64,000 nucleotides of DNA from Candidatus Dojkabacteria bacterium (GTDB lineage Bacteria; Patescibacteriota; Dojkabacteria; SC72): contig JBMNHC010000001.1 of assembly GCA_050950165.1 (NCBI GenBank), forward strand, positions 191,151 to 255,150, in the 5' to 3' direction. The notes beneath the pieces are model-generated. The model did no database searches. It was not told the DNA's origin and saw only the letters and a program-made list of their open reading frames with translations. Below are positions 1 to 64,000 of the stretch, in pieces. The stretch's first letter is position 1; each line of letters opens with the position of its first letter. Made by a program: the position numbers and the translations under genes.

Positions 1-83
1 AGCGAAGAGGTATCAAATAGCTCTTCCTGATTACTCTCTTCCTTCTGTGTGATATTTTTTAAAATGTCCTTAATTGAATCCAC

Positions 84-1619
84 CTATTTTTTCTTGGAAC
101 TAAGATATTTAGTCACTTTATCCTTATATATTTTCTTAGTCACATTCTCTATTTCTACTCTCATCTGTGGGAAGAGGGTTCCCTCTCTAGCTGTAATGTC
201 TTCGAAAAACCAGAAGATTCTCTCACTCTGACCATAGCCACTTGTAGGAGGCATACCGTACTCTAACATCTCTACAAAATCTATATCCAACATCTGAGCT
301 TCTTCATCGCCAGAGTCTCTAAGAGATTGTTGCTCAAGGAATCTCTCTAACTGATCTACTGGATCATTAATCTCAGAGTATCCATTACCTAATTCACTAC
401 CTGCAATTATTACCTGGAATCTTTCTGTTAACTCTGGTTTGTCACTATGTGATTTAGCAAGAGGTGAGATAAACTTAGGATGATTAACTAAGAAAGCTGG
501 TCCTGAAAGATCTAACCTAATAATCTTCCAAAGATTATCAATTAATCTAACTCTATTGATATCTCCATCTAACTCTATATTGTTTTTCTTTACTACTTCT
601 AAAATCTTCTCATCGCTATCATTGAAGATATCTATACTGAATTTCTCTTTAATTACTTCTGCATAGTCTATCTCTTTCCATTCATCAGCTAAATCAAAGG
701 TGTGTCCTCTGGTAGTGAATTTTGTTTTACCATATACCTTCTCTGCTATATCTACAAAAAGCTTTTTAACTAATTCCATATTGTCTCTAAAATTAGCATA
801 TGCCCAATACCACTCTAGTTGGTAGTACTCTTGAAGATGTTCATCATCTATACCTTCATTCCTAAAGTTTGGACCTAATGTGTAAACCTTTTCATAGCCT
901 CCCCCAATTAGTCTCTTCTGATAAAGTTCTGTCGATATTCTAAGAAAGAAGTCTTGGTTTAGTGCATTGTGGTGAGTAATGAATGGCTTTGCATCCGCAC
1001 CACCCGTGACTGGTTCTAATACTGGGACTTCTACTTCTATAAAGCCTTCATTTTTAAGAAAGTCTCTCTGTACTTGCCAGAACTTTGCTTTTCTTTCGAA
1101 TAGCTTTATTTTATCCTCATTGATTACCAAATCTAAATATCTTCTTCTAAATATCTGTTCCTTACTATTTAGTTTCCTAGGTATTGGTCTTAGTGTTTTA
1201 GTAAGTAGTCTAACTTTTTCAGGAAAGATAGTTATTTGACCTGTTTTACTCTTACCTATCTCACCTACTACCTCTACAAAATCTCCTGCATCAAGTAGGT
1301 CTAAATTCTCCCATCCTATGTATGAGTTTTTTAAATCTTCTTTTATGAGATCTTTCTTTATCATTACTTGAATCTTTCCACTCTGATCCTTTATATCCCA
1401 GAAGAGTAACTTACCGTGTGTTCTCCACGCCATTATTCTACCTGCGAGGCATACTTCTTTACCTTCAAAAGATTCAAACTCTTCTACAACTTTACCTATC
1501 TCAAACTCTCTATTAGATTTAGCTGGATACGGATTAATACCTAAATCCTTTAATTTAGACATTTTCTCTAATCTTAACTTTCTCTGCCCTATTAACCCAC
1601 TTGATAAGGATTCTCCCAT
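84..1619 (-). CDS. lysS: Lysyl-tRNA synthetase, class II
   Basis: 511 aa. N-terminal OB-fold anticodon-binding region. Class II aaRS motifs (FRNEG.., GGG.G.DRL-like) are visible in the translation. Confidence 0.9.
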   Translation of the reverse strand: MGESLSSGLIGQRKLRLEKMSKLKDLGINPYPAKSNREFEIGKVVEEFESFEGKEVCLAGRIMAWRTHGKLLFWDIKDQSGKIQVMIKKDLIKEDLKNSYIGWENLDLLDAGDFVEVVGEIGKSKTGQITIFPEKVRLLTKTLRPIPRKLNSKEQIFRRRYLDLVINEDKIKLFERKAKFWQVQRDFLKNEGFIEVEVPVLEPVTGGADAKPFITHHNALNQDFFLRISTELYQKRLIGGGYEKVYTLGPNFRNEGIDDEHLQEYYQLEWYWAYANFRDNMELVKKLFVDIAEKVYGKTKFTTRGHTFDLADEWKEIDYAEVIKEKFSIDIFNDSDEKILEVVKKNNIELDGDINRVRLIDNLWKIIRLDLSGPAFLVNHPKFISPLAKSHSDKPELTERFQVIIAGSELGNGYSEINDPVDQLERFLEQQSLRDSGDEEAQMLDIDFVEMLEYGMPPTSGYGQSERIFWFFEDITAREGTLFPQMRVEIENVTKKIYKDKVTKYLSSKKK

Positions 1620-1680
1620 TATCTAAAATACATTCAATTAATATATTGGGATTATATCAATAACTGAAGATAAAGAGTAC

Positions 1681-2547
1681 CTACTCATGAATTAGCACTA
1701 AGTCCCCTCTCTCAAAATTGTCATAAAGGTGTTTTGCATCTTCCTTAAGCATCCTGATACACCCTCCACTTCTTCTAACCCCTATATTAGAAGTAGGCTC
1801 ATATACTACATTACCACTAGAGTCATACCACCAAATTAAACCGTGTAAACCATACCAAGAGTCTTGTCTCTTTGAGTAGTAAAACGCCATCCAGTACGGC
1901 ATATATGAACCAGTAGGAGCTTGAGGAGCAATACCTTTATCTATGATTGGATATACCCCATATACTTCATATCCTACTTTAGGACCTGAAAGCAATATCT
2001 CTTTTATAACTTTGCCATTTTCCCATACAAAGAGTTTCTGTCTAGAGTTATCCACCTCTATATATTTACTTGTATATTTCCCATCTGTTCCAGGTTGTTC
2101 TTTCAACTCTATCTCTACCGTAGTACTACTTCCTAATTTAAATGCTTCAAAGACTCTATCATATATATTTTCTAAATCTGGTCTAATATCAGCTTTCCAA
2201 TATATAAATTGACCTTGACTACTAGAGGCAATACTTCTTCCTCCGAAAAATTTATCAAAGTAGGAAACAACTCTTTCTAAAACCTCTTGATATACCTTAG
2301 CTTTATCCACTCTCTTATCCTCCACTACTAAGCTACTAGGAATATCCACACAATCTTGTTGTAAACAAACAGATACCACATACTCTTCTTCTTTCTGCTC
2401 TCTAACTATCTCCATTCCTAATATGTCTTCTGTAGGAACCTCTTCTCCTTTACTCTTAGAAAGACCATTAAAAAGTACCAAACCTAGAAGTATTGCTAAT
2501 TGAATATTGATTACAGTTAACAACTTTAGTGCGGTAGAGCCTCTCAT
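1681..2547 (-). CDS. L,D-transpeptidase (YkuD domain), secreted
   Basis: N-terminal signal/TM. C-terminal catalytic motif ...GVRRSGGCIRM..., resembling the Ldt active-site H-G-C-I-R. Confidence 0.7.
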   Translation of the reverse strand: MRGSTALKLLTVINIQLAILLGLVLFNGLSKSKGEEVPTEDILGMEIVREQKEEEYVVSVCLQQDCVDIPSSLVVEDKRVDKAKVYQEVLERVVSYFDKFFGGRSIASSSQGQFIYWKADIRPDLENIYDRVFEAFKLGSSTTVEIELKEQPGTDGKYTSKYIEVDNSRQKLFVWENGKVIKEILLSGPKVGYEVYGVYPIIDKGIAPQAPTGSYMPYWMAFYYSKRQDSWYGLHGLIWWYDSSGNVVYEPTSNIGVRRSGGCIRMLKEDAKHLYDNFERGDLVLIHE

Positions 2548-2626
2548 CTTTGTATAATATATCAGATATTTTCTTAACGAGTAAGGAATATAGTATAATT
2601 GAAGAATTAGATAAATAGTTAAAAAT

Positions 2627-3916
2627 ATGTCAGAAAATTTACTTCAAAAGGTTACTGCTTTAGCAAAAAGAAAAGGGATAATATTTCCTAATTCTGAAAT
2701 ATATGGTGGTATCGGAGGCTTTTATGATTACGGTCCTGTAGGAGTAGAGATGAAGAATAACTTAAAGAGATACTGGTGGAAAAACATTGTAGATAAGAGA
2801 GAGAATGTTGTTGGTATTGATGGCAGTATAATTTCACATCCTAAGGTTTGGGAAGCTTCTGGACATTTAAAAGGCTTCTTTGATGAGATTGTAGAATGTA
2901 AGAAGTGTCATCAGAGATTTAGACCTGAGGATATATCAGAGAAGTGTTCTAACTGTGGTAGTACTGAATTTACTGATTCTCGAAAGTACAATATGCTTTT
3001 TAAAACAGAGGTTGGTGTATTAGAGGGAGAGAAGGTGACTACATATTTAAGAGGTGAGGCTTGTCAAAATATATATTTAGATTTTCTTAATGTTGTAGAT
3101 TCTACTAGACAACAGATTCCTTTCGGTATTGCACAGATTGGTAAAGCATTTAGGAATGAGGTTACTTCTGGTAGATTAACATTCAGAAGTAGAGAGTTTG
3201 AACAGTGGGATTTACAATTCTTTGTACATCCTAAGGATATGGACCATTGGTTTGAGTATTGGAAAGAGGAGAGGATGAAGTTTTATAAAGAGTTATACAG
3301 GAAACATGAGAATTTACGCTTCTATGAACATCCTAAAGAGAAATTGGTATTCTATGCACAGAAGGCCTTTGATATTGAATATCTCTTACCTTGGGGTTGG
3401 GCAGAAAACGAGGGTATACATTGGAGAAGTGATTATGACCTAACTCAGCATAGTAAGTTTAGTGGAAAAGAGCTTAAGTATACAGATCCCATTACTGGAG
3501 AAAAATATATTCCATGGATTGTGGAGACTTCAGGAGGTGTAGACAGGACTCTGCTTATGCTTCTTTTTGATGCATACGAGGAGGAGGATTTAGGAGATGG
3601 GAATATTAGAACTGTACTTAAGATTCATCCTGAGATAGCTGCGTACAAGGCTGCAATATTCCCTCTTGTAGGGAATAAAGAGAATATTACTAACAAGGCA
3701 AGAGAGGTATTTGAGATGTTGGTAGAGGACCACAAAGTAGTTTGGGACAACAGAGGTAATATTGGTAAGAGGTATAGATATCAAGATGAGATAGGGACAC
3801 CATACTGTATTACCATTGACTATGAAACTCTAGAGAATGATACTGTAACCGTAAGAGATAGAGATAGTATGGAGCAAAGAAGAGTAAAAATTGAAGACTT
3901 AGAATCTATACTCTAA
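2627..3916 (+). CDS. glyQS: Glycyl-tRNA synthetase (alpha2 type)
   Basis: 429 aa. N-terminal FPNSEIYGG..GFYDYGP motif. Class II core and C-terminal anticodon-binding domain. Confidence 0.88.
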   Translation: MSENLLQKVTALAKRKGIIFPNSEIYGGIGGFYDYGPVGVEMKNNLKRYWWKNIVDKRENVVGIDGSIISHPKVWEASGHLKGFFDEIVECKKCHQRFRPEDISEKCSNCGSTEFTDSRKYNMLFKTEVGVLEGEKVTTYLRGEACQNIYLDFLNVVDSTRQQIPFGIAQIGKAFRNEVTSGRLTFRSREFEQWDLQFFVHPKDMDHWFEYWKEERMKFYKELYRKHENLRFYEHPKEKLVFYAQKAFDIEYLLPWGWAENEGIHWRSDYDLTQHSKFSGKELKYTDPITGEKYIPWIVETSGGVDRTLLMLLFDAYEEEDLGDGNIRTVLKIHPEIAAYKAAIFPLVGNKENITNKAREVFEMLVEDHKVVWDNRGNIGKRYRYQDEIGTPYCITIDYETLENDTVTVRDRDSMEQRRVKIEDLESIL

Positions 3917-3918
3917 GC

Positions 3919-4389
3919 TTAACAAACATCCAATATTTTATACTCTGTTTTCTTACCTCGTATTTTAACTTCTACACTATCTCCTGATTTAGCTTTCATA
4001 AGGGCCTTCCCCAATGGAGAATTATCCGAGATATAGCTTTTTTCTGGATCAGCTTCTAATGAAGATACTATCTTTACATCAAATACTTTATCATTTTGTT
4101 TTAACTTAACAGTAGATCCTAATGTAATCCTGTAGGGTTCACAGAATTCTTTCTCTTCAAGAATCTGACAGTTTTCTAATATATCACTTATTTCATCTAT
4201 TTTACGCTCTACTGCTTCTTTCTCCTCTAATATCTCTCCTAGAGTAGTATCATCTTCACTTAAATCTTCCTGTCTTGCTTCCGCAAGCCTATTAGCAATA
4301 TCCTTAAGGGTTTCTTCTTGAAGTTTCTTAAGTTCTTCAATCAATTCAAACTTCTTCTCTTCCGTTATCCTATACTTCTTATTAGCCAT
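3919..4389 (-). CDS. GreA/GreB-family transcription elongation factor paralogue
   Basis: 156 aa. Coiled-coil N-terminal half. C-terminal FKBP-like motif SPLGKALMKAKSGDSVEV. Confidence 0.65.
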   Translation of the reverse strand: MANKKYRITEEKKFELIEELKKLQEETLKDIANRLAEARQEDLSEDDTTLGEILEEKEAVERKIDEISDILENCQILEEKEFCEPYRITLGSTVKLKQNDKVFDVKIVSSLEADPEKSYISDNSPLGKALMKAKSGDSVEVKIRGKKTEYKILDVC

Positions 4390-4455
4390 AGGAATATTTT
4401 CTTAATTTAGTCCTTACAAATTGTAAGTTATTTGGATATGCTAAACAAGGTCAAA

Positions 4456-5133
4456 CTATTTACTCATATCTGGTTTTTTAGTTTTAGTTTCTACTAATGC
4501 TTTTTCTTTTCTCCACTCTTCTATTTTTCTATGGTCTCCTGAGAGAAGAATTTCTGGTACTTGCCAGTTTTGAAATTTCTCAGGTTTTGTATATTGAGGA
4601 AAGTCTAGAGTATTGTTAGTAAATGACTCATCTATTAAAGATTCTTCATTACCTAAAACGCCTGGTATTAATCTTGTAATCCCATCTACAAGTACTAGTG
4701 CTGGTAACTCACCACCAGAGAGAACATATTCGCCAATGGAGAATTCATAATCTACTAAATGGTCGTGTATTCTTTGGTCAAAGCCTTCATATCTTCCACA
4801 GAGGATTATCATATGTAGGTCTTTTTGTTGAGAGAATTCTACCAGCTTTCTCTGTACTAGTTTTTCTCCTTTGGGTGTAGTTATTGCAACTATGGTATTT
4901 TCTTTTTTTAATTCTTTTATTGCATTATATATCGGTTCTATCTTCATTATCATTCCGGGACCTCCTCCATATGGTGTATCGTCTACTGTTTTGTGTTTGT
5001 CTGTTGTCCATTTTCTTAGGTCATGGACATCAATTTGAGCTAAACCTTTTTCTCTTGCTATTCTTACTATTCCTGTATTTATATATTCCTCTACTATATT
5101 AGGAAATATTGTTATTATATCGAATTTTGTCAT
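4456..5133 (-). CDS. trmD: tRNA (guanine37-N1)-methyltransferase
   Basis: 225 aa. MTKFDIITIFP...YGGGPGM... SPOUT/TrmD signature. Confidence 0.9.
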   Translation of the reverse strand: MTKFDIITIFPNIVEEYINTGIVRIAREKGLAQIDVHDLRKWTTDKHKTVDDTPYGGGPGMIMKIEPIYNAIKELKKENTIVAITTPKGEKLVQRKLVEFSQQKDLHMIILCGRYEGFDQRIHDHLVDYEFSIGEYVLSGGELPALVLVDGITRLIPGVLGNEESLIDESFTNNTLDFPQYTKPEKFQNWQVPEILLSGDHRKIEEWRKEKALVETKTKKPDMSK

Positions 5134-5141
5134 TTAAATTG

Positions 5142-6773
5142 CTACCTTTTATCTCTATATATTGTCCTATCCCAAGAATTTTTTGACAAATCAAAACTCT
5201 TGTCAAAAGAGCCATAATTCCAAATCAAAAAGATTCCTTCCCCTTTTGAGTCGCGAAGTAGTGTCGTTGCCTTACTAGTATAGGCTCCTCCATCACAATA
5301 ATAAAGTACGTAAAACATCGAGATTATTGAATAGACTTCGCTCTTTGATGGTCTCTCCTTATCAAAAAAATCAATCGCTGCTTTCGTAGCTATATCATAA
5401 ATCCCTGTCTGATTATCAGGAATTTTATTAACCAACTTGTCATGTATTGCGGCTGATCCTTCTCCTATTACTGTTAGAATTAGACGTTTTAACTTATCAT
5501 CCACTTGTAATTCTTCTAAAAACTGTTTAGCGTACGCATTATTAAGTTGTTGTTCTCTAAATTTATTTATATGACCCCCTTCTCGTGCAATAGGTTTACC
5601 TATATCGTGAACTAATATAGCTAATCTCATAGGAGCAAGTAACTCAACGGGTATGATATCTCCAAAAGATTCTTCAAAATTTCTTAATACTGTCTCTGTA
5701 TGTTCCTCTAATGTAAAACCTTCCCACACGCCAATCTTCTTTTCAAAATGTTCTTTATAACCTCCTATCCTTTTAGCAGATTGTATAATTTTATATGGTC
5801 TACCGTAGTTTCTTTTTAACTCATACAAAAATCTCTCATTTTTCAAATTAGGAATTCCTAACATCTCTTTTGGTAAATAGGGAGCTATTGCACCAAACTT
5901 TCTCTTCATTATCTCTCTTTGATTGATTCGAGACTTTTCAACCAACTCTCTTTTATTAACCATTCCCATATCAAAAATCGCAGTACTTTCGATATCTTTA
6001 TGAAGAGTTCCTGAGTGTATACCTATTGTTACACCAACTATTTTATATTCTCTGCAAAACCTACGAATATAGTCAGAGTCAAATGGGAATTTACCATTAG
6101 GAGCAGGGTAATGATCGCTCTGCTCTAAGAAAAGTAAGAATGCGTATCCCGGATTATTCTCTAGTGCATAACGAGATATCCCTGATCCTACAACTTGTTT
6201 AGATAAACCATATACTTCCTGCTTTGTTAAATCAGAGAATCTATTATTTTGACTAAACTCCTCTATTTGATCAAATGTCAGATATTTCTTCTTATAGAGA
6301 GCCTGTAATAAAGGTTTTGCACTTTTTCTATATTTGAATGGAATAGGAGATCCTACACTGTGATGAATCGTCAAGTCTTTAAAACACTCGTTAATTTTCC
6401 TCTTAGTTTCATCATCTCTTTTTGTTAAAAGGTTTACTATATATACATTTGGATCATAAGACATAATCTCATGAATTTCAGATTTCTTTTTATCCGTATG
6501 CCTAGCAGATGCAAAAGCAGAAGCAAGCTCACGAGAACCTGTATGTAGAACAGGGAGTTTAAAAACAGTTGAAGTATTTTCAGTTTCGTAACCGGGGTCG
6601 ACTTTCCATTCAGTACTACCATCAGATGCCCTACCATGAAACAGCTCCATTTCCGACATGGGAACCAGAAACTTTAAATTTTTTAATTCCTGAATTGCAA
6701 TACTTCTTTTATCTGAAGCATCGGTATTTTCAGAATCCAATCTTGTTTTTACTTCATAATTTTCGTTATCCAC
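5142..6773 (-). CDS. HD-domain phosphohydrolase family protein with large uncharacterised N-terminal region
   Basis: 543 aa. H..HD..H..D metal-binding pattern (EEHTETV / LVHDIGKP / GGHINKF / AAIHDK) in the C-terminal half. N-terminal ~330 aa has no recognisable motif except an LFHG element. An 8-nt gap to trmD suggests an operon. Confidence 0.6.
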   Translation of the reverse strand: MDNENYEVKTRLDSENTDASDKRSIAIQELKNLKFLVPMSEMELFHGRASDGSTEWKVDPGYETENTSTVFKLPVLHTGSRELASAFASARHTDKKKSEIHEIMSYDPNVYIVNLLTKRDDETKRKINECFKDLTIHHSVGSPIPFKYRKSAKPLLQALYKKKYLTFDQIEEFSQNNRFSDLTKQEVYGLSKQVVGSGISRYALENNPGYAFLLFLEQSDHYPAPNGKFPFDSDYIRRFCREYKIVGVTIGIHSGTLHKDIESTAIFDMGMVNKRELVEKSRINQREIMKRKFGAIAPYLPKEMLGIPNLKNERFLYELKRNYGRPYKIIQSAKRIGGYKEHFEKKIGVWEGFTLEEHTETVLRNFEESFGDIIPVELLAPMRLAILVHDIGKPIAREGGHINKFREQQLNNAYAKQFLEELQVDDKLKRLILTVIGEGSAAIHDKLVNKIPDNQTGIYDIATKAAIDFFDKERPSKSEVYSIISMFYVLYYCDGGAYTSKATTLLRDSKGEGIFLIWNYGSFDKSFDLSKNSWDRTIYRDKR

Positions 6774-6903
6774 CTCTATATATTTATCTATTTAAATATT
6801 TTCTAATTATACTAAAATTTCCTTCACAACTTCTATACTATATATTTTCCTTAGTATAACTAGTATAATATGAATAGTACATAAACTGTTTGTAAAATTA
6901 CTA

Positions 6904-7338
6904 GTGAAATCATATAGAGCTGGAGGGATAGTAATTAATAAGGAGAATAAGATTGCGTTAGCAAATGAACACCTTTGGGGATTTCCAAGAGGAGGTGTTG
7001 AAGATGGAGAAGATTTTATTTCCGCAGCAAAAAGGGAAGTTTTAGAAGAGACTGGTTTAGATCAATTTGAATCAATAGAGGAATTAGGGATATATGAAAG
7101 ATATCCAAATGACATTTCAAAAGACACACCAGGAGCTTATCCTATGGAGATACATATGTTTCTTTTCAAAATTAATGAGGAACAAGAATTTAATCCATTA
7201 GATAAGAATGTTAAAGAGGTAGGATGGTTTACATATGAAGAAGCTTTAGAGAGATTAACCAATGATGAAGATAGAGAGTTTTTACAAGAGCATAGGAGAG
7301 AGGTTTTAGAGGTAAGAAGAGAGATAAAGAACAACTAG
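6904..7338 (+). CDS. NUDIX hydrolase
   Basis: 144 aa. Nudix box GGVEDGEDFISAAKREVLEETG (GX5EX7REUXEEXGU). Confidence 0.85.
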   Translation: MKSYRAGGIVINKENKIALANEHLWGFPRGGVEDGEDFISAAKREVLEETGLDQFESIEELGIYERYPNDISKDTPGAYPMEIHMFLFKINEEQEFNPLDKNVKEVGWFTYEEALERLTNDEDREFLQEHRREVLEVRREIKNN

Positions 7339-7340
7339 AT

Positions 7341-7829
7341 TTATTCCTCTGTCCAAACTAGTTTTCCACCTAATCTGAAAAAATGTTCAAATCTTACTGT
7401 AATTTTATCTTTAGGAATTACTGCTTCTTTGCTCTTTGATTGCCATGATTCATCGTTGTATTTTATGAATTTCTCAGGAGGAACAACATATAATGTTCCT
7501 ACATTATCTTCCATATATCTTTTCCACTTTGCAGGTATCTTAACTTCTAAAGAAGATTGATTTCCAGTAATCCATATATCTCCTTTTAGGATTTCTTTTG
7601 GAACTTTTTCTGTACTTATTAAGGCAAATATACAAGTTTGAGGATTTGAAGTTGCAAACACCGCAGTATCATTATTAAATGTGCTTGTTAGATCACTATC
7701 ACTAGCAGGACGAGGTTCTAACAATTCTATATTATTAACAGTAGAACCATGAAATAGATATCCTTCTTTTTGATAGTCTAATATTTTTGATATATCTGCT
7801 TCTAACTTATCCTCTTTTTCTAATTCCAT
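7341..7829 (-). CDS. Hypothetical protein with an HGS motif (possible ART/Tpt1-like fold)
   Basis: 162 aa ORF tightly packed with neighbouring genes. YLFHGS motif near the N-terminus. No other recognisable signature. Confidence 0.45.
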   Translation of the reverse strand: MELEKEDKLEADISKILDYQKEGYLFHGSTVNNIELLEPRPASDSDLTSTFNNDTAVFATSNPQTCIFALISTEKVPKEILKGDIWITGNQSSLEVKIPAKWKRYMEDNVGTLYVVPPEKFIKYNDESWQSKSKEAVIPKDKITVRFEHFFRLGGKLVWTEE

Positions 7830-7935
7830 AATCTATTATACTACTTCTTATTTATTAATAGCTTATATCTTAACATAACCCTAGAGAATATAAAATTATT
7901 AACTATGTGTGAACCTTTGATATTTTTATGCAATA

Positions 7936-8400
7936 CTATTCGTCACTCCTACCTCTTATGTCAATCCTAGGTCGTTTATCACCCCTGCTTTTAATTTCAA
8001 TCCCAGGTGGCTTAATTTGAATCTTAGGTTTCTTTGGATATCCTTCAAAACGAAGTCCTTTACCTGCAAGAAAATTTTTCATAGAAGCAATTTGTTTCCT
8101 TGGATAATCACTAGAAGTATTCCCCCATGCTGTTAAGAAATAGTTTGAGGACCATCTATCCTTTTTTGCACCAGGAGTAAGACCTATTTCATATGTAGCA
8201 TCTAATTTATACCAAACACCTCCTATATTGACTCTATTAAAAGCATGTGGCGGTCTTTGTACTGACCATTTTTCAGCATTTATTCCCATATATTTACATG
8301 ACAGATAAATAGCATCACTTATTCCTGCACATACAGAATCATTTTTAACTAATGCCGAATATGCCGAAGCAGTGGAATATTGACGATTTAGTGCATCCAA
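7936..8400 (-). CDS. Transglutaminase-like cysteine protease core domain (C-terminal part of a probably frameshifted gene)
   Basis: CAG...HAFNRV...GVWYKLDATY matches the transglutaminase-like Cys-His-Asp core. The ORF starts at a non-ATG codon (TTG). The upstream ORF 8454..8759 is in another frame. Confidence 0.5.
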   Translation of the reverse strand: MDALNRQYSTASAYSALVKNDSVCAGISDAIYLSCKYMGINAEKWSVQRPPHAFNRVNIGGVWYKLDATYEIGLTPGAKKDRWSSNYFLTAWGNTSSDYPRKQIASMKNFLAGKGLRFEGYPKKPKIQIKPPGIEIKSRGDKRPRIDIRGRSDE

Positions 8401-8453
8401 ACCAGAAACATGGCCATCATTAGCAAATTCGACATCAGCATAGCTTACTGTAC

Positions 8454-8759
8454 TCAGAATATGATTATATATATTACTTTCGCTAATTGTAATTCATTTG
8501 CAGATAGATTACTCCCACTTATTAGAGTCCTAAAATCTTTATCCATATTTACTATCTTCTCTCTTAAACTAATCACTTGTTCTTTACTAATCACTGGTGC
8601 TTCTATTCGTCCATCAACATAAGGGACTCCTGTAAAAGCATCAATACTTTCATCTACACCTCTAAGAATTGCATCTTCCACTTCTTGTGTCGGTCTTTGA
8701 TGTACTTCACTCCTTATAGTAATCTTTTGGTTTCCTTCTGAATTTTTTCCTTCTGACAT
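8454..8759 (-). CDS. Hypothetical protein, probable N-terminal part of the frameshifted transglutaminase-like gene
   Basis: 101 aa with protein-like composition. Ends in a (TA)n tract. The frame can be joined to ORF 7936..8400 by a 1-nt indel. Confidence 0.4.
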   Translation of the reverse strand: MSEGKNSEGNQKITIRSEVHQRPTQEVEDAILRGVDESIDAFTGVPYVDGRIEAPVISKEQVISLREKIVNMDKDFRTLISGSNLSANELQLAKVIYIIIF

Positions 8760-8864
8760 AAAACAAACTATATTAATTTAACTACATACATATTTATCAG
8801 CATCTTATTATAAATATTATACATACTTTATAATCCTATAAAAACGACCAATATCTTTCATACC

Positions 8865-9512
8865 CTACCTCCTACTAACAAACATACTATCCTTCAGATA
8901 CCATCTCCAAGGTACATCCTTGTAATCTTCTGCATAATCAATACCTATTCTTGCTGTTTTAACAATATCTTCATCATTAATCTTAAAACCATCATCAATT
9001 AAAAAAAGTTTTGAGTTACTCTTAGTCATATCATGACCATACAGTTCTTTAGTAATATTCATTGCTTGAGATAATTTTCCTGGACCATTTGTTAGGGATA
9101 TGACATCATCTTTACCCCTTCTCTCTTTCATAATATCTAGACCATACAAGGGTTCTAATGCTCTAATTAATATTACTTTAGGGATATCTTTCTCTTCTGT
9201 TACAAAATTAAGTAGATCATACATATGTGATCTATATACATATGCATAGCCTCCATCATTAAATTGAATTTCTGTTCTTTTAGTTCTTCTATTTTGATAA
9301 GCATGTGAACCTTTATCTTCTCCACCAATATATGCTTCTACTTCCACTATTCTTCCTGCTGTAGTATTTTTCCCTTCTTCATGTACTAATATTTTACCTA
9401 GACTTTCTTTTAGGCATACAAATGTGTCTTGTGTATAGAAGGATCTTTTTAATATGTTTTTTCTTAAATTATCAATATTCATATTTATTAGACTTGTACC
9501 AAAATACCACAC
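8865..9512 (-). CDS. mpg: DNA-3-methyladenine glycosylase (Mpg/AAG family)
   Basis: 215 aa. GRIVEVEAY.GGEDKGSHA...YVYRSHMYDLLN.V...GPGKL, characteristic of the Mpg family. Confidence 0.8.
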   Translation of the reverse strand: MWYFGTSLINMNIDNLRKNILKRSFYTQDTFVCLKESLGKILVHEEGKNTTAGRIVEVEAYIGGEDKGSHAYQNRRTKRTEIQFNDGGYAYVYRSHMYDLLNFVTEEKDIPKVILIRALEPLYGLDIMKERRGKDDVISLTNGPGKLSQAMNITKELYGHDMTKSNSKLFLIDDGFKINDEDIVKTARIGIDYAEDYKDVPWRWYLKDSMFVSRR

Positions 9513-9611
9513 GCTTTTTAGTGTATAAGTAAGAACTCAGAATCGACCTACATAATCGTTATTATGACAGAATAATTAAGAACAATATCCCTTCACTATA
9601 GGTTAGCTGGA

Positions 9612-9686
9612 TGGTACCGCTACGGGGAATCGAACCCCGATTGCATGATTGAGAATCATGTGTCCTAACCGTTAGACGATAGCGGC
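9612..9686 (-). tRNA. tRNA-Glu (anticodon CUC)
   Basis: Cloverleaf reconstructed by hand on the minus strand: GCCGCUA acceptor, D-arm UCGUCUAACGGUUAGGAC (tRNA-Glu-like), anticodon loop UUCUCAA, T-arm GGGGUUCGAUUCCCC, encoded CCA. The first pair is a G1-U72 wobble. Confidence 0.8.
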
Positions 9687-9764
9687 ATATCAGGTTAGTA
9701 TTTTACCATACTTTTAAGTATTTCTTAAGCAAAAAGTCCTCTGTTAAACCCTTTAAAGTTAGGG

Positions 9765-9793
9765 TTGACATACATTAGAAATACATATATTAT
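9765..9793 (+). promoter_or_regulatory. Sigma70-like promoter upstream of greA (-35 TTGACA, 17-nt spacer, -10 TATTAT)
   Basis: TTGACA at 9765-9770 and TATTAT at 9788-9793, about 30 nt upstream of the greA ATG. Confidence 0.5.
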
Positions 9794-9824
9794 TCCACGA
9801 CTAGCTAAATTAGAGAGTAGTAAT

Positions 9825-10295
9825 ATGGCAGCAAAGAGTAACAAAATACTGCTAACAAAAGAAGGTTTTATCAAATTTCAACAAGAGCTTAAGAAGAGGG
9901 AAGAAGTTATTAGACAGAAATTACAAGAGACACTTAACCAGATGAGAAATCAGGGAGATTTGAGAGAGAATGATGGGTATTCGATAGCGATTGAAGATTT
10001 TCAAAACAATGAGGAGAAGATATCTGAGATTAGAGCAAAGTTGGAAGTAGCTGAGATAGTGGATAAAAAGAAAAATGGTGTTGTTGATATTGGATCTGAG
10101 GTAAAGATAGAGTGTGAGAGGGGTAAAGTAAAGACTTTTCATATTGTTGGTGAGGATGAGGCTAATCCACTGGAGTCTAAAATTTCTTACAAGTCTCCAA
10201 TTGGAAGTTCATTAATGGGAAAGAAGAAAGGGGTAAAGGTTGAGATAAAGACACCTAGTGGTACTAATACTTGTACAATTATTAGTATCAAGTAG
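9825..10295 (+). CDS. greA: Transcription elongation factor GreA
   Basis: Canonical GreA pattern LT.EG...L..EL...R.E....GDLRENDGY...SPIGSSLMGKKKG..VEIKTPSG. ATG at 9825 is preferred over the upstream TTG of the ORF track. Confidence 0.85.
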   Translation: MAAKSNKILLTKEGFIKFQQELKKREEVIRQKLQETLNQMRNQGDLRENDGYSIAIEDFQNNEEKISEIRAKLEVAEIVDKKKNGVVDIGSEVKIECERGKVKTFHIVGEDEANPLESKISYKSPIGSSLMGKKKGVKVEIKTPSGTNTCTIISIK

Positions 10296-11000
10296 TTAGG
10301 GGTGTAAGAAAGTTCCTTCTTTAAGTATATTTTTAATCTCTTCTATTTCTTCTAAGAGTTTTCCTCCCGTTATATGGTATGAAAGACCTTTCTTTTCGCA
10401 ATATATTGCACAGTGAGCATCTACAGGTATATGGGCATTAGGTTTGTGCGTTTGACCTGGTAATATATTAAACATTTTAAAATATTCTTTCCATTTCATA
10501 TCACGAATAGCTTTTGCTTCAAAAAACTCTTTTGGATCTTTATCATATATCGCATCTATATTAGATATCTTATACACCCTATCTATATTTAAAACATCTG
10601 CAAATATTGCTGCATCCATATCTGTACTCCAACCTACTTTAAGACCTCCACTAACCATATATTTATTTCCACTAGAGAGTAGGAATTCATAGGCATCTCC
10701 TAATTTCTCTGGTACAAATATCTCTTTATCTTCAAGATATGAGGCTAGTATGGTGGCATTCGTTTGTGTTAATGACATCGCTATACTATGTAGGCTATCT
10801 TCTTCTGATATGACTTCTGAGACTTTCTGTTGAACGTTTCTAGATATACCTCCTCCTCCTGTTACTAAGACAATGGTTTCATATTCATTCTTTGCTTTTA
10901 GATACCACTTCTTTATTCTTTTGAATAGTTCAAAGTTAAGATTAAGAAGATGGTCATAGAGAATAGAGCCTCCTACTTTTAGTACAATACTATTTTTCAT
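10296..11000 (-). CDS. pyrH: Amino-acid-kinase-family protein, probable uridylate kinase
   Basis: IVLKVGGS ... LVTGGGGISRN ... DKDP motifs align with UMP kinase / amino acid kinase fold. Confidence 0.5.
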   Translation of the reverse strand: MKNSIVLKVGGSILYDHLLNLNFELFKRIKKWYLKAKNEYETIVLVTGGGGISRNVQQKVSEVISEEDSLHSIAMSLTQTNATILASYLEDKEIFVPEKLGDAYEFLLSSGNKYMVSGGLKVGWSTDMDAAIFADVLNIDRVYKISNIDAIYDKDPKEFFEAKAIRDMKWKEYFKMFNILPGQTHKPNAHIPVDAHCAIYCEKKGLSYHITGGKLLEEIEEIKNILKEGTFLHP

Positions 11001-11788
11001 ATATTTAAAATTAATATTAAAGCTAGAATAGAGTAAAGGAAAGGTAGGGTATAGTCAATTAATTTAACTTTACCAGCAAAACGAACATTCCAAAGAGAGA
11101 GAATTAAGTAAAAGGCTAATGTTCCAACAGCGGGTATTATAAAGATATTTGTAGTGAAGAATATTCCTGCAGATATCGCTACAAAGATAGCTGATGCTAT
11201 TGATATACCGAAAGCAGATAGGCTTTCTCTGTTGTGTACCTTTACATCAAACCATAAAAGGATTGCAGAGACTATAAATACTAATATTAAAAATATCCAT
11301 AATTCTAATCCTATCCTTATTAATACTGAGAGAAGTAGGAAGAAAGTAGAGATACATATAAAATCGAATACTGCTTTAGTTTGACTAGCAATGGTGTATA
11401 CCTTTCTTAAAGAGCTTTTTACATTGATAAAAAAGATAAGTAGTTGTAAAGAGGCTACAAATATTAACACTATATCCATAAGAAATGATGTGTTGAAAAA
11501 GATATATGTTAAGAGAGATATATAAAATACTGAAGGGAGAACAAAGTATGAAAAGAATCTTTCTTTTATTGAGATTCGTTGAATGATTTCACTGTACTGT
11601 GATATTTTTCTACCTGAGTAGAGAGCGAATGCTCTAATTATCCAAGTTAATAGTAATATCCAACCTAAAATTCCACTTAATAGATACATAGAATCTAATA
11701 CATGGGTTGAGTATGCAAAATAGAGAGTTACTAAGATAATTAATAGTAAATAGAGTAACTCAGTTTTTAAATCTAGACTTTTTTTCAA
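10997..11788 (-). CDS. Polytopic integral membrane protein, function unknown
   Basis: 263 aa, about 8 hydrophobic helices. Confidence 0.5.
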   Translation of the reverse strand: MKKSLDLKTELLYLLLIILVTLYFAYSTHVLDSMYLLSGILGWILLLTWIIRAFALYSGRKISQYSEIIQRISIKERFFSYFVLPSVFYISLLTYIFFNTSFLMDIVLIFVASLQLLIFFINVKSSLRKVYTIASQTKAVFDFICISTFFLLLSVLIRIGLELWIFLILVFIVSAILLWFDVKVHNRESLSAFGISIASAIFVAISAGIFFTTNIFIIPAVGTLAFYLILSLWNVRFAGKVKLIDYTLPFLYSILALILILNI

Positions 11789-11800
11789 TTTTAGGCAGTT

Positions 11801-13180
11801 TTAATTAATTATTCCTCCGAAACCTTTAAATATTCCAACTAAAATAATTAACCACCAAGCTCCAAGAGTAAACAGGCTTCCTGCATTTTTTCCTAACAAT
11901 CCTTTCTTCCAATATACGTAAACTTCTATCATTAAAAGTATAAATACAAAGGTTACTATACTCAAGCTAATACCATCTACTGTTCCTAAAAAGTTCTTAA
12001 ACCACAGAGCAAGGCTAGGAGAGTGTGTTACTTGTTCATCTCCTTCCAAAAAATACTCAGAGATGTCATGCTCCATTGTATTACCAACTTCATCTCCAAT
12101 TATAATTAATGATTTATCCCCTATTTCATCTTTAGCGATTCCTAATACGGCATATCCATCTTCTGTAATCTCAAAGTCATAAATTTTATCACCTGTAACA
12201 AATCTCAAGGTGTGCATATCTTCTTCAACTTTAAACATTATTTCAAAGCGATCTTCTTGTTTCTTAACTGCAACACTTTCACGAGCTAATACAGGTGGTG
12301 TTGAATCTATAGTAAAAATAACTTCTTTTGATTTTACTCCTAGACCTTTAACTTGTGCTGAGATCTTCTGCTCTCCTTCTTCCCAATCACTTACTTTGTC
12401 ATACTCCCACTCTGAGCTACTACTTTCTACTTCCCCAATGATTTTACCTTCATCAAGAATTTCTACAAAATATGAACCTTTGATATTTTTTACTTCTCCC
12501 TTAATATTTACATTGGCATCTTGTAAAATATCTCCACTTTTAGGGCTAGTTATACTAATTGATTTAATCTCTCCTTTGTCTACGATGGATGGTTTGACAC
12601 TTTCTACTGCTTTAACAGGAGGTGACGTTTTGTTCACTGAGCTTGTGAGATTACCAAACATCTGAACTACTAATATTGTTTGTTTTCCTTGCAAAACTCC
12701 TTCTACAACTGCAACTCCAATATCTTTGTACTTTCCACTCATTATGTTTTCTCTGTGTGTAGGGCTAGCCATCCAAGCTTCATGAACACCTTCTGCAGTT
12801 CTAAATCCTTTCGCAAGATTTTCACCAGCATATACATAGGTATACCCAGCTTGAGAGATAAACATCCAAGGTGTTTCCCCATTAGGACCGAAGTGATCCC
12901 AATATTGTTCTTGAAACATATTGTTAGCTTTAGCTTGGGCTGCTGCTGAGAGTCTAGAGTCTGTCTTTAGAGTATTTAGACCTGCTGCAGATCTCTCTTG
13001 ATTGGTTAAATTAATGATATTATTAGGGGTAATTGTACTCGCCATTGCTTCTGGAATCCCAAGAAGACCACCAAACATATTAACCAAAAGGAGAACTATC
13101 GTATACATAGTAAGAGCCACTTTTCCTAACAAATATGGCTTGTAATTATTTTTTTTGTTTGGAATAAAAAAGCTCTTCAT
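11801..13180 (-). CDS. Membrane-anchored CAP/SCP (YkwD-like) domain protein
   Basis: N-terminal signal-anchor. CAP domain pattern LN.ERS.AGL..L..D..L..AA..KA.NM....YWDH.GP.G...W.....GY....GENLA.G. C-terminal TM helices. Confidence 0.6.
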   Translation of the reverse strand: MKSFFIPNKKNNYKPYLLGKVALTMYTIVLLLVNMFGGLLGIPEAMASTITPNNIINLTNQERSAAGLNTLKTDSRLSAAAQAKANNMFQEQYWDHFGPNGETPWMFISQAGYTYVYAGENLAKGFRTAEGVHEAWMASPTHRENIMSGKYKDIGVAVVEGVLQGKQTILVVQMFGNLTSSVNKTSPPVKAVESVKPSIVDKGEIKSISITSPKSGDILQDANVNIKGEVKNIKGSYFVEILDEGKIIGEVESSSSEWEYDKVSDWEEGEQKISAQVKGLGVKSKEVIFTIDSTPPVLARESVAVKKQEDRFEIMFKVEEDMHTLRFVTGDKIYDFEITEDGYAVLGIAKDEIGDKSLIIIGDEVGNTMEHDISEYFLEGDEQVTHSPSLALWFKNFLGTVDGISLSIVTFVFILLMIEVYVYWKKGLLGKNAGSLFTLGAWWLIILVGIFKGFGGIIN

Positions 13181-13244
13181 ATCTCATATATCCTATCACA
13201 CACTCTACATAAATATAAAGAGTTTAGATGTAAAGAGAGATTTA

Positions 13245-13275
13245 ATAGAAAAACCTGGGTCAGGAACCCAGGCTC
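13245..13275 (-). terminator. Rho-independent terminator downstream of hupB
   Basis: 7-bp GC-rich stem CCTGGGT/ACCCAGG (13254-13272) followed on the minus strand by a UUUUUCUAUU run. Confidence 0.6.
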
Positions 13276-13316
13276 TCTAATTCTCTCATCTAGAGAGAAA
13301 TGCCGGCAGGAACTGC

Positions 13317-13589
13317 TTACTTAACAGCAACTTTAAGTGCTTTTCCAGCTTTGAAGGCTGGTACTCTTGTTGCTGGAAGCTTAATCTTTTCTAGAGTCTT
13401 TGGATTGATACCTACTCTAGCTGCTCTTTCCCTTACCTCAAATTTACCAAATCCTGTTAGTAAAACAGGATCACCAGCTTTAAGGGACTTTGTAATTGTA
13501 TCAAACAATGCATCTACAGCTTCAGCTGCTTGCTTCTTAGTAAGACCTGCAGACTTTGCTACTCTCTCAACTAAATCTCTTTTTAACAT
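13317..13589 (-). CDS. hup: DNA-binding protein HU
   Basis: [24 protein letters not shown]...I...[25 protein letters not shown] at 13589 is preceded by an AGGAGG RBS. The ORF-track start at 13661 is likely too far upstream. Confidence 0.85.
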
Positions 13590-13957
13590 GACTTTAAAAC
13601 CTCCTTTCTTTAGAGATACGGTGCCACAAATCCTGATATCATAGGATTTGTACAACCTCATGAATAAAATAGCGTAAATAAAAAGCTACTTCAAGCTTAA
13701 TTTTATTATAGGACCCTTAAAAAACTATATGAAAAGCCTCTCTGAATATAGCTTTTTTAATAGAATACGAACAAAGAATTTGCTAGCCCATTATGACATA
13801 TTCTAAGAAAAATATTGGCATATCACTGTTTCATTAAACGCCCTGCTAGAAACCCTTTAGGAAAGGCACAATTGACATAAGCACAAAATTTAAACCTTTC
13901 TGATAGTTCAGCATTTTTCTAATCAAAATGTGTACATATTATCATTTCATTAACGGA

Positions 13958-13988
13958 AAGGGAGGCTTAATTGCCTCCCTTCTTTTTC
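13958..13988. terminator. Strong GC hairpin (AAGGGAGGC-TTAATT-GCCTCCCTT) with a T5 tract on plus. Candidate terminator, strand ambiguous.
   Basis: Perfect 9-bp stem. CTTTTTC follows on the plus strand. It lies about 50 nt downstream of the rny stop on the minus strand. Confidence 0.45.
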
Positions 13989-14035
13989 AATCACTTCCAA
14001 GTACCTGTAGTATTGCTTACTAGAAGTTAGCTGGA

Positions 14036-15568
14036 CTAGCGAGCTATTTCCACAGATCTTGTCTCTCTAATCAATGTAACCTCCACATTCCCAGGATAAT
14101 TTTGCGTCTTCTCAATACTCTGAGCAATATCCTTTGCCAAAACAGTCATCTCATCATCAGAGATTAACGCAGGCTTAACTATCACCCTTAACTCTCTACC
14201 AGCCTTAATCGCAAACACCTCCTCCAACTTATCACCACCTAACTCCTTAGCTACATTCTCCAAAGACTCAATCCTCTGAATATACTGCTCATAACTATCC
14301 TTTCTAGCACCAGGTCTCGCACCTGAAATAGCATCAGCAATATACACCAACACCGCCTCAACAGACTGAGGCTCAATATCCAAGTGATGACTCTCAATCG
14401 CATTAACCAACTTCTCATCCAAACCATACTTCCTAGCTACCTGCCCCGAAATATGATGATGAGGACTATCCACCTTGTGTGTTAAAACCTTACCCACATC
14501 ATGCAAAAGACAAGCCCTCTTAACAAGACTAACATCTGCCCCCAATTCTGTAGCCAACACCTCCCCAACCTTCATCATCTCTAAAGTATGAGACATTAAA
14601 GACTGCCCATAGCTAGTTCTGTACTTCATCTTTCCAATCAATTTCAAAAGACCAATATCAATACCTGGCCAATCTGCCTCCTCAGCAAGAATCTGCCCAT
14701 TCTTCTTTATCTCAATTGAAATCTCATTCTTTGCTTTTCTAATCGCTTCCTCAATTGACCCAGGATGAATCCTACCATCTCCAATTAACTTCGTTAGCGC
14801 AACAGACGCTATCTCTCTACGAAGAGGATCAAAAGACGACAAAGCTATCGTGTTAGGAGACTCATCAACTATAACATCGACACCCGTCAACTTCTCAAAC
14901 GCTCGAATATTCCTACCCTCCTTACCAATAACTCTACCCTTCACCTTATCATCATCAATTTTAATAACAGAAGTCGTAGTCTCACTAACATAATCAGTAG
15001 CAATTCTCTGCATAGACTCGACTAAAATCTCTCTTGCCTTCTCCTCCGCCGTCTCCTCAACTCTCTTCTCTGCCTGCCTAATCTTTTTAGCCTCGTAATT
15101 TTTAATATCCTCATCCACCTGACTCATCAACTTCTGCCTTGCCTCCTCCTGAGTCAAACCAGAAATCTTCTCCAACTCCTCCTTAAGCTGACTCTTACTC
15201 TTCTCCAGCCCTCTCTGCATCCTCTTTACATTCTCCGACGCAACCTCCAACTCCTCACTCTTCTGATCCAACATCTTTGTTCGAGTATTAAGCTTCTTCT
15301 CCCTCTCTATTAACAAACTCTCATGCTCCTGAGTCTCCTTCCTCATCTGCCTCAACCTACCCTCCGCACTCTTCTTCTCCTCCTCTATCTCCTTCTCCGC
15401 CTTCTCAATCTTCTCACCAATTAACTTGTTTGCAACCCTCTCAATCTCCTCCTCCGGAATATTCCTTACATCCACCCACTTCCTTACATACTTCAGATAA
15501 GAAAAAACAACAATACCCCCCAACAAAGCCGCAACAAAACCAATAATGTAGTCCATCACTCTACTCAT
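14036..15568 (-). CDS. rny: Ribonuclease Y
   Basis: 510 aa. N-terminal TM, long K/E coiled coil, KH domain (GKEGRNIRAFEKLTGVDV) and HD domain (LLHDVGK). Confidence 0.9.
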   Translation of the reverse strand: MSRVMDYIIGFVAALLGGIVVFSYLKYVRKWVDVRNIPEEEIERVANKLIGEKIEKAEKEIEEEKKSAEGRLRQMRKETQEHESLLIEREKKLNTRTKMLDQKSEELEVASENVKRMQRGLEKSKSQLKEELEKISGLTQEEARQKLMSQVDEDIKNYEAKKIRQAEKRVEETAEEKAREILVESMQRIATDYVSETTTSVIKIDDDKVKGRVIGKEGRNIRAFEKLTGVDVIVDESPNTIALSSFDPLRREIASVALTKLIGDGRIHPGSIEEAIRKAKNEISIEIKKNGQILAEEADWPGIDIGLLKLIGKMKYRTSYGQSLMSHTLEMMKVGEVLATELGADVSLVKRACLLHDVGKVLTHKVDSPHHHISGQVARKYGLDEKLVNAIESHHLDIEPQSVEAVLVYIADAISGARPGARKDSYEQYIQRIESLENVAKELGGDKLEEVFAIKAGRELRVIVKPALISDDEMTVLAKDIAQSIEKTQNYPGNVEVTLIRETRSVEIAR

Positions 15569-15815
15569 AAAAATTTAATCAATCCTTGATTTTGAAGAAA
15601 GAAAAACGAACCTACAGCAGATTCTAACTCGCTCTTATATATCTATTAATAAATATACTATTCAAAATTTTCATTAATTCAAAATTCTTCTATCCTCTTC
15701 TCCTACAAGCCTCCCAACAATTTTGGCTACATCAAGGACTTTCCAATAATATCATTTTTACCCAAATCTTTCTACCTCTGTCAGAAACAAATCCCCCCAA
15801 CCCCCAGCCACCAGA

Positions 15816-15837
15816 GGTCTGTCCCAAGTCTGTCCCC
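15816..15837. repeat. Left flanking inverted repeat of the IS200-like element (tandem GTCTGTCC doublet)
   Basis: GGTCTGTCCCAAGTCTGTCCCC. Its reverse complement matches 16311-16332 at 19/22 positions. Confidence 0.6.
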
Positions 15838-15876
15838 ACTTCATGCCGATTTCACCTCTCTCTGCTATCCTTAACC

Positions 15877-16311
15877 ATGTCACGCACACCTCGCAACTTC
15901 CAACCGAACAGCTTCTACCACGTATTCAACCGTGGCAACAACAAATCTTCCATCTTCCGAACATCTTCAGACAAGCAACTATTCCTCAGCCTACTATACA
16001 AATACAACAAAGAGTGTGGAATCAAAATCCTCACTTACTGTATCATGGAAACACATTTTCACCTTGTCATAAGAACAGGTGGAAACCCCAAACTCCTTTC
16101 GAAATTTATGCAAAAAATATGTACGAGCTTTGCGATTCAAATAAACAGAAAATACCAGAGAGTCGGGCATGTTTTCCAAAACAGGTACAACGCAAATCTC
16201 CTAATGTACAAAAAAGACTTGCGCAGAGCGATAGACTATGTCAGAAAGAACCCGGTACAGGAGGGATGGGTGAGAAAGCCGTCGGAATACAGGTGGAACA
16301 AGCGAGAGTAG
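15877..16311 (+). CDS. tnpA: IS200-like / REP-associated Y1 tyrosine transposase (RAYT-type TnpA)
   Basis: 144 aa. YHVFNRGNNK..IF..D.D...FL..L.......GIKILTYCIMETHFHLVIR. The HuH motif is HFH. Confidence 0.8.
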   Translation: MSRTPRNFQPNSFYHVFNRGNNKSSIFRTSSDKQLFLSLLYKYNKECGIKILTYCIMETHFHLVIRTGGNPKLLSKFMQKICTSFAIQINRKYQRVGHVFQNRYNANLLMYKKDLRRAIDYVRKNPVQEGWVRKPSEYRWNKRE

Positions 16312-16332
16312 GGACAGACCTAGGACAGACCT
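16311..16332. repeat. Right flanking inverted repeat of the IS200-like element
   Basis: GGGACAGACCTAGGACAGACCT. Overlaps the stop codons of both tnpA and tgt. Confidence 0.6.
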
Positions 16333-17339
16333 GAGATCAGGGTTTGGTAGTAGGTGAGGTTGTGGATTGTAGCGAGGGTGAGGGCTACGGCTTCTCGGTT
16401 TTTCATCATGTGATGGAGGTACGCCCGCGTGTAGTTAGCGCAACATTCGCAACTGCATCGTTTGTCCACAGGAGAATCATCCAACCCCATCTCGCTGTTC
16501 CCTATCCGAATCTCACCCTCAGACGTATACAACGTACCATGCCTCGCATTACGAGTAACCAACACCGTATCAAACAAATTGTACCCCATCCTCGCCGCAA
16601 CACGAATATCCTCAGGCTTCCCAACCCCCATCGCATACCGCATCCCATCAGAAGGAACACTCTCAATAACCGCAGCAAGCTCATCCACAACCAACCGCCC
16701 CTCCGAATCCACCACAAACCCACCAAAATTGTACCCATCAAAACCAATATCAACCAACTCCCTCGCACACCTCTCTCTCAAATCCAAAAAACTCCCCCCC
16801 TGCACCACAGCAGTCAACAACTTACCACTCTTAGCACTCCCCCCATACACCCTATCGAAATGATCCCTACACCTCTTAGCCCAAGCAACACTCCTATCCA
16901 CAGACTCACTCGCCTCCCCCCTACTCACACCAGCATCCCGACAATCATCCAAACACACCAACACATCACTCCCAATACTCATCTGCATATCAATACTAGA
17001 CTCAGGACTCAACTCAAACACACGACCATCAACAGGCGACCTAAACCTAGCACCATCACTACCCACCTCACCATCCCACCTCCCAGAATGAATCAACGAA
17101 AACACCTGAAACCCTCCCGAATCAGTAAACACTATCCCCTCCCACCCCATCATCCTCTTTATCCCACCCAACCTCTCAATCACCTCCTTCCCAGGAGACA
17201 TCATTAAATGCAACGTATTCGTCACAATCGCCTTCGTACCAGTCTCCTCTAATTGTCTCGTAGTCAAATATCTAACTGCTCCTCTAGTAGCATCAGGCAT
17301 AAAGAAAAGTCTCTCTTTCAGAATGTCCAAGTCCATCAC
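16320..17339 (-). CDS. tgt: Queuine tRNA-ribosyltransferase
   Basis: TDSGGFQVFSL, VVQGG, YAMGVGKPEDI, LVTRNARHG, zinc site CSCECC...YLHH. Confidence 0.9.
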   Translation of the reverse strand: MMDLDILKERLFFMPDATRGAVRYLTTRQLEETGTKAIVTNTLHLMMSPGKEVIERLGGIKRMMGWEGIVFTDSGGFQVFSLIHSGRWDGEVGSDGARFRSPVDGRVFELSPESSIDMQMSIGSDVLVCLDDCRDAGVSRGEASESVDRSVAWAKRCRDHFDRVYGGSAKSGKLLTAVVQGGSFLDLRERCARELVDIGFDGYNFGGFVVDSEGRLVVDELAAVIESVPSDGMRYAMGVGKPEDIRVAARMGYNLFDTVLVTRNARHGTLYTSEGEIRIGNSEMGLDDSPVDKRCSCECCANYTRAYLHHMMKNREAVALTLATIHNLTYYQTLISGLS

Positions 17340-17374
17340 TTTTACTTACTTAAATTACATTACTCGAATACAAC

Positions 17375-18415
17375 CTACGAACCAACCAAACCACTCCCAA
17401 TCAACATACTATCACCATAACTTAAAAATCTGTACCCCCTCTCAATACCCTCAGCATACGCCCTCCTCACATTCTCCACACCACCAAACGAACTAACAAG
17501 AAGAATCAACGACGAATCTGGCATATGGAAATTCGTCACCAAAACATCCACCACCCTCCACTCGTACCCAGGAAAAATGAAAAGACCCGTACGCCCAGAA
17601 AACTCCCTAACTAAATACCTACCATCACTCATATACGCCACACTCTCTAAAACCCTAGCAACCGTTGTACCGAAAGCCCACAACCTCCCCTTCCTCCCAT
17701 TAATTACCTCTGCTACCCCCTTACTAACACTCAAATACTCTTCATGAATTCGAAAATCCTCAATATTCTCCTCCCTAACAGGCTGAAACGTTCCCCAGCC
17801 AACCCTCAACTCAACCCTTACAACCCTAGCACCTCTTCTCTCGATCCCCTCCAAAATCTCATCTGTCAAATTCAAACTAGCAGTAGGAGCAGCAACAGAC
17901 CCACCCAATCTAGCAAACACCGTATTGTACCTCTCCCTATCCTTCCTCACATCCTCCCTCCTCATATACGGAGGAAGAGGCACATGACCATACCTCTCAA
18001 AAAGCTCCTCACTACTCCCCCTAAGAAAACTAATTAAAAACCCATTCCCTCTTCGCTTACCAACCCTAATTAAAATATCCCCCTGACTACCCCTAAGCAC
18101 CTCACCCTCAAAAACATCCCTCGCTCTACCAACCAACCCAAACCACACCCCACCTCCCAAATCCTCCAAGAAAAAAACCTCAACCTCCTTACCCCTTGAA
18201 GAAATGAAAAAAGTTCTACAATTCAAAACCCTTGTCTCATTAAGAACAACTACATCTCCCTCCCTTATATACTCAACAAGATTAAAATATCTCCTGTGCT
18301 CAATCTCTCCACTCTCCCTATCCAAAACCAAGAGATTAGACTCTCCTCTCTTCTTAACTGGATACTTTGCAATTAACCCCTCTGGCAATTCATACCAAAA
18401 ATCTCTCATTTTCAT
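17375..18415 (-). CDS. queA: S-adenosylmethionine:tRNA ribosyltransferase-isomerase
   Basis: MKMRDFWYELPEGLIAKYPVKKRGESNLLVLDR... N-terminal QueA signature. R/G/V-rich composition. Confidence 0.85.
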   Translation of the reverse strand: MKMRDFWYELPEGLIAKYPVKKRGESNLLVLDRESGEIEHRRYFNLVEYIREGDVVVLNETRVLNCRTFFISSRGKEVEVFFLEDLGGGVWFGLVGRARDVFEGEVLRGSQGDILIRVGKRRGNGFLISFLRGSSEELFERYGHVPLPPYMRREDVRKDRERYNTVFARLGGSVAAPTASLNLTDEILEGIERRGARVVRVELRVGWGTFQPVREENIEDFRIHEEYLSVSKGVAEVINGRKGRLWAFGTTVARVLESVAYMSDGRYLVREFSGRTGLFIFPGYEWRVVDVLVTNFHMPDSSLILLVSSFGGVENVRRAYAEGIERGYRFLSYGDSMLIGSGLVGS

Positions 18416-18503
18416 ATCCCCAATTATACCCCACCCATCTGTTCATTTCACCCTTTACAAAGCCACTTCTGTTAGCTATGACCTTTCTGTGATAAAATAT
18501 GGA

Positions 18504-19451
18504 ATGCAAAAAAGAGTAAAATGTGTGTTCTTAGGTAGTAGCTGGGAATCTGTTGAAACCCTCAAAGCACTACACCAAGACAAAAGATTTAACGTAGTAG
18601 GCGTAATAACTGGCGTAGACAAACCAGTAGGTCGAAAACAAATACTAACCCCCTTCGAAGTAAAAAAGTATGCCTTAGATAGCGGTATAGAGGTTTTTCA
18701 TACAGAAAAAAACGTTGATAGGTACCAAAAAGCAATCGAAATCTTTAAACCAGAACTAGTCGTATGCAAGGCATTCGGTGAGCTAATCCCAAAATTCTTC
18801 CTAGAATATCCAAAATACAAAGCAATCAACATCCACTTCTCTCTACTACCAAAATACAGAGGAGCAGTCCCAATTCAAAAAGCCATACTCGAAGGAGAAA
18901 AAGAAACAGGCATCTCAATCATGCTAATGACAGAGAAACTAGATGAAGGAGACATACTAGAAGTATTCAAAGAACCAATACTCCCAACAGACACAAACCT
19001 CTCTCTAAGAACTCGCCTAGTCAAAAAAAACGCAGAAGTAATTGGAGATGTACTAATGAAGTGGATAAACGGAGAAATATCTCCTAAAAAACAAGACCAC
19101 AACAAAGCCACATACTGCTGGCAACCAGATATCTCCAAAGAAAAAGCAGAAATCCGATGGGAAGAAATGGAACCTGAATACATTGAAAGACTAACAAGAG
19201 CAATGATACCATGGCCAGTAGCCTGGACGAGACTACACAACGGCAAAACCCTAAAACTCTTCTCTGTACAACTCCTTCCCATACAATCCTCTCTTGCTCC
19301 CGGAACTCTACATCGCAAAAACAACATGCTACTCCTCTCTACCAAAGACCCAAACCTCTCTATCAGAGTACTAGACGCACAAATCGAAGGAAAAAAACGT
19401 ATGAATGAAAGAGACCTACTCAACGGATTACCTCTTAACAAAAATGCGTAA
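18504..19451 (+). CDS. fmt: Methionyl-tRNA formyltransferase
   Basis: Formyltransferase motif NIHFSLLPKYRGAVPIQ and C-terminal domain. ATG at 18504 is chosen because the longer ORF-track start overlaps queA. Confidence 0.85.
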   Translation: MQKRVKCVFLGSSWESVETLKALHQDKRFNVVGVITGVDKPVGRKQILTPFEVKKYALDSGIEVFHTEKNVDRYQKAIEIFKPELVVCKAFGELIPKFFLEYPKYKAINIHFSLLPKYRGAVPIQKAILEGEKETGISIMLMTEKLDEGDILEVFKEPILPTDTNLSLRTRLVKKNAEVIGDVLMKWINGEISPKKQDHNKATYCWQPDISKEKAEIRWEEMEPEYIERLTRAMIPWPVAWTRLHNGKTLKLFSVQLLPIQSSLAPGTLHRKNNMLLLSTKDPNLSIRVLDAQIEGKKRMNERDLLNGLPLNKNA

Positions 19452-19796
19452 GCACCAAGTAAGCCAGATTCTGTATCAAACGATCATCTATCTATGCGGC
19501 TTTGCCTTGCTCCAAGAGGGGGTTACCACGCAGTAGCACATTACTGCACTACCCGGTGGTCTCTTACACCACCATTTCACCCTTACCCAGCTAATTTATA
19601 GTATGAACCTCTACCTACCACTACACCATATTCATACTACAGATTAGCTGGGCGGTATAACTTTCTGTTGCCCTTTTCTCCGAAAGATCACTCCCTCCCA
19701 ACTTTCGTTGGCTCTTACCTCTAATGTGAGACAACACGGAGTCTGGACTTTCCTCACTAATTATTAATTAGCGCGACCGTATATGATACTTACGCT
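19446..19796 (-). ncRNA. rnpB: RNase P RNA (bacterial type A)
   Basis: The minus strand contains GGAAAGUCCAGACUCC (P4 5' strand), GGGUAAGGGUGAAAUGGUGGUGUAAGAGACCACC (P10-12 region), GGAGCAAGGCAAAGCC, and ACAGAAUCUGGCUUA (P4 3' strand), closely paralleling E. coli M1 RNA. P1 pairing is GCGUAAG/CUUACGC. A TATAAT -10 box lies at 19801-19806 on the minus strand. Ends are approximate. Confidence 0.85.
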
Positions 19797-19817
19797 CTAT
19801 ATTATACCATTTCTACG

Positions 19818-20696
19818 CTACTTTTTCCTCTTTCTCTTTACCAAAAAGTACACTACACCAACAGGAAGAAGAAGTAGAGGTGAAAACACCAAAACCCATA
19901 TCCCAAGATTTAACAAACCCTTCAAAACAGAAACCAAAGCATTTAAAGCCACCTTAAGCTCCCCCAACGGCCTCCAAGCCTCATCCGAAATATTCAACCC
20001 CACCTTATCAATACTAAATGCTACAGTTATATATGAATAATCTGTTTTACTATCAAGATACCTCTTCTGTGCCTCATATCTCTCTATCTCACCCCTCACA
20101 TTACTAAGCTCTTTTTGAACAGCTAAAATATCTGTAACACTCTTAGCATTACCTAAAATACCAACTAACTGACTCTCAACACTCCTTAAATTCTTAAGCC
20201 TAGAAGTAATATCAATATATTCTTCTGTCACATCCAATGTAGAAATTCTTGCATACTCTACCTCCACACCCATCTCTTTAACATCCTCATAGTAGTCCTC
20301 AAAGTCTGCAACAGGAACCCTCACTGTAACATTTACCACCCTATCATTCCCTTTACCGTAATCATCTATATCCATAACCTGAGCAGAATATTTTGCATTT
20401 ACCCCTTTTAACATCTCTAAAGACGCATCTATCTTCTCGACAAGAAGAGATATACTACCATTCTTCTGAATCTTAGAACCCTCAAAACTACTCTCTACCT
20501 CATCAAATGCAACATCATCCTGCTCATACAAAGGAGCAACATCCATATTCACAGTTGACTTACTATTCCGATACCCAACAATCGCATTACCATCTCGATA
20601 TTGAAACCTAGCTCTAGCAAACAGAACACTAACAAAAACCACCACACCTAAAGCCAAAACCACAAAAAGAATAACAAACAAAGTTCTCTTTCTCAT
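19818..20696 (-). CDS. Membrane-anchored coiled-coil protein (DUF4349-like architecture)
   Basis: N-terminal and C-terminal TM helices with a coiled-coil middle region. Confidence 0.4.
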   Translation of the reverse strand: MRKRTLFVILFVVLALGVVVFVSVLFARARFQYRDGNAIVGYRNSKSTVNMDVAPLYEQDDVAFDEVESSFEGSKIQKNGSISLLVEKIDASLEMLKGVNAKYSAQVMDIDDYGKGNDRVVNVTVRVPVADFEDYYEDVKEMGVEVEYARISTLDVTEEYIDITSRLKNLRSVESQLVGILGNAKSVTDILAVQKELSNVRGEIERYEAQKRYLDSKTDYSYITVAFSIDKVGLNISDEAWRPLGELKVALNALVSVLKGLLNLGIWVLVFSPLLLLPVGVVYFLVKRKRKK

Positions 20697-20769
20697 ATAT
20701 TGAAATATTAAAAATATGATATATAAAAATATACCCTAACCACAATACTTAATCAACAGAAAAACATCT

Positions 20770-21069
20770 CTAAGATAACCCTACCAAAGAAAAGATTACC
20801 TCCAAACTATCCTCCTTGCTACTCTTAACCCTATGCAAATATCCACACTCTAAGCATTTGTAATATATACGATACCCACCATGCCAAGGCTCTGCCTTAA
20901 TCGGCTCCATTAAACCACCACAACTAGAGGCCCTATCCCCTGGATTAATATCTACATGTTTAGAAAAAAGACAAACAGGACAATGGTCTGTATACCCATC
21001 ACCCCTCGTACTACTACCACAATGCTCACAAGTGAAATCTTCAATCTTCCTCTGAAACCTTCTTCCCAT
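20770..21069 (-). CDS. RNHCP-domain zinc-ribbon protein
   Basis: FTCEHCGS...DHCPVCLFSKH...CLECGYLH cysteine pattern. Immediately downstream of rpsI on the same strand. Confidence 0.5.
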   Translation of the reverse strand: MGRRFQRKIEDFTCEHCGSSTRGDGYTDHCPVCLFSKHVDINPGDRASSCGGLMEPIKAEPWHGGYRIYYKCLECGYLHRVKSSKEDSLEVIFSLVGLS

Positions 21070-21076
21070 ACCTTAA

Positions 21077-21475
21077 CTATCTCTTTGAGAACTGAGGCTT
21101 CTTTCTAGCCTTAAGTCTATGATATTTCTTTCTCTCAACCTCTCTAGGATCTCTTGTTATCAAACCAGCCTTCCTAAGAACAGGCTTCAATGTCTCATCC
21201 ATACTATAAAGGGCTCTAGCCAACCCCAATGTAATACTATCTGCCTGAGCAACAATACCACCACCACTAACCTTTGCTACAAAATGATACTTCCCCTCCA
21301 AACCAGTAGTTGTAAATGGCTTCATCACCTTATCTAGTGCAGCAGGAGTACTAGCAAAATATGAATCAACAGCCTTACCATTAACCATACTAGCCTTATC
21401 TCCAACAAAAAGCCTTACTCTAGATGTAGACCTCTTTCTTCTCCCTATACCTTCAAAATATTTCTCCTTAGCCAC
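21077..21475 (-). CDS. rpsI: 30S ribosomal protein S9
   Basis: C-terminal ...TRDPREVERKKYHRLKARKKPQFSKR. Confidence 0.9.
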   Translation of the reverse strand: MAKEKYFEGIGRRKRSTSRVRLFVGDKASMVNGKAVDSYFASTPAALDKVMKPFTTTGLEGKYHFVAKVSGGGIVAQADSITLGLARALYSMDETLKPVLRKAGLITRDPREVERKKYHRLKARKKPQFSKR

Positions 21476-21488
21476 TTACTTAAGCCTA

Positions 21489-21923
21489 TTAAAATTTATA
21501 CTCTTTAGGATTCTGTCCACCATGCTTATGCTCTCCAGCTGGATAAACAAAAAGCCTATTCATTCTTAAATCTCTCAACTTGTTCTTAGGTATCATATTC
21601 TTAACAGCATCCACAACAACCTTAGTAGAATCCCTTTTCATCTGATCTGCAAAAACTACCTCTCTCCAACCACCAGGATACCCAGAATGACGATAGTAGA
21701 TCTTCTTATTCTCTTTCCCTCTACTAAGCTTCACCTTATCACTATTTATCACTACTACATAATCACCACAATCAACATTAGGAACAATCTCAGGCTTACC
21801 CTTACCAATCAAAAGAGAAGCTACCCTCGTTGCTAATCGCCCAAGAATCAAATCCTGTGCATCTACAAGATACCACTCTCTCTTTACATCTTCTTTTTTA
21901 GTCCACTCTGTCTTGTACTTCAT
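21489..21923 (-). CDS. rplM: 50S ribosomal protein L13
   Basis: WYLVDA.D..LGRLAT.VA..L.GK.KP. Confidence 0.9.
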   Translation of the reverse strand: MKYKTEWTKKEDVKREWYLVDAQDLILGRLATRVASLLIGKGKPEIVPNVDCGDYVVVINSDKVKLSRGKENKKIYYRHSGYPGGWREVVFADQMKRDSTKVVVDAVKNMIPKNKLRDLRMNRLFVYPAGEHKHGGQNPKEYKF

Positions 21924-21943
21924 TCTTTAGTTGGTAATATAAA

Positions 21944-22459
21944 TTAAAGCCCTGATCTAGACTTAGCTCTCTCTTTCTTAATAACCTCTGCCTTCTTAGG
22001 CAAAACCTTCTTAGCTCCCAAGTTCAATATATTTCTCTTAACTGGCTCCTTTTTCTCCTCAACTTTCTTCTCCTCTACCTTTGCCTTACTACCCCTCTTA
22101 CTCTTTTTAACTCTCAATCCCCCCACTACTATCTGAGACATCTCTGAATTATCTCCATCCCTAAACCCTACCTTTCTAATCAAAACCTTACTATCCCCCT
22201 TCTTACAAAACTCCATAAATTTCTCTACCAACCTCCTATTACCCAAAATCTCCTCTAACACTCTTCTAACATTCAAATCTCCCTCCCTCTTTACTGTTTT
22301 TAGAATAAGGGACTCTATCTCACCCTTAACTACCTTAGCCTTAACAGTGGTAGTCTTAATACTACCATTTTTAACCAGTGATCTAATCTGGTTTTGTACC
22401 AAAGCCTTCCTATGCGAACTCTTCCTCCCTAATTTTTTAACTCCAATCTTGTTATACAC
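21944..22459 (-). CDS. rplQ: 50S ribosomal protein L17 with Lys-rich C-terminal extension
   Basis: GRKSSHRKALV.NQ core plus a ~50-aa K/E-rich tail. Confidence 0.85.
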   Translation of the reverse strand: MYNKIGVKKLGRKSSHRKALVQNQIRSLVKNGSIKTTTVKAKVVKGEIESLILKTVKREGDLNVRRVLEEILGNRRLVEKFMEFCKKGDSKVLIRKVGFRDGDNSEMSQIVVGGLRVKKSKRGSKAKVEEKKVEEKKEPVKRNILNLGAKKVLPKKAEVIKKERAKSRSGL

Positions 22460-22461
22460 AA

Positions 22462-23424
22462 CTATTCACTCTTAATATTAATTCCATAAGTACCCAAAAG
22501 CTCTACAACCTCATTAAGCGACTTATTCCCAAATCCTGACAAAGAAAGTAAATCATCTACAGATACATCTCTTAAATCTCCTACTGTCTTGTATCCACCA
22601 GACAGTAAACCTGTCTTTGACCTCTTAGATATCTGCAAATCTTCAATTCTCAAGTCATTAACCTCATCATACTCTTCCTCAACAACCTCCTCTACTTCAA
22701 CAGTATTAATCTCCTCTTCTCTCTGCTCTACCTCTTTCTTAGAAATCCCCATAGCAATCATTACCTTACCTGCAAACTCCTGCAAAATCTTAGCTGACTC
22801 CAAAAGAGCATCCTTAGGAGTAATACTTCCATCTGTCTCTACCTCAATTACTACTGCATCTAAATCCGTCTCCTGCCCCTTACGAGTCTGCTCAACACTA
22901 ATACCTACTCTCTCGATGGGAGTAAAATCACAATCTAGAGGAATCATTCCACCCTCTTCTCTATCAATATTTCTAGCATCCCTATACCCAACACCTGACT
23001 CTACAACAAGCTCCATAACTAACTCTGCAGAATCATCTGTTAAATTTGCAATCACAATATCTGGAGTAGCAACTGTAACACCAGACTCCACCTCAATATC
23101 AGAAGCCTTTACAACCTTCTTACCCTTCACAGACACCTTACAAATCTTCTTATCTTCTGAATCTACTCTAAACTTAACCTGCTTAAGATTAAGAATAATG
23201 GTTACCAAATCCTCCTTTATACCATTCAAAGTAGAATACTCATGCTTAGCCCCTTTTACCTTAACAGCAGTAACACCAGCACCTACCAAACTTGAGTAAA
23301 GAATCCTTCTTAATGCATTACCTAAAGTATGACCATACCCTCTTGGTAATGGAGAGATATCATAGATACCAACATTACCCTCTTCTTTCTTTATACTAAC
23401 TTTTATATCTTTAAATACTTCCAT
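22462..23424 (-). CDS. rpoA: DNA-directed RNA polymerase subunit alpha
   Basis: GYGHTLGNALRRILYSSL N-terminal domain plus C-terminal domain. Confidence 0.9.
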   Translation of the reverse strand: MEVFKDIKVSIKKEEGNVGIYDISPLPRGYGHTLGNALRRILYSSLVGAGVTAVKVKGAKHEYSTLNGIKEDLVTIILNLKQVKFRVDSEDKKICKVSVKGKKVVKASDIEVESGVTVATPDIVIANLTDDSAELVMELVVESGVGYRDARNIDREEGGMIPLDCDFTPIERVGISVEQTRKGQETDLDAVVIEVETDGSITPKDALLESAKILQEFAGKVMIAMGISKKEVEQREEEINTVEVEEVVEEEYDEVNDLRIEDLQISKRSKTGLLSGGYKTVGDLRDVSVDDLLSLSGFGNKSLNEVVELLGTYGINIKSE

Positions 23425-23444
23425 GATTTATATAAAACAAATTA

Positions 23445-24056
23445 TTATCTAGAGTAGTACTCTATAATGAGGTTCTCACGAATCCCCTCATCAATTTCAT
23501 CTCTAATAGGTAATCTAGCCACCTTAGCCTTATTACCCTTAGACTCAATCCATTCAGGAGTAGCAAAAAACTTCTCCGCTGGAGCCAAAGCTGCCTTCTT
23601 CAACTCCAAAGAATCTCCCTCTTTCATCTCAAAAGAAGGAATTGTAAATTTCTCACCATTTAAAAGTACATGACCATGTACTACATACTGTCTAGCAGCA
23701 GACCTTGATGGAGCTAACCCTGCTAAGTAAAGCACATTATCTACTCTCAACTCTAACAACCTTAAAAGCTCTAACCCCTTATCTGTATTGTATACCTTAG
23801 ATCTCCTATCTGCTTCTACATACATATTTTTAAACTGCTTCTCTCTCACACCATATGTCCTCTTTACCTTCTGCTTCTCTCTTAACTGCAGACCGAAGTT
23901 TGAAAGCCTAGCTCTCCTCTTATTCCCATGCTGTCCAGGTGCAAAAGGCTTCCTCTTAAGACCACTCTTCTCTGAAAAAGACCTAGAACCCTTAAGATAA
24001 AGTTCTACACCCTCTCGTCTACTTAATCTCTCTTTTGGTCCAGTATGTCTACCCAT
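23445..24056 (-). CDS. rpsD: 30S ribosomal protein S4
   Basis: MGRHTGPKERLSRREG. Confidence 0.9.
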   Translation of the reverse strand: MGRHTGPKERLSRREGVELYLKGSRSFSEKSGLKRKPFAPGQHGNKRRARLSNFGLQLREKQKVKRTYGVREKQFKNMYVEADRRSKVYNTDKGLELLRLLELRVDNVLYLAGLAPSRSAARQYVVHGHVLLNGEKFTIPSFEMKEGDSLELKKAALAPAEKFFATPEWIESKGNKAKVARLPIRDEIDEGIRENLIIEYYSR

Positions 24057-24074
24057 TTATATCTAAATAAAATA

Positions 24075-24455
24075 TTACTTTCTTGGTGCCTTCCTAGGTC
24101 TACAACCATTATGAGGCAAAGGAGTCTTATCCACTAAAGTTGTAATCTTTAACCCTGCAGAATCTAAACCCTTAACAGCTGCATTTCTACCTGCTCCAGG
24201 GCCACTAACAACAACTTTAACATCTCTCAAACCATATTTTTTAATAGCCTTCTCCGCTGCATCAATCGCTGCCTTAGTAGCTGCAAATGCTGTACTTCTT
24301 CTAGTCCCCTTAAAACCTACAATACTAGGGCTACCCTGTACTAATACCTCTCCATTCATATCGGTAATAGAGATAATGGTATTGTTAAATGTAGATTGAA
24401 TAGTTGCAATACCAGATGACACACTCTTCTTAGCTTTTTTCTTAGCAGTTGCCAT
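24075..24455 (-). CDS. rpsK: 30S ribosomal protein S11
   Basis: Conserved S11 core and C-terminal PHNGCRPRK. Confidence 0.9.
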
Positions 24456-24460
24456 ATATA

Positions 24461-24844
24461 TTAAGTCTTTTCTAATTTACGATTTAATCCACCTACAGGT
24501 CTACTCCTTCCCTTTCTAGTATGAGCATTATGTCTAGTTCTCTGCCCTCTAACAGGTAAACCTAACTTATGCCTAGTACCCCTGTAGCTTTTAATATCTT
24601 TCAATCTCTTAATCTCTCTAAATACCTTCTGCCTTAACTCTCCTTCCACCTGATAGTTCTTGTCCAAATACCCTCTAATCAAATCTAGCTGAGACTCATC
24701 AAGATCTTTTACAAAAAGAGTCCCATCTATCTTAACCTCTCTACAGATATCTTTTGCAGACTTCTCTCCAATACCATATATACTCATTAAAGAGACCCAC
24801 AATCTCTTATCATTTGGTATTTCTACTCCTGCTACTCTTGCCAT
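24461..24844 (-). CDS. rpsM: 30S ribosomal protein S13
   Basis: [11 protein letters not shown]...SL..IYGIG. Confidence 0.9.
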
Positions 24845-24876
24845 ATATATTAATATTATTAAGTCTAGTTAAATAT

Positions 24877-24993
24877 TTACCCCTGCCTCTGCTTATGATT
24901 AGGGTTCTTTCTACAATACACATATACTCGCCCTTTTCTGCGAATCGTATAACAATCTGCACATCTCTTTTTTACCGAAGCCTGTACTTTCAT
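24877..24993 (-). CDS. rpmJ: 50S ribosomal protein L36
   Basis: Hand translation of the minus strand gives [38 protein letters not shown] (38 aa, zinc ribbon). It is absent from the ORF track because it is below 60 aa. Confidence 0.85.
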
Positions 24994-24995
24994 TT

Positions 24996-25229
24996 TTATT
25001 TCATTCTATATGTTATTCTCCCCTGCGTTTTATCATATGGGGTCATCTCTATCTTCACCCTATCTCCCTCCAAGATTCGAATGTAGTTCATTCTCATCTT
25101 TCCTGATAAATAGCCAACAACCTCGTGCTTTACACCATTTACATCAATTTCTACTAGAAATTTTGTATTAGGTAAGCACTCTTTCACCTCACCTTCAAAT
25201 TCATAAACTTTCTTTGTATCTACGGTCAT
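24996..25229 (-). CDS. infA: Translation initiation factor IF-1
   Basis: ...[24 protein letters not shown]... Confidence 0.85.
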
Positions 25230-25391
25230 AAACCCTTATCTATAAATAAATAGAGTCCTGAGCATTATATCAAAAGTATACGCCTTTTTCAAAGATTTAA
25301 AGCCACTTTCTTTAGGAATATCACCAGGAAAGCTACAAAGACGAGTTAAGCATATCAAAAAGAGAAACTTTTTACAACCCTAACAACATAT

Positions 25392-26627
25392 CTAATCCCT
25401 CTGCTTCCCTTGAAACAAGAAAATCATAATCTCTTTTATTGTCGGCCTCCTATTGTACATTAAACACCCAATCTCAAACAATTTGTATGAAATTGCGATT
25501 GCAATAACGACATAGACAATACCAAACACAATTGTAAGCACTAACTCACGTGGAGGTAACGTACCCAAAGAATTTCTTAATACAGCAACCATATATGAAC
25601 TAAATGGAAAATATGTAAAAATCCTAGAAATTAATGATTCAGGCTCCATAATTAAAGGCTGAATCACATACAAAGGAGCAACTGAAAGCATAACAAAGAT
25701 AGTAGAAAGATTCCTACTATCCTCTGCACCAGTACCAATTGCACCAACACCTACCATTACCGCACCAAAGAAAATGAACCCTAAAATTATCATCAAAATC
25801 GTAAACGGCAATGTCCTAAGATCAATATTATTTAGATTAATAGGTAAACTCATATCCAAAAATTTTGTTGCAACAAATGTCAACACTACCGCAAATATTA
25901 ACCATATCAATAGCTGTGTCAGTACAACAGCCATAAGACCTACCATCTTACCAATCATCAAGGACTTCTTATCAACAATTGAAAGCATTGTCTCTATCAT
26001 CCTATTCTCTTTCTCATTTGATACACTCTGAAGAAGATAGGTAGAAGAGATAAATACTGCCATGAAGAAAACTAACATTGAGAGAATAGGGACAATGAAC
26101 TTATCAAACCCCTGCTTAGATTCATTACCCTCAGCATCTAATGTATACGTCTCTGATGTTATCTCACCACTGAGTAAAACCTTAGATCTCTCATTCTCAA
26201 TACTCTCAATTGCACCTGATTTAATTACACCACTCATCAATGCAGGAACATTAGCAGCCCTCATCAAATCCCCATCGTCTTTATAAAGAACTTCATATTT
26301 CAATGTAGACAAGAAATCCTCTGGAAGAACCACTAACACTATCTTAGAATCATTAATCAACTCATCTTTAACAGCCTCTTTACTCTCAGCCTTAAAAAGA
26401 GGAGGCACTATTTTATCACTTGGAATAATATCCTGATTATCAACAACATACACCTTCTCTAAAGAAAGACCCTTCTCCATATTCTTACTCGATTGATATG
26501 ATGACCACCCAGATATAAACATTATCAATGCCATAAAAATTGGAAAGAACAAAGTAGAAGCCCAAAACGAACCCTTTTTAACAATCTTTAGATACTCAAA
26601 TTTTGCTATATCTTTTACCTTACTCAT
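25392..26627 (-). CDS. ABC-2 type transporter permease
   Basis: 411 aa. N-terminal TM, large extracytoplasmic loop, then 5 C-terminal TM helices. Confidence 0.6.
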   Translation of the reverse strand: MSKVKDIAKFEYLKIVKKGSFWASTLFFPIFMALIMFISGWSSYQSSKNMEKGLSLEKVYVVDNQDIIPSDKIVPPLFKAESKEAVKDELINDSKIVLVVLPEDFLSTLKYEVLYKDDGDLMRAANVPALMSGVIKSGAIESIENERSKVLLSGEITSETYTLDAEGNESKQGFDKFIVPILSMLVFFMAVFISSTYLLQSVSNEKENRMIETMLSIVDKKSLMIGKMVGLMAVVLTQLLIWLIFAVVLTFVATKFLDMSLPINLNNIDLRTLPFTILMIILGFIFFGAVMVGVGAIGTGAEDSRNLSTIFVMLSVAPLYVIQPLIMEPESLISRIFTYFPFSSYMVAVLRNSLGTLPPRELVLTIVFGIVYVVIAIAISYKLFEIGCLMYNRRPTIKEIMIFLFQGKQRD

Positions 26628-27528
26628 CTTTCTTACTCATTAATTCAATAAATATATCATTAAGACTAGGAGCATCAACCTCCATTTTAATAATTTTGGT
26701 CCCATTCTTAATTAAATCGGTAACTACATCATTTGGATCAGTACTCTCATCTTTAGGAGCTATCTCTGCAGTTGTATTAGTCACAGTACTCCTATACAGT
26801 TTAGTATCCCTCTGTGGAGCCTTACCACTAAACTCAATCACAATATTATTACTCCCATATTTCCTTCTTACCTCTGCAACCCTCCCATACTCAACCCTTC
26901 TTCCTTCTTTAATCATCACTATACTATCCGACATCTTTTGAGCCTCATCGATAACATGAGTACTGTAAAGAATTGTTGCCCCTTTATGAGCTTGTTCTAT
27001 GAACTTATCAACAAATAACTGCCTATTCATAGCATCTAAGCCCTTAAACGGCTCGTCCAAAATTAATATCTCTGGCTCATGAATCAGTGCCGTACCCAAC
27101 TGTACTTTCTGTTGCATACCCGAACTTAACTGTGCAATCTTCTTAGCCCTATGCTCATACAGATCAACATCCTTCAAATATTTCTCCGTTTTAGACTTAG
27201 CATCACTACGACTAAAACCTCTTAGTACAGCCGTATACTCCAATATCTCAAGAGGAGTAACATCCTTGTAGATCCCTCTCTCTTCTGGAAGATATCCAAT
27301 CTTACTATTCACCCTCTCTGAATATTCTTCTTCATTTATTAATAACTCTCCACTATCTGGAGTATATATTTTCAAAAGACACCTAATTGTTGTTGTTTTA
27401 CCAGAACCATTTGCACCTAAAAAAGCCATAACTTCACCCTCCTCTACATCAAAAGAGAGATTATCAACAGCCTTAAGATGACCAAAAGATTTTGAAAAGT
27501 TCTTAATATGAATGGAGTAATCTGTCAT
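26620..27528 (-). CDS. ABC transporter ATP-binding protein
   Basis: Walker A GANGSGKTT, signature LSSGMQQK, Walker B ILILDEP. Confidence 0.85.
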   Translation of the reverse strand: MTDYSIHIKNFSKSFGHLKAVDNLSFDVEEGEVMAFLGANGSGKTTTIRCLLKIYTPDSGELLINEEEYSERVNSKIGYLPEERGIYKDVTPLEILEYTAVLRGFSRSDAKSKTEKYLKDVDLYEHRAKKIAQLSSGMQQKVQLGTALIHEPEILILDEPFKGLDAMNRQLFVDKFIEQAHKGATILYSTHVIDEAQKMSDSIVMIKEGRRVEYGRVAEVRRKYGSNNIVIEFSGKAPQRDTKLYRSTVTNTTAEIAPKDESTDPNDVVTDLIKNGTKIIKMEVDAPSLNDIFIELMSKKDE

Positions 27529-27575
27529 ACGCAGAAATATTAACAGGAATATTAGGATAAAATCAAGTACATTTT

Positions 27576-28229
27576 TTACTGATTAAGTCCTAGCTTTAAT
27601 ACCACCTCTTTATGAATCTCCTCTATACTAGGAGATGCATCTATCTCAATTAATATGCCCCTAGCCCTATACGTATCTAATATTGCTCCTATCGTCCTAT
27701 TATACTCTCTCAGCCTATTCTTTATCCTATCAGGCTGATCATCTTCCCTCTGAATTAATTTAGTACCACATCTATCACAATATCCTTTTACCTTCTCTGG
27801 CTTATACTTCTCATGATATGTAGTATCACAGTTAGGACAGATCCATCTAAGTGACATTCTCTCAATTGCTGCCTCTTCAGAGAGAGAAAAGTGTACAAAG
27901 TAATCTAATTTCCTATCTACACTAGCTAAAGTATTATCAAACATTGGAATCTGACCAGGATCTCTAACAACGGATATAAAGGCCCAATTCTTCTGTCTAT
28001 CAAACTGTAATATCCATTTATCTAACATGCTATACACCAATTCATTTGGAACCCATTGTCCTTTTGACCAATAGTTGTGAGCTTTAATAGCTTCCAAATC
28101 AGCCTGTTTATACATAGCTCTAAACATCTCTCCAGTAGCAATACTCTCAAACTCATACTTGTCTCTGAGTAATTCTACTTGAGTATCTTTACCACTACCT
28201 GAAGGCCCATGAAAAAGAACTGTCTTCAT
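27576..28229 (-). CDS. adk: Adenylate kinase (zinc-lid type)
   Basis: GPSGSGKDTQ P-loop and lid CPNCDTTYH...CDRCG. Confidence 0.85.
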   Translation of the reverse strand: MKTVLFHGPSGSGKDTQVELLRDKYEFESIATGEMFRAMYKQADLEAIKAHNYWSKGQWVPNELVYSMLDKWILQFDRQKNWAFISVVRDPGQIPMFDNTLASVDRKLDYFVHFSLSEEAAIERMSLRWICPNCDTTYHEKYKPEKVKGYCDRCGTKLIQREDDQPDRIKNRLREYNRTIGAILDTYRARGILIEIDASPSIEEIHKEVVLKLGLNQ

Positions 28230-28334
28230 CCCGCTAGCTTATAGTAATATTAAATGTACAGATTTTAACCTAATAAAGAATAAGGTATTGCGAAAAATTA
28301 CACAAGAGGAATAGAGAGAAATTCCAAATAGTAG

Positions 28335-29600
28335 TTATAAATATCGATCGTAATCTCTAACTACAATCATAGAAGAAACCTCTCTCCTAATATCTAAAAC
28401 TACATTAACCATAATTAGAAGACCTGTACCTGTAATTACAGTAGCAGTCATTAAGTTAAGAGATATCAATATGTTGGGAAGTATAGAGATAATTCCTAAA
28501 AATACCGCACCCACAGAAGCTAATCTAAATGCAACACTTCTTAAGTACTTTGAAGTATTAGGACCAGGTCTAATACCAGGAATAAAGCCACCCTGCTTCT
28601 GTAAATTCTTTGCCAATTCATCTGTCTTGAATACTACTGTTAAGTAGAAGAAAGAAAAACCAACAATGAACAAGAAAGTCAAAGTATTACTAAAGTAAGG
28701 ATTCTCTAACAATGCCATAGCCTTAGTAGTAAAATCAGTAATACCATCTCCCATATTTTTACTAAGTATAAATTTCCCAATTAACTGAGGAAAAGAAAGA
28801 AGTGAAACTGCAAATATTACTGGCATCACTCCAAACTGTACTAATTTGATAGGGATATAGCTATCCATCGCACCACCAACTCTTACCCTTCTAGAATATT
28901 GTACTTTTATCTTACGCTGTGCCTCGGTAATATATACAACAGAAATAACCAAAAGAAGTGTAATAGTGATAAACACTCCCTTCTGTAGCGGATCCATTAA
29001 TGTAAAGTTCGATCGAAGTGTACCAGGAATACCAGCAATAATACCTAGAAAGATTAAATATGAAGACCCTCCACCTACACCACTTTCAGAAGTTAATTCT
29101 GCTAACCACATTACAAGAATAGAACCTGCTGTTAGTGTAGCAACCATTACAATTAATTCTAATGTTCCTAACTGTCCTACTAACCCAAAACCTCTCAAAG
29201 TAGAATATATTACAAAAGACTGCATAGCTGCTAAGGGAACTGTTAATAATCGTGTATACATACTAATCTGTTTTCTACCCTCAGGTCCTTCATTTCTTAA
29301 CTCCTCTAACTTAGGAATCACACTTCCTAACAGCTGAAATATGATAGACGCACTAATATATGGACTTAACCCTATCGCTGCAATAGAGGCTGTTTCTAAT
29401 ACACCTCCTGATACAGTAGAGAGCATATCTCCAAAACTACTACCTTCAAAAAGAAGCCTAATAGCATCTGCAGGTATACCAGCAACAGGAATAGCAGCTA
29501 AAAACCTATATGCAAGTAAAACTATTAAAGAAAATATTATTTTTTTTCGTATCTCAACTGTCTTAAAAATACGTTGAGTTACCTCGATAAATTTGCTCAT
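28335..29600 (-). CDS. secY: Preprotein translocase subunit SecY
   Basis: 421 aa, 10 TM. Synteny L15-SecY-Adk. Confidence 0.9.
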   Translation of the reverse strand: MSKFIEVTQRIFKTVEIRKKIIFSLIVLLAYRFLAAIPVAGIPADAIRLLFEGSSFGDMLSTVSGGVLETASIAAIGLSPYISASIIFQLLGSVIPKLEELRNEGPEGRKQISMYTRLLTVPLAAMQSFVIYSTLRGFGLVGQLGTLELIVMVATLTAGSILVMWLAELTSESGVGGGSSYLIFLGIIAGIPGTLRSNFTLMDPLQKGVFITITLLLVISVVYITEAQRKIKVQYSRRVRVGGAMDSYIPIKLVQFGVMPVIFAVSLLSFPQLIGKFILSKNMGDGITDFTTKAMALLENPYFSNTLTFLFIVGFSFFYLTVVFKTDELAKNLQKQGGFIPGIRPGPNTSKYLRSVAFRLASVGAVFLGIISILPNILISLNLMTATVITGTGLLIMVNVVLDIRREVSSMIVVRDYDRYL

Positions 29601-29611
29601 ATTTATAGAAG

Positions 29612-30055
29612 TTACTTTATAGTCCCTCCTACTTTCAATAGTTTCTCCTTAGCACTAGTAGAAAGAGGGATACCTTCTACTACAACTTTCTTCGTAATAT
29701 CACCAGAACCCAATATCTTAACTAGTTTTGTACTCTTAGAAATTAATGCTTTCTCCTTCAAGGACTCAATACTAACAACCTCATTTGCCTTAAAGTTCTT
29801 TTCCAAAACATCCAAATTTACAGCAGTAGCCTCAATCTTATCCGACTTTTTAAAACCCTTTCTCTTAGGCATTCTTCTAAAGAAAGGAACATTACCTCCT
29901 TCAAAAAATACTAAGGACTTATGTCCAGCTCTAGATTTTTGCCCCTTACTTCCTCTTGTAGAAGTATGACCTCCTACTCCAGATCCATACCCTCTACCAA
30001 CTCTCTTTCCTTTCGTTATTCTCTTTTTCCTTTTTGGAATATTCTCTAAATACAT
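29612..30055 (-). CDS. rplO: 50S ribosomal protein L15
   Basis: KRVGRGYGSGVGGHTSTRG.KGQKSR.G. Confidence 0.9.
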   Translation of the reverse strand: MYLENIPKRKKRITKGKRVGRGYGSGVGGHTSTRGSKGQKSRAGHKSLVFFEGGNVPFFRRMPKRKGFKKSDKIEATAVNLDVLEKNFKANEVVSIESLKEKALISKSTKLVKILGSGDITKKVVVEGIPLSTSAKEKLLKVGGTIK

Positions 30056-30072
30056 AAATCTATATTAATACT

Positions 30073-30705
30073 TTAACTCTTCTTTGTCTTTTTAACAGGC
30101 TTTGTTGCTCTCTTTTCTTTCCTCTCTTTCTTTTTCTGCTCTTTTTTCTCTGCTCTCTTTTTCTCCTCCTTAATCTTTCTCTCTTTATCTACCTCTTTCT
30201 TTGCCTCTACCCTATCTCTCATATTTTTCATCCTAGAAAGAACCCTTGCATTTCTTAATCTCTTTAAAGCCTCGTATGTTGCATAAGCAGAAACTATTGA
30301 ATCTGTAGTACCTAGTAATTTACCATACACATTCTCTATACCTGCTAACTCCAAAACAACCCTAACTGATGAACCAGCAATTACACCAGTACCAGGTCTT
30401 GCAGGCCTAAGTAGAACCTTTGCTGCTCCCTCCTTATGCAAAATCTCATGAGGGATAGTGTCACCTACTAATTGAATCTTCTTCATTTTCTTTGTTGCAA
30501 TTCTCTCTCCTTTCTCTACAGCACTCTTAGTATCTACTCCCCTACCTAATCCAACTCCAACAGACCCTGCACGATCTCCAACAACTACCATTGCACTAAA
30601 TCTAAGCCTCTTTCCACCCTTAGTTACTTTAGCAACTCTGCGAATAGAGACAGTTTTCTTATCATATGCAGATCTCTCTTTTTGAGTTTTACTTTTATTA
30701 AACAT
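30073..30705 (-). CDS. rpsE: 30S ribosomal protein S5 with Lys/Glu-rich C-terminal extension
   Basis: S5 core plus a ~50-aa KEKKRAEKKEQKKKERK tail. Confidence 0.9.
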   Translation of the reverse strand: MFNKSKTQKERSAYDKKTVSIRRVAKVTKGGKRLRFSAMVVVGDRAGSVGVGLGRGVDTKSAVEKGERIATKKMKKIQLVGDTIPHEILHKEGAAKVLLRPARPGTGVIAGSSVRVVLELAGIENVYGKLLGTTDSIVSAYATYEALKRLRNARVLSRMKNMRDRVEAKKEVDKERKIKEEKKRAEKKEQKKKERKEKRATKPVKKTKKS

Positions 30706-30717
30706 TCAATTATTTAA

Positions 30718-31047
30718 CTAAATCTTAATTCCATTCTTCTTTAGCTCCTCTACAAACAGAGCTATTAACCCATGATATCTATACCCACTTCTATCAAATA
30801 CCACCTCTTTAATCTTCTTCTTCTTTAAATCAGAAGCAAACTTTTTAGACATCTCAACTATCCCCTCTCTTCTCCTCTCTGCTCTCTCTCCCATCAGTAC
30901 AACACCTTTCTCATCATCAGCAACTCCACTATAAAAGTATCTGTTGCTTTTAAAAACAAATACCCTTGGTTTATCAGAACTACCTACTAGATTCTTTCTA
31001 ATATGCATCTTTCTTCTCTCTCTTTTTTCTGCTTTATTCTTTTTCAT
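30718..31047 (-). CDS. rplR: 50S ribosomal protein L18
   Basis: Synteny and L18 C-terminal FDRSGYRYHG. Confidence 0.85.
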   Translation of the reverse strand: MKKNKAEKRERRKMHIRKNLVGSSDKPRVFVFKSNRYFYSGVADDEKGVVLMGERAERRREGIVEMSKKFASDLKKKKIKEVVFDRSGYRYHGLIALFVEELKKNGIKI

Positions 31048-31048
31048 A

Positions 31049-31606
31049 CTATGCTATTACACTTGATTTAGAACTCTTTCTTCTAACATACTCTCCCTCA
31101 TATCTAATACCCTTACCTTTGTAAGGCTCAGGCTTTCTAATACCTCTAATCTTTGCTGCAAATTGCCCAACCCCCTGTTTATCATGACCTTTAATTACAA
31201 TCTTTGTTTCTTCTGGTACTTCAATTTTAATACCCTCTGGACTCTCTACCTTAACAGGATGATTCCAACCCAAATTCATCACAAGAGTCTCTCCTTCCAT
31301 CTTTGCTCTGTACCCTACACCTACTAATTCTAATCTTTTCTCAAAATCTTCTTTTATTCCCTTTACTGCATTTGCAAGAATTGCTCTAAAAGTACCATGC
31401 AAAGACTTAGTAAGTTTCTCATCATCAACTCTAGTAAGAAGCAAAGCATTCTCCTTTACCTCTGCCTTTAATTGCTCTGGTAATCTAACAACATTCTCCT
31501 TACCAGATCCAGAAACAACTACCTTTCTTCCATCTACTACTACTTCTACTCCTTCTTCTATTGTTATTGGGGCTAACCCTATTCTAGACATCTCTTTAAT
31601 TACCAA
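31049..31606 (-). CDS. rplF: 50S ribosomal protein L6
   Basis: Two-domain L6 with GVGYRA motif. Confidence 0.9.
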   Translation of the reverse strand: MVIKEMSRIGLAPITIEEGVEVVVDGRKVVVSGSGKENVVRLPEQLKAEVKENALLLTRVDDEKLTKSLHGTFRAILANAVKGIKEDFEKRLELVGVGYRAKMEGETLVMNLGWNHPVKVESPEGIKIEVPEETKIVIKGHDKQGVGQFAAKIRGIRKPEPYKGKGIRYEGEYVRRKSSKSSVIA

Positions 31607-31977
31607 ACTTTACATATTAACTCTCCTCCTAATTTCTCACTCTTGGCTTGAGAGCCTGTCATGAGACCTTTGGAGGTAGAAATAATGGAAATACCTCTAC
31701 CATTCATAACTGGTACAATCTCTCTACTACTAACATATATTCTTTGTCCAGGACTACTAACTCTTTTAAACTTAGTCACTACTGGCTCAGAACCATCATA
31801 TTTTACAACTACCTCAATATTCTGCCCCTCTGTTTTAAAATCTTCTATCATTTCTTCTTCCTTAAGAACTCTTAAAAGCTCACCATTCATCTTAGTAAGA
31901 GGTACTAATACTGATTCCTTTCTTCTCTCTATTCCATTTTGTAATCTAGCTAAAAAATCTGCTACTAAATCGTTCAT
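31600..31977 (-). CDS. rpsH: 30S ribosomal protein S8
   Basis: MNDLVADFLARLQNG. Confidence 0.9.
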   Translation of the reverse strand: MNDLVADFLARLQNGIERRKESVLVPLTKMNGELLRVLKEEEMIEDFKTEGQNIEVVVKYDGSEPVVTKFKRVSSPGQRIYVSSREIVPVMNGRGISIISTSKGLMTGSQAKSEKLGGELICKVW

Positions 31978-31994
31978 TGTATATATTTAATAAA

Positions 31995-32210
31995 TTACCA
32001 TATTGCTTTTTTAACACCAGGAACTTTACCATCACTGGCCAACTTCCTAAAACAAATTCTACATATTCCATAATGTCGTATATATCCTCTTGCTCTACCA
32101 CAAAGTTCACACCTGTTATATACCCTGGTTCTAAACTTTGATTTTTTCTTCAATTGTTTAGCTTTATGCTCTTTAGCTTCTGTTGACATCTCTCTTAAAT
32201 GGGAACCCAA
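31995..32210 (-). CDS. rpsN: 30S ribosomal protein S14 (zinc-binding type Z)
   Basis: [22 protein letters not shown]...GVKKAIW. The start may instead be the internal M at 32189. Confidence 0.85.
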
Positions 32211-32727
32211 ACTTATCTAAAAATAGCTTAGCCTCTTTATCACTCTTTGCAGTTGTTACAATAACTACTTGTAAACTTCTAACTCTTCGAATATTGTTAG
32301 CATCAATCTCTGGAAATACTGTATGATCCTCAATACCAACGGAGTAGTTTCCTGCACCATCAAATGCCTCTGGATCAAGACCTCTAAAATCTTTTACCCT
32401 AGGAAATACTACATTAACTAACTTATCAAAGAACTCCCACATTCTCTCTCCTCTTAAAATTACAGAAACCCCTATCTCCATACCTTCTCTAATCTTAAAA
32501 GCAGACACAGCCTTTTTAGCTCTGTTTACTACTGGCTTCTGCCCAGTAATCTGTGTAACAATACCAACAATATCTTCTAATGCCTCTGCCTCTTTAATAG
32601 CGGCACCAGCACCAACATTTACTACTATCTTCTTCAGAGTAGGTACCTCCATTACATTGGTGTATCCCTGCTCTTTCATTAGCTCATTCCTTATTCTATT
32701 GTTATATTCATCTCTTAATCTTGCCAT
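32173..32727 (-). CDS. rplE: 50S ribosomal protein L5
   Basis: Conserved L5 core. Synteny. Confidence 0.9.
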
Positions 32728-32729
32728 AT

Positions 32730-33137
32730 TTATTTTGTTTCTTTCTTACTTTTAACTACTTTCTTCTTAGTTTCAGTTTTCTTTTTAGCTTTAACCTTCT
32801 TAACCTCTTTCTTCTTCTCTTCTTTTACAACCTCAATACTCTTATTACACTTCTTACAAATTCTAACAACACTATCCTTCTCTCTTTTTATTCCAACCCT
32901 AGTACTCTTACCACAGCTATTACAAACCATCATCACCTTAGACACATCCATAGGTTTTGTTATATTTAATATCTCTGACACCTTACCCCTTCCATCTCCT
33001 TTTACATGCCTCTTATACATATTTACTCCCTCAACAACAACCTTAGCCCTCTTAATATCTACAGCAACAACCTTACCCTGCTTACCAGCATCTTTACCAT
33101 ACAAAACTTTTACCATATCTCCCTTTTTAATCTTCAT
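32730..33137 (-). CDS. rplX: 50S ribosomal protein L24 with CxxC...CxxC motif and Lys-rich tail
   Basis: KOW motif KIKKGDMVKVLYGKDAGKQGKV. CNSCGK...CKKCNK in the C-terminal half followed by a K-rich extension. ATG at 33137 is preferred. Confidence 0.85.
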   Translation of the reverse strand: MKIKKGDMVKVLYGKDAGKQGKVVAVDIKRAKVVVEGVNMYKRHVKGDGRGKVSEILNITKPMDVSKVMMVCNSCGKSTRVGIKREKDSVVRICKKCNKSIEVVKEEKKKEVKKVKAKKKTETKKKVVKSKKETK

Positions 33138-33153
33138 TTTTATTTTTATTAAA

Positions 33154-33522
33154 TTACAATACTTCTGGTGCAAGAGATACAATCTTATCAAAACCCTTCT
33201 CCTTTAACTCTCTTGCTACTGGACCCAATATTCTAGTCCCTCTAGGATTTTTCTTATTATCTATTATTACTGCCGCATTATCATCAAACCTAATATATGA
33301 TCCATCTACTCTCTTATGTTCTTTCTTTACCCTAACTACTACTGCAAGTAACATCTCATGTCTCTTAACAGCACTATTTGGTAAAGCTTTTTGTATAGAG
33401 ACCTTCACAATATCTCCCAACCCTGCATACCTAACCCTAGAGTATCCAGGGATACCAATAACCTTCCCTATCTTTGCTCCACTGTTATCCACTATTTTTA
33501 AAAATGTTTCTCTTTGTACCAT
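33154..33522 (-). CDS. rplN: 50S ribosomal protein L14
   Basis: [20 protein letters not shown] at 33522. Confidence 0.9.
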
Positions 33523-33524
33523 AT

Positions 33525-33776
33525 CTATTTCTTTACAACTATCCATCTAACATTCTTAGAGTAAGGCCTAGACTCTCTAATTACTACCTTATCTCCAATT
33601 TCTAACTCCTCATCAGTACGAGCAAAGAAGATCTTTCTTCTGTTAATTACCTTCTTGTAGACAGGATGAGACTGAGTAGTATCTACTCTAACCTTTACAG
33701 TCTTCTCCATCTTGTTGTTCACCACAACTCCTTCTAATTCTCTTTTCTTTCCCTTCTTGCTCTCACTATTTTCCAT
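33525..33776 (-). CDS. rpsQ: 30S ribosomal protein S17
   Basis: 83 aa, OB fold. Synteny. Confidence 0.85.
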
Positions 33777-33845
33777 TTTTATTTATATATATTTTATCTA
33801 TTAAAACGGCTTGTATTCTACCAATTAAAAGCTTTTATCTCAACC

Positions 33846-34259
33846 CTAATTCTCTTTTTTAGATACAAACTTAGTCTTTACTGAAAGCTTCTGAGCACCA
33901 AGTCTCATAGCCTCCATAGCTTCTTGCCTATCTACACCACTAATCTCAAAAAGAACTGTACCTGGTCTTACTACTGCAACATATCCTTCTACCTCACCCT
34001 TTCCTGCAATCATCTTACTGTTAGTACCCTTCTGAGTATATGGTTTGTGAGGAAAAATCTTAATCCACACCTTACCCTTTCTCTTCATAGATCCTGTAAT
34101 TGCTCTTCTAGCAGCTTCAATCTCTCTAGATTTTATCCATCCAGACTGAGCTGACTTAAGACCATATTCACCGAAGGTAATTGTGCTATTTACAGTAGCA
34201 ATACCTCCCATTTTTCCTCTCATCTCTTTCCTATATTTTCTTTTCTTTGGTTGTAGCAT
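33846..34259 (-). CDS. rplP: 50S ribosomal protein L16
   Basis: MLQPKKRKYRK... Confidence 0.9.
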   Translation of the reverse strand: MLQPKKRKYRKEMRGKMGGIATVNSTITFGEYGLKSAQSGWIKSREIEAARRAITGSMKRKGKVWIKIFPHKPYTQKGTNSKMIAGKGEVEGYVAVVRPGTVLFEISGVDRQEAMEAMRLGAQKLSVKTKFVSKKEN

Positions 34260-34278
34260 ACTTGTATATTAAAATATA

Positions 34279-34920
34279 TTACTCTTCAATATCTGTTTTA
34301 TCTCCCTTATATACCCACACTTTTATACCCATTAATCCTGCATCTAGAGTCTCTGCTGTTCCCTCTGCATAGTCGATATCTGCCTTAAATGTCTGAACAG
34401 GTACTGACCCAGCATTTACCTTAACTGTTCTAGCTTGACTAGCATTATTAATACGACCAGATACCCATATCCTTATTCCCTTAGCACCTGCCATCATAGC
34501 TTTCTCTTTTGCATTAGCAACTAAAAGCTTAGAAGGCTGTCTCCTTTGGATACCTTCCGCTATTGAATCTGCAATTATCTTTGCTGAAAGATCTGCCTTC
34601 TTTACCTCTCTAATTTTAACCTCAACATCCTTCTTGGTCATTTTGGAAAGTTTCTTCTGTAAAAGATCTATACCTTCTCCTCCTCTACCGATAGCTACAC
34701 CTGGTCTAGCAACAAAAATCTCTATCTCTATCTTATTTAAAGTCCTTTTAATAGTAATATTATCTATACCAGCATCTTTCATCTTTTCAGATACCATCTT
34801 CTTAATCTTTACATCTTCAGCAAAAATATCTGCATACTTTGCTTTTCTTGCATACCAAACAGAATCCCATGTCTTGTTCAATCCCATTCGTACTGCATTT
34901 ACATTAACTTTTCTTCCCAT
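34279..34920 (-). CDS. rpsC: 30S ribosomal protein S3
   Basis: KH domain and S3 C-terminal domain. Confidence 0.9.
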   Translation of the reverse strand: MGRKVNVNAVRMGLNKTWDSVWYARKAKYADIFAEDVKIKKMVSEKMKDAGIDNITIKRTLNKIEIEIFVARPGVAIGRGGEGIDLLQKKLSKMTKKDVEVKIREVKKADLSAKIIADSIAEGIQRRQPSKLLVANAKEKAMMAGAKGIRIWVSGRINNASQARTVKVNAGSVPVQTFKADIDYAEGTAETLDAGLMGIKVWVYKGDKTDIEE

Positions 34921-35261
34921 TACTTTACACTTAATTCTAAATTAATATGTGATCTTCTCTTCTTTATTCTAGAAACTCTCCCTTTAGAAGCAAATCTCCA
35001 TCTCTTCAATATCGGAGCCTCATCTACAGAGAGATGAGATATTACTAAATCTCCTTCATCTACATTAAACATCTCTTTTGCACTAGCAATTGCATTCAAC
35101 ATTGCCTCTTTTAGTACCTTAATTCCCTTCCTGTTTTCTACCTGAAGAATATCAAGAGCCTCTGAGACACTTTTACCCCTAAGCATATCTGCAACTAATC
35201 TCAACTTCTGTGGAGACTGTGCAATATTTTTTACTTTTATCTTTGTACTTTTAACTTCCAT
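34920..35261 (-). CDS. rplV: 50S ribosomal protein L22
   Basis: Synteny and L22 core. Confidence 0.85.
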   Translation of the reverse strand: MEVKSTKIKVKNIAQSPQKLRLVADMLRGKSVSEALDILQVENRKGIKVLKEAMLNAIASAKEMFNVDEGDLVISHLSVDEAPILKRWRFASKGRVSRIKKRRSHINLELSVK

Positions 35262-35277
35262 ATATATTTTCTAAATA

Positions 35278-35583
35278 TTATTCTTCAAATCTACCGCTAC
35301 TACCGTAGACCTTAGCTAATTTACCTTTCTTTGCATGACCTCTAAACTTTCTAGTAGCTACAAACTCTCCTAACTTATGCCCTATCATTGACTCTTCAAT
35401 TAAAACATCCTCATGCTTCTTTCCTCCATGTACTGCAAATGTCAAACCAACCATCTCTGGTGTAATCGTAGATGCTCTAGCCCACGTTTTAATAGGTTTT
35501 CTACTTCCACTCTTAAGAGCCTCTTCTACTTTCTTCTGTATATTTTTATCTACAAATGGTCCTTTTTTTAGTGATCTTGACAT
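35278..35583 (-). CDS. rpsS: 30S ribosomal protein S19
   Basis: [12 protein letters not shown]... Confidence 0.9.
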
Positions 35584-35600
35584 ACCTAAAAATCAAAAAA

Positions 35601-36449
35601 TTATTTCTTAGCAAAAGGCCTTGTCTTAGTCCTTCTCCTCTTTATTATATATTTATCTGTTCTCTTGTTCTTTCTTGTTCTTGTTCCAATTCTGTTACCC
35701 CAAATATCTTTAGCCTGACCGATAGAACCCTTACCCTCACCACCACCGTGTGGATGCTCTACTGAGTGCATAGCCATACCTCTAACTGTAGGTCTCCAAC
35801 CCAAGTTCCTCTTTCTACCTGCCTTACCTAATTTAATGTTAAGGTTGTCTTCATTTCCTACCTGTCCAATTGTTGCCATAGCGTCTGCTGGTACTAACCT
35901 AATCTCTCCAGAAGACATCTTAATCTGTACATACTTACCTGTAGGATCGATACCCTGTACTACTATCTCCTGTCCTGCAGATCTACCAAATGTCGCTCCC
36001 TTCCCAACCCTATTCTCTACACAGTGAACAACTGTACCAGATGGAATATTCTTTATTCTCATTGCATTACCTGGTAAAAGATCAACCTTCTCACCAGAGA
36101 CTAAAACATCTCCAACACTGACTCCCTTTGGAGCAATTATATATCTTTTATCTCCATCAACATACTGTAAAAGTGCCAAGTAAGCTGTTCTGTTAGGATC
36201 AAAGTAAAGACCTACTACTTTTCCTTCAATGCCAAACTTATCTCTTTTAAAGTCAATAACTCTAATTCTTCTCTTAAAACCACCTCCTCTATGCCTTACA
36301 GTTATCTTCCCTTGGTTATTCCTTCCTGCTTTTTGCTTCTTAGGCAAAGTTAACCTCCTTGGACCTGACTTCTTCTCTAAATGAGACCTGTCTTCCAACT
36401 TGGTTCCTCTGCGTGTTGAAGTTGTAGCTTTAAATGATCTAACTGCCAT
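35601..36449 (-). CDS. rplB: 50S ribosomal protein L2
   Basis: ...HPHGGGEGK... conserved L2 signature. Confidence 0.9.
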   Translation of the reverse strand: MAVRSFKATTSTRRGTKLEDRSHLEKKSGPRRLTLPKKQKAGRNNQGKITVRHRGGGFKRRIRVIDFKRDKFGIEGKVVGLYFDPNRTAYLALLQYVDGDKRYIIAPKGVSVGDVLVSGEKVDLLPGNAMRIKNIPSGTVVHCVENRVGKGATFGRSAGQEIVVQGIDPTGKYVQIKMSSGEIRLVPADAMATIGQVGNEDNLNIKLGKAGRKRNLGWRPTVRGMAMHSVEHPHGGGEGKGSIGQAKDIWGNRIGTRTRKNKRTDKYIIKRRRTKTRPFAKK

Positions 36450-36450
36450 A

Positions 36451-36744
36451 TTAAGTATTTAAAAATTCATCAATTTTATCTCCCTTTTTAAGAGTTACAA
36501 CAGCTTTTCTAATATCACTCCTTCTACCTTTTCTATTTGTCCTCATATCAACCTTCATCTTCCCAGGTTTAATTACAATATTTACATTCTCTACAACAAC
36601 CTTATATTTCTTCTCTATTTCATCTTTAATCTCAATCTTATTAGCCTGTTTACCAACTACAAAAGTATATTTATTTTCAGCATTAGCAAGAGCATAGCTC
36701 TTTTCCGATATTACTGGCTTTATTACTATACTTTTATTTTTCAT
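36451..36744 (-). CDS. rplW: 50S ribosomal protein L23
   Basis: Synteny between L4 and L2. 97 aa. Confidence 0.85.
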   Translation of the reverse strand: MKNKSIVIKPVISEKSYALANAENKYTFVVGKQANKIEIKDEIEKKYKVVVENVNIVIKPGKMKVDMRTNRKGRRSDIRKAVVTLKKGDKIDEFLNT

Positions 36745-37342
36745 TCCCTAATCTTTCTTCTAATACCTTAATTGCTTCGTTATCAACTAATATCTTTTTT
36801 GCATCAACAACATGCTTTACATTAACCTTTAAAGGATCTCTTACTGTAGCATTAGTTGTATTCCTTAAAGCTAGAGATACATTCTGCTCAGCAGAGATGA
36901 ATAAAGTTTTAGAATCTATATCCTTAGTTAAAGTAGATCTTAATTCCTTAAGTTCTTTATCACTATCTATATTTACAAACTCTAAATCTTTATCACTTAA
37001 TCTTTTAGAAAGCATCACACACAAAGCTTTCTTTACCATCTTCTTATTTATCCCCCTCTTCCAATTCCTATCTATCGGTCCAAATGTAACACCTCCACCA
37101 ACCCAAAGAGGAGATCTAATGGAACCAGCTCTCGCTCTACCTGTTCCTTTCTGCCTCCATGGCTTTCTACCTCCACCTCTAACATCTCCTTTACCCTTTA
37201 CTAAAGATGTGCCTTTTCTCTCATTGCTAAAGAAGACATAGAGTACTTGAGCAACTAAATCCTCGTTGTATGGAACTTTCCATACTTTAGGATTTAATTT
37301 TGTCTCTTTACTTTTAGTTGTTTTTACTTCTTTCTTAGGCAT
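36734..37342 (-). CDS. rplD: 50S ribosomal protein L4
   Basis: GGGRKPWRQKGTGRAR. Confidence 0.9.
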   Translation of the reverse strand: MPKKEVKTTKSKETKLNPKVWKVPYNEDLVAQVLYVFFSNERKGTSLVKGKGDVRGGGRKPWRQKGTGRARAGSIRSPLWVGGGVTFGPIDRNWKRGINKKMVKKALCVMLSKRLSDKDLEFVNIDSDKELKELRSTLTKDIDSKTLFISAEQNVSLALRNTTNATVRDPLKVNVKHVVDAKKILVDNEAIKVLEERLGNEK

Positions 37343-37347
37343 ATATA

Positions 37348-37929
37348 TTATTTACTAAAAACTACTACTAAACTTCCATTAGAACCTGGTACTGGACCTC
37401 CAATTAAGATAAAGGTATCCTTTACATCTACAACTTTCTTGTTCTTAAGCGTAATCTTCTTACCTCCCATTCTTCCTGCCATTTTCTTACCTTTAAACAC
37501 CCTACCAGGATCTGCACCTGCTCCAATTGACCCAGGAGCTCTTAATCTATCTGATTGACCATGTGTTCTTGGTCCTCCACCAAAACCCCATCTTTTTACC
37601 ACTCCTGCAAATCCCTTACCTTTAGAGATACCACTTAGAGAAACACTCTCTCCTTTTTCAAATATTTCTCCCTTAACATCACTACCTATTTTCATATCTT
37701 CAGTAGGCTCTATTTTGAATACCTTAGTATATCTAGGTACAAAGCCTAACTCCTTGTACTGACCTTCTAAAGATTTCTTTCCTTTCTTTTTTCCAAGAGC
37801 TAACTCTACCTCTCCATCTCTAATATTGGCTATCTTGCAACCCTCAACATCGATAATAGTGACTGGTACAGCCTTCTCACCGTCAAATACTCTTGTCATT
37901 CCTTTTTTAATTCCTAGTATAGCCTTCAT
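37348..37929 (-). CDS. rplC: 50S ribosomal protein L3
   Basis: GKGFAGVVKRWGF.GGP.THG. Confidence 0.9.
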   Translation of the reverse strand: MKAILGIKKGMTRVFDGEKAVPVTIIDVEGCKIANIRDGEVELALGKKKGKKSLEGQYKELGFVPRYTKVFKIEPTEDMKIGSDVKGEIFEKGESVSLSGISKGKGFAGVVKRWGFGGGPRTHGQSDRLRAPGSIGAGADPGRVFKGKKMAGRMGGKKITLKNKKVVDVKDTFILIGGPVPGSNGSLVVVFSK

Positions 37930-37945
37930 TTTCGTATAAATATTA

Positions 37946-38257
37946 TTACTGTATTTCTATCTCAACCCCTGCTGGCATCTGTAGATGCTGAAGCGAATCA
38001 ATGGTCTTTGGGGTAGGATCAATGATATCGATTACCCTCTTATGGGTACCTATCTCAAAATGTTCAATTGAACTCTTATAGATGAATGGAGATCTGTTTA
38101 CTGCCATCTTTCTCCTTTTCGTAGGTAGAGGAATAGGTCCTGCTACCTTTGCACCAGTACTTATCGCAGACTCTATGATACTTTTAGCAGACTTATCCAG
38201 TACTACTGCATCATAACCTCTAAGCTTAACTCGTATTCTTGCTGTTGCATCACTCAT
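37946..38257 (-). CDS. rpsJ: 30S ribosomal protein S10
   Basis: 103 aa. First gene of the S10 operon. Confidence 0.9.
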   Translation of the reverse strand: MSDATARIRVKLRGYDAVVLDKSAKSIIESAISTGAKVAGPIPLPTKRRKMAVNRSPFIYKSSIEHFEIGTHKRVIDIIDPTPKTIDSLQHLQMPAGVEIEIQ

Positions 38258-38327
38258 TCTATCTTAAAGAGCTAAATTAAACTATTAAAGCAGAGAGGTA
38301 AACTTAATTACCTCTCTGCAGTATTTT

Positions 38328-39506
38328 TTATTTTATAATTTCAGTTACAATTCCCTTACCTACGGTTTGTCCACCCTCACGGATAGCAAATCCTTGCCCC
38401 TTCTCTATTACTACTGGAGCTACTAAGGTTACTGTAAACTCAGTATTATCACCAGGAGCTACTAATTCAACTCCTTCTGAAAGTTTTACCTCTCCTGTGA
38501 CATCTGCTGTTCTAACGTAGAACTGTGGCTTATACCCACTAACAAATGGAGTATGTCTTCCACCTTCCTCTTTGTTCAAGATATATACCTCAGCTTTAAA
38601 CTCTGTATGAGTCTCTACTGAACCAGGCTTGGAAAGAGTTTGACCTCTCTCTACATCTGTTCTCTTAAACCCTCTTAGTAAAATACCTACGTTATCTCCT
38701 GCCTGACACTCTTTCATAGATTTATTAAACATCTCAATACCTGTAACAGCTGTCTTCTGAGGTTTTCTTCCCATTCCTAATACATCAACCTCTTCTGCTA
38801 GCTTAATTACACCTCTCTCTACTCTACCTGTAACAACTGTACCTCTTCCTTCAATAGAGAAGACATCTTCGATAGGCATTAAGAATGGCTTCTCAATATC
38901 TCTCTCTGGCAACTCAATATATTCATCAACCACCTTCATCAACTCCTTAATATCTTCTTTACCCTCTTCCTCTCCATTGAATGCTTTTAGTGCATTACCA
39001 ACAACAATTGGAGTGTCAGCATCATATCCATACTTGTTCAAAAGCTCTTGAATATCTGCTTTGATAAGTTCTAATATCTCATCATCTGCATCTCCAAACT
39101 TGTTAATAAATACTACTAACTTAGGTACACCAACCTGCTTTGCAAGAAGTAAGTGCTCCTTTGTTTGAGGCATAGCACCATCATCAGATGAAACTACTAA
39201 AATTGCTCCATCCATCTGTGCTGCACCCGTGATCATATTCTTAATGTAGTCTTTGTGACCTGGGCAATCTACTAATGCATAGTGCCTGTTATCAGTCTCA
39301 AACTCTACGTGTGCAACTGAGATAGTAATAGACTTGTCTCGAGCCTCTGGATCTTTGTCCAATTTGTCGATCATCTTTGCGTCTATTTGTGCATCCCCTG
39401 AAGAGAATGTCTTAATGATACCGCGAACCAAAGTTGTCTTACCGTGATCGATATGACCTAAGGTTCCGATATTCATGTGTGGCTTTGTTCTATTAAATTC
39501 TGCCAT
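38328..39506 (-). CDS. tuf: Elongation factor Tu
   Basis: [19 protein letters not shown]-domain motifs. 392 aa. Confidence 0.95.
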
Positions 39507-39640
39507 GAATATAAAATAAATAATTTATATAAATATATTGTTTACCTCTACAATTAATTGTCTACTTAGTATTAATAAGCAAACCTGCGCTGAATATTAT
39601 CAAAAAGACAGAAGATATGCAAGTATCTAATTACTAATTT

Positions 39641-41746
39641 TTAACTTCCTTGTACATTCGCACCCCCAATTTCATCTGCAATATTTTTAGGAACCTCTGC
39701 ATAGTGAGATGGTTCAATACTAGCGCTACCTCTACCACTTGTAAGAGACCTTAATTCACTGGTATATCCAAACAACTCAGAAAGTGGAACTAGTGCATTG
39801 ATAACAGTAATACCACTACCAATATCTTCACTACCTTGAATCTGACCTCTCTTACTACTTAATGATCCCGTTACATCACCCATATATTCCTGAGGAATCT
39901 CTACTGCAACATCCATAATGGGTTCTAAAAGAATAGGATTTGCTTTCTTACAACCATCTCTAAATGCCATAGATGCTGCAATCTTAAATGCTACTTCAGA
40001 AGAGTCAACCTCGTGATATGAACCGTCATAAACAGTTACCTTGATATCAACAACTGGATATCCTGCAACAACACCTGCCTTTGTTGCCTCTACAACTCCC
40101 TTCTGTACTGCAGGAATATATTCTTTAGGTATAGTACCTCCCTTAATTGCATCGATAAATTCAAAGCCTCCTCCTTGTTTGTTAGGTTCAATCTTAAGCC
40201 AACAGTGACCATACTGCCCCTTACCACCTGACTGCTTTACATACCTTCCCTCTGATTGTTCACATATACCCTTAATTGTTTCTCTGTATGCTACCTGAGG
40301 CTTACCTACATTTGCTGCAACATTAAATTCTCTCTTTAATCTGTCTACCATAATTTCTAAGTGAAGCTCACCCATTCCAGAGATAATGGTTTGTCCTGTC
40401 TCATGATTTGTTTCAACTCTGAATGTAGGATCTTCTTTAACAAGCCTTGCTAATGATTCAGACATCTTCTCTTCATCAGACTTTGTAGCAGGTTCAATAG
40501 CTTGAGAGATAACAGGTTCTGCAAATGTAATCTGTTCTAGAATAATGGGGTTATTTTCATCACAAATTGTATCTCCAGTTACAGAGGCCTTTAGACCTAC
40601 AATTGCACCAATATCTCCTGCTCTGAGCATATCTACTTCTTCTCTATCATCAGCGTGCATAAGAACAAGTCTTCCTACTCTCTCTTTAACATTTTTTGTC
40701 GTATTTAATACATACGTACCTGCTTTAATAACACCTGAGTAAAGTCTAAAGTAAGAGAGATTACCTATATGTGGATCATTAACTATCTTAAAAACAAGAC
40801 CTGCAAATGGCTCACTTTCATCTGCTTTTCTCTCAATCTCGGCACCCGTTTTAGGATGATCTCCCTGTACAGGAGGAACATCTAATGGAGAAGGAAGACA
40901 CAGTGTAATATAGTTTAACAAGGTTTTAGCCATAGGGGATCTAGAATCTCCACCTAATACTGGATATATCTTGTTTTCCAAAGTCCCTTTCCTAAGAACA
41001 GTTTTTAACTCATCTACTGTAATCTCTTCACCTTCAAAGAATTTCTCCATTAAGCTATCATCTAACTCAACCAAAGTTTCAACTAACACAGCCCTATACT
41101 GATTAACCTTCTCCTTCATATCTTCAGGAATCTCAATCTCTTTTAAATCTTCTGACTCTACAGCAGAGTACTCATATGCCTTCATCTCTATTAAATCTAC
41201 ATATCCATGCAAATCTGCCTCTCTTCCAATTGGCAAAACTATAGCTACTGCCTTATTACTCAATCTTGTTTTAATCGTACCAAAACTCTTTTCAAAATCT
41301 CCCCCTATTAGATTAATCTTGTTCATAAAACAGATTCTAGGTACTTTATACTTGTTTGCTTGTCTCCAAACTGTCTCTGATTGAGGCTCTACACCCTTTC
41401 TTCCGTCGAAGATAACTACTGCACCATCCAATACCCTTAAAGATCTCTCTACCTCTGCAGTAAAGTCTACGTGTCCTGGTGTATCAATGATATTAATTCT
41501 GTACCTCTTCCCATCATAATCCCAGAAACATGTTACAGCTGCAGATTGAATAGTAATTCCTCTCTCTCTTTCTTGTTCCATAAAGTCTGTTGTTGCAGCA
41601 CCATCATGAACCTCACCAATCTTGTGAATCTGACCTGTAAAGTATAAAAGTCTTTCAGTAGTTGTAGTTTTACCAGCATCAATATGTGCGATAATTCCAA
41701 TATTTCTAATCTGCTCCAATGGCATTTTTACATCATACGTTTGCAT
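39641..41746 (-). CDS. fusA: Elongation factor G
   Basis: [21 protein letters not shown]. 701 aa. Confidence 0.95.
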
Positions 41747-41815
41747 ATTGTTAATAATAAAATTTAAGACCTAATGGGATATTAGGATAGAATACGCAAT
41801 GGGGATTATAACAAA

Positions 41816-43246
41816 CTAATTAATTCTAGCCAATAGCTTCTGTGCATCATCTGTTGTTAATCTCTGCATATCATACTCTATAGATTTTTTAGAGTAGTTT
41901 CTGGCCTCATCTAAGTTCCCCTCTTGAAACTTTAGATATCCCATTAACAAATTATACCTAGGGTCATATTTATCCAATTCCCAATATGTATCCAGAGTCC
42001 TCTTTGCCTCATCCAATTCGTTATTCTCTATAGCAATCTTTGCTCTCCAGTATAGATACTCTCTCTTGTATTCACCCTCTAACTCCTCGTACTCTACTTT
42101 TTTAGAATAGTACAAAATCTTTTCACTCTGCTTTGTTAAATATGAAAGCTTAATGTAATAGATATCTACCCAAGGCTCTTTAAACAAAAGACTTGCTTTT
42201 CTTAAAACCTCTTCAGCCTTTGTAGTCTGATTATTACTTAGCAGTAAATCTATATACTCTTGATACAACTTAACATCCCCATTATCTCCTCCAAAAGATA
42301 CTGCACTATCATAGTAAGAGAATGCGTTGTTCAAATCGTCTAACATATAGTAATTACGTGCTACTAACCAATATAGATATTGATTTAACTTACTTAATGT
42401 CGTCACTCCAACTAATGTATCCAAACTCTTCTGATAATTACCACTCTCATAGTACCCTTTCGCTAAGAGATAGAGTCCATCTACATACTCTCCCATATCT
42501 TTTTTAACAGGCTCTAATACAACTACTGCTAAGTATGGGAATTCTGCACTAAGATAGCTATTTGCTAACTTAGCTCTGTTGTACAAGTTATTATCATCTA
42601 AACCATTTAAAGTAGCCTTCCAATCAGCATACTCTTCTTTCATACCCTCCGATGGCTCTATTTTAGATATCTCACTCTCTGCTTTTTCATAGTCCGAAAG
42701 AGCCAAGATATATGATGAGATTAATCTAACTTCTTCAACTAAATCTGTACTAAAAGTAGTTTTTAAAATACTCTTCGCCTTTTCAATATCTCCCTGTTGC
42801 AAGTATGTTTTAGCAATATTTAAACGTACAGAGTCATTATCTACATCAGCAGATTTTGCTAATTCAAAACAAACTAATGCCTGAGAATATTCATTACGAT
42901 TATAGAAGGCCTCACCAACATCTTCATACAGCAGTGCCCTATCCTTATCATTTAGCTTGTTCGCTGACTCATCCACTATCTTCTTTGCATCTTCTACTCT
43001 CTGCTTTTCTAAAAGCAAATTTACTATCCTTTGATGAGCTTCAAATTTAGAAGGAATTAACCTAGTAGCATCACTTAAAATCTCCATAGCAGAGGAGTAC
43101 TCTTTACCTTCAATTAATAGGTCTGCCTGAGATATTAGTTGATCATATTTAGCGATATCCTCTTTAGAGGGTGTACAACCAGAAAGTAGCAATACACTAA
43201 CTAAAAGGATAGCCATATACAATATTGTTTTGTGTAAGTTTTTCAT
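41816..43246 (-). CDS. TPR-repeat lipoprotein
   Basis: Lipobox LLSGC at the N-terminus. Multiple tetratricopeptide-like repeats. Confidence 0.6.
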   Translation of the reverse strand: MKNLHKTILYMAILLVSVLLLSGCTPSKEDIAKYDQLISQADLLIEGKEYSSAMEILSDATRLIPSKFEAHQRIVNLLLEKQRVEDAKKIVDESANKLNDKDRALLYEDVGEAFYNRNEYSQALVCFELAKSADVDNDSVRLNIAKTYLQQGDIEKAKSILKTTFSTDLVEEVRLISSYILALSDYEKAESEISKIEPSEGMKEEYADWKATLNGLDDNNLYNRAKLANSYLSAEFPYLAVVVLEPVKKDMGEYVDGLYLLAKGYYESGNYQKSLDTLVGVTTLSKLNQYLYWLVARNYYMLDDLNNAFSYYDSAVSFGGDNGDVKLYQEYIDLLLSNNQTTKAEEVLRKASLLFKEPWVDIYYIKLSYLTKQSEKILYYSKKVEYEELEGEYKREYLYWRAKIAIENNELDEAKRTLDTYWELDKYDPRYNLLMGYLKFQEGNLDEARNYSKKSIEYDMQRLTTDDAQKLLARIN

Positions 43247-43317
43247 ATTTATACCAACTAGATATTCCTAATCCATTTTACACATGTTTTTACAATCATG
43301 CTATACTCCTTAATACC

Positions 43318-44289
43318 ATGCTCAAGTATAAGAGAGTATATACTGATATTGATATACAAAGAAGAAGAGAAAGGTACAAGTTTAAACAAAAGATACTAAT
43401 TACTTTACTAATAGCTGTCCCCCTATTAACCATATTTCTGCTCTCTTCTGCAAACATTTCCGCTCTAGCTAGTGAAGTGAATAACGTTAGTTCGGATTTT
43501 GATATTAAATATCTAGTATTTGGAACTAATACTGAAGTAGAGAGAAGCTCTAGAAGACCAAAGCTCATTCATATAAAGAGAGGAGAATATGTATATACAA
43601 TATTTACACTAGAAACAGATATATACAAAATATTACAGGGATCTTTCATAAGTCTGAATAGTAAAGATAGGGTCATTATCAATACTGAATATATTAAAAA
43701 TGGTAGTTTAGTAAGGATAGTACAAACAGAGAGTCTAATTGAGCAGATAGAGATAGAGATACCGTTTAATTCAGAAACTATTAAAACTGATAAATATGCT
43801 AAAGGAGAACAGAATATCCTTCAACAAGGAGTTTTAGGAGTCAAAACTCAACAATTACTTAGCTACTATGAAGACGGAATATTAGTAGATAGAGTAATAC
43901 TTGCAGAAAGAGTTGTTAAAGAACCTGTCAAGCAGATTGTAGAAATTGGAACAGCTTTCTACTCCCTAGCAGGTATAGAACCTAGAGGATATAACTGTCC
44001 ATATTGGTATCAAGTAGTAGACGCAGGTCCATATACAGAGGAAGAGAAGAGATGGCTAAAGTTTGTAATGCACTGCGAGTCAGGTTGTAATGCGGAATCT
44101 AACAAAAACTTCTACAAGGGACTCTTTCAGTGGAGTCCAACAACATGGAGAAAGCAATTCTCTGAAAATATCTTTGATGGACATGCACAGATAAAAAATA
44201 CTGTTTCTAAATATAGGGCTGGAGAAAGTACAAGAGCAAACCAATGGCCAGCTTGTAATAAAAAGTACAATGAACAATCCTCACAATAG
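43318..44289 (+). CDS. RpfB-like secreted protein: G5 domain plus Rpf-type transglycosylase-like domain
   Basis: Signal anchor. G5-like segment (GEQNILQQGVLGVKTQQ...YEDGILVDRVILAERVVKEPV.QIVEIGT). C-terminal CESGCNAESN....YKGLFQWSPTTW matches the Rpf transglycosylase-like signature. ATG at 43318 is preferred. Confidence 0.6.
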   Translation: MLKYKRVYTDIDIQRRRERYKFKQKILITLLIAVPLLTIFLLSSANISALASEVNNVSSDFDIKYLVFGTNTEVERSSRRPKLIHIKRGEYVYTIFTLETDIYKILQGSFISLNSKDRVIINTEYIKNGSLVRIVQTESLIEQIEIEIPFNSETIKTDKYAKGEQNILQQGVLGVKTQQLLSYYEDGILVDRVILAERVVKEPVKQIVEIGTAFYSLAGIEPRGYNCPYWYQVVDAGPYTEEEKRWLKFVMHCESGCNAESNKNFYKGLFQWSPTTWRKQFSENIFDGHAQIKNTVSKYRAGESTRANQWPACNKKYNEQSSQ

Positions 44290-44292
44290 ATA

Positions 44293-46305
44293 TTAGCTAT
44301 AATACTCACATATCTCTTCTGGAATTTCTCCTAAGAATCTAGATGGGATCTGAGTATTATACCCATCTCTTCCTTGTCTCTTTTCAGCAAATGTTAAAAA
44401 GAGCTTCTCTTTAGCCCTTGTAATACCTACATAGCACAAACGCCTCTCTTCCTCTAAATCATCTTCATCTAGAAAGGATCTAGAGTGAGGTAAAATACCC
44501 TCTTCCATACCCACTATAAATACATATTCAAATTCTAAACCTTTAGAAGAGTGTAAAGTCATAAGATTAACATAATCACCACTACCATCTTGATTTTTAT
44601 CCGTCTCCTGCTCAATCAAATTTATCTCTTGCAAGAAGATATCTAAAGATTTCTCATCATATTCTCTAGCATAGCTACCTGCTACACTTTTTAGTTCTTC
44701 AATATTTTCCTTCTTGTACGCTGCTGCCTCAGAACCATCATCCATCCATTCAACATATCTTGTTTCTCTAAGAATTAAATCGATAATAGAGAGGACATCT
44801 AATCCCTGAGACTCTGTATATATACCTCCGAATGTATTAATAAGTAGAGAATATTTATCCAATAGAGAGATATTGCTCTCCAAAGATGAATACGAGATAC
44901 CCTTAACTAATCTAGGTAGTGAGTTTTTTATCTCATATGCTGCAACAAGCATCTGACCTACTGTTAACTTACACAATTTAGCAATATCGTATAAAGCAGA
45001 AACTGACTTAGGACCTATCTTTCTAGTAGGAATATTAAGCACCCTTCCTAAACTAAGCTCATCTTTAAGGTTATAAATAAACTTAAGATAGCTTAAGATA
45101 TCTTTAACCTCTTTCCTTTCATAGAAACGAAAACCTCCCACCAACTTATACGGTATCCCATTTTTTAAGAATGCTTCTTCAATAGCTCTTGATTGATAAT
45201 TCGTTCTATAAAGAACTGCAATATCAGAAAGAGTAGCACCTTCTCTTCTAAATCTATTTATCTCATCTACTACAAACTGTGCTTCTTCATCCTGATCTAT
45301 AGCCTGATATACAACAATATTTTCACCAGAGCTTTTCTCTGTCCAGAGAGCTTTCTCAACCCTCAAGTTATTCTGTTTTATAACGGCTGTAGCAGCACTA
45401 ATTACATTAGCACTAGATCTGTAGTTTTGTTCAAGTTTTACAACCTTAACATCACTAAAATCTTTTTCAAAAGACTGAATATTTTTAATATCAGCACCTC
45501 TCCATGCATATATACCTTGATCATCATCTCCTACTACACAAATATTTTTGTACTTTTCTGATAGGAGTTTTGCAAACATATATTGAGCATTATTAGTATC
45601 CTGATACTCATCTATCATGATATATCTATACTTCTCCTGATATCTATCTAATATATCCTTGTTTTCTGAAAGTAGTTTAACTGTAAGATAGAGTAAATCT
45701 CCAAAATCTACAGCATTCTGATTACTTAACTGCTTTTGATATAAAGGATATATATTAGCTGTAATATCTTCTAAAAAACCACCAAAGTAATTACGAAAGT
45801 TATCTGGAGATACCATTCTATCCTTTGCAGATGAGATGAAATAGAGAATTGCTTTTGGTTTAATCTGTTTAATATCAATATCCTGTTCTACGAGAATATC
45901 TTTTATCAAATTCTCTGAATCATCTGTATCAAAGATAGAAAAGTTTGGTGCTAATCCCATCTTAGATGCATTCTCTCTCAAAAAGAGAGCCCCTATCGAG
46001 TGAAAAGTCCCTATTAATGGCTTCTTATTCGTATTAACAGAAAGCTCTTTTAACAAAGATGATACTCTCTCTTGCATCTCTCCTGCTGCTTTCTTTGTAA
46101 ATGTCACAGCCAAGATATTCTCGGGAGAGACCTCTTTTCTCGTAATCAGGTAAGCTATTCTGTTTGTAATAACTCTTGTCTTACCAGAACCTGCCCCTGC
46201 AAATACAAGAAGAGGCCCCTCTGTTGTCTCCACGGCAACCTTTTGTGGAGTATTTAGTTTTCCGAGAATAATATCTTGGGGTGCCACGTAGTTGATTATA
46301 TTCAA
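44293..46305 (-). CDS. pcrA: ATP-dependent DNA helicase, UvrD/PcrA family
   Basis: GAGSGKTRV Walker A, UvrD helicase motifs. 670 aa. Confidence 0.85.
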   Translation of the reverse strand: MNIINYVAPQDIILGKLNTPQKVAVETTEGPLLVFAGAGSGKTRVITNRIAYLITRKEVSPENILAVTFTKKAAGEMQERVSSLLKELSVNTNKKPLIGTFHSIGALFLRENASKMGLAPNFSIFDTDDSENLIKDILVEQDIDIKQIKPKAILYFISSAKDRMVSPDNFRNYFGGFLEDITANIYPLYQKQLSNQNAVDFGDLLYLTVKLLSENKDILDRYQEKYRYIMIDEYQDTNNAQYMFAKLLSEKYKNICVVGDDDQGIYAWRGADIKNIQSFEKDFSDVKVVKLEQNYRSSANVISAATAVIKQNNLRVEKALWTEKSSGENIVVYQAIDQDEEAQFVVDEINRFRREGATLSDIAVLYRTNYQSRAIEEAFLKNGIPYKLVGGFRFYERKEVKDILSYLKFIYNLKDELSLGRVLNIPTRKIGPKSVSALYDIAKLCKLTVGQMLVAAYEIKNSLPRLVKGISYSSLESNISLLDKYSLLINTFGGIYTESQGLDVLSIIDLILRETRYVEWMDDGSEAAAYKKENIEELKSVAGSYAREYDEKSLDIFLQEINLIEQETDKNQDGSGDYVNLMTLHSSKGLEFEYVFIVGMEEGILPHSRSFLDEDDLEEERRLCYVGITRAKEKLFLTFAEKRQGRDGYNTQIPSRFLGEIPEEICEYYS

Positions 46306-46371
46306 ATTGAATTAGAAGAGACAGTAAAAAAGGGTTATAAGATAAAGATATGGAGAATTCTTTACTATAAG

Positions 46372-47565
46372 CTACAACTCCTTAATATATTTCTGATAGA
46401 CCCAACCTAGACTACCCTCTTTATACACAATCTCATACCATCCTTCCTCTTTTTTAGTTGTAATAAATACATCTCCGTCATTAGCCACCTCTACTTTTTT
46501 ACAGCTATACCATCTACAATCTCTAATATTTACAAATCCATACTCTGGTGAAACAACCTCTACCAACTTATGAGAACCAGCGACAATTTTAAATTTTACT
46601 TCAAACTTAGACCCTTCAAATAGAGAACCAACATCTTTTGTAAAGACAAATTTCTCTCCATACTCACCAGGTCTATTCTTTGCAGCCATAAGGAAGTTAA
46701 CCTCTATACTATCTCCAGGTGCTAAATACTTCCCTTCGATATATGCTGGTTTACTAAAACTTTGCCAAACTGAATTAATAGCATATGGACTCTCCTTACC
46801 ATTTTCTGTAGAGATATATACATACTTTTTATCTAAAAACCAAGGGAAATCATTCTCATTCATTACTTTTACTTTAACAGGCAACTGCTTCCCTATCTCT
46901 ATCTCTTCTGGATACTCAACGCTCTCTATACTAGCCTTATACTCTAAATGCTCTGCATCAGACCACTTAACAGAACTTAAAGCTCCATCTATCTCTGTTC
47001 TTAACGAAGAGAGAGACTTCTGAGCTACCATATATGATCTTTGACTCTCTTTACTAACAATTTTTAGATCAACAAAATCCCATGAACCTTTCACAATACC
47101 ATATCTGTAAGAGAGAGTTTCGACTAATTCTTCTAACGATGTACTAACTCTAGGTGTTAAAGAAGAGCCGTCACTTAACAATCCAATCAATACGATATTT
47201 TCTCCACCTTGTAATCCTGGATTAGCCCCAACACCTCCCTTTGAAACCTCATACACATTTCCCCCACCATCTATTAAGTAGTTGTAAGGGATATCATTTA
47301 GCTTTAATCTTGTAATACTGTAGTAGTAGATTGCTCTAATTAATCCTTTAGAATTATTCTTTAACTCTTCATTCCCAACATGAACCTGAGAAATATATAT
47401 CTTCATGGGTTGAGAATAGAGGACCTGTTGCTCAGCTAAGGCATCATCTAGTTTTAAATCTTGCCTATTTACCACTTCAAAAGCAGATACTACAGATCCA
47501 CTTGTAAAAAGTAAGACAACAAAAAGAACTAATATTATAAATCTATTTAATATCTTCATTAGCAT
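46372..47565 (-). CDS. Secreted Amidase_2 (PGRP)-like peptidoglycan amidase homologue with C-terminal SH3b-like domain
   Basis: Signal peptide. IYISQVHVGNE...IRAIYYY...DIPYNYLIDGGGNVYEVSKGGVGANPGLQGGENIVLIGLLSDG matches the Amidase_2 pattern. C-terminal GWYEIVYKEGSLGWVYQKYI is SH3b-like. Confidence 0.45.
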   Translation of the reverse strand: MLMKILNRFIILVLFVVLLFTSGSVVSAFEVVNRQDLKLDDALAEQQVLYSQPMKIYISQVHVGNEELKNNSKGLIRAIYYYSITRLKLNDIPYNYLIDGGGNVYEVSKGGVGANPGLQGGENIVLIGLLSDGSSLTPRVSTSLEELVETLSYRYGIVKGSWDFVDLKIVSKESQRSYMVAQKSLSSLRTEIDGALSSVKWSDAEHLEYKASIESVEYPEEIEIGKQLPVKVKVMNENDFPWFLDKKYVYISTENGKESPYAINSVWQSFSKPAYIEGKYLAPGDSIEVNFLMAAKNRPGEYGEKFVFTKDVGSLFEGSKFEVKFKIVAGSHKLVEVVSPEYGFVNIRDCRWYSCKKVEVANDGDVFITTKKEEGWYEIVYKEGSLGWVYQKYIKEL

Positions 47566-47585
47566 ATTGTATCACAAAAGTTCTT

Positions 47586-48554
47586 TTACAAAGCAATATA
47601 TCTAGGATTTACACCATTAACATAAAAGAGAGCAGGTACTGAATACTCTAAATCATCTTTGTACACCTTACATGTACTTGATATCTTAAAAACTGGAAGT
47701 AGATATCCTTGATTAGTATCTTTGTACAGAAGTATTACCTCAGATTTATCTGCAATACACCCTGTCACACTCTCTTCTATCTCTGTCCAAGAGTCATCTA
47801 GGTAGTGTAAATCTAATGTCTCTACTAATACCGAGGTATCTACATAGTGCTCTTTTGGATATTCTTTTAGATTAATATATGTTTCTAATTCCTTTCTATC
47901 AATTAAAGGAAGGAAAAAATCATACTCCTCTATCTCAGCAAGAAGAAGAGATGCTGATACAAGTTTTCCATTTTTATCAAACTTTAAAACATCCGTATAT
48001 TCATATGCATAACTAAACTGTATCGGTATATCTCCTAATACTCTAGATGCATAATATGTAGTGCCTCCATCTAAATCTCTATGTTCTTTGTTTAAAACAA
48101 ATTTATACTCCCAACCTAAATACCTATTAAAAAGTTCAGAAAATCCATCTACTCCCTTCGCCATAGATATACCTTCCCCTAGTTGAAAATTGAGGACATC
48201 TTCTAACGAATTGTATGAGAAAGTACTCTTTCCATCACTCCATTTAATAGAGGTATCCTTCTCTATCTCTTCTTTCTTTAAAACAAGACCCAACTTAGAG
48301 ATCAACTCCTCTATATTTGAAACATGTACTTTCATAAGGACAGAGTAAACAGGAATATCTTTACCCTCTCCCTCCCTTTTCATATCCGATATGTTCACAG
48401 TAACATTACTCTTCCCTAAGTTATTAGCTTCTAGAGGTTCTTCAGGATATTTTTTCTTGTTAACCAAATATATTATCCCTACTACTAGTAATATTAAAAT
48501 TAGGGAAATAATAATTACAAAAAATATATTTTTCTTACTCCATACAATTTTCAT
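47586..48554 (-). CDS. Membrane-anchored extracytoplasmic hypothetical protein
   Basis: N-terminal TM. 322 aa. No recognisable domain. Confidence 0.45.
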   Translation of the reverse strand: MKIVWSKKNIFFVIIISLILILLVVGIIYLVNKKKYPEEPLEANNLGKSNVTVNISDMKREGEGKDIPVYSVLMKVHVSNIEELISKLGLVLKKEEIEKDTSIKWSDGKSTFSYNSLEDVLNFQLGEGISMAKGVDGFSELFNRYLGWEYKFVLNKEHRDLDGGTTYYASRVLGDIPIQFSYAYEYTDVLKFDKNGKLVSASLLLAEIEEYDFFLPLIDRKELETYINLKEYPKEHYVDTSVLVETLDLHYLDDSWTEIEESVTGCIADKSEVILLYKDTNQGYLLPVFKISSTCKVYKDDLEYSVPALFYVNGVNPRYIAL

Positions 48555-48571
48555 ACTAAATATTTTTTAAT

Positions 48572-51196
48572 TTACCTAGGTCTACTACAGCCAGATTCAT
48601 CAGGTACTGAACATCCAAAGCTTTGCAAAAGAGACAGGGGATCAACTACAGACCCATTCTGCTTTGTTTCTAAATGCAGATGAACACCAGTCCAACAGTT
48701 TCCTACTTCTACTTCAGGAGGTAGTTGTACAACAGCAACTGCCTGACCACTACCTAGCTTCTCTCCTAGTGATGCTAATGGTTTAACATGTAAGAACTTA
48801 AAGAAATATGTATTTACACCATCTGAAGCAGTTAACTCTACAATACCACCTGCCTTAGAATTGTCTCTACAGTTAATAACTGCAATTCTAGTAATACGGC
48901 AATCTCCAGAAGAACAGAACTGAGGAGCATAGATATTTCCTACACTTGTTAAGTCAACTGGCATATTACTGGTATAGTTTTGATGGCTCCAACCTTGTAC
49001 ATCTTTGTACCCTTGAGAACATCCGTAAGAGCCTGCACCGAAAAGACATTGTTCTCCTGATGGAGGAGGAATTATAGGTTGGCCCCATGGATATTCTCCA
49101 CTTGTCAACTCTTGTTCTTCATATGCAGAGCACATAATTGTTGTACCTGGTACTGTGTGGTAATACGAAAAGTTTTTCCTAAAGAAAGACTTAGTAGCAC
49201 TTGCAGCTGTAAACCAGACTACTGCTATCACACCAAAAAGACCTATTAAAGCATATTTGGCAATTACAAAAAGCTGACCAATAACTCTCATAACAAAGCC
49301 AGAAATTGCTTGAGTCAACAATGCTGCAACAACAGTTCCAATGGGACCTAAAGTTATACCCAATGCTGCTGCCGCTGCTCCAATAAGTGATCTTACAAAT
49401 ACATCAATACCCCCCTTTGCTACCCATTTCTCTAGTAAGTGCAAAGCTTGTGATTTAACAAACCAATTCCTAACAGTAGGATTTTTTAAAAGCCAATCCA
49501 TTACTTTTGTACGAACATCTTTTAACTTCCCTTGGAAGAACTGGTTTGCCTTCTGCTGTACTCTATATATCCCACTAAAAGCATGGGTTAGTTTTTTAAA
49601 GGTCTTTCCTGAATTTAAAAGTTTAGTTAATTCCTGCAGATCTACATCTTTATTTCCTGCAAGACTATTAAGTAGATTTTCAACAAAAGTATCAATATCC
49701 TTACTACTGAATCCAGCATCTAAAGATTCGGCAGTTATGCCAAGTCCAGCTAACTTGTCAAAACCAGGAAGTTTTTTAATCTTGTCCAACCTATTATTCA
49801 ATAAATATGCAAAGCCTTCTCCATTGTAAAAGAATGTTTTAAATATAGATCTAGGCGTTAAGTAGTTTAAATTTGTCATTACTTGGTTATACTTACCTAG
49901 CATTTTAGAAGGGACCTCTCTTTTAACGAGTATTCCGTCTACGCCACCTACTGTTTTCTCACTTGATGGAAGAAAAAGAGAGTTTAGATTTTTATCATAA
50001 ATAGAGCCATTAAGAATAGAGCCAACAAAGTTAGCACCATAGAGATTAGAGAAAGAGTTGTAATATCCTTCTAACTGCCCAATTCGACCAAGTAGAGTAT
50101 GCCCATTAACTACACGCAAAGCTCCTTTAGCATCTCTCAATTCTTTCCTCAATCTTTTCTTCTCAGCAGAAGTAGTTGCACTTTTAAGATCCGTTCTAAG
50201 TTGTTCTATTGTATTATTTAATTCCAACCTATCCCTATCTAGAATATATCGAGCCTTTTTATACACTCCCCGTTGCTCATCAGAGATAGTAGGATCTGCA
50301 ATTCTGTCATCTAGGTTATCCCTCTCTAACGACTTGTAAAGCTTTCCTGCAAAAATATCTACTCCTTCACTCTCTTTAAGAACTCCACCAACAGCTCCTG
50401 TAAATCTAGTTTCAATATCTGGAATAGTATGGCCATATCTTCTAAATAGCTCTCGTCCTACTTCTAATCTAGAGTTAGCTAGCGACCCATCAGGTCCACT
50501 TTCTCCCAAAAGTTTTGAAAAATCTGCTTTATCCTTCTCACTTAAACTTAACCAACTACTACCAAAAGTTTTTCTTCCTAAAAGTTCAAACGATCTGTTT
50601 GCCATAAAATCAAGATCTCTAGGCGAGAATCTCCCTCCTACAGCAGTTCCCTGTATCTTAGATTGAGGATCTCCTGAATGAGATGCACCATACTGTCCTA
50701 ATGCTCTCTCTATTGCATAACTATCTGCTCTGCTAATAGTTCCTCCTAGTACTGCACGCTTTGCTTCTTCATCTCCATATTTATGTGCCCACGCAGTTGT
50801 GATTACATCCTCTGCCAAAGCACCAAGGAAAAGAGCTCTCTGACTCTTACGGATAGCATTTTGGGTCTTAATTGCTTTATCAAATGCTGCAGCAGGATCT
50901 CGAAGAAAATCAATCATACCCATGGTTGTAAACTTCACACTTCCGTACTCACCATACTTTATTCTCCCTATTTCAACATTCAATGCATCATTAAACTCAC
51001 TGATAACGGTATCTGAAACAAAAGCACCAGGTCTTTCCAATGCAGCAAATATTCCATCTGTTAATTCACTATCTGCTGCTATACCAGTTGGAGTAATGGG
51101 TCTTCTCCTCTCAGGAGGTTTTTTTGATTCTTCAAAAAGAAAATCAAATACACTACCTAAAGCATCATAATTGTCTGACTTAGGTTTATTTGCCAT
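48572..51196 (-). CDS. Large membrane protein: ~600-aa N-terminal domain without signal peptide, TM bundle, C-terminal M23 (LytM) metallopeptidase domain
   Basis: 874 aa. Hydrophobic helices around aa 615-680. C-terminal ...GNCWTGVHLHLETKQNGSVVDPL is the M23 HxH motif. Confidence 0.6.
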   Translation of the reverse strand: MANKPKSDNYDALGSVFDFLFEESKKPPERRRPITPTGIAADSELTDGIFAALERPGAFVSDTVISEFNDALNVEIGRIKYGEYGSVKFTTMGMIDFLRDPAAAFDKAIKTQNAIRKSQRALFLGALAEDVITTAWAHKYGDEEAKRAVLGGTISRADSYAIERALGQYGASHSGDPQSKIQGTAVGGRFSPRDLDFMANRSFELLGRKTFGSSWLSLSEKDKADFSKLLGESGPDGSLANSRLEVGRELFRRYGHTIPDIETRFTGAVGGVLKESEGVDIFAGKLYKSLERDNLDDRIADPTISDEQRGVYKKARYILDRDRLELNNTIEQLRTDLKSATTSAEKKRLRKELRDAKGALRVVNGHTLLGRIGQLEGYYNSFSNLYGANFVGSILNGSIYDKNLNSLFLPSSEKTVGGVDGILVKREVPSKMLGKYNQVMTNLNYLTPRSIFKTFFYNGEGFAYLLNNRLDKIKKLPGFDKLAGLGITAESLDAGFSSKDIDTFVENLLNSLAGNKDVDLQELTKLLNSGKTFKKLTHAFSGIYRVQQKANQFFQGKLKDVRTKVMDWLLKNPTVRNWFVKSQALHLLEKWVAKGGIDVFVRSLIGAAAAALGITLGPIGTVVAALLTQAISGFVMRVIGQLFVIAKYALIGLFGVIAVVWFTAASATKSFFRKNFSYYHTVPGTTIMCSAYEEQELTSGEYPWGQPIIPPPSGEQCLFGAGSYGCSQGYKDVQGWSHQNYTSNMPVDLTSVGNIYAPQFCSSGDCRITRIAVINCRDNSKAGGIVELTASDGVNTYFFKFLHVKPLASLGEKLGSGQAVAVVQLPPEVEVGNCWTGVHLHLETKQNGSVVDPLSLLQSFGCSVPDESGCSRPR

Positions 51197-51212
51197 AGAT
51201 TACTCATATATC

Positions 51213-52691
51213 TTACTTAAACATACTTCCAATTAAAGGTATCTTAGAAAGACTTGCTTTTGCTGCTGCCATACCCTCACCTACAGCCTTAGGCGAACTT
51301 GGTGGGAACCAACTTTCTAAGAACTTAGGAGCTTGTGCTGCAAAGTAGAGTACAAATATTTTAAGAATAAATAACAAAAAACCAGATGTGGCATTGAGCC
51401 CATCTGGGTCATAGACATTTGGGTCTGAATTAACTAATTTACCTGGGAAACTAAGTAATAACTTGTCTCCAGATTTTTGTATTGCAGTTGGAATATTTAC
51501 AATAAAGAGTACTACTGGAAATACTAACACATTCCTCAGGATTGAAAGAAACCAGTTTTTAATCATATGACTATTACCTGGTAGTGCTCCTGCAGTTATT
51601 TGAATGGGAGCCAATATGACAGAAATTAACAGAGAGAATAATGCTTTATACAATGCTATTAACACCTTAATAGCCCCAACTACAATTATACCTAATACTA
51701 CCAAAAGAAGTATTAATCCAATAGTTCCGAGGATTGTAACTCCTTTTCCGAGCCATAACCATTTAGTAGCAGAACCAATTACTTTACTAATCACTGCAGT
51801 TAGTCCTTTTCCTCCAAGTACCAAACTTCCACTAGTCACTCCTCCCCCTATAAAAACTCCCCAACCCATTACTGCTTTCATTAATCCTCCTAGTGTAGCA
51901 ATAGAGCCTGCTTCCATTCCCCCTTCTCCGAAGATAAACACAAGAAGACCTGTTAATACTCCTCCTAAATCTATAATCAGACCTGCTATTGCAAAACTAA
52001 AAGTAGCAAGTACTAAAGCCACTATTACTCCAGGCAATACATTACCTATCGTCACCATAGTTTGCCCTCCTAACTTGTGTCTAAACATAATCATAAATCC
52101 TGCAATAATCATAATAATTACAAAAACAACATATGAAAGATTTAACACCCTGTTCCAGAGACCTACAATACCACTATCTGTTAACACCTGATACCCTGAA
52201 TCATGAGTTGCTGCATACAAGCTAACACTATTCTCTGCATACCCAGGAACCCACTGCTGTGCTAAATGCTCAGGGACATTAACAGTAGGGTATATTGCAT
52301 ATGCAAAATCTCCAGCATCAGATGCTAAACCCAATACTCCTCTCTTTAAGTCATAAGGGATATTAGGATTATGCTTTATTAACTCACTATACTCAGATAT
52401 CTCCTCCCCACCTAATAGGGAAACTCCAAGCCATGCACTATTCATCAGTTGCAATCCTCCGCTACTTGCCATATTGTCATCATTTATATCAGCTCCACTC
52501 ACTTGGTTATGAAACTGTTTAGTACCTTCAAAGTCGGGCGTAATTTTAACATCCTCCTGTGCATATACATTCAAAACACCAAAAAAGAAGAGAAGACTAA
52601 GACAGAAAAGCAAGGAGTTATAAAAGGCTTTCCTACTTACAAAGTCTTTTATACTCACAATCCCCTTATATATTTTGTATGAAATACTCAT
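51213..52691 (-). CDS. Polytopic membrane protein with secreted N-terminal domain and Gly-rich TM helices (VirB6/TrbL-like topology)
   Basis: 492 aa. Signal peptide, ~170-aa extracytoplasmic domain, then at least 6 glycine-zipper-rich TM helices. Confidence 0.45.
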   Translation of the reverse strand: MSISYKIYKGIVSIKDFVSRKAFYNSLLFCLSLLFFFGVLNVYAQEDVKITPDFEGTKQFHNQVSGADINDDNMASSGGLQLMNSAWLGVSLLGGEEISEYSELIKHNPNIPYDLKRGVLGLASDAGDFAYAIYPTVNVPEHLAQQWVPGYAENSVSLYAATHDSGYQVLTDSGIVGLWNRVLNLSYVVFVIIMIIAGFMIMFRHKLGGQTMVTIGNVLPGVIVALVLATFSFAIAGLIIDLGGVLTGLLVFIFGEGGMEAGSIATLGGLMKAVMGWGVFIGGGVTSGSLVLGGKGLTAVISKVIGSATKWLWLGKGVTILGTIGLILLLVVLGIIVVGAIKVLIALYKALFSLLISVILAPIQITAGALPGNSHMIKNWFLSILRNVLVFPVVLFIVNIPTAIQKSGDKLLLSFPGKLVNSDPNVYDPDGLNATSGFLLFILKIFVLYFAAQAPKFLESWFPPSSPKAVGEGMAAAKASLSKIPLIGSMFK

Positions 52692-52713
52692 CTCTCGTTA
52701 ATAATAAATTAAT

Positions 52714-54057
52714 CTAAAATATTTTAACAGGAGTCTCTCCACTCCTTTTACTAGCTTCATCTGTTAAGAACTTCGTATACTCATCTTTAGATGGAGTTGC
52801 CTCTAGCTTAGGAATATCATCAAACTCTGATAACTTTCTCTCTTTATACAGATGAGAGAAGTCCCATGCACATTTAACTGTAGAACTTCCAACAATCCCC
52901 TCTATTCGAACCTTACATGCAGTAGTATAGTATACCTTGTCTGAATATTTACCTGCAGCTGCAGGATACATTGCCACTTTATTCCTAGTATTCATAAAAG
53001 CGTTTGTACAAACACCATCGGGACACTCCTTATCTGAACCAAATGGGGAGTTCATAACAACAATGATATCTTCTACATATATACAATCTTCAGACCTAGG
53101 AATCAGATTACCATTAGCATCATATTTATCCGGTCTATTACACTCATTCCATTTATAATCAGCTATATCTTGAATAATATCTACCAATGCTTGTGTAATC
53201 CAATAATTACAAGCCTTTCTAGATGAACTCGGCCAATCTATAAATTGTGCCTGACCACAATCTTCTATTGCCTTTTGTGCATCTACTTTTTCTAACTGAC
53301 CAGGATATCTATGAGTTTTATTCATTAGAAATGTAGCTATCTTGTTTGACTTATCAGGATTTACATTAGATTTGTTATTACAATGCTCACACGCATTTAC
53401 TAATTTCTGATCAACAACAATATCTCCCTCCTCTGTCTTCTGATCAGGTTTCTGTCCAAAAGCAGTAGAGTAAGGAGTTGCAAAAGGACTATCTTGTACA
53501 GGAGAAGTATATTCTATGATATTTTGACCTGGAGGAAGTTGTACATTAGCAATCTTTTCATCAAACTGTTCTCCCGCTGCTTTGTATATTGGTGTTGTAG
53601 AGGTCAACTTCCTATTCGAATCCTTAACATTAGAACCAGAGAGAAGCTCTAGAGGAACAGAGACTTCTACTAACTCTATCTTTGCATTCTTACTAACTCT
53701 CGTTCCAGATCTATGACCAGATTTGTAATCTACAGGTGTACCACCTTGAGCATTACATACAGAATATGACTGTATCTTTATCTTAGCACTTGTACAACCT
53801 TTAGATGTATCTACCGCATTCAACACTAAACCCTCTTCAGACTCCTCTACTTTCTTAATTGTAGAAGTATCCATACTATTTGATATCTCAGAAGGATTCT
53901 CTACAATCACCAACTCTTGGGTCTGCTGATTTAGTAAAATTGGCTTACTATCCCCCTTTAAGTAATTAATCACCACTACAAAAAGTAGTGCAACAAAAGA
54001 GAGCGTAAACAGTAGCAATATCGGTTTAATTTTTACATACAGCTCTTTTTTCTTCAC
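52714..54057 (-). CDS. Membrane-anchored Cys-rich secreted protein
   Basis: N-terminal TM. About 20 cysteines. KACNYWITQAL motif could be a papain-like or transglutaminase-like nucleophile (weak). Confidence 0.45.
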   Translation of the reverse strand: MKKKELYVKIKPILLLFTLSFVALLFVVVINYLKGDSKPILLNQQTQELVIVENPSEISNSMDTSTIKKVEESEEGLVLNAVDTSKGCTSAKIKIQSYSVCNAQGGTPVDYKSGHRSGTRVSKNAKIELVEVSVPLELLSGSNVKDSNRKLTSTTPIYKAAGEQFDEKIANVQLPPGQNIIEYTSPVQDSPFATPYSTAFGQKPDQKTEEGDIVVDQKLVNACEHCNNKSNVNPDKSNKIATFLMNKTHRYPGQLEKVDAQKAIEDCGQAQFIDWPSSSRKACNYWITQALVDIIQDIADYKWNECNRPDKYDANGNLIPRSEDCIYVEDIIVVMNSPFGSDKECPDGVCTNAFMNTRNKVAMYPAAAGKYSDKVYYTTACKVRIEGIVGSSTVKCAWDFSHLYKERKLSEFDDIPKLEATPSKDEYTKFLTDEASKRSGETPVKIF

Positions 54058-54085
54058 AGGCAGTTGGTATAAAGTAATATACAGC

Positions 54086-55702
54086 CTACTTAATATTAGC
54101 TATTCCATAGTCTGAAAGCAATTTAACAACACTAGGAGTAGTAGAAGAACCAATAGTAGACAAATCTATTGAGATATTAGATTGGGACATTGCAAAATCA
54201 AAAAGCTTTTTACTATCCCCTAGAACATACATACGCAATATATCAGAGTTAGAAAATGAGAAGTAAGAAGATCCATCTTGTGATCTTGCATCACCAACAG
54301 TTAATATCCAATCCCCTTTTTCGTCTGGTATTGTAGAGATATATCCTGAGCTACCAGATGTTCCCATCTCATCTTCATCCACTATCTGTCCAACTAAAAC
54401 CCAATCTCCTAATGTATCACCGTTTGTTAATACTCCAGATTTAGTTTCAAATGGAGGTGGTGTACTCAACAGTGGAAAGGTCTTTATACTATACATTTTA
54501 CCTCCATTGTCGAATTTCTCTGTACCAGAATATATCTCAAAGTAATACTGAGTATCTGGATCTAGCCTTTTTGTCTCTACTGTATGTGAGTAGTAAGAAT
54601 TTCTACTAGAGAGACCATCTCTAACATCTGATGCCTCTTCTGAAAGAGCTGTCTGAGAAGTACCATATTTTACATATCCTTCTTCTTTAGCAGAACTTCT
54701 CCAAACAACAGTAAAGCTAGTATCTGTTAAATTAGTAATTAATACTGTCTTCTCTCCAGCATCCAAAGAAGAGAAACCCTCTCCAGTCACTAAATCTAGC
54801 CATTTCAAGTCATGTACAATCTCGTACTCCATATTTACAGGTAAAGAAGGAGTTTCACTAACAGTAGGCTGAGGAGATGGAGTCGGCTTTGGATCTGGTT
54901 TCGGAGTCGGTGATAAAACTCCTACCCCTATCCCTAATTTAGATTCTTCAGGGAAGTAAGATATTAAATCAGAATTTTGTTCAACACGAAGAGCTAAAGT
55001 CTGATTTAATTTCCCATTACTATCAAAAAGCGCAGAATATTTACCCTCTAGAAAAGCCCCTTTGTCCACTCCACTCTTAGCAACTAATACTAACTCTGTA
55101 TCATCTGTTACTTTTAACATACTTTTATCTGATATCTTTCTAAATGAAGAGAGATCTACAATCCAGTTTGCTCCACTAGGTATTGTAGAAGATACAGGGT
55201 ATGCACTTTTGTTCTTTAAAAAGACATATATAACTACACTATCTGCAGATGTTCCCTCTACAGATCCATGAACAGGATTAGGAACAGGAGTATCAACTCC
55301 TACGGGAGCAGTAGTAAATACATATTCATTTGTTCCCTGTCCACTATACTTCTTACCTCCAGATACGATTAAGAAAGAATACTTAGTATTAGGTTCTAAA
55401 CTTTTTAATTCTACATAGTGAGAAGTCCTCTTCCCTTCTCCCCTTTTATCTCTTACTGGACTCTGCTCTACACCATTTAAAACAGGAACAACATATCCAT
55501 CTGAATCAATATCAGTAAACCATGTAACGGTAAGTGAGTTAGTGGTTAGATTTGTCACTATTACATCTTTTGGTACAGCCTCTGTACCTGCTTTAGAGAG
55601 ATACTGAACCCCTTTATAAACAGCAAAAATAGTTAAGGGTATACCTAGTACGAGAATAGCTACAATTTTTAACTGTCTTTTCTGATAAGGAGTTAATTGC
55701 AT
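54086..55702 (-). CDS. Surface protein with two fibronectin-III-like repeats and a Pro-rich linker
   Basis: N-terminal TM. Repeats VIVTNLTTNSLTVTWFTD..YSFLIVSGG and VLITNLTDTSFTVVWRSS..YYFEIYSG. PTPKPDPKPTPSPQP linker. Confidence 0.5.
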   Translation of the reverse strand: MQLTPYQKRQLKIVAILVLGIPLTIFAVYKGVQYLSKAGTEAVPKDVIVTNLTTNSLTVTWFTDIDSDGYVVPVLNGVEQSPVRDKRGEGKRTSHYVELKSLEPNTKYSFLIVSGGKKYSGQGTNEYVFTTAPVGVDTPVPNPVHGSVEGTSADSVVIYVFLKNKSAYPVSSTIPSGANWIVDLSSFRKISDKSMLKVTDDTELVLVAKSGVDKGAFLEGKYSALFDSNGKLNQTLALRVEQNSDLISYFPEESKLGIGVGVLSPTPKPDPKPTPSPQPTVSETPSLPVNMEYEIVHDLKWLDLVTGEGFSSLDAGEKTVLITNLTDTSFTVVWRSSAKEEGYVKYGTSQTALSEEASDVRDGLSSRNSYYSHTVETKRLDPDTQYYFEIYSGTEKFDNGGKMYSIKTFPLLSTPPPFETKSGVLTNGDTLGDWVLVGQIVDEDEMGTSGSSGYISTIPDEKGDWILTVGDARSQDGSSYFSFSNSDILRMYVLGDSKKLFDFAMSQSNISIDLSTIGSSTTPSVVKLLSDYGIANIK

Positions 55703-55743
55703 CTATCAATAATACAAAGAGAGAGGGATAATAGCAACGATTT

Positions 55744-56079
55744 TTACTCTCTTTTAGATACTATTCCTTCTACAAACCCAGAAGCTGCAGCTAGTATAGA
55801 TGATATCTTTCTTACAGGAGACACTATCGCACTATTTAACTCATATACAGTACCTTTTACTGTAGACACTATCTCCGTAGCATCTTCTAAAATTGTATTA
55901 GCCATATCTACAGTTTTACTAGCTTTCTGTATAACATCTCTAGAATCTGCTACTGCTTTTCTAGACTCTTTAATTAACAGAGCTATCTCAAAGAGAATAA
56001 AGGAGAAAAACCCTACTAACACACCAATAATTATCATCCAATACATAGGAGGAATTGTTTGCATACTTCTAATATTCAC
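55744..56079 (-). CDS. Small membrane protein (DUF948/YtxG-like architecture)
   Basis: N-terminal TM then an amphipathic helical region. Co-directional with the upstream island. Competes with antisense ORF 55697..56101. Confidence 0.4.
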   Translation of the reverse strand: MNIRSMQTIPPMYWMIIIGVLVGFFSFILFEIALLIKESRKAVADSRDVIQKASKTVDMANTILEDATEIVSTVKGTVYELNSAIVSPVRKISSILAAASGFVEGIVSKRE

Positions 56080-56148
56080 AGCTTATATATATTACATATA
56101 ATGACTTTTTACTTAATATGTCAAGCTACTTAATGGTATAATTACTTA

Positions 56149-56877
56149 ATGAGAACTTTCTTCATACCACAAAAACTCTCTCTAGGAGATACTACACACC
56201 TTTCAGATAAGGATAGTATTTTTGCAATAAAGAAACTTAATGTAAAAATTGAAGATATTCTAAAGATAGAAAACTATCAATATATTTTTAATGCAATAGT
56301 TGTAGATATTACTAAAAATAGTGTAGAGGTAGAGATAAGTGAAATAGTTTTGGAGAAAGAGAAGATTGAAGGTATAGATATTACAGTAATACAATCTTTA
56401 AGTAATGAATCAAAGTTTAATTACTTCTTAGAAAAAGCTACAGAGATAGGAGTAGATAGAATAATACCAATAGAGTCCAGCTACTCGTTAAGATCTAGAA
56501 ACAAAGCAATTAGAGACTATGGACTTTGGAAGAAAATAGTACGAGATGCAACAGAGCAATCAAGAACACAAAGAGAAACAATAATTGAAAAACCAATCAA
56601 GTTAAACCAACTACAGATAGAGAAAGGAAGTAATAGGGTCTGTCTTGCTACAGAGAATATACAGTATTCAACATTAGATAAATACATTAAGAGTATAGAT
56701 ATAAAGAAGCCCTTTGTCATTGCCATAGGGCCTGAGAAAGGATGGAGTATAGAGGATTTAGAGATATTTAAAGGTTTGGATTTTAAGTTTGTTAAATTGA
56801 ACAGTAATATTTTAAGAACAGAAACAGCAGGGTTAGTAATATCTTCTGTAATAAAGTATTTAAAAGGAGAACTTTAA
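56149..56877 (+). CDS. rsmE: 16S rRNA (uracil1498-N3)-methyltransferase
   Basis: MRTFFIP..., SPOUT C-terminal domain ...IAIGPEKGWS..E. Confidence 0.75.
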   Translation: MRTFFIPQKLSLGDTTHLSDKDSIFAIKKLNVKIEDILKIENYQYIFNAIVVDITKNSVEVEISEIVLEKEKIEGIDITVIQSLSNESKFNYFLEKATEIGVDRIIPIESSYSLRSRNKAIRDYGLWKKIVRDATEQSRTQRETIIEKPIKLNQLQIEKGSNRVCLATENIQYSTLDKYIKSIDIKKPFVIAIGPEKGWSIEDLEIFKGLDFKFVKLNSNILRTETAGLVISSVIKYLKGEL

Positions 56878-57911
56878 TGAAAAACAAAAGAGGAAGAAGT
56901 AAATTTAACAAAAAGAGATTGACTAAATACCAAGGTAGAGAAGATAGTTTTAAATATTACACTAAGGAAGATATCTTTCTTTCTAGAATGGCTAGTATCC
57001 TTCAAGTACCTAAAGGCAAGGTTGTTGGACTCTTCAGTCAAAGAACAAGGACAACAATTAGACTTAACTCTTTAAAGGCTAAACCTAAAGATACATATGA
57101 GAGATTAAAGAGAAGAGGATACAAGCTAGAGAGAGTACCTTGGGCAAATGATATATATTTTGTAAATAATAGAGATAAAGATGAAATATCACAGATAGAG
57201 GAGTATCAAGAGGGTCATTTCTACATTCAGAATCTCTCAAGTATTTTAGATACACTAATACTGGATCCAAAACCGAATGAAAAGATACTAGATATGTGTG
57301 CTGCTCCAGGTAGTAAAACTACTCATATTGCACAGATAACTAAGAATGGAGCCAATATCTTAGCAAATGAGTTAGAGATTAGCAGAACGAACTCTTTAAG
57401 AAATGTAATTGAACAGTTTGGAGCAACCTCAGTTAAGATAACTATGAGTGATGCAAGAGAGTTTGGTAAAAAATATCCTGACTACTTTGACAGAGTTCTT
57501 CTTGATGCACCGTGTAGTGGAGAGGGAATGATATATCTGAGAGGTCCTAAACCATTAAGGTTTTGGAGTATTAAGAAAGTAAAAGCATCTTCTACTATAC
57601 AAAAGGAGTTAATAGAGTCTGCATTCAAAACACTCAAACCGAAAGGGACTCTTGTATATTCAACATGTACTTTAGAACCAGAGGAAAATGAAGGTGTTAT
57701 TACCTTCTTACTAAATAAGTTCAACAATGCAAAAGTATCTAGTATTAACATTATTAACTCTGATACTTTTAAAGAGTACAAAAAATTTATCTCCCCTGGT
57801 ATTACACACTGGAGTGGAAACAATTACCATCCATCTGTTAAAAAGAGTATACGCATATCCCCTTCAGCTGACATGATGGGATTCTTTATCACAAAGATTA
57901 CTAAAGAGTAA
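56877..57911 (+). CDS. RsmB/RsmF (NOL1/NOP2/Sun) family rRNA m5C methyltransferase
   Basis: DMCAAPGSKTT SAM motif and LLDAPCSGEG catalytic motif. Confidence 0.8.
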   Translation: MKNKRGRSKFNKKRLTKYQGREDSFKYYTKEDIFLSRMASILQVPKGKVVGLFSQRTRTTIRLNSLKAKPKDTYERLKRRGYKLERVPWANDIYFVNNRDKDEISQIEEYQEGHFYIQNLSSILDTLILDPKPNEKILDMCAAPGSKTTHIAQITKNGANILANELEISRTNSLRNVIEQFGATSVKITMSDAREFGKKYPDYFDRVLLDAPCSGEGMIYLRGPKPLRFWSIKKVKASSTIQKELIESAFKTLKPKGTLVYSTCTLEPEENEGVITFLLNKFNNAKVSSINIINSDTFKEYKKFISPGITHWSGNNYHPSVKKSIRISPSADMMGFFITKITKE

Positions 57912-57916
57912 ATGTC

Positions 57917-60040
57917 TTAATCTAGAGTATCTACTGAGATAGTGCCATTTGGTTCCTCACCATTGTTCTCTGCTCTTTTAATACTAAGTTTCAATCTCCC
58001 TAGTTTGTCTTTCTCCAATATCTTAACTTTAACAGTATCACCCACCTTTAAGAATTTGTTTACATCTTTAACAAACTCATCTGTAATCTCAGAGACATGT
58101 ACTAGTCCAGATACATTAGGAGCAATATCTACAAATGCACCATATTCCATAATTGAAACAACCCTACCTTCGTACGTTTCTCCTACGATAGGGACAAAGC
58201 TTAAACCTTTGATATACTTTAAAGCCTCATCTATGGAAGTCTGATCTGAAGAGTAAATATTTACAGTACCATCCTCTTCTACAGATATCTCTGCACCTGT
58301 TCTCTCTGTTAAATCTCTAATATTTTTACCACCTGGCCCTATTAACTCACCAATCTTGTCTACAGGGATTTTCTCTCTAGCAACCTTAGGTGCATACTTA
58401 GATATCTCAGATCTGGATTCTTTAATAACTCCTGCCATTACAGATATTACTTTCTCTCTAGCAATCTTAGATTTCTCAAATGTAGCCTTTACAATCTCCA
58501 TGCTTAATCCTGCAATCTTGTTATCCATCTGAACAGCAGTAATACCATCTCTGGTACCTGTTATTTTAAAATCCATATCTCCATAGAAATCCTCTACTCC
58601 CTGCATATCTGTCAATATATGGAAAGAACCTCCATCTTCTACTACTAACCCTGAAGCGATACCTCCCACTATTTTTCTAATCGGTACTCCTGCTGCCATT
58701 AGTGCTAAAGAAGAACCACATGCAGAAGCCATTGAACTAGAACCATTCTCTCCCTGTATCTCTGACATTACTAAAATTGTATATGGAAAATCACTCTCTG
58801 AAGGAATAACTGGAATAAGAGCTTTCTCTGCTAACATTCCATGTCCTACAGCTCTTCTACTTGGATTAAGCCTAACCCTATCTGCTTCACCATATGCAAA
58901 AGGTAGATCATTGTAGTAGTGCATATATCTTTTCTCTTTCTCACCCAACATATCATCTACTAACTTTGCATCTTTCAAACTACCTAATGTTGCGATAGAG
59001 AGAACTTGAGTAATACCTCTAGTAAAGAGACCAGAACCGTGAACTCTAGGGAGCAAATCTATCTCAGCTTCCATTTCACGAATCTCATCTAAGCCTCTTC
59101 CATCAACTCTCTTACCCTTCTCTACAACATATTCCCTTAATGCCTTTTTCTGTAATCTATCATATGCTTCAACAATATCTGATTTAGAATATTTACCCTC
59201 AAAATTCTTAAAAGCCTCTTCCTTAGTAGCCTCATGCTTCTCTTTCTCTCCTGCCAAAAGATTCTCAAGAACTTTCTCTCCTAAAAATTCCGAAAGTTCT
59301 GAAACAAGACTCTCCTCAATACTAAATGGAGTATATTCCTTGTTCTTCTTTTCTAGCATATCAATAAATATATTCTGATTCTTAATCCACTCTTTCATCT
59401 CTGAAAGACTTAGCTCCATAGCTTCTAATACTTTCTCTTCAGGAATTTCATAACAACCTGCATCAATCATTGTAAAAAGTTCTCCATCTCCACCAACAAC
59501 ATAGTTCATCTTTTCTTCTTCAGATACATCCTCCATACTCTTGTACAAAGGAACTATCTTCCCATCTACAATTCCCATTCTTACTCCAGCAACTGGTCCA
59601 TTGAAAGGCGCAGAGGAGTTAAGTAGTGCAACAGAAGCAGCATTGATTGCTAAAAGAACAGGATCATTTTCCTCATCATATGACATTACTGTCACTATTA
59701 AACTTACTTCGTTTCTGTAATCCTCTGGGAATCTAGAACGAATAGCTCTATCTATCATTCTTGCTTTAAGTACTGCATCATCACTAGGAAATCTCTCTAT
59801 CTTTACAAACCTAGAACCACTAATCTTTCCTGAAGCATAAAATCTCTCTATATATTCAACAGAGAGTGGGAAGTAATCAACATCTCCCTGTGCAGGAGAT
59901 GTATTTACATTAACCTCTACAACAGTATCTCCCATCTTAGCTAATATTGCAGACTCAGACTTTAGAGCTAGTTTACCAGTTTCGAAAGAACACTTTCTTC
60001 CATCTATCTCAAACTCATGTATTTTGTGATTAAAAAGCAT
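57917..60040 (-). CDS. pnp: Polyribonucleotide nucleotidyltransferase
   Basis: Two RNase PH domains, KH (GPGGKNIRDL), S1. 707 aa. Confidence 0.9.
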   Translation of the reverse strand: MLFNHKIHEFEIDGRKCSFETGKLALKSESAILAKMGDTVVEVNVNTSPAQGDVDYFPLSVEYIERFYASGKISGSRFVKIERFPSDDAVLKARMIDRAIRSRFPEDYRNEVSLIVTVMSYDEENDPVLLAINAASVALLNSSAPFNGPVAGVRMGIVDGKIVPLYKSMEDVSEEEKMNYVVGGDGELFTMIDAGCYEIPEEKVLEAMELSLSEMKEWIKNQNIFIDMLEKKNKEYTPFSIEESLVSELSEFLGEKVLENLLAGEKEKHEATKEEAFKNFEGKYSKSDIVEAYDRLQKKALREYVVEKGKRVDGRGLDEIREMEAEIDLLPRVHGSGLFTRGITQVLSIATLGSLKDAKLVDDMLGEKEKRYMHYYNDLPFAYGEADRVRLNPSRRAVGHGMLAEKALIPVIPSESDFPYTILVMSEIQGENGSSSMASACGSSLALMAAGVPIRKIVGGIASGLVVEDGGSFHILTDMQGVEDFYGDMDFKITGTRDGITAVQMDNKIAGLSMEIVKATFEKSKIAREKVISVMAGVIKESRSEISKYAPKVAREKIPVDKIGELIGPGGKNIRDLTERTGAEISVEEDGTVNIYSSDQTSIDEALKYIKGLSFVPIVGETYEGRVVSIMEYGAFVDIAPNVSGLVHVSEITDEFVKDVNKFLKVGDTVKVKILEKDKLGRLKLSIKRAENNGEEPNGTISVDTLD

Positions 60041-60129
60041 AAATAAAAAACTTTAAATTATAAATAAGGGATATACCCTTTGTACTTTGAAGTTATAACA
60101 GGAGAGAGAAAAAAAAGAAAGATTTTTAT

Positions 60130-60393
60130 CTATACTTTTATTTTCTTTAACAAAGCTTCATATCTCTCAGACTCGTTACTTTGAAGATATTGAAGTAATC
60201 TTCTTCGCTTACCAACTTTCTGAAGTAAACCCTTTCTAGAATGATTATCCTTCTTATGATCTTTCAAATGTTCAGTTAGCTTAAGAATCTCCTCAGTTAA
60301 GATAGCAATCTGAACTTCAGGAGAACCTGTATCCCCCTCATGAAGGGCATACTCTTTAACAATCTTTGACTTTTCTTCTCTACTTAGCGACAT
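60130..60393 (-). CDS. rpsO: 30S ribosomal protein S15
   Basis: 87 aa. ...[29 protein letters not shown]. Confidence 0.9.
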
Positions 60394-60492
60394 ATATTCT
60401 AGATTAGCATTATGTAAATATTTTTACAATACTGGTTTTAAACAACACAAAGCCTATTTTATATCCTTATGGGCTATCTGTCAACTTGTCCA

Positions 60493-62043
60493 CTATCTAA
60501 TTACCTTGTAACAGTAAAGCTCGTCTCCCTCCTGAGCATCTACCTGTGGAGTAAGAAACACCCCACACTCCTCACCCTGCTTTGCTTCGGATATTACATC
60601 TTTATTCTTTTTTAATGACTTAATCTTCCCCTCCCCAATTATTTCATCATTCCTAACTACATAGCATTTACAATCTCTCTTCAATATACCCTCTTTAACT
60701 CTACTACCTAATATAACTGAACCATCAGAGAGAGTAAAAATCACTTTAATAACGGCATTCCCTATCTCCTCTTCTGCCTGCTCTGGTGTAGATACCATCT
60801 CTAATGCTTCTTCCACCTCTTCAATTAGTTTGTAGATTACAGAGTAGTTTCGAAGTAAAACACCACTATTCCTAGCAATATCTTCTACTCCTCGTTCACT
60901 ACCTACTTCAAAACCTAAAAGAATAGCTTTAGAAAGTCTTGCCATCTCTACATCTTTGAGAGTAATATCTCCAACACCACTAGAGATGATATTAACTGTA
61001 AAATCCTCACGCTTTAACTTAGAGAGAGCCTTCTCAATAGCTTCTAATGAACCCTCTGAAGAACTTTTAAGAAGTACATTTAAAGAATTATCCCTCTCTT
61101 CTTTTTCATTCTTAAAAAGATCTTCAAAAAAATCATCTTCTACAAGTGATGTCTCTTCCTCTACTGTCTCTTCACTATACATAGAAGAGAGTAAAGAAGG
61201 GTCATTCTTTTCCAAAATATATACTTCTGATCCTACTGGAAGTAGTTCAGAAAGACCAATAACTCTACCTCCAAAACCACAAGAAAGTGCAGAAATATTC
61301 TCGTTATCTTCAGAAACAATACCCTTTACCCTCTCTACTTTAATTTTTCCCTCTGATTGATACCCTATCCAAGAACCTTTGCATAGGTCTCCAGAAGTAA
61401 GTACTAAAGAAGAGATATTCCCTCTAGAATGATCTTTTATTGATTCTAAAACATACGCCTTAGCAACAATACCCTTAGGTAATTTTTCTCTCTCTTGTAA
61501 CCCTTCAACTTCAGCAACAAGAGATATTAAATCTAGAAGTTCAGATACCCCTTTACCTGTCTTAGCAGATATCTCTACTACAGGTATATTACCTCCCATA
61601 CCCTCTATCAACAATCCGTTATTAACCAGATCTCTCTTTATCTTCTCAAGATTAATATCTGGTAAATCTATTTTGTTAATAGCGACAATGGGCTTAGCAG
61701 TAGAGTTGTTAATAATCTCTATAGATTCGATCGTTTGAGGCTTTACACCATCATTTGCTGCAACAACAAGAACTACAATATCCGCAATACTCCCACCTCT
61801 TAGTCTCATTAAATCAAAAGCTTCATGACCAGGTGTATCTATAAAGGTAATCTTTTTTGAATCTCCAGTAGGTACAGTAAATATGGAGATCTTTTGAGTA
61901 ATACCACCTTCCTCGCAACTTTGGATATTACTTTTTCTAATGTAGTCTAAAAGAGAGGTTTTACCATGATCAACATGACCCAAGATAGCGACAACTGGGA
62001 CTCTTTCAACAACCATATTTTGTTTCTTACTCTTTCGACTCAT
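60493..62043 (-). CDS. infB: Translation initiation factor IF-2 (short form lacking the N-terminal domains)
   Basis: VVAILGHVDHGKTSLLD, DTPGHEAF. 516 aa. Confidence 0.9.
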   Translation of the reverse strand: MSRKSKKQNMVVERVPVVAILGHVDHGKTSLLDYIRKSNIQSCEEGGITQKISIFTVPTGDSKKITFIDTPGHEAFDLMRLRGGSIADIVVLVVAANDGVKPQTIESIEIINNSTAKPIVAINKIDLPDINLEKIKRDLVNNGLLIEGMGGNIPVVEISAKTGKGVSELLDLISLVAEVEGLQEREKLPKGIVAKAYVLESIKDHSRGNISSLVLTSGDLCKGSWIGYQSEGKIKVERVKGIVSEDNENISALSCGFGGRVIGLSELLPVGSEVYILEKNDPSLLSSMYSEETVEEETSLVEDDFFEDLFKNEKEERDNSLNVLLKSSSEGSLEAIEKALSKLKREDFTVNIISSGVGDITLKDVEMARLSKAILLGFEVGSERGVEDIARNSGVLLRNYSVIYKLIEEVEEALEMVSTPEQAEEEIGNAVIKVIFTLSDGSVILGSRVKEGILKRDCKCYVVRNDEIIGEGKIKSLKKNKDVISEAKQGEECGVFLTPQVDAQEGDELYCYKVIR

Positions 62044-62058
62044 ATATATATTTTAAAA

Positions 62059-63204
62059 CTATTCTTTAGAAGAATCTTCTACAACATCTTCTTCTGTTTT
62101 ATCTGCATACTCTTCTACTGCATCAGTAGCTTTAGTATCTACTACCTCTTCTCCTCCAATATTCACAATATCTATCTTTATACCTGTTAGTTTCCATGCT
62201 AATCTAACATTCTGTCCATCTCTACCAATAGCTAAAGAGAGCTGATCTGCATCACACTCTACTGTTGCAACATCATCAGAGATTTTAACAGACTCTACCT
62301 TAGCAGGGCTCAGTGCTTTTGCAACAAAATTCTCCAACTCCTCATCCCATTCTATAATATCAATCTTCTCTTCTCCTAACTCATTCATTACATTAGCAAT
62401 ACGAATACCTCTTTGACCAACACATGAGCCAATTGGATCTATACCCTCTTGGTGAGATACTACAGCAATCTTACTTCTAGAACCAGCCTCTCTTGCAACT
62501 GCCTTAATCTCTACAACACCAGACTCTATCTCAGGAACTTCTAATTTGAATAGTTCAATAAGGAATTGAGGATCTGATCTAGATATTAAGATTTGAGAAT
62601 CGTCAATACTCTTCAAAAGCACCTTATACCTCTCTCCTACCCTATAGAATTCATTTGCTATCTGCTCCTCAGGTGGCATAAATGCAGTAGCTTTCCCTAT
62701 CTCCATTACTGCAGAACCCTTCTGCATCCTCTGCATCAATGCTGTATATACTTCTCCTACCTTATCACTAAATTCACTAATAACTGCATCCTTTTCAGAC
62801 TCCCTTATCTTTTGCAAAAGGACCTGTTTGGCTGTCTGAGTAGCAATCCTACCTAAATCATCGGAAGGCATCTCTATCTGCACAGAGTCTCCAATCTCCA
62901 CATTAGGAGAGATTAACTCTGCCTCACTCAACGCTATCTCTGTATCTGCATCTTTTACTTTTTTAACAACCGTCTTTGAAGCAAAGAGCTTAAATTCTCC
63001 ACTCTCTCTATCTACCTCTGCAAACAAATTCTCTCCAACTTTCTCATCCGTTTCTTCGTTCTCCTTTTCTACTCTTCCATACTTCTCTTTTTTAACAGCA
63101 CTAAGAATAGCAGACTCTAAAGCAAGAAATACCTCCTCCTTATCTATTCCTCTCTCTGCTGCAATCTGATTAATAGCTGAAACTAATTCTGATGTTATAG
63201 CCAT
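62059..63204 (-). CDS. nusA: Transcription termination/antitermination factor NusA
   Basis: S1 and two KH domains (GSRSKIAVVS...DPIGSCVGQRGIRI). Acidic C-terminal tail. Confidence 0.9.
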   Translation of the reverse strand: MAITSELVSAINQIAAERGIDKEEVFLALESAILSAVKKEKYGRVEKENEETDEKVGENLFAEVDRESGEFKLFASKTVVKKVKDADTEIALSEAELISPNVEIGDSVQIEMPSDDLGRIATQTAKQVLLQKIRESEKDAVISEFSDKVGEVYTALMQRMQKGSAVMEIGKATAFMPPEEQIANEFYRVGERYKVLLKSIDDSQILISRSDPQFLIELFKLEVPEIESGVVEIKAVAREAGSRSKIAVVSHQEGIDPIGSCVGQRGIRIANVMNELGEEKIDIIEWDEELENFVAKALSPAKVESVKISDDVATVECDADQLSLAIGRDGQNVRLAWKLTGIKIDIVNIGGEEVVDTKATDAVEEYADKTEEDVVEDSSKE

Positions 63205-63321
63205 GATTAATACAATGAAAACAAATTAAAATATCTTTACTAAAAAAAAGGTGAGACCTTAGCCCCACCCTCTCCTTATAACTTCACTCTGTTATACCAA
63301 AAAATTTCAAGAATGTAAACC

Positions 63322-64000
63322 TTACATATCACTTAGTCTTTCCCACAGCTCTTTCTCTTCCCTAGATATCCTCTCTGGAATCTTTACATCAATACGAACA
63401 TAAAGGTCTCCTTTGGACTTAGGTTTGTTTAGCACAGGAGCACCATATCCTTTAACTCTAAATACTGTAGAAGGTTGAGTACCCTTTGGGATTTTTAATT
63501 TAACAGTTCCATCTACAGCTTCAACTTTAACCTCTCCACCCAATACTGCTGTATGTACAGGAATCTCCTCTATCGAGTAAAGATCATTTCCTCTCCTTTC
63601 GAACTTACTAGAAGGTTCAACCTCAATCTCTATGTATAAATCTCCATATTCTCCACCTACCTCTCCTGCATTACCACCCTCTCTAAATCTTAAAACCATA
63701 CCATCATAAACCCCCTCTGGAATCTTTACCTTAAGCTTCTCTTCTTTAGCCTCTAAGCCTAAACCATTACAGTAAGAACAAACCTTCTCAGGCACAGTAC
63801 CTATCCCTTTACACTTAGAACATTCAGCCATTACTGTAATCTGACCTAAGAAACTACTCTGAACTTTTCTCTCTCTACCACTCCCTTTGCAAACATCACA
63901 CGTCTTTCTTTCTCCTCCCTCACTACCACTACCTTTACAGTGCGAACATCTAATATTTCTCCTTACCTTGATCTCGTACTCTCCACCATGCATAGCTTCC
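63322..64000 (-). CDS. dnaJ: Chaperone DnaJ (C-terminal part; N-terminus beyond the window edge)
   Basis: Four CxxCxGxG zinc-finger repeats (CSHCKGSG, CDVCKGSG, CSKCKGIG, CSYCNGLG) and C-terminal client-binding domains. The ORF is open to the window end. Confidence 0.8.
   Translation of the reverse strand, partial: EAMHGGEYEIKVRRNIRCSHCKGSGSEGGERKTCDVCKGSGRERKVQSSFLGQITVMAECSKCKGIGTVPEKVCSYCNGLGLEAKEEKLKVKIPEGVYDGMVLRFREGGNAGEVGGEYGDLYIEIEVEPSSKFERRGNDLYSIEEIPVHTAVLGGEVKVEAVDGTVKLKIPKGTQPSTVFRVKGYGAPVLNKPKSKGDLYVRIDVKIPERISREEKELWERLSDM

What the first reader, a model, noticed from the sequence alone, without database searches (positions are those of the whole stretch)
46372..56079. Co-directional seven-gene island encoding only envelope or secreted proteins with two peptidoglycan-hydrolase domains: candidate undescribed surface apparatus
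Between pcrA and rsmE, seven consecutive minus-strand genes have short gaps and every product has a signal peptide or TM anchor. They are an Amidase_2-like protein with SH3b, an anchored hypothetical protein, an 874-aa protein with a cytoplasmic N-domain, TM bundle and extracellular M23 peptidase, a 492-aa Gly-zipper polytopic protein with VirB6/TrbL-like topology, a Cys-rich secreted protein, a dual-Fn3 protein with a Pro-rich stalk, and a DUF948-like protein. No ATPase, phage structural gene or known secretion-system core gene is present. The combination of wall hydrolases, a channel-like polytopic protein and Fn3 adhesin-like repeats suggests a dedicated cell-wall-spanning surface or host-contact module. 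In a CPR-like genome with a presumed episymbiotic lifestyle, that would be a host-interface or wall-piercing structure rather than housekeeping peptidoglycan turnover. The envelope-only content is read from the sequence. The functional interpretation is inference.
Basis: partly seen in the sequence, partly recalled or inferred. Interest (0 to 1): 0.75.

Follow-up and report, generated by a model that had tools for sequence, protein, structure and literature searches.

The report
VirB6-like cell-wall-spanning operon in Dojkabacteria
Seven neighbouring genes of an uncultured ultra-small bacterium (Candidatus Dojkabacteria) form a conserved operon of envelope proteins built around a distant relative of the type IV secretion channel protein VirB6 and a membrane-anchored wall-cutting enzyme. 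It looks like the wall-crossing half of a secretion machine, encoded away from its ATPase motor.

Summary
The seven minus-strand genes are real, tightly spaced (16-41 bp) and all membrane-anchored or polytopic. The block is not an island. GC matches the surroundings, and the order rsmE | g7-g6-g5-g4-g3-g2-g1 | pcrA is colinear in all 42 Dojkabacteria species loci that span it.

The 874-aa protein (g3) has a helical N-domain, membrane helices and a LytM/M23-fold domain. Orthologues replace that domain with CHAP or HExxH domains.

The "Amidase_2" protein (g1) lacks all zinc ligands, so it probably binds peptidoglycan (PGRP-like plus SH3b) rather than cutting it. g2 and g5 remain orphans.

The block holds no VirB4, PrgI or pilin. 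A published table lists VirB4 as present in two Dojkabacteria genomes.

Best reading (about 0.5): the translocon and wall-breaching module of the monoderm-type Patescibacterial T4SS, with the ATPase in trans. Main rival (about 0.3): a VirB6-derived wall-remodelling complex. This is a new variant of a known kind.

The parts
56095..56124 (-). Promoter-like site upstream of g7: perfect -35 TTGACA (56124-56119), a 17/18-nt spacer, then TTATAT/TATATG. It lies in the 69-bp divergent spacer between g7 and rsmE.
   Evidence: Read from the sequence. The consensus scan did not list it because its last -10 base rule was not met. Function is inferred.
55744..56064 (-). g7: small protein of 106 aa (111 aa if GTG 56079 is used), with an N-terminal membrane helix and a helical tail. 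Weakly DUF948-like.
   Evidence: (DUF948 E 0.029). The orthologue alignment fixes the start at ATG 56064. The gene is conserved at this position in 60 loci.
54086..55702 (-). g6: 538-aa surface protein. It has an N-terminal membrane anchor and two [Fn3 + beta-rich domain] modules separated by a Pro-rich linker.
   Evidence: Pfam Pur_ac_phosph_N 5.8e-16 and fn3 1.8e-10. PDB profile hits are to Fn3 domains only. Hydropathy.
52714..54057 (-). g5: 447-aa protein with an N-terminal membrane anchor and 12 Cys (10 invariant across orthologues). Orphan fold. A distant relative has an Amidase_2 protein at this position instead.
   Evidence: No PDB or Pfam hit. Replacement at this position in L090.
51213..52691 (-). 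g4: 492-aa polytopic membrane protein, VirB6/DotA-like. It is the most conserved protein of the block.
49412..51196 (-). g3 N-terminal domain (aa 1-595). Mostly helical, no signal peptide, with a conserved extreme N-terminal motif (YDALGSxFDFxF...KPP..RRP).
   Evidence: AF2 model pLDDT 73.9. No PDB fold match. The motif is shared with dnaA-proximal paralogues.
49172..49411 (-). g3 Gly/Ala-rich hydrophobic helices (aa 596-675). Membrane segments; the number of passes is unresolved.
48572..49129 (-). g3 C-terminal Cys-rich LytM/M23-fold domain (aa about 690-874): H738..D748, H803, H839-x-H841.
   Evidence: Foldseek LytM probability 1.0. Pfam M23 E 0.007, below cut-off. The HDHHH pattern is present in 39 of 66 orthologues. 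About 32% identity to the region of SPbeta-group phages annotated yomI/lytic transglycosylase. Orthologues carry CHAP or HExxH domains instead.
47586..48554 (-). g2: 322-aa bitopic protein (N-terminal membrane helix plus about 285 external residues). Orphan and fast-evolving.
   Evidence: It occupies the same position (after the lytic protein) as bitopic proteins in T4SS clusters L091 and L093. This is a positional analogy only.
46372..47565 (-). g1: 397-aa secreted or anchored protein. PGRP/Amidase_2-like domain without zinc ligands, a middle beta domain, and a C-terminal SH3b. Probably binds peptidoglycan.
   Evidence: SH3b 3.6e-7; PGRP-SD 4e-4; no conserved His/Cys in residues 35-200.

Best explanation
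The block is a vertically inherited operon of the class Dojkabacteria. It encodes the membrane and cell-wall-crossing part of a monoderm-type (MPF-FATA-like) type IV secretion apparatus, or a direct derivative of one, encoded apart from the VirB4 ATPase.

Shown:
- g4 has the VirB6/DotA fold. Its wider family is the polytopic component of Patescibacterial T4SS clusters.
- g3 is a membrane protein with an M23-fold wall endopeptidase domain that is exchanged for CHAP or HExxH domains in orthologues.
- g1 carries peptidoglycan-binding modules without a catalytic triad.
- g6 is a membrane-anchored Fn3 protein.
- All seven genes are co-inherited in fixed order.

Inferred mechanism:
- g4 oligomerises in the membrane as a channel base or 'stalk' platform, as TrwI and DotA do.
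- g3, anchored beside it, cuts peptide cross-links locally to open the wall. Its roughly 600-residue N-domain would face the cytoplasm, where it could dock an ATPase or substrate.
- g1 binds peptidoglycan and positions or limits the breach.
- g2, g5, g6 and g7 line or extend the passage to the surface.
- Energy would come from a VirB4 encoded elsewhere.
For: - Sequence: TrbL/VirB6 is the only Pfam family hit by more than one of 57 distant family members, though below threshold.
- Context of distant g4-family members: L086, L091, L092 and L093 lie directly after arrays of PF18895/TrbC pilins. In L091 and L093 they lie within 10 kb of PrgI and TraC-like genes.
- Architectural parallel: those clusters hold a protein with g3's layout (soluble N-domain, membrane helices, C-terminal M23 in L093 or HExxH in L091), followed by a bitopic protein. 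This mirrors the g3-g2 order and the M23/HExxH swap among g3 orthologues.
- Synteny: 42 of 42 loci are colinear.
- Operon-like spacing, one promoter-like site, and no more terminator-like sites than chance.
- Table S1 of PMC12102498 lists VirB4 as present in two Dojkabacteria genomes.
Against: - No VirB4, PrgI/VirB3, TrsD, pilin or coupling protein lies in the block, in the 64-kb window, or within 10 kb in any related locus.
- g3, g2, g5, g6 and g7 show no detectable sequence homology to any T4SS component.
- The g4 model is only moderately confident (pLDDT 65.8).
- g4 gets no Pfam hit itself, and the TrbL hits in its relatives are below threshold.
- The housekeeping neighbourhood and class-wide conservation would also fit a wall-maintenance role.
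- Dojkabacteria have further g4/g3-like pairs near dnaA. Which copy, if any, works with VirB4 is unknown.
Confidence: 0.5

Rival explanations
1. A wall-remodelling or envelope-biogenesis complex with no secretion role. A VirB6-derived polytopic protein would have been co-opted as a membrane scaffold for a regulated endopeptidase (g3) and a peptidoglycan-binding partner (g1). The complex would serve growth, division or surface-layer assembly and would need no ATPase.
For: - No ATPase lies in cis or nearby.
- The block is universal and positionally fixed among housekeeping genes, and is possibly co-transcribed with pcrA.
- A G5 domain protein sits just beyond pcrA in conserved synteny, and a YkuD L,D-transpeptidase lies at 1681-2547 of the window.
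- g1 is non-catalytic, like regulators or targeting subunits of autolysins.
Against: - Distant members of the g4 family sit in T4SS clusters.
- Frequent swapping of the lytic domain (M23, CHAP, HExxH) and extra Fn3/Cys-rich surface proteins in some lineages look more like an externally directed, diversifying system than a housekeeping autolysin.
Confidence: 0.3
2. The seven genes are functionally unrelated envelope proteins. They stay adjacent only because gene order in these small genomes is very stable.
For: The flanking housekeeping genes (pnp, rsmF, rsmE, pcrA, G5, TPR) are just as syntenic. g2, g5 and g7 have no assignable function.
Against: - The genes share one strand with 16-41 bp gaps and no internal promoter or terminator signal above chance.
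- The g4-g3 pairing recurs in a second, paralogous locus near dnaA.
- The same set (g7, g6, g4, g3, g2, g1) persists in the much more distant L090 even though g5 is replaced.
Confidence: 0.12
3. A domesticated prophage tail remnant. g3 would be a tape-measure protein with a lytic domain, and the Fn3 proteins would be fibres.
For: - Weak PHROG tape-measure hits (E 0.016-0.03).
- The top BFVD matches are a 1,450-aa phage 'Peptidase' and a tape-measure protein (E 1e-4, but TM-score about 0.1).
- The M23 end resembles the region of SPbeta-group phages annotated yomI/lytic transglycosylase.
Against: - There are no capsid, tail-tube, baseplate, terminase or integrase genes.
- No relative of g4 or of the g3 N-domain is found on 2.9 million IMG/VR contigs.
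- Composition matches the host genome.
- The block is class-wide and vertically inherited at one locus.
- The phage matches are to the M23 domain or to generic long helices only.
Confidence: 0.03

Closest known systems
Patescibacterial T4SS (the VirB4 'Patescibacteria clade' nested in MPF-FATA; e.g. Southlakia epibionticum SEML1_0006-0019, essential for epibiotic growth; PMC12102498, PMC10633639)
   Same: - Monoderm envelope.
- A large, divergent VirB6-like polytopic protein. The g4 family is found in such clusters.
- An associated membrane protein with an M23 or other lytic domain, followed by a bitopic protein.
- Chromosomal, non-mobile location with no relaxase.
   Different: - This block has no VirB4, TrsD, PrgI or VirB2-like pilin array.
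- It has an Fn3 surface protein, a Cys-rich protein and a PGRP/SH3b protein that are not described for those clusters.
- It lies between rsmE and pcrA rather than next to virB4.
- Only g4 is demonstrably homologous to a component of those clusters.
Gram-positive conjugative channel genes PrgH (VirB6-like), PrgK (wall hydrolase) and PrgL (VirB8-like) of pCF10; equivalents in ICEBs1 and pIP501. The pCF10 roles are as summarised in PMC12102498; the ICEBs1 and pIP501 equivalents are from my own knowledge.
   Same: The same trio of roles in the same order: a polytopic channel protein, a membrane-anchored multi-domain wall hydrolase, and a bitopic protein. The lytic domains are modular.
   Different: - PrgK-type hydrolases have a short N-terminus, not a roughly 600-residue N-domain.
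- No sequence homology was found.
- The fold of g2 is untested, so the VirB8/NTF2 likeness is unknown.
- The conjugative systems always carry VirB4 and a coupling protein in cis.
TrwI/VirB6 of plasmid R388 (PDB 7o3v) and DotA of the Legionella Dot/Icm system (PDB 9ngy)
   Same: They are the best and second-best structural matches of the g4 model. All are polytopic helical proteins with an extracytoplasmic region.
   Different: - Sequence identity is only 10-13%.
- Those are diderm systems with outer-membrane core complexes.
- g4 does not reach the Pfam TrbL threshold.
- The oligomeric state of g4 is unknown.
SPbeta YomI/CwlP and other phage tape-measure proteins that end in an M23 domain. The DD-endopeptidase activity of CwlP is from my own knowledge.
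   Same: A long helical protein with Gly-rich hydrophobic segments and a C-terminal M23 domain. The last 93 residues are about 32% identical.
   Different: There is no phage context, no relatives on viral contigs, and the N-domain is unrelated.

Membership tests
Type IV secretion system gene cluster (monoderm MPF-FATA / Patescibacteria clade) | VirB4 ATPase encoded in or next to the cluster (the hallmark of all T4SS) | tested here: not met
   None of the seven proteins gives a P-loop or VirB4 hit. The window has no other ORF of 600 aa or more apart from those annotated, via syntenic orthologues, as EF-G, PNPase and PcrA, and the largest other ORFs are housekeeping or unassigned. None lies within 10 kb in L001-L003. 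VirB4 is reported elsewhere in two Dojkabacteria genomes (PMC12102498 Table S1).
Type IV secretion system gene cluster (monoderm MPF-FATA / Patescibacteria clade) | VirB6-like polytopic membrane protein | tested here: met
Type IV secretion system gene cluster (monoderm MPF-FATA / Patescibacteria clade) | VirB3/PrgI-like small membrane protein | tested here: not met
   No PrgI (PF12666) hit for g7 or any other block protein at E up to 1.
Type IV secretion system gene cluster (monoderm MPF-FATA / Patescibacteria clade) | VirB2-like pilin genes (common in Patescibacterial clusters) | tested here: not met
   An HMM built from 19 pilins of L086 and L091-L093 finds none in the window or in any Dojkabacteria locus.
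Type IV secretion system gene cluster (monoderm MPF-FATA / Patescibacteria clade) | Dedicated peptidoglycan hydrolase (VirB1 role) | tested here: met
   g3 has an M23-fold C-terminal domain. This matches by role and architecture only; there is no homology to the T4SS-cluster hydrolases L093_984 and L091_1154.
Type IV secretion system gene cluster (monoderm MPF-FATA / Patescibacteria clade) | VirB8-like (NTF2-fold) bitopic protein | tested here: inconclusive
   g2 has the right size, topology and position, but no sequence or profile hit.
TrbL/VirB6 (Pfam PF04610) | Score above the Pfam gathering threshold | tested here: not met
   g4 has no hit. Three of 57 distant relatives hit TrbL below threshold, with best E 5.4e-4.
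TrbL/VirB6 (Pfam PF04610) | Fold superposable on a solved VirB6 | tested here: met
Peptidase M23 (LytM-type) | LytM beta-sheet core fold | tested here: met
   Foldseek 2b13/1qwy LytM, probability 1.0. M23 domains dominate the BFVD hits.
Peptidase M23 (LytM-type) | HxxxD and HxH zinc/catalytic motifs | tested here: inconclusive
   HxH (H839-L-H841) and H803 are present and conserved. The first motif is H738-x9-D748 rather than HxxxD. Whether H738 reaches the metal site could not be checked because no coordinates were available. Pfam score is 17 bits, below the 28.7 cut-off.
Amidase_2 / PGRP N-acetylmuramoyl-L-alanine amidase | His-His-Cys(Asp) zinc triad | tested here: not met
   No His or Cys reaches 30% frequency in residues 35-200 of 34 g1 orthologues; the only position above 20% is residue 88 (His in 9 of 34). 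Similarity is to the PGRP core only (E 4e-4, best hit PGRP-SD).
Phage tail tape-measure protein / prophage | Lies among phage tail/head genes; relatives occur on viral contigs | tested here: not met
   There are no phage genes in the block or flanks. No relatives are found in IMG/VR. The phage matches are confined to the M23 domain.

The most novel reading that the evidence does not exclude
The block is a self-contained, ATPase-independent wall-piercing device that evolved from a T4SS. In this reading g3 is not a resident membrane protein. It is passed through or alongside the VirB6-like g4 platform like a phage tape-measure protein. Its Gly-rich hydrophobic helices then insert into the host cell's membrane, and its exchangeable lytic head (M23, CHAP or HExxH, matched to the host wall) opens the host envelope. 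The conserved N-terminal motif shared by all g3 paralogues would be the recognition signal.
Probability: 0.08. Interest if true: 0.85.

Novelty: new variant of a known kind. Interest (0 to 1): 0.55.

Why it matters
The T4SS is one of the few machines shown to be essential for the epibiotic life of Patescibacteria (PMC10633639). The published survey could find VirB6 in only a minority of genomes and suggested extreme divergence (PMC12102498).

The g4 family found here has at least 3,388 clusters at 50% identity. It has a VirB6/DotA-like fold and sits next to pilin arrays, PrgI and TraC-like genes. It is a strong candidate for that missing component.

The Dojkabacteria operon shows that this component, together with a lytic protein carrying exchangeable heads and several surface proteins, can be kept as a fixed core operon far from virB4. 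That gives concrete candidates for the host-facing parts of the machine in an uncultured class. It also raises a testable question: can a VirB6-based module work without a dedicated ATPase?

Tried and rejected
- Direct family scans (Pfam, NCBIfam, PHROGs) of the seven proteins gave mostly sub-threshold hits.
- PDB sequence and profile searches found nothing for g2, g4 and g5. For g3 the only match was a non-significant one (E 0.67) over the hydrophobic segment.
- The g3 N-domain has no fold match in the PDB. A profile search with the N-domain alone recovered only Dojkabacteria orthologues.
- hhalign of the g1-g7 profiles against every protein of the T4SS clusters L091-L093 linked only g4. Homology of g3 and g2 to the T4SS-cluster hydrolase and bitopic proteins is therefore not claimed.
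- An apparent g5 match to VirB6-like proteins was an artefact of one read-through g5-g4 ORF in my alignment. It disappeared after that sequence was removed.
- The prophage idea was rejected.
- The AFDB fold library was unavailable.
- I could not locate virB4 in a Dojkabacteria genome.

Full report
**Observation**

The window comes from a Candidatus Dojkabacteria (WS6, Patescibacteria/CPR) genome. The 492-aa protein is identical to NCBI ACOX0X_01310, on a 724,554-bp contig.

| Gene | Coordinates | Length |
|---|---|---|
| g1 | 46372-47565 | 397 aa |
| g2 | 47586-48554 | 322 aa |
| g3 | 48572-51196 | 874 aa |
| g4 | 51213-52691 | 492 aa |
| g5 | 52714-54057 | 447 aa |
| g6 | 54086-55702 | 538 aa |
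| g7 | 55744-56079 | 111 aa |

- Gaps between the genes are 16-41 bp. The next gene downstream, after 66 bp, is pcrA. Upstream, rsmE is divergent across a 69-bp spacer.
- That spacer holds a perfect TTGACA followed, after 17/18 nt, by TTATAT/TATATG.
- Terminator-like hairpins inside the block are no more frequent than in shuffled sequence (6 found against 6.5 expected).
- An alignment of 36 orthologues shows that g7 really starts at ATG 56064, giving 106 aa.
- A hydropathy scan confirms an N-terminal hydrophobic segment in g1, g2, g5, g6 and g7, six segments in g4, and an internal hydrophobic block at residues 596-668 in g3.
- GC content (0.34-0.38) is the same as in the flanks, so this is not a compositional island.

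**Conservation**

A degenerate-pattern scan of one genome per GTDB species found relatives of g4 in 203 stretches. The best 80 loci are almost all labelled Dojkabacteria or WS6, or carry default or apparently mistaken bin names.

tblastn of the window's proteins against these loci gives the order pnp-rsmF-rsmE | g7 g6 g5 g4 g3 g2 g1 | pcrA-G5 protein-TPR protein everywhere.

- Of the 80 loci, 42 span g7 to pcrA. All 42 are colinear on one strand.
- All eight genes are detected in 27 of them.
- g2 is the fastest-evolving gene (22-55% identity). It escapes tblastn in 14 loci, but in 12 of these a gap of 1.2-1.9 kb, about the size of g2, remains; the other two gaps are about 3.4 kb.
- Identity ranges are 31-71% for g4, 36-72% for g1, 34-69% for g6, 22-58% for g3 and 21-69% for g5.

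Some lineages add a further 1,014-1,418-aa membrane-anchored Fn3 plus Cys-rich protein between rsmE and g7.

A more distant genome (L090, PcrA only 52% identical) keeps g7, g6, two copies of g4, g3, g2, g1 and pcrA. At the g5 position it has an unrelated 765-aa protein with a genuine Amidase_2 domain.

**g4 is VirB6-like**

g4 has no Pfam, NCBIfam or PDB sequence hit.

- Everything below is generic helical bundles and GPCRs.

An exhaustive HMMER search with the g4 profile found 3,388 cluster representatives at E of 1e-3 or better, 822 of them at 1e-30 or better. Many are 460-880 aa and match only the membrane core. Among 57 such distant members, TrbL/VirB6 is the only Pfam family hit more than once (3 members, best E 5.4e-4, below threshold).

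Gene context then decides the family's identity. In L086, L091, L092 and L093 the g4-like gene follows an ECF sigma factor, an array of five or more PF18895/TrbC T4SS pilins, and a 1,160-1,450-aa secreted Cys-rich glycosidase-like protein. In L091 and L093, PrgI (VirB3-like) and a TraC-like gene lie 8-10 kb downstream.

This is the Patescibacterial T4SS described in PMC12102498 and, for Southlakia, in PMC10633639. That survey found VirB6 in only 480 proteins across 3,035 genomes and suggested extreme divergence. The g4 family is a good candidate for the missing component.

**g3**

The AlphaFold2 model has a mean pLDDT of 73.9. It shows three parts:

- a mostly helical N-terminal region of about 600 residues with no signal peptide;
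- Gly/Ala-rich membrane helices at about residues 597-675;
- a C-terminal beta domain that Foldseek matches to LytM with probability 1.0.

The conserved residues are H738, D748, H803 and H839-x-H841. This pattern is present in 39 of 66 orthologues. The first motif has non-canonical spacing (H-x9-D instead of HxxxD), so activity is likely but unproven.

The last 93 residues are about 32% identical to the region of SPbeta-group phages annotated yomI/lytic transglycosylase.

Orthologues with the same N-domain carry a different head. One has a CHAP domain (P0148). About a third have a Cys-rich HExxH metalloprotease-like domain. One has a canonical M23.

- The N-domain has no fold match in the PDB.
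- The top matches in the viral structure library are a phage 'Peptidase' and a tape-measure protein, but with TM-scores near 0.1. That indicates similar architecture, not a shared fold.
- For the lytic head to be outside the cell, the hydrophobic block must cross the membrane an odd number of times. This is not resolved.

**Paralogous locus near dnaA**

Dojkabacteria and their relatives have a second set near dnaA: rpmH-rnpA-yidD-yidC-jag-Wzy_C, then a 233-238-aa Cys-rich protein, one or two g4-like proteins (635-878 aa), and a 677-770-aa protein. That last protein shares g3's extreme N-terminal motif (YDSVFDFIF...KP..P) and ends in a membrane helix with no lytic head.

One of these proteins is annotated as coming from a Candidatus Dojkabacteria MAG. 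The g4-g3 pairing is therefore a recurring unit. No VirB4 lies within 10 kb of this locus either.

**Parallel with true T4SS clusters**

In L093 a 984-aa protein has a soluble N-region, membrane helices and an M23 domain that scores above the Pfam threshold (30.9 bits). In L091 its homologue (1,154 aa) ends in an HExxH domain instead. Each is followed by a bitopic protein (334 or 197 aa), then PrgI and a TraC-like gene.

This copies the g3-g2 order and the same M23/HExxH exchange. However, hhalign finds no sequence homology between these proteins and g3 or g2. I treat this as an architectural analogy, not as family membership.

**The other proteins**

- **g1.** It has a solid C-terminal SH3b domain (profile E 3.6e-7 against a clostridial autolysin). 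Its N-terminal region resembles the PGRP/Amidase_2 core (E 4e-4, best hit PGRP-SD). No His or Cys is conserved anywhere in residues 35-200, so the zinc triad is absent. g1 most likely binds peptidoglycan rather than cutting it.
- **g6.** It is anchored by an N-terminal membrane helix and has two Fn3 domains (Pfam 5.8e-16 and 1.8e-10). Each Fn3 is followed by an unassigned beta-rich region, and the two halves are separated by a Pro-rich linker.
- **g5.** It has 12 Cys, 10 of them invariant, and no detectable relatives of known function.
- **g2.** It likewise has no detectable relatives of known function.
- **g7.** It is only weakly DUF948-like (E 0.029).

**What is missing**

- None of the seven proteins has a P-loop or a VirB4, PrgI or pilin hit.
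- The largest other ORFs in the rest of the window that I scanned are housekeeping or unassigned: aminoacyl-tRNA synthetases, RNase Y, tgt, queA, IF-2 and NusA. The remaining stretch (about 21-39 kb) carries a run of small minus-strand ORFs that I read as ribosomal-protein genes but did not scan, followed by an EF-G-like gene. No ATPase of VirB4 size is present.
- A pilin HMM that I built from 19 sequences finds nothing in the window or in any Dojkabacteria locus.
- Table S1 of PMC12102498 lists the two Dojkabacteria genomes I checked (of five mentions) as 'Presence of VirB4: Yes'. The ATPase therefore exists elsewhere in this class, but I could not see its neighbourhood.

**Interpretation**

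The best reading (about 0.5) is that the operon encodes the translocon and wall-breaching part of the monoderm-type Patescibacterial T4SS, or a derivative of it, with the ATPase supplied in trans.

- g4 would form an oligomeric membrane platform, as TrwI and DotA do.
- g3 would cut wall cross-links locally, and its large N-domain would face the cytoplasm.
- g1 would bind the wall.
- g2, g5, g6 and g7 would build the passage outward.

Only the fold of g4, the domain content, the family context and the co-inheritance are shown. Assembly, topology and function are inferred.

The rivals are:

- A VirB6-derived but non-secretory wall-remodelling complex (about 0.3). The housekeeping position and the lack of an ATPase in cis favour it.
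- Mere conserved adjacency of unrelated genes (about 0.12). The recurring g4-g3 pairing and the operon-like structure argue against it.
- A prophage tail remnant (about 0.03). There are no relatives in IMG/VR, no g4 relatives in the plasmid collection, and phage matches only to the M23 domain.

**Novelty and verdict**

The general kind of system, a monoderm T4SS in CPR bacteria, is known. Three things are new:

- a large, unannotated VirB6-like family;
- a class-wide core operon that couples it to a lytic protein with exchangeable heads, a non-catalytic PGRP/SH3b protein and Fn3/Cys-rich surface proteins;
- its separation from virB4.

I rate it a new variant of a known kind, with interest about 0.55. 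Its interpretation is partly supported: the wall-spanning module and the VirB6-like guess hold, but 'no secretion core gene', 'two hydrolases' and 'island' do not.

Noticed in passing
window 14036-18415: GC rises to 0.42-0.47 against about 0.35 elsewhere. The stretch holds RNase Y (14036-15568), tRNA-guanine transglycosylase tgt (16320-17339) and queA (17375-18415). The tgt-queA pair may be a recent horizontal acquisition. No extra RNA family is found there apart from RNase P RNA at 19444-19793.
   Followed up: partly
window 43225-44289 (+): A G5-domain protein (Pfam 3.5e-16) with an N-terminal membrane helix and a Cys-containing C-terminal region. From memory, that region looks like an Rpf/transglycosylase-like domain; this was not tested. 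It is conserved next to pcrA in all Dojkabacteria loci and could be another wall-active protein beside the block. The listed TTG start is probably too far upstream.
   Followed up: partly
L088 7349-14709; L084 9279-14254; L089 9280-14227: A second, paralogous cluster near dnaA in Dojkabacteria and relatives. It holds a 233-238-aa Cys-rich secreted protein, one or two VirB6-like proteins (635-878 aa), and a 677-770-aa g3-like protein without a lytic domain.
   Followed up: partly
L036 3553-6597; L058 915-5171: In some Dojkabacteria lineages an extra 1,014-1,418-aa membrane-anchored protein is inserted between rsmE and g7. It has an N-terminal Fn3, a long Cys-rich and Pro/Thr-rich repeat region, and a conserved C-terminal domain. 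The surface part of the module therefore expands.
   Followed up: partly
window 48572-51196, residues 1-60 of g3: The extreme N-terminus (M..K.K..NYDALGSxFDFxF.E..KPP.KRRPI.PTG) is the part best conserved between g3 and its dnaA-proximal paralogues, yet it is modelled with low confidence (pLDDT 38-54). It looks like a short linear docking or recognition motif. Its partner is unknown.
   Followed up: no
L090 5069-5932 (-): A DsbA/thioredoxin-like gene sits inside the diverged version of the block, between the g7 and g6 homologues. This fits disulfide formation in the many Cys-rich external domains of the module.
   Followed up: no
window 11801-13180 (-) and 1681-2547 (-): A 459-aa protein with a CAP/SCP domain (Pfam 1.7e-21) and a YkuD L,D-transpeptidase (1.9e-13). 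These are further secreted or wall-active proteins in the window. The 543-aa ORF at 5142-6773 has no Pfam hit.
   Followed up: no
L093 5667-10019; L091 6385-9930; L086 6502-9981: In Patescibacterial T4SS clusters the gene between the pilin array and the VirB6-like gene encodes a 1,160-1,450-aa secreted, Cys-rich protein. It has glycosidase-like domains (NAGPA 1e-7; GH5-like 1e-3), possibly a host-wall-directed enzyme of the T4SS.
   Followed up: no

Follow-up and report, generated by a model that had tools for sequence, protein, structure and literature searches.

The gene that we call g5 raises a simple question: how does a peptidase of the kind that cuts cell walls come to stand behind some 600 residues that lack a signal peptide, and what might such a protein do in an ultra-small, uncultured member of the Dojkabacteria? 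The initial annotation described an 874-aa protein, called its topology inverted for a wall hydrolase and compared it with conjugation hydrolases of the PrgK/TraG type and with phage tape-measure proteins. Here we examined g5, its relatives and its neighbors in the window, i.e., the whole 64-kb stretch of DNA analyzed (Table 1).

Table 1. Positions in the window of the seven operon genes and of the features of g5
Feature	Position	Strand	Basis or remarks
g1, small membrane protein of ~106 aa	55744..56064	(-)	One TM plus helices; weakly DUF948-like
g2, N-terminally anchored surface protein of 538 aa	54086..55702	(-)	fn3/Pur_ac_phosph_N-type domains
g3, N-terminally anchored ectoprotein of 447 aa	52714..54057	(-)	Cys-rich (12 Cys)
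g4, polytopic membrane protein of 492 aa, VirB6/TrbL-like	51213..52691	(-)	Fold; sub-threshold Pfam matches in orthologues
g5, ORF of 874 aa	48572..51196	(-)	ATG to stop; stop codon 48572-48574
g5 N-terminal domain, aa 1-596, putatively cytoplasmic	49409..51196	(-)	AF2, composition
g5 conserved N-terminal peptide, aa 9-38 (NYDALGSVFDFLFEESKKPPERRRPITPTG)	51083..51172	(-)	Family alignment; sequence verified
g5 most conserved N-domain motif, aa 447-463 (TPRSIFKTFFYNGEGFA)	49808..49858	(-)	Alignment of relatives
g5 membrane-anchor block, aa 597-665	49202..49408	(-)	Hydropathy, family profile, AF2
g5 linker, aa 666-715	49052..49201	(-)	Conserved P683, C689 and PPPSGE stretch
g5 M23/LytM-type peptidase head, Cys-rich, aa 716-874, putatively extracellular	48575..49051	(-)	Fold and profile
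g5 H738...D748, presumed zinc-ligand pair	48953..48985	(-)	Conservation; motif order
g5 H803 in FLHV, counterpart of the M23 catalytic His	48788..48790	(-)	Conserved 36/36
g5 H839-L-H841, HxH motif	48674..48682	(-)	Each His conserved 36/36
g6, bitopic protein of 322 aa	47586..48554	(-)	N-terminal TM and ectodomain; 17 nt downstream of g5
g7, secreted protein of 397 aa	46372..47565	(-)	Amidase_2/PGRP-like, Ig-like and C-terminal SH3_3

Layout and topology of g5

The ORF of g5 was found at exactly the coordinates first given for it, on the minus strand, which had not been specified, and a 724-kb contig in NCBI encodes an identical protein, named 'MAG: M23 family metallopeptidase [Candidatus Dojkabacteria bacterium]'. 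The protein consists of three parts, a ~596-aa helical N-terminal domain, a hydrophobic block and a Cys-rich C-terminal domain, so that the proposed order of leaderless N-terminal domain, anchor and C-terminal M23 peptidase holds. The N-terminal domain is nearly all alpha-helical with two small beta-hairpins in the AF2 model (pLDDT 77.7), and its per-residue confidence and secondary structure describe mostly confident helical elements rather than one low-confidence extended helix. Searches of Pfam, NCBIfam, PDB sequences and PDB folds with this domain returned zero matches, in agreement with the earlier view that it has no recognizable motif; a Walker A motif occurs in only 1 of 166 family members. 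We regard it as an orphan domain of ~600 aa with strongly conserved motifs of its own. Near the N-terminus, a family-wide signature, Y[ED]xALxSIFDFIF..K.P.K.KP.K.TG, is visible in all the family N-termini listed, and a degenerate five-residue core of it is found within the first 60 residues of 139 of the 166 members, where it nearly always starts at residues 14-19. This peptide is possibly a docking motif. The most conserved motif lies deeper in the domain, where Y445, P448, G459, E460 and F462 are invariant among 48 relatives.

The reported lack of a signal peptide extends to the family: the maximum 19-aa hydropathy of the N-terminal domain of g5 is 0.84, with no TM or signal-like segment, and 165 of the 166 members have no such segment in their first ~68 aa. 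Cysteines are distributed very unevenly, with 0 in the N-terminal domain of g5 vs. 9 in the last 205 aa, and nearly all the 166 relatives follow the same pattern (0-2 in the first 600 residues vs. 4-17 in the tail).

Hydropathy places the hydrophobic block directly before the enzyme domain. The family-averaged profile resolves this block into a short helix flanked by K/R (597-612) and two further helices, one hydrophobic (614-636) and one strongly so (645-665), which are separated by a turn rich in K/R (637-644); K/R residues are found at 594-605 and 637-644, while the turn at 613-618 is uncharged. The AF2 model contains helices at 597-612 and 618-664, the latter drawn as one helix of 47 residues. 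Given the family-averaged profile of aa 597-665, the original description of three hydrophobic helices is a fair one. Since the K/R residues in this profile lie next to those helix ends that would face the cytoplasm, we infer three membrane crossings in an N-in/C-out orientation, although two would be conceivable from the sequence alone. Such a three-pass anchor would leave the helical N-terminal domain in the cytoplasm and place a disulfide-stabilized peptidase outside. The neighboring exported protein g3 is likewise Cys-rich, which is counted toward an outside location of the tail.

The C-terminal head and its exchange within the family

The C-terminal domain of g5 is a real but divergent M23/LytM peptidase, as judged from profile and fold comparisons. 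It misses the gathering threshold of Pfam PF01551 (17.0 vs. 28.7 bits, E = 0.0069), but the same Pfam family matches 16 of 25 relatives in a permissive search (E up to 10), with a best E of 9.7e-18, and relative P0042 scores 64.6 bits. The family profile identifies LysTt72 and ShyA in the PDB at E~2e-3. When the AF2 model was compared with PDB structures by Foldseek, LytM (2b13) was matched with a probability of 1.0 and an E of 4e-3, LysTt72 (8s3m) with a probability of 1.0 and LECT2 with 0.96; M23 proteins were also matched at a probability of 1.0 in the BFVD fold search.

The GVHLHLE...NGSVVDP motif that was first noticed near the C-terminus is indeed there, at aa 837-853 of 874. The canonical zinc-binding motif of M23 peptidases is HxxxD. 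It is absent from g5, which carries H738-x9-D748, with an unusual spacing but in the expected order; from this motif order, H738 and D748 are presumed to be the zinc ligands. Within the M23-type subgroup of relatives, H738 is conserved in 32/36 members and D748, H803, H839 and H841 in 36/36 each, and five Cys of the head are invariant, the query having nine. Thus, the head resembles those of the M23 family (LytM, lysostaphin, ShyA and LysTt72) in fold, HxH motif, catalytic His and upstream His...Asp, and differs from them in its sub-cutoff Pfam score, H-x9-D in place of HxxxD, several conserved Cys and its fusion to a large cytoplasmic domain via a multi-helix anchor. The predicted motif set suggests that the head is catalytically intact.

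Further comparison within the g5 family, which comprises ~250 clusters, revealed that exchange affects the outer enzyme, whereas the N-terminal domain and anchor stay conserved. Besides M23, the heads found on this scaffold include an orphan HExxH domain, additional CHAP or VanY domains and a Cys-peptidase-like tail.

The operon and its VirB6-like member

g5 is the fifth of seven tightly packed envelope genes, with intergenic gaps of 16-41 nt. The first of them, g1, probably starts at the ATG at 56064 and not at the GTG at 56079; its orthologues align from residue 6. In relatives with identities down to 24%, the seven genes are orthologous and stand in the same order between rsmE and uvrD, and the most distant family member keeps g3-like, g4, g5 and g6 genes elsewhere on its chromosome. 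The best conserved partner of g5 is g4, which ends 16 nt upstream of it. g3 ranks with the fastest-evolving genes of the operon, and g6, for which no sequence match was found, is orthologous at every locus, whatever the type of head. g7 matches SH3_3 at E 2e-5 and Amidase_2 at E 0.086 (1e-4 in an orthologue), and is probably a wall-binding subunit. By-eye comparison revealed no His in the segment of g7 that usually bears it; therefore, its amidase domain may be degenerate. The remaining neighbors in the window are housekeeping genes (IF2, NusA, PNPase, RsmE/B, UvrD, EF-G, EF-Tu and ribosomal proteins). Taken together, the best explanation of these observations is an envelope module that is specific to Dojkabacteria.

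The protein encoded by g4 may connect this module to known machinery. Its AF2 model (pLDDT 79) was compared with the PDB by Foldseek, where the top 6 matches and those at ranks 8 and 10 were all chains of TrwI/VirB6 of R388. The best match had an E of 0.028 and a probability of 0.99, with TM-scores of 0.27/0.41; four of the chains, which are effectively one protein, had probabilities of 0.93-0.99, while the next unrelated fold was matched with a probability of 0.13. Like TrwI, g4 is polytopic, with a helical ectodomain at the N-terminus and a TM bundle after it. No match to TrbL (PF04610) was found with the g4 protein of the window, but its orthologues match TrbL more often than any other Pfam family, below the cutoff in 3 of 32 (best E 0.0017 in a search allowing E up to 10). 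One orthologue scores 17.4 bits vs. the cutoff of 25.9 and covers HMM positions 44-212 of 215. hhalign comparisons with the single sequences of PrgH and TrwI detected no homology. Unlike VirB6/TrbL proteins, g4 has sequence scores that are all below family cutoffs and is not adjacent to virB4. On these marginal statistics of fold and profile, g4 may be regarded as VirB6/TrbL-like. The earlier statement that no other phage or conjugation genes are nearby consequently stands for phage genes and needs to be revised for conjugation genes.

Of the other parts of a type IV secretion system (T4SS), VirB4, VirD4, VirB3 and VirB8 are recognizable neither in the 64-kb window, operon included, nor within ~9 kb past its low end; the flanks of nine related loci also contain no VirB4-like ORF. 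It should be noted that the T4SSs of Patescibacteria are chromosomal and without relaxases, that sequence searches often miss their VirB1 and VirB6, and that the VirB4-positive genomes listed include those of Dojkabacteria (PMC12102498, including its Table S1).

The closest counterpart of g5 in layout is PrgK of Enterococcus faecalis pCF10, in which a TM helix joins an intracellular N-terminal domain (1-253) to extracellular domains (LytM/MUR/CHAP), and which binds PrgL, the product of a downstream gene (PMC11323569). Known VirB1 homologues of Gram-positive bacteria are all membrane-anchored with external enzyme domains (PMC12857230). The layout that had been called inverted was thus correctly described, while the label was overstated, since PrgK has the same N-in/C-out design (PMC11323569; PMC12857230). 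Both proteins combine an intracellular domain, an anchor and an external LytM/M23 domain, with CHAP in some relatives, and their sizes are similar (874 aa for g5 and 871 aa for PrgK). In pCF10, prgI and prgJ separate prgK from the VirB6-like prgH upstream, and the gene for the bitopic partner, prgL, directly follows prgK; g6 has the position relative to g5 that PrgL has relative to PrgK, and both are bitopic. Its place and bitopic layout would make g6 a candidate for the VirB8-like (NTF2-fold) partner that is encoded downstream in DELTA-class systems, but its sequence gives no match. The differences are also clear. The intracellular domain of g5 is ~596 aa and helical in a model of fair confidence, vs. 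~253 aa in PrgK; the anchor is a three-helix block instead of one TM helix; and the M23 domain of g5 retains all the catalytic residues, while PrgK combines a degenerate LytM domain with an active muramidase, an SLT/muramidase domain being absent from g5. The g5 locus is core-chromosomal and has no VirB3/VirB4 genes between g4 and g5, whereas PrgK is encoded on a plasmid. No homology was detected between the g5 family profile and PrgK by hhalign (probability 0.07, E 0.71) or between the sequences of g6 and PrgL. The suggested likeness to PrgK/TraG is therefore retained for the layout and the VirB6-like neighbor and abandoned for sequence homology. By inference from its predicted topology, g5 would match the layout of the PrgK-like DELTA-class hydrolases, with TraG of pIP501 and Orf14 of Tn916 as looser parallels.

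Function and origin of the module

We favor, with moderate confidence, the interpretation that g5 is a membrane-anchored peptidoglycan endopeptidase and one subunit of a Dojkabacteria envelope module that is built around a VirB6-like protein. Because g5 adjoins the VirB6-like gene, its product probably provides a membrane machine with a passage through the wall: the peptidase would cleave peptide cross-links of the cell's own wall beside the VirB6-like complex and in this way open or maintain the passage. The precedent is that VirB1-like anchored hydrolases, such as PrgK and TraG, serve the T4SSs of bacteria with a single membrane. Together with its conserved N-terminal peptide, the cytoplasmic domain could tether or gate the enzyme, with docking either to the complex or to partners in the cytoplasm, e.g., a VirB4 ATPase encoded elsewhere. 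A putative coupling of a cytoplasmic domain to local wall cleavage, as was originally suggested, remains the best reading of g5. The exchange of heads parallels the domain variety among T4SS hydrolases and is counted in favor of this T4SS-like interpretation.

It is rather unlikely, in our judgment, that the VirB6 likeness of g4 is coincidental and that the operon encodes a lineage-specific autolysin complex for wall remodeling or cell separation. In such a complex, the cytoplasmic domain would connect the peptidase with cues from division or growth, functionally like FtsEX-EnvC/PcsB but in one polypeptide. The class-wide synteny, the strictly core location beside translation and RNA-processing genes and the presence of g7 (Amidase_2-like with SH3) as a second wall-directed protein are consistent with it, as are the absence of a secretion ATPase nearby and the marginal VirB6 evidence for g4. 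Given that the T4SS genes of Patescibacteria are themselves core-chromosomal (PMC12102498), the core location favors neither the autolysin nor the T4SS-like interpretation. Two independent methods single out VirB6/TrbL for g4 among thousands of alternatives, no division or elongation proteins are recognizable in or beside the operon, and frequent head swaps within one class would be unexpected for an enzyme with one conserved self-substrate; all three observations speak against an autolysin complex.

In some phage tape-measure proteins, e.g., Pb2 of T5, hydrophobic segments occur together with an M23 domain at the C-terminus. The module might similarly be directed at a host, the helices and head acting on the host envelope as in T5 Pb2 and the exchangeable heads matching different host wall chemistries; both parts of this proposal seem unlikely to us. 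The variety of heads (M23, HExxH, CHAP, VanY and Cys-peptidase-like) on a constant scaffold, the fast evolution of g3 and g6, the fn3 surface proteins of the operon and the weak resemblance to M23-carrying tape-measure proteins would all suit such a device. In Saccharibacteria, the T4SS genes and adjacent peptidase/lysozyme genes are essential for epibiotic growth, according to the account given in PMC12102498, which cites Wang et al. (2023). Against a host-directed device, there is no sign that g5 is released or exported, its linker of only ~50 residues is too short to span the cell's own wall, the tape-measure similarity is not significant, and the N-terminal domain is predicted to be a set of mostly confident helices with two beta-hairpins instead of one extended helix. 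We give somewhat less credence still to a combined proposal in which the operon is a VirB6-derived Dojkabacteria envelope conduit without an ATPase of its own, with g5 as docking platform and wall breacher whose heads are tuned to host peptidoglycan, opening the host or the junction to feed.

As a further alternative, the N-terminal domain could be an extracellular, wall-spanning stalk, either because the anchor crosses the membrane twice and both termini are outside or because a dedicated export route exists. We consider this very improbable. In its favor, only 614-636 and 645-665 are uninterruptedly hydrophobic in the family-averaged profile, the loop between them is K/R-rich, and the domain is nearly Cys-free like the exported proteins of some Gram-positive bacteria. 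On the other side, leaderless export of ~600 folded residues is implausible in a family of which 165 of 166 members lack a signal peptide, the K/R residues at 594-605 favor a cytoplasmic N-side, the neighboring exported g3 is Cys-rich and not Cys-poor, and PrgK provides a precedent for an intracellular N-terminal domain (PMC11323569).

The least tenable explanation, that g5 is a prophage tape-measure protein or the remnant of an integrative conjugative element (ICE), is effectively refuted by the housekeeping neighbors, by the same chromosomal position in relatives with 24-61% identity and by the absence of phage or ICE genes (phage genes, VirB4/VirD4 or a relaxase) from the 64-kb window. The GC content of the locus is unremarkable, and the core-genome context recurs in every member examined. 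In linear order (a long helical region, hydrophobic helices and M23), g5 does resemble tape-measure proteins, and the annotation of the pCF10 PrgK record as 'phage tail tip lysozyme' illustrates the traffic of such enzymes between phages and conjugative elements. Unlike tape-measure proteins, g5 has no significant sequence or fold similarity to them and no accompanying tail genes: PHROG tape-measure matches (E 0.016-0.095) are confined to the region around the hydrophobic block, BFVD matches have probabilities of 0.08-0.12, and IMG/VR contains no relatives. The resemblance to prophage tape-measure proteins that had been pointed out is thus not sustained. With the N-terminal domain not predicted to be extracellular, unmatched by any tape-measure or conjugation protein and outside any prophage or ICE, the initial reading of this domain survives.

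In surveys, counterparts of VirB1, VirB6 and VirB8 are often undetectable in whole classes, which has been attributed to extreme divergence, and in the sole cultivated and genetically tested patescibacterium, T4SS genes and adjacent wall hydrolases are described as essential for growing on the host (PMC12102498). Against this background, the locus provides candidates for the missing T4SS parts in Dojkabacteria, i.e., the VirB6-like g4, the PrgK-style g5 and the bitopic g6, all of them in a core operon that is separate from virB4. If the link to VirB6 proved spurious, the operon would still represent a class-wide and uncharacterized wall-remodeling complex. What is new in g5 is the cytoplasmic domain on a PrgK-style anchored hydrolase, and its family offers a natural series of head swaps with which the cytoplasmic control over an external wall enzyme may be probed.

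Domain structure and topology of g5

The g5 gene encodes an 874-aa protein, running from ATG to stop in a small patescibacterial (CPR) chromosome with a GC content of ~35%, and the database entry of an identical protein is titled 'MAG: M23 family metallopeptidase [Candidatus Dojkabacteria bacterium]'. The features reported by the initial annotation, i.e., the ORF itself, a C-terminal M23 motif, a hydrophobic block and an N-terminal domain without a leader, were all present. The C-terminal domain, in which GVHLHLE (aa 837-843) is followed by NGSVVDP (aa 847-853), is a predicted, divergent M23 peptidase with an intact motif set. PF01551 matched g5 with an E of 0.0069 and 17 bits, below the Pfam threshold of 28.7 bits, and when E values up to 10 were allowed, it matched 16 of 25 relatives, the best of them with an E of 9.7e-18. 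The AF2 model of g5 (48 relatives as input; pLDDT 77.7, pTM 0.58) matched LytM (2b13), phage LysTt72 and LECT2 in PDB (Foldseek, probability 0.96-1.0) and many phage M23 proteins in a search of viral structures, and the family profile matched LysTt72 and ShyA in PDB (E~2e-3). H738 was found in 32 of 36 M23-type relatives, while D748, H803, H839, H841 and five cysteines were found in all of them. Judging from the order of the motifs, the zinc site would include the upstream His-Asp pair (H738 and D748), which is spaced as H-x9-D vs. the canonical HxxxD.

The N-terminal domain (~596 aa) was modeled by AF2 as nearly all helical with two beta-hairpins. Searches for a homologue of this domain yielded none: Pfam, NCBIfam and PHROGs gave no match beyond chance, permissive Pfam scans of 25 relatives found no family, PDB sequences gave no match in single-sequence or profile searches, and the whole model matched PDB and viral structures through its M23 head only. 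An ATPase was also considered for this domain and rejected, a Walker A motif being found in 1 of 166 family members. A peptide of the form Y[ED]xALxSIFDFIF..K.P.K.KP.K.TG, which matches no known motif, was seen in all the family N-termini listed, and its degenerate five-residue core occurs within the first 60 residues of 139 of 166 members, nearly always starting at residue 14-19. This peptide is among the best-conserved parts of a family whose identity elsewhere falls to ~20%. A second motif, TPRSxFKTFFYNGEGFA, lies at aa 447-463 of g5 and contains several invariant residues.

The hydrophobic block (aa 597-665) was resolved into four elements by family-averaged hydropathy and charge profiles. 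A short helix (597-612) with K/R at 598 and 602 leads into a G-x-x-x-G-P turn that has no charged residues; next come a hydrophobic helix (614-636) with a K/R-rich stretch (637-644) behind it and a strongly hydrophobic helix (645-665). We infer from this pattern that g5 is a three-pass, N-in/C-out protein, in which the peptidase would be external and the two K/R clusters would face the cytoplasm. The distribution of cysteines agrees with this topology: each of 166 relatives had 0-2 in its first 600 residues, and nearly all had 4-17 in their tails. The exported neighbor protein g3 is likewise Cys-rich. A two-pass anchor with both termini outside is compatible with the sequence alone, but it needs ~600 residues to be exported without a leader. 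The maximum 19-residue mean hydropathy in the first 580 aa of g5 is 0.84, below the level of a transmembrane segment or signal peptide, and 165 of 166 full-length relatives lack a hydrophobic segment in their first ~68 residues. We thus regard an extracellular N-terminal domain as very improbable.

Family range and exchange of the external head

The g5 family is uncharacterized and class-restricted. Its profile found only 246 clusters among 1.84 billion representative proteins, the full-length members being mostly ~800-1270 aa long and their source names being Dojkabacteria/WS6, apart from a few probably mislabeled bins. This range rests mainly on source names, with at least eight loci found in a scan of genome contigs.

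The N-terminal domain and anchor are kept throughout the family, while the external head is swapped. In addition to the Cys-rich M23 head of the g5 type, we noticed a classical M23 head (relative P0042), M23 combined with CHAP (P0028 and P0091) or with VanY, a D-Ala-D-Ala carboxypeptidase (P0172), and a tail that by eye resembles a papain-type Cys peptidase (P0171). About 30% of the family, including P0027, P0029, P0031, P0034, P0036, P0040, P0043 and P0048, instead carry an orphan Cys-rich domain of ~150 aa with an invariant HExxHxxQ...EWGAD. By motif, 90 of 166 members are of the HxH type, 49 of the HExxH type and 27 of other types. The HExxH head looks like a zincin-type metallopeptidase as far as its motif goes; Pfam and PDB gave no match to it other than one at chance level (eCIS_core/DUF4157).

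The conserved operon and its polytopic component g4

Seven genes on one strand, with 16-41 nt between neighbors, make up the operon, and g5 is the fifth of them. The operon is flanked on one side by rsmE/rsmB-PNPase-S15-IF2-NusA and on the other by uvrD-(G5-domain protein)-TPR-EF-G-EF-Tu together with the operon for ribosomal proteins. The seven genes, their order and their chromosomal place are kept around relatives with 46, 30, 28 and 24% identity and around a 993-aa relative found among the representative proteins, and all seven genes are mutually orthologous between the loci compared. In the most divergent member examined (P0189, locus L019), only g3-like, g4, g5 and g6 genes are present, relocated between queA and tgt and without fn3 and SH3 genes beside them. 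The g4-g5-g6 triad is thus the core. The idea that g6 confers immunity to one particular head was rejected, since operons of the M23 type and of the HExxH type have orthologous g6 genes.

Features of the operon and its surroundings (nt positions in the window)
Feature	Position	Strand	Description
YkuD L,D-transpeptidase	1681-2547	-	
543-aa ORF	5142-6773	-	
CAP/SCP-domain protein	11801-13180	-	459 aa
RNase P RNA	19444-19793	-	
G5-domain protein	43225-44289	+	
g7	46372-47565	-	Last operon gene; secreted; signal peptide, Amidase_2/PGRP-like, Ig-like and SH3_3 domains
g6	47586-48554	-	322-aa bitopic protein
g5	48572-51196	-	M23 peptidase
g5 N-terminal peptide	51083-51172	-	aa 9-38, ..ALGSVFDFLF..KKPP.RRRPI.PTG
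g4	51213-52691	-	492-aa polytopic protein
g3			Anchored Cys-rich protein
g2			Anchored fn3 protein
g1			Small TM protein

In g7, the segment that normally contains His reads 'IYYYS' when compared by eye, so that the Amidase_2-like domain may bind the wall without cutting it. An extra 1162-aa surface protein of the Pur_ac_phosph_N/fn3 type is encoded ahead of the operon in the P0138 lineage (loci L017/L018), which suggests expansion and contraction of the cluster in its adhesin-like part. Promoter and terminator scans gave counts that were not above those of shuffled sequence.

Elsewhere in the window, the G5-domain protein is encoded between uvrD and the TPR gene on the opposite strand and is kept in relatives; its listed TTG start overlaps the 5' end of the TPR gene and its N-terminus ahead of the TM segment appears non-coding, so its true start is probably further downstream. 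The YkuD L,D-transpeptidase and the CAP/SCP-domain protein are further envelope genes of the window, and the CAP gene is also found near the triad of L019. No Pfam family matched the 543-aa ORF, whose 'HDIGK' stretch recalls HD-domain phosphohydrolases; a second assembly (L023) likewise has this ORF beside trmD. Between 14000 and 20000, GC is 0.41-0.47 vs. ~0.35 elsewhere and both strands carry overlapping ORFs; the only Rfam match above gathering thresholds there was RNase P RNA, with no rRNA.

The 270 relatives of g4 are all unnamed Dojkabacteria/WS6 proteins, and g4 itself matched nothing in Pfam, NCBIfam or PDB sequences, nor in a tblastn search of all PLSDB plasmids. Its AF2 model (95 relatives, pLDDT 79.1) had one meaningful match among PDB structures in Foldseek, TrwI, the VirB6 of the R388 T4SS, which took ranks 1-6, 8 and 10 (best values: E 0.028, probability 0.99, ~340 aligned columns; TM-scores of 0.27 by query and 0.41 by target); the next unrelated protein had a probability of 0.13. 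Independent of this fold match, TrbL/VirB6 (PF04610) was the most recurrent Pfam family among 32 g4 orthologues scanned singly (3 of 32, best E 0.0017), and its alignment in one orthologue covered HMM positions 44-212 of 215 with 17.4 bits vs. a cutoff of 25.9. Comparisons by hhalign with TrwI and with PrgH, the VirB6-like protein of pCF10, were negative, these single-sequence templates having low sensitivity. Taken together, g4 is probably VirB6-like. The claim that no conjugation genes lie nearby is contradicted at fold level by this gene adjacent to g5.

Relation to anchored wall hydrolases of secretion systems

Gram-positive VirB1-like hydrolases are all membrane-anchored with external enzyme domains (PMC11323569; PMC12857230 section 10). 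In PrgK of pCF10 (DELTA class, 871 aa), a single TM helix (254-274) joins an intracellular N-terminal domain (1-253) to an external part made up of a degenerate LytM domain, a muramidase and a CHAP domain, and PrgK binds the VirB8-like PrgL encoded directly downstream (PMC11323569; PMC12857230 section 10). The N-in/C-out layout predicted for g5, which had been called inverted topology, is not unusual among anchored T4SS hydrolases. The g4-g5-g6 order is like that of prgH...prgK-prgL in pCF10 (prgH, prgI, prgJ, prgK, prgL, with prgJ encoding VirB4), minus VirB3/VirB4. PrgK and PrgL showed no sequence homology to the Dojkabacteria proteins by hhalign (single-sequence templates, low sensitivity), and the likeness is thus one of design rather than demonstrated membership. 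It should be noted that the RefSeq name of PrgK (13609-16224 of pCF10) is 'phage tail tip lysozyme', and automatic names of such hydrolases mix phage and conjugation vocabulary.

The T4SSs of Patescibacteria lie on the chromosome and lack relaxases, and VirB4 occurs in 18 of their 20 classes; VirB1 homologues are rarely near virB4, and VirB6 and VirB8 are often undetectable, which was attributed to divergence (PMC12102498). Table S1 of that study lists at least two Dojkabacteria genomes as VirB4-positive (PMC12102498). No VirB4, VirD4, relaxase, ICE or phage genes were found in the 64-kb window, in agreement with the initial annotation as regards phage, or in the ~9 kb read beyond its low end.

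We consider it about an even call that g5 is an anchored wall peptidase that opens a passage beside a VirB6-like complex. In this model, the external head would cut peptide cross-links of the producer's own wall next to the g4 complex and so create or maintain the passage, while the cytoplasmic domain and N-terminal peptide may tether or gate the enzyme, possibly via a VirB4 encoded elsewhere. A lineage-specific autolysin or division complex is an unlikely alternative. Somewhat less likely still is a host-directed breaching device, in which the exchanged heads would track host wall chemistry. A phage or ICE remnant is hardly credible in the conserved chromosomal context, and the suggested likeness to tape-measure proteins, like a prophage origin, was rejected on this context together with PHROGs, viral folds beyond the head, and IMG/VR, which held no g5 relatives.

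The g5 family has a new cytoplasmic domain and a new operon context, and in design it resembles a known kind of protein, the anchored secretion-associated wall hydrolases. It would be of use to research on patescibacterial envelopes and T4SS diversity, but the statistics of the VirB6 link are marginal. Its head variants on one scaffold represent a natural domain-swap series.
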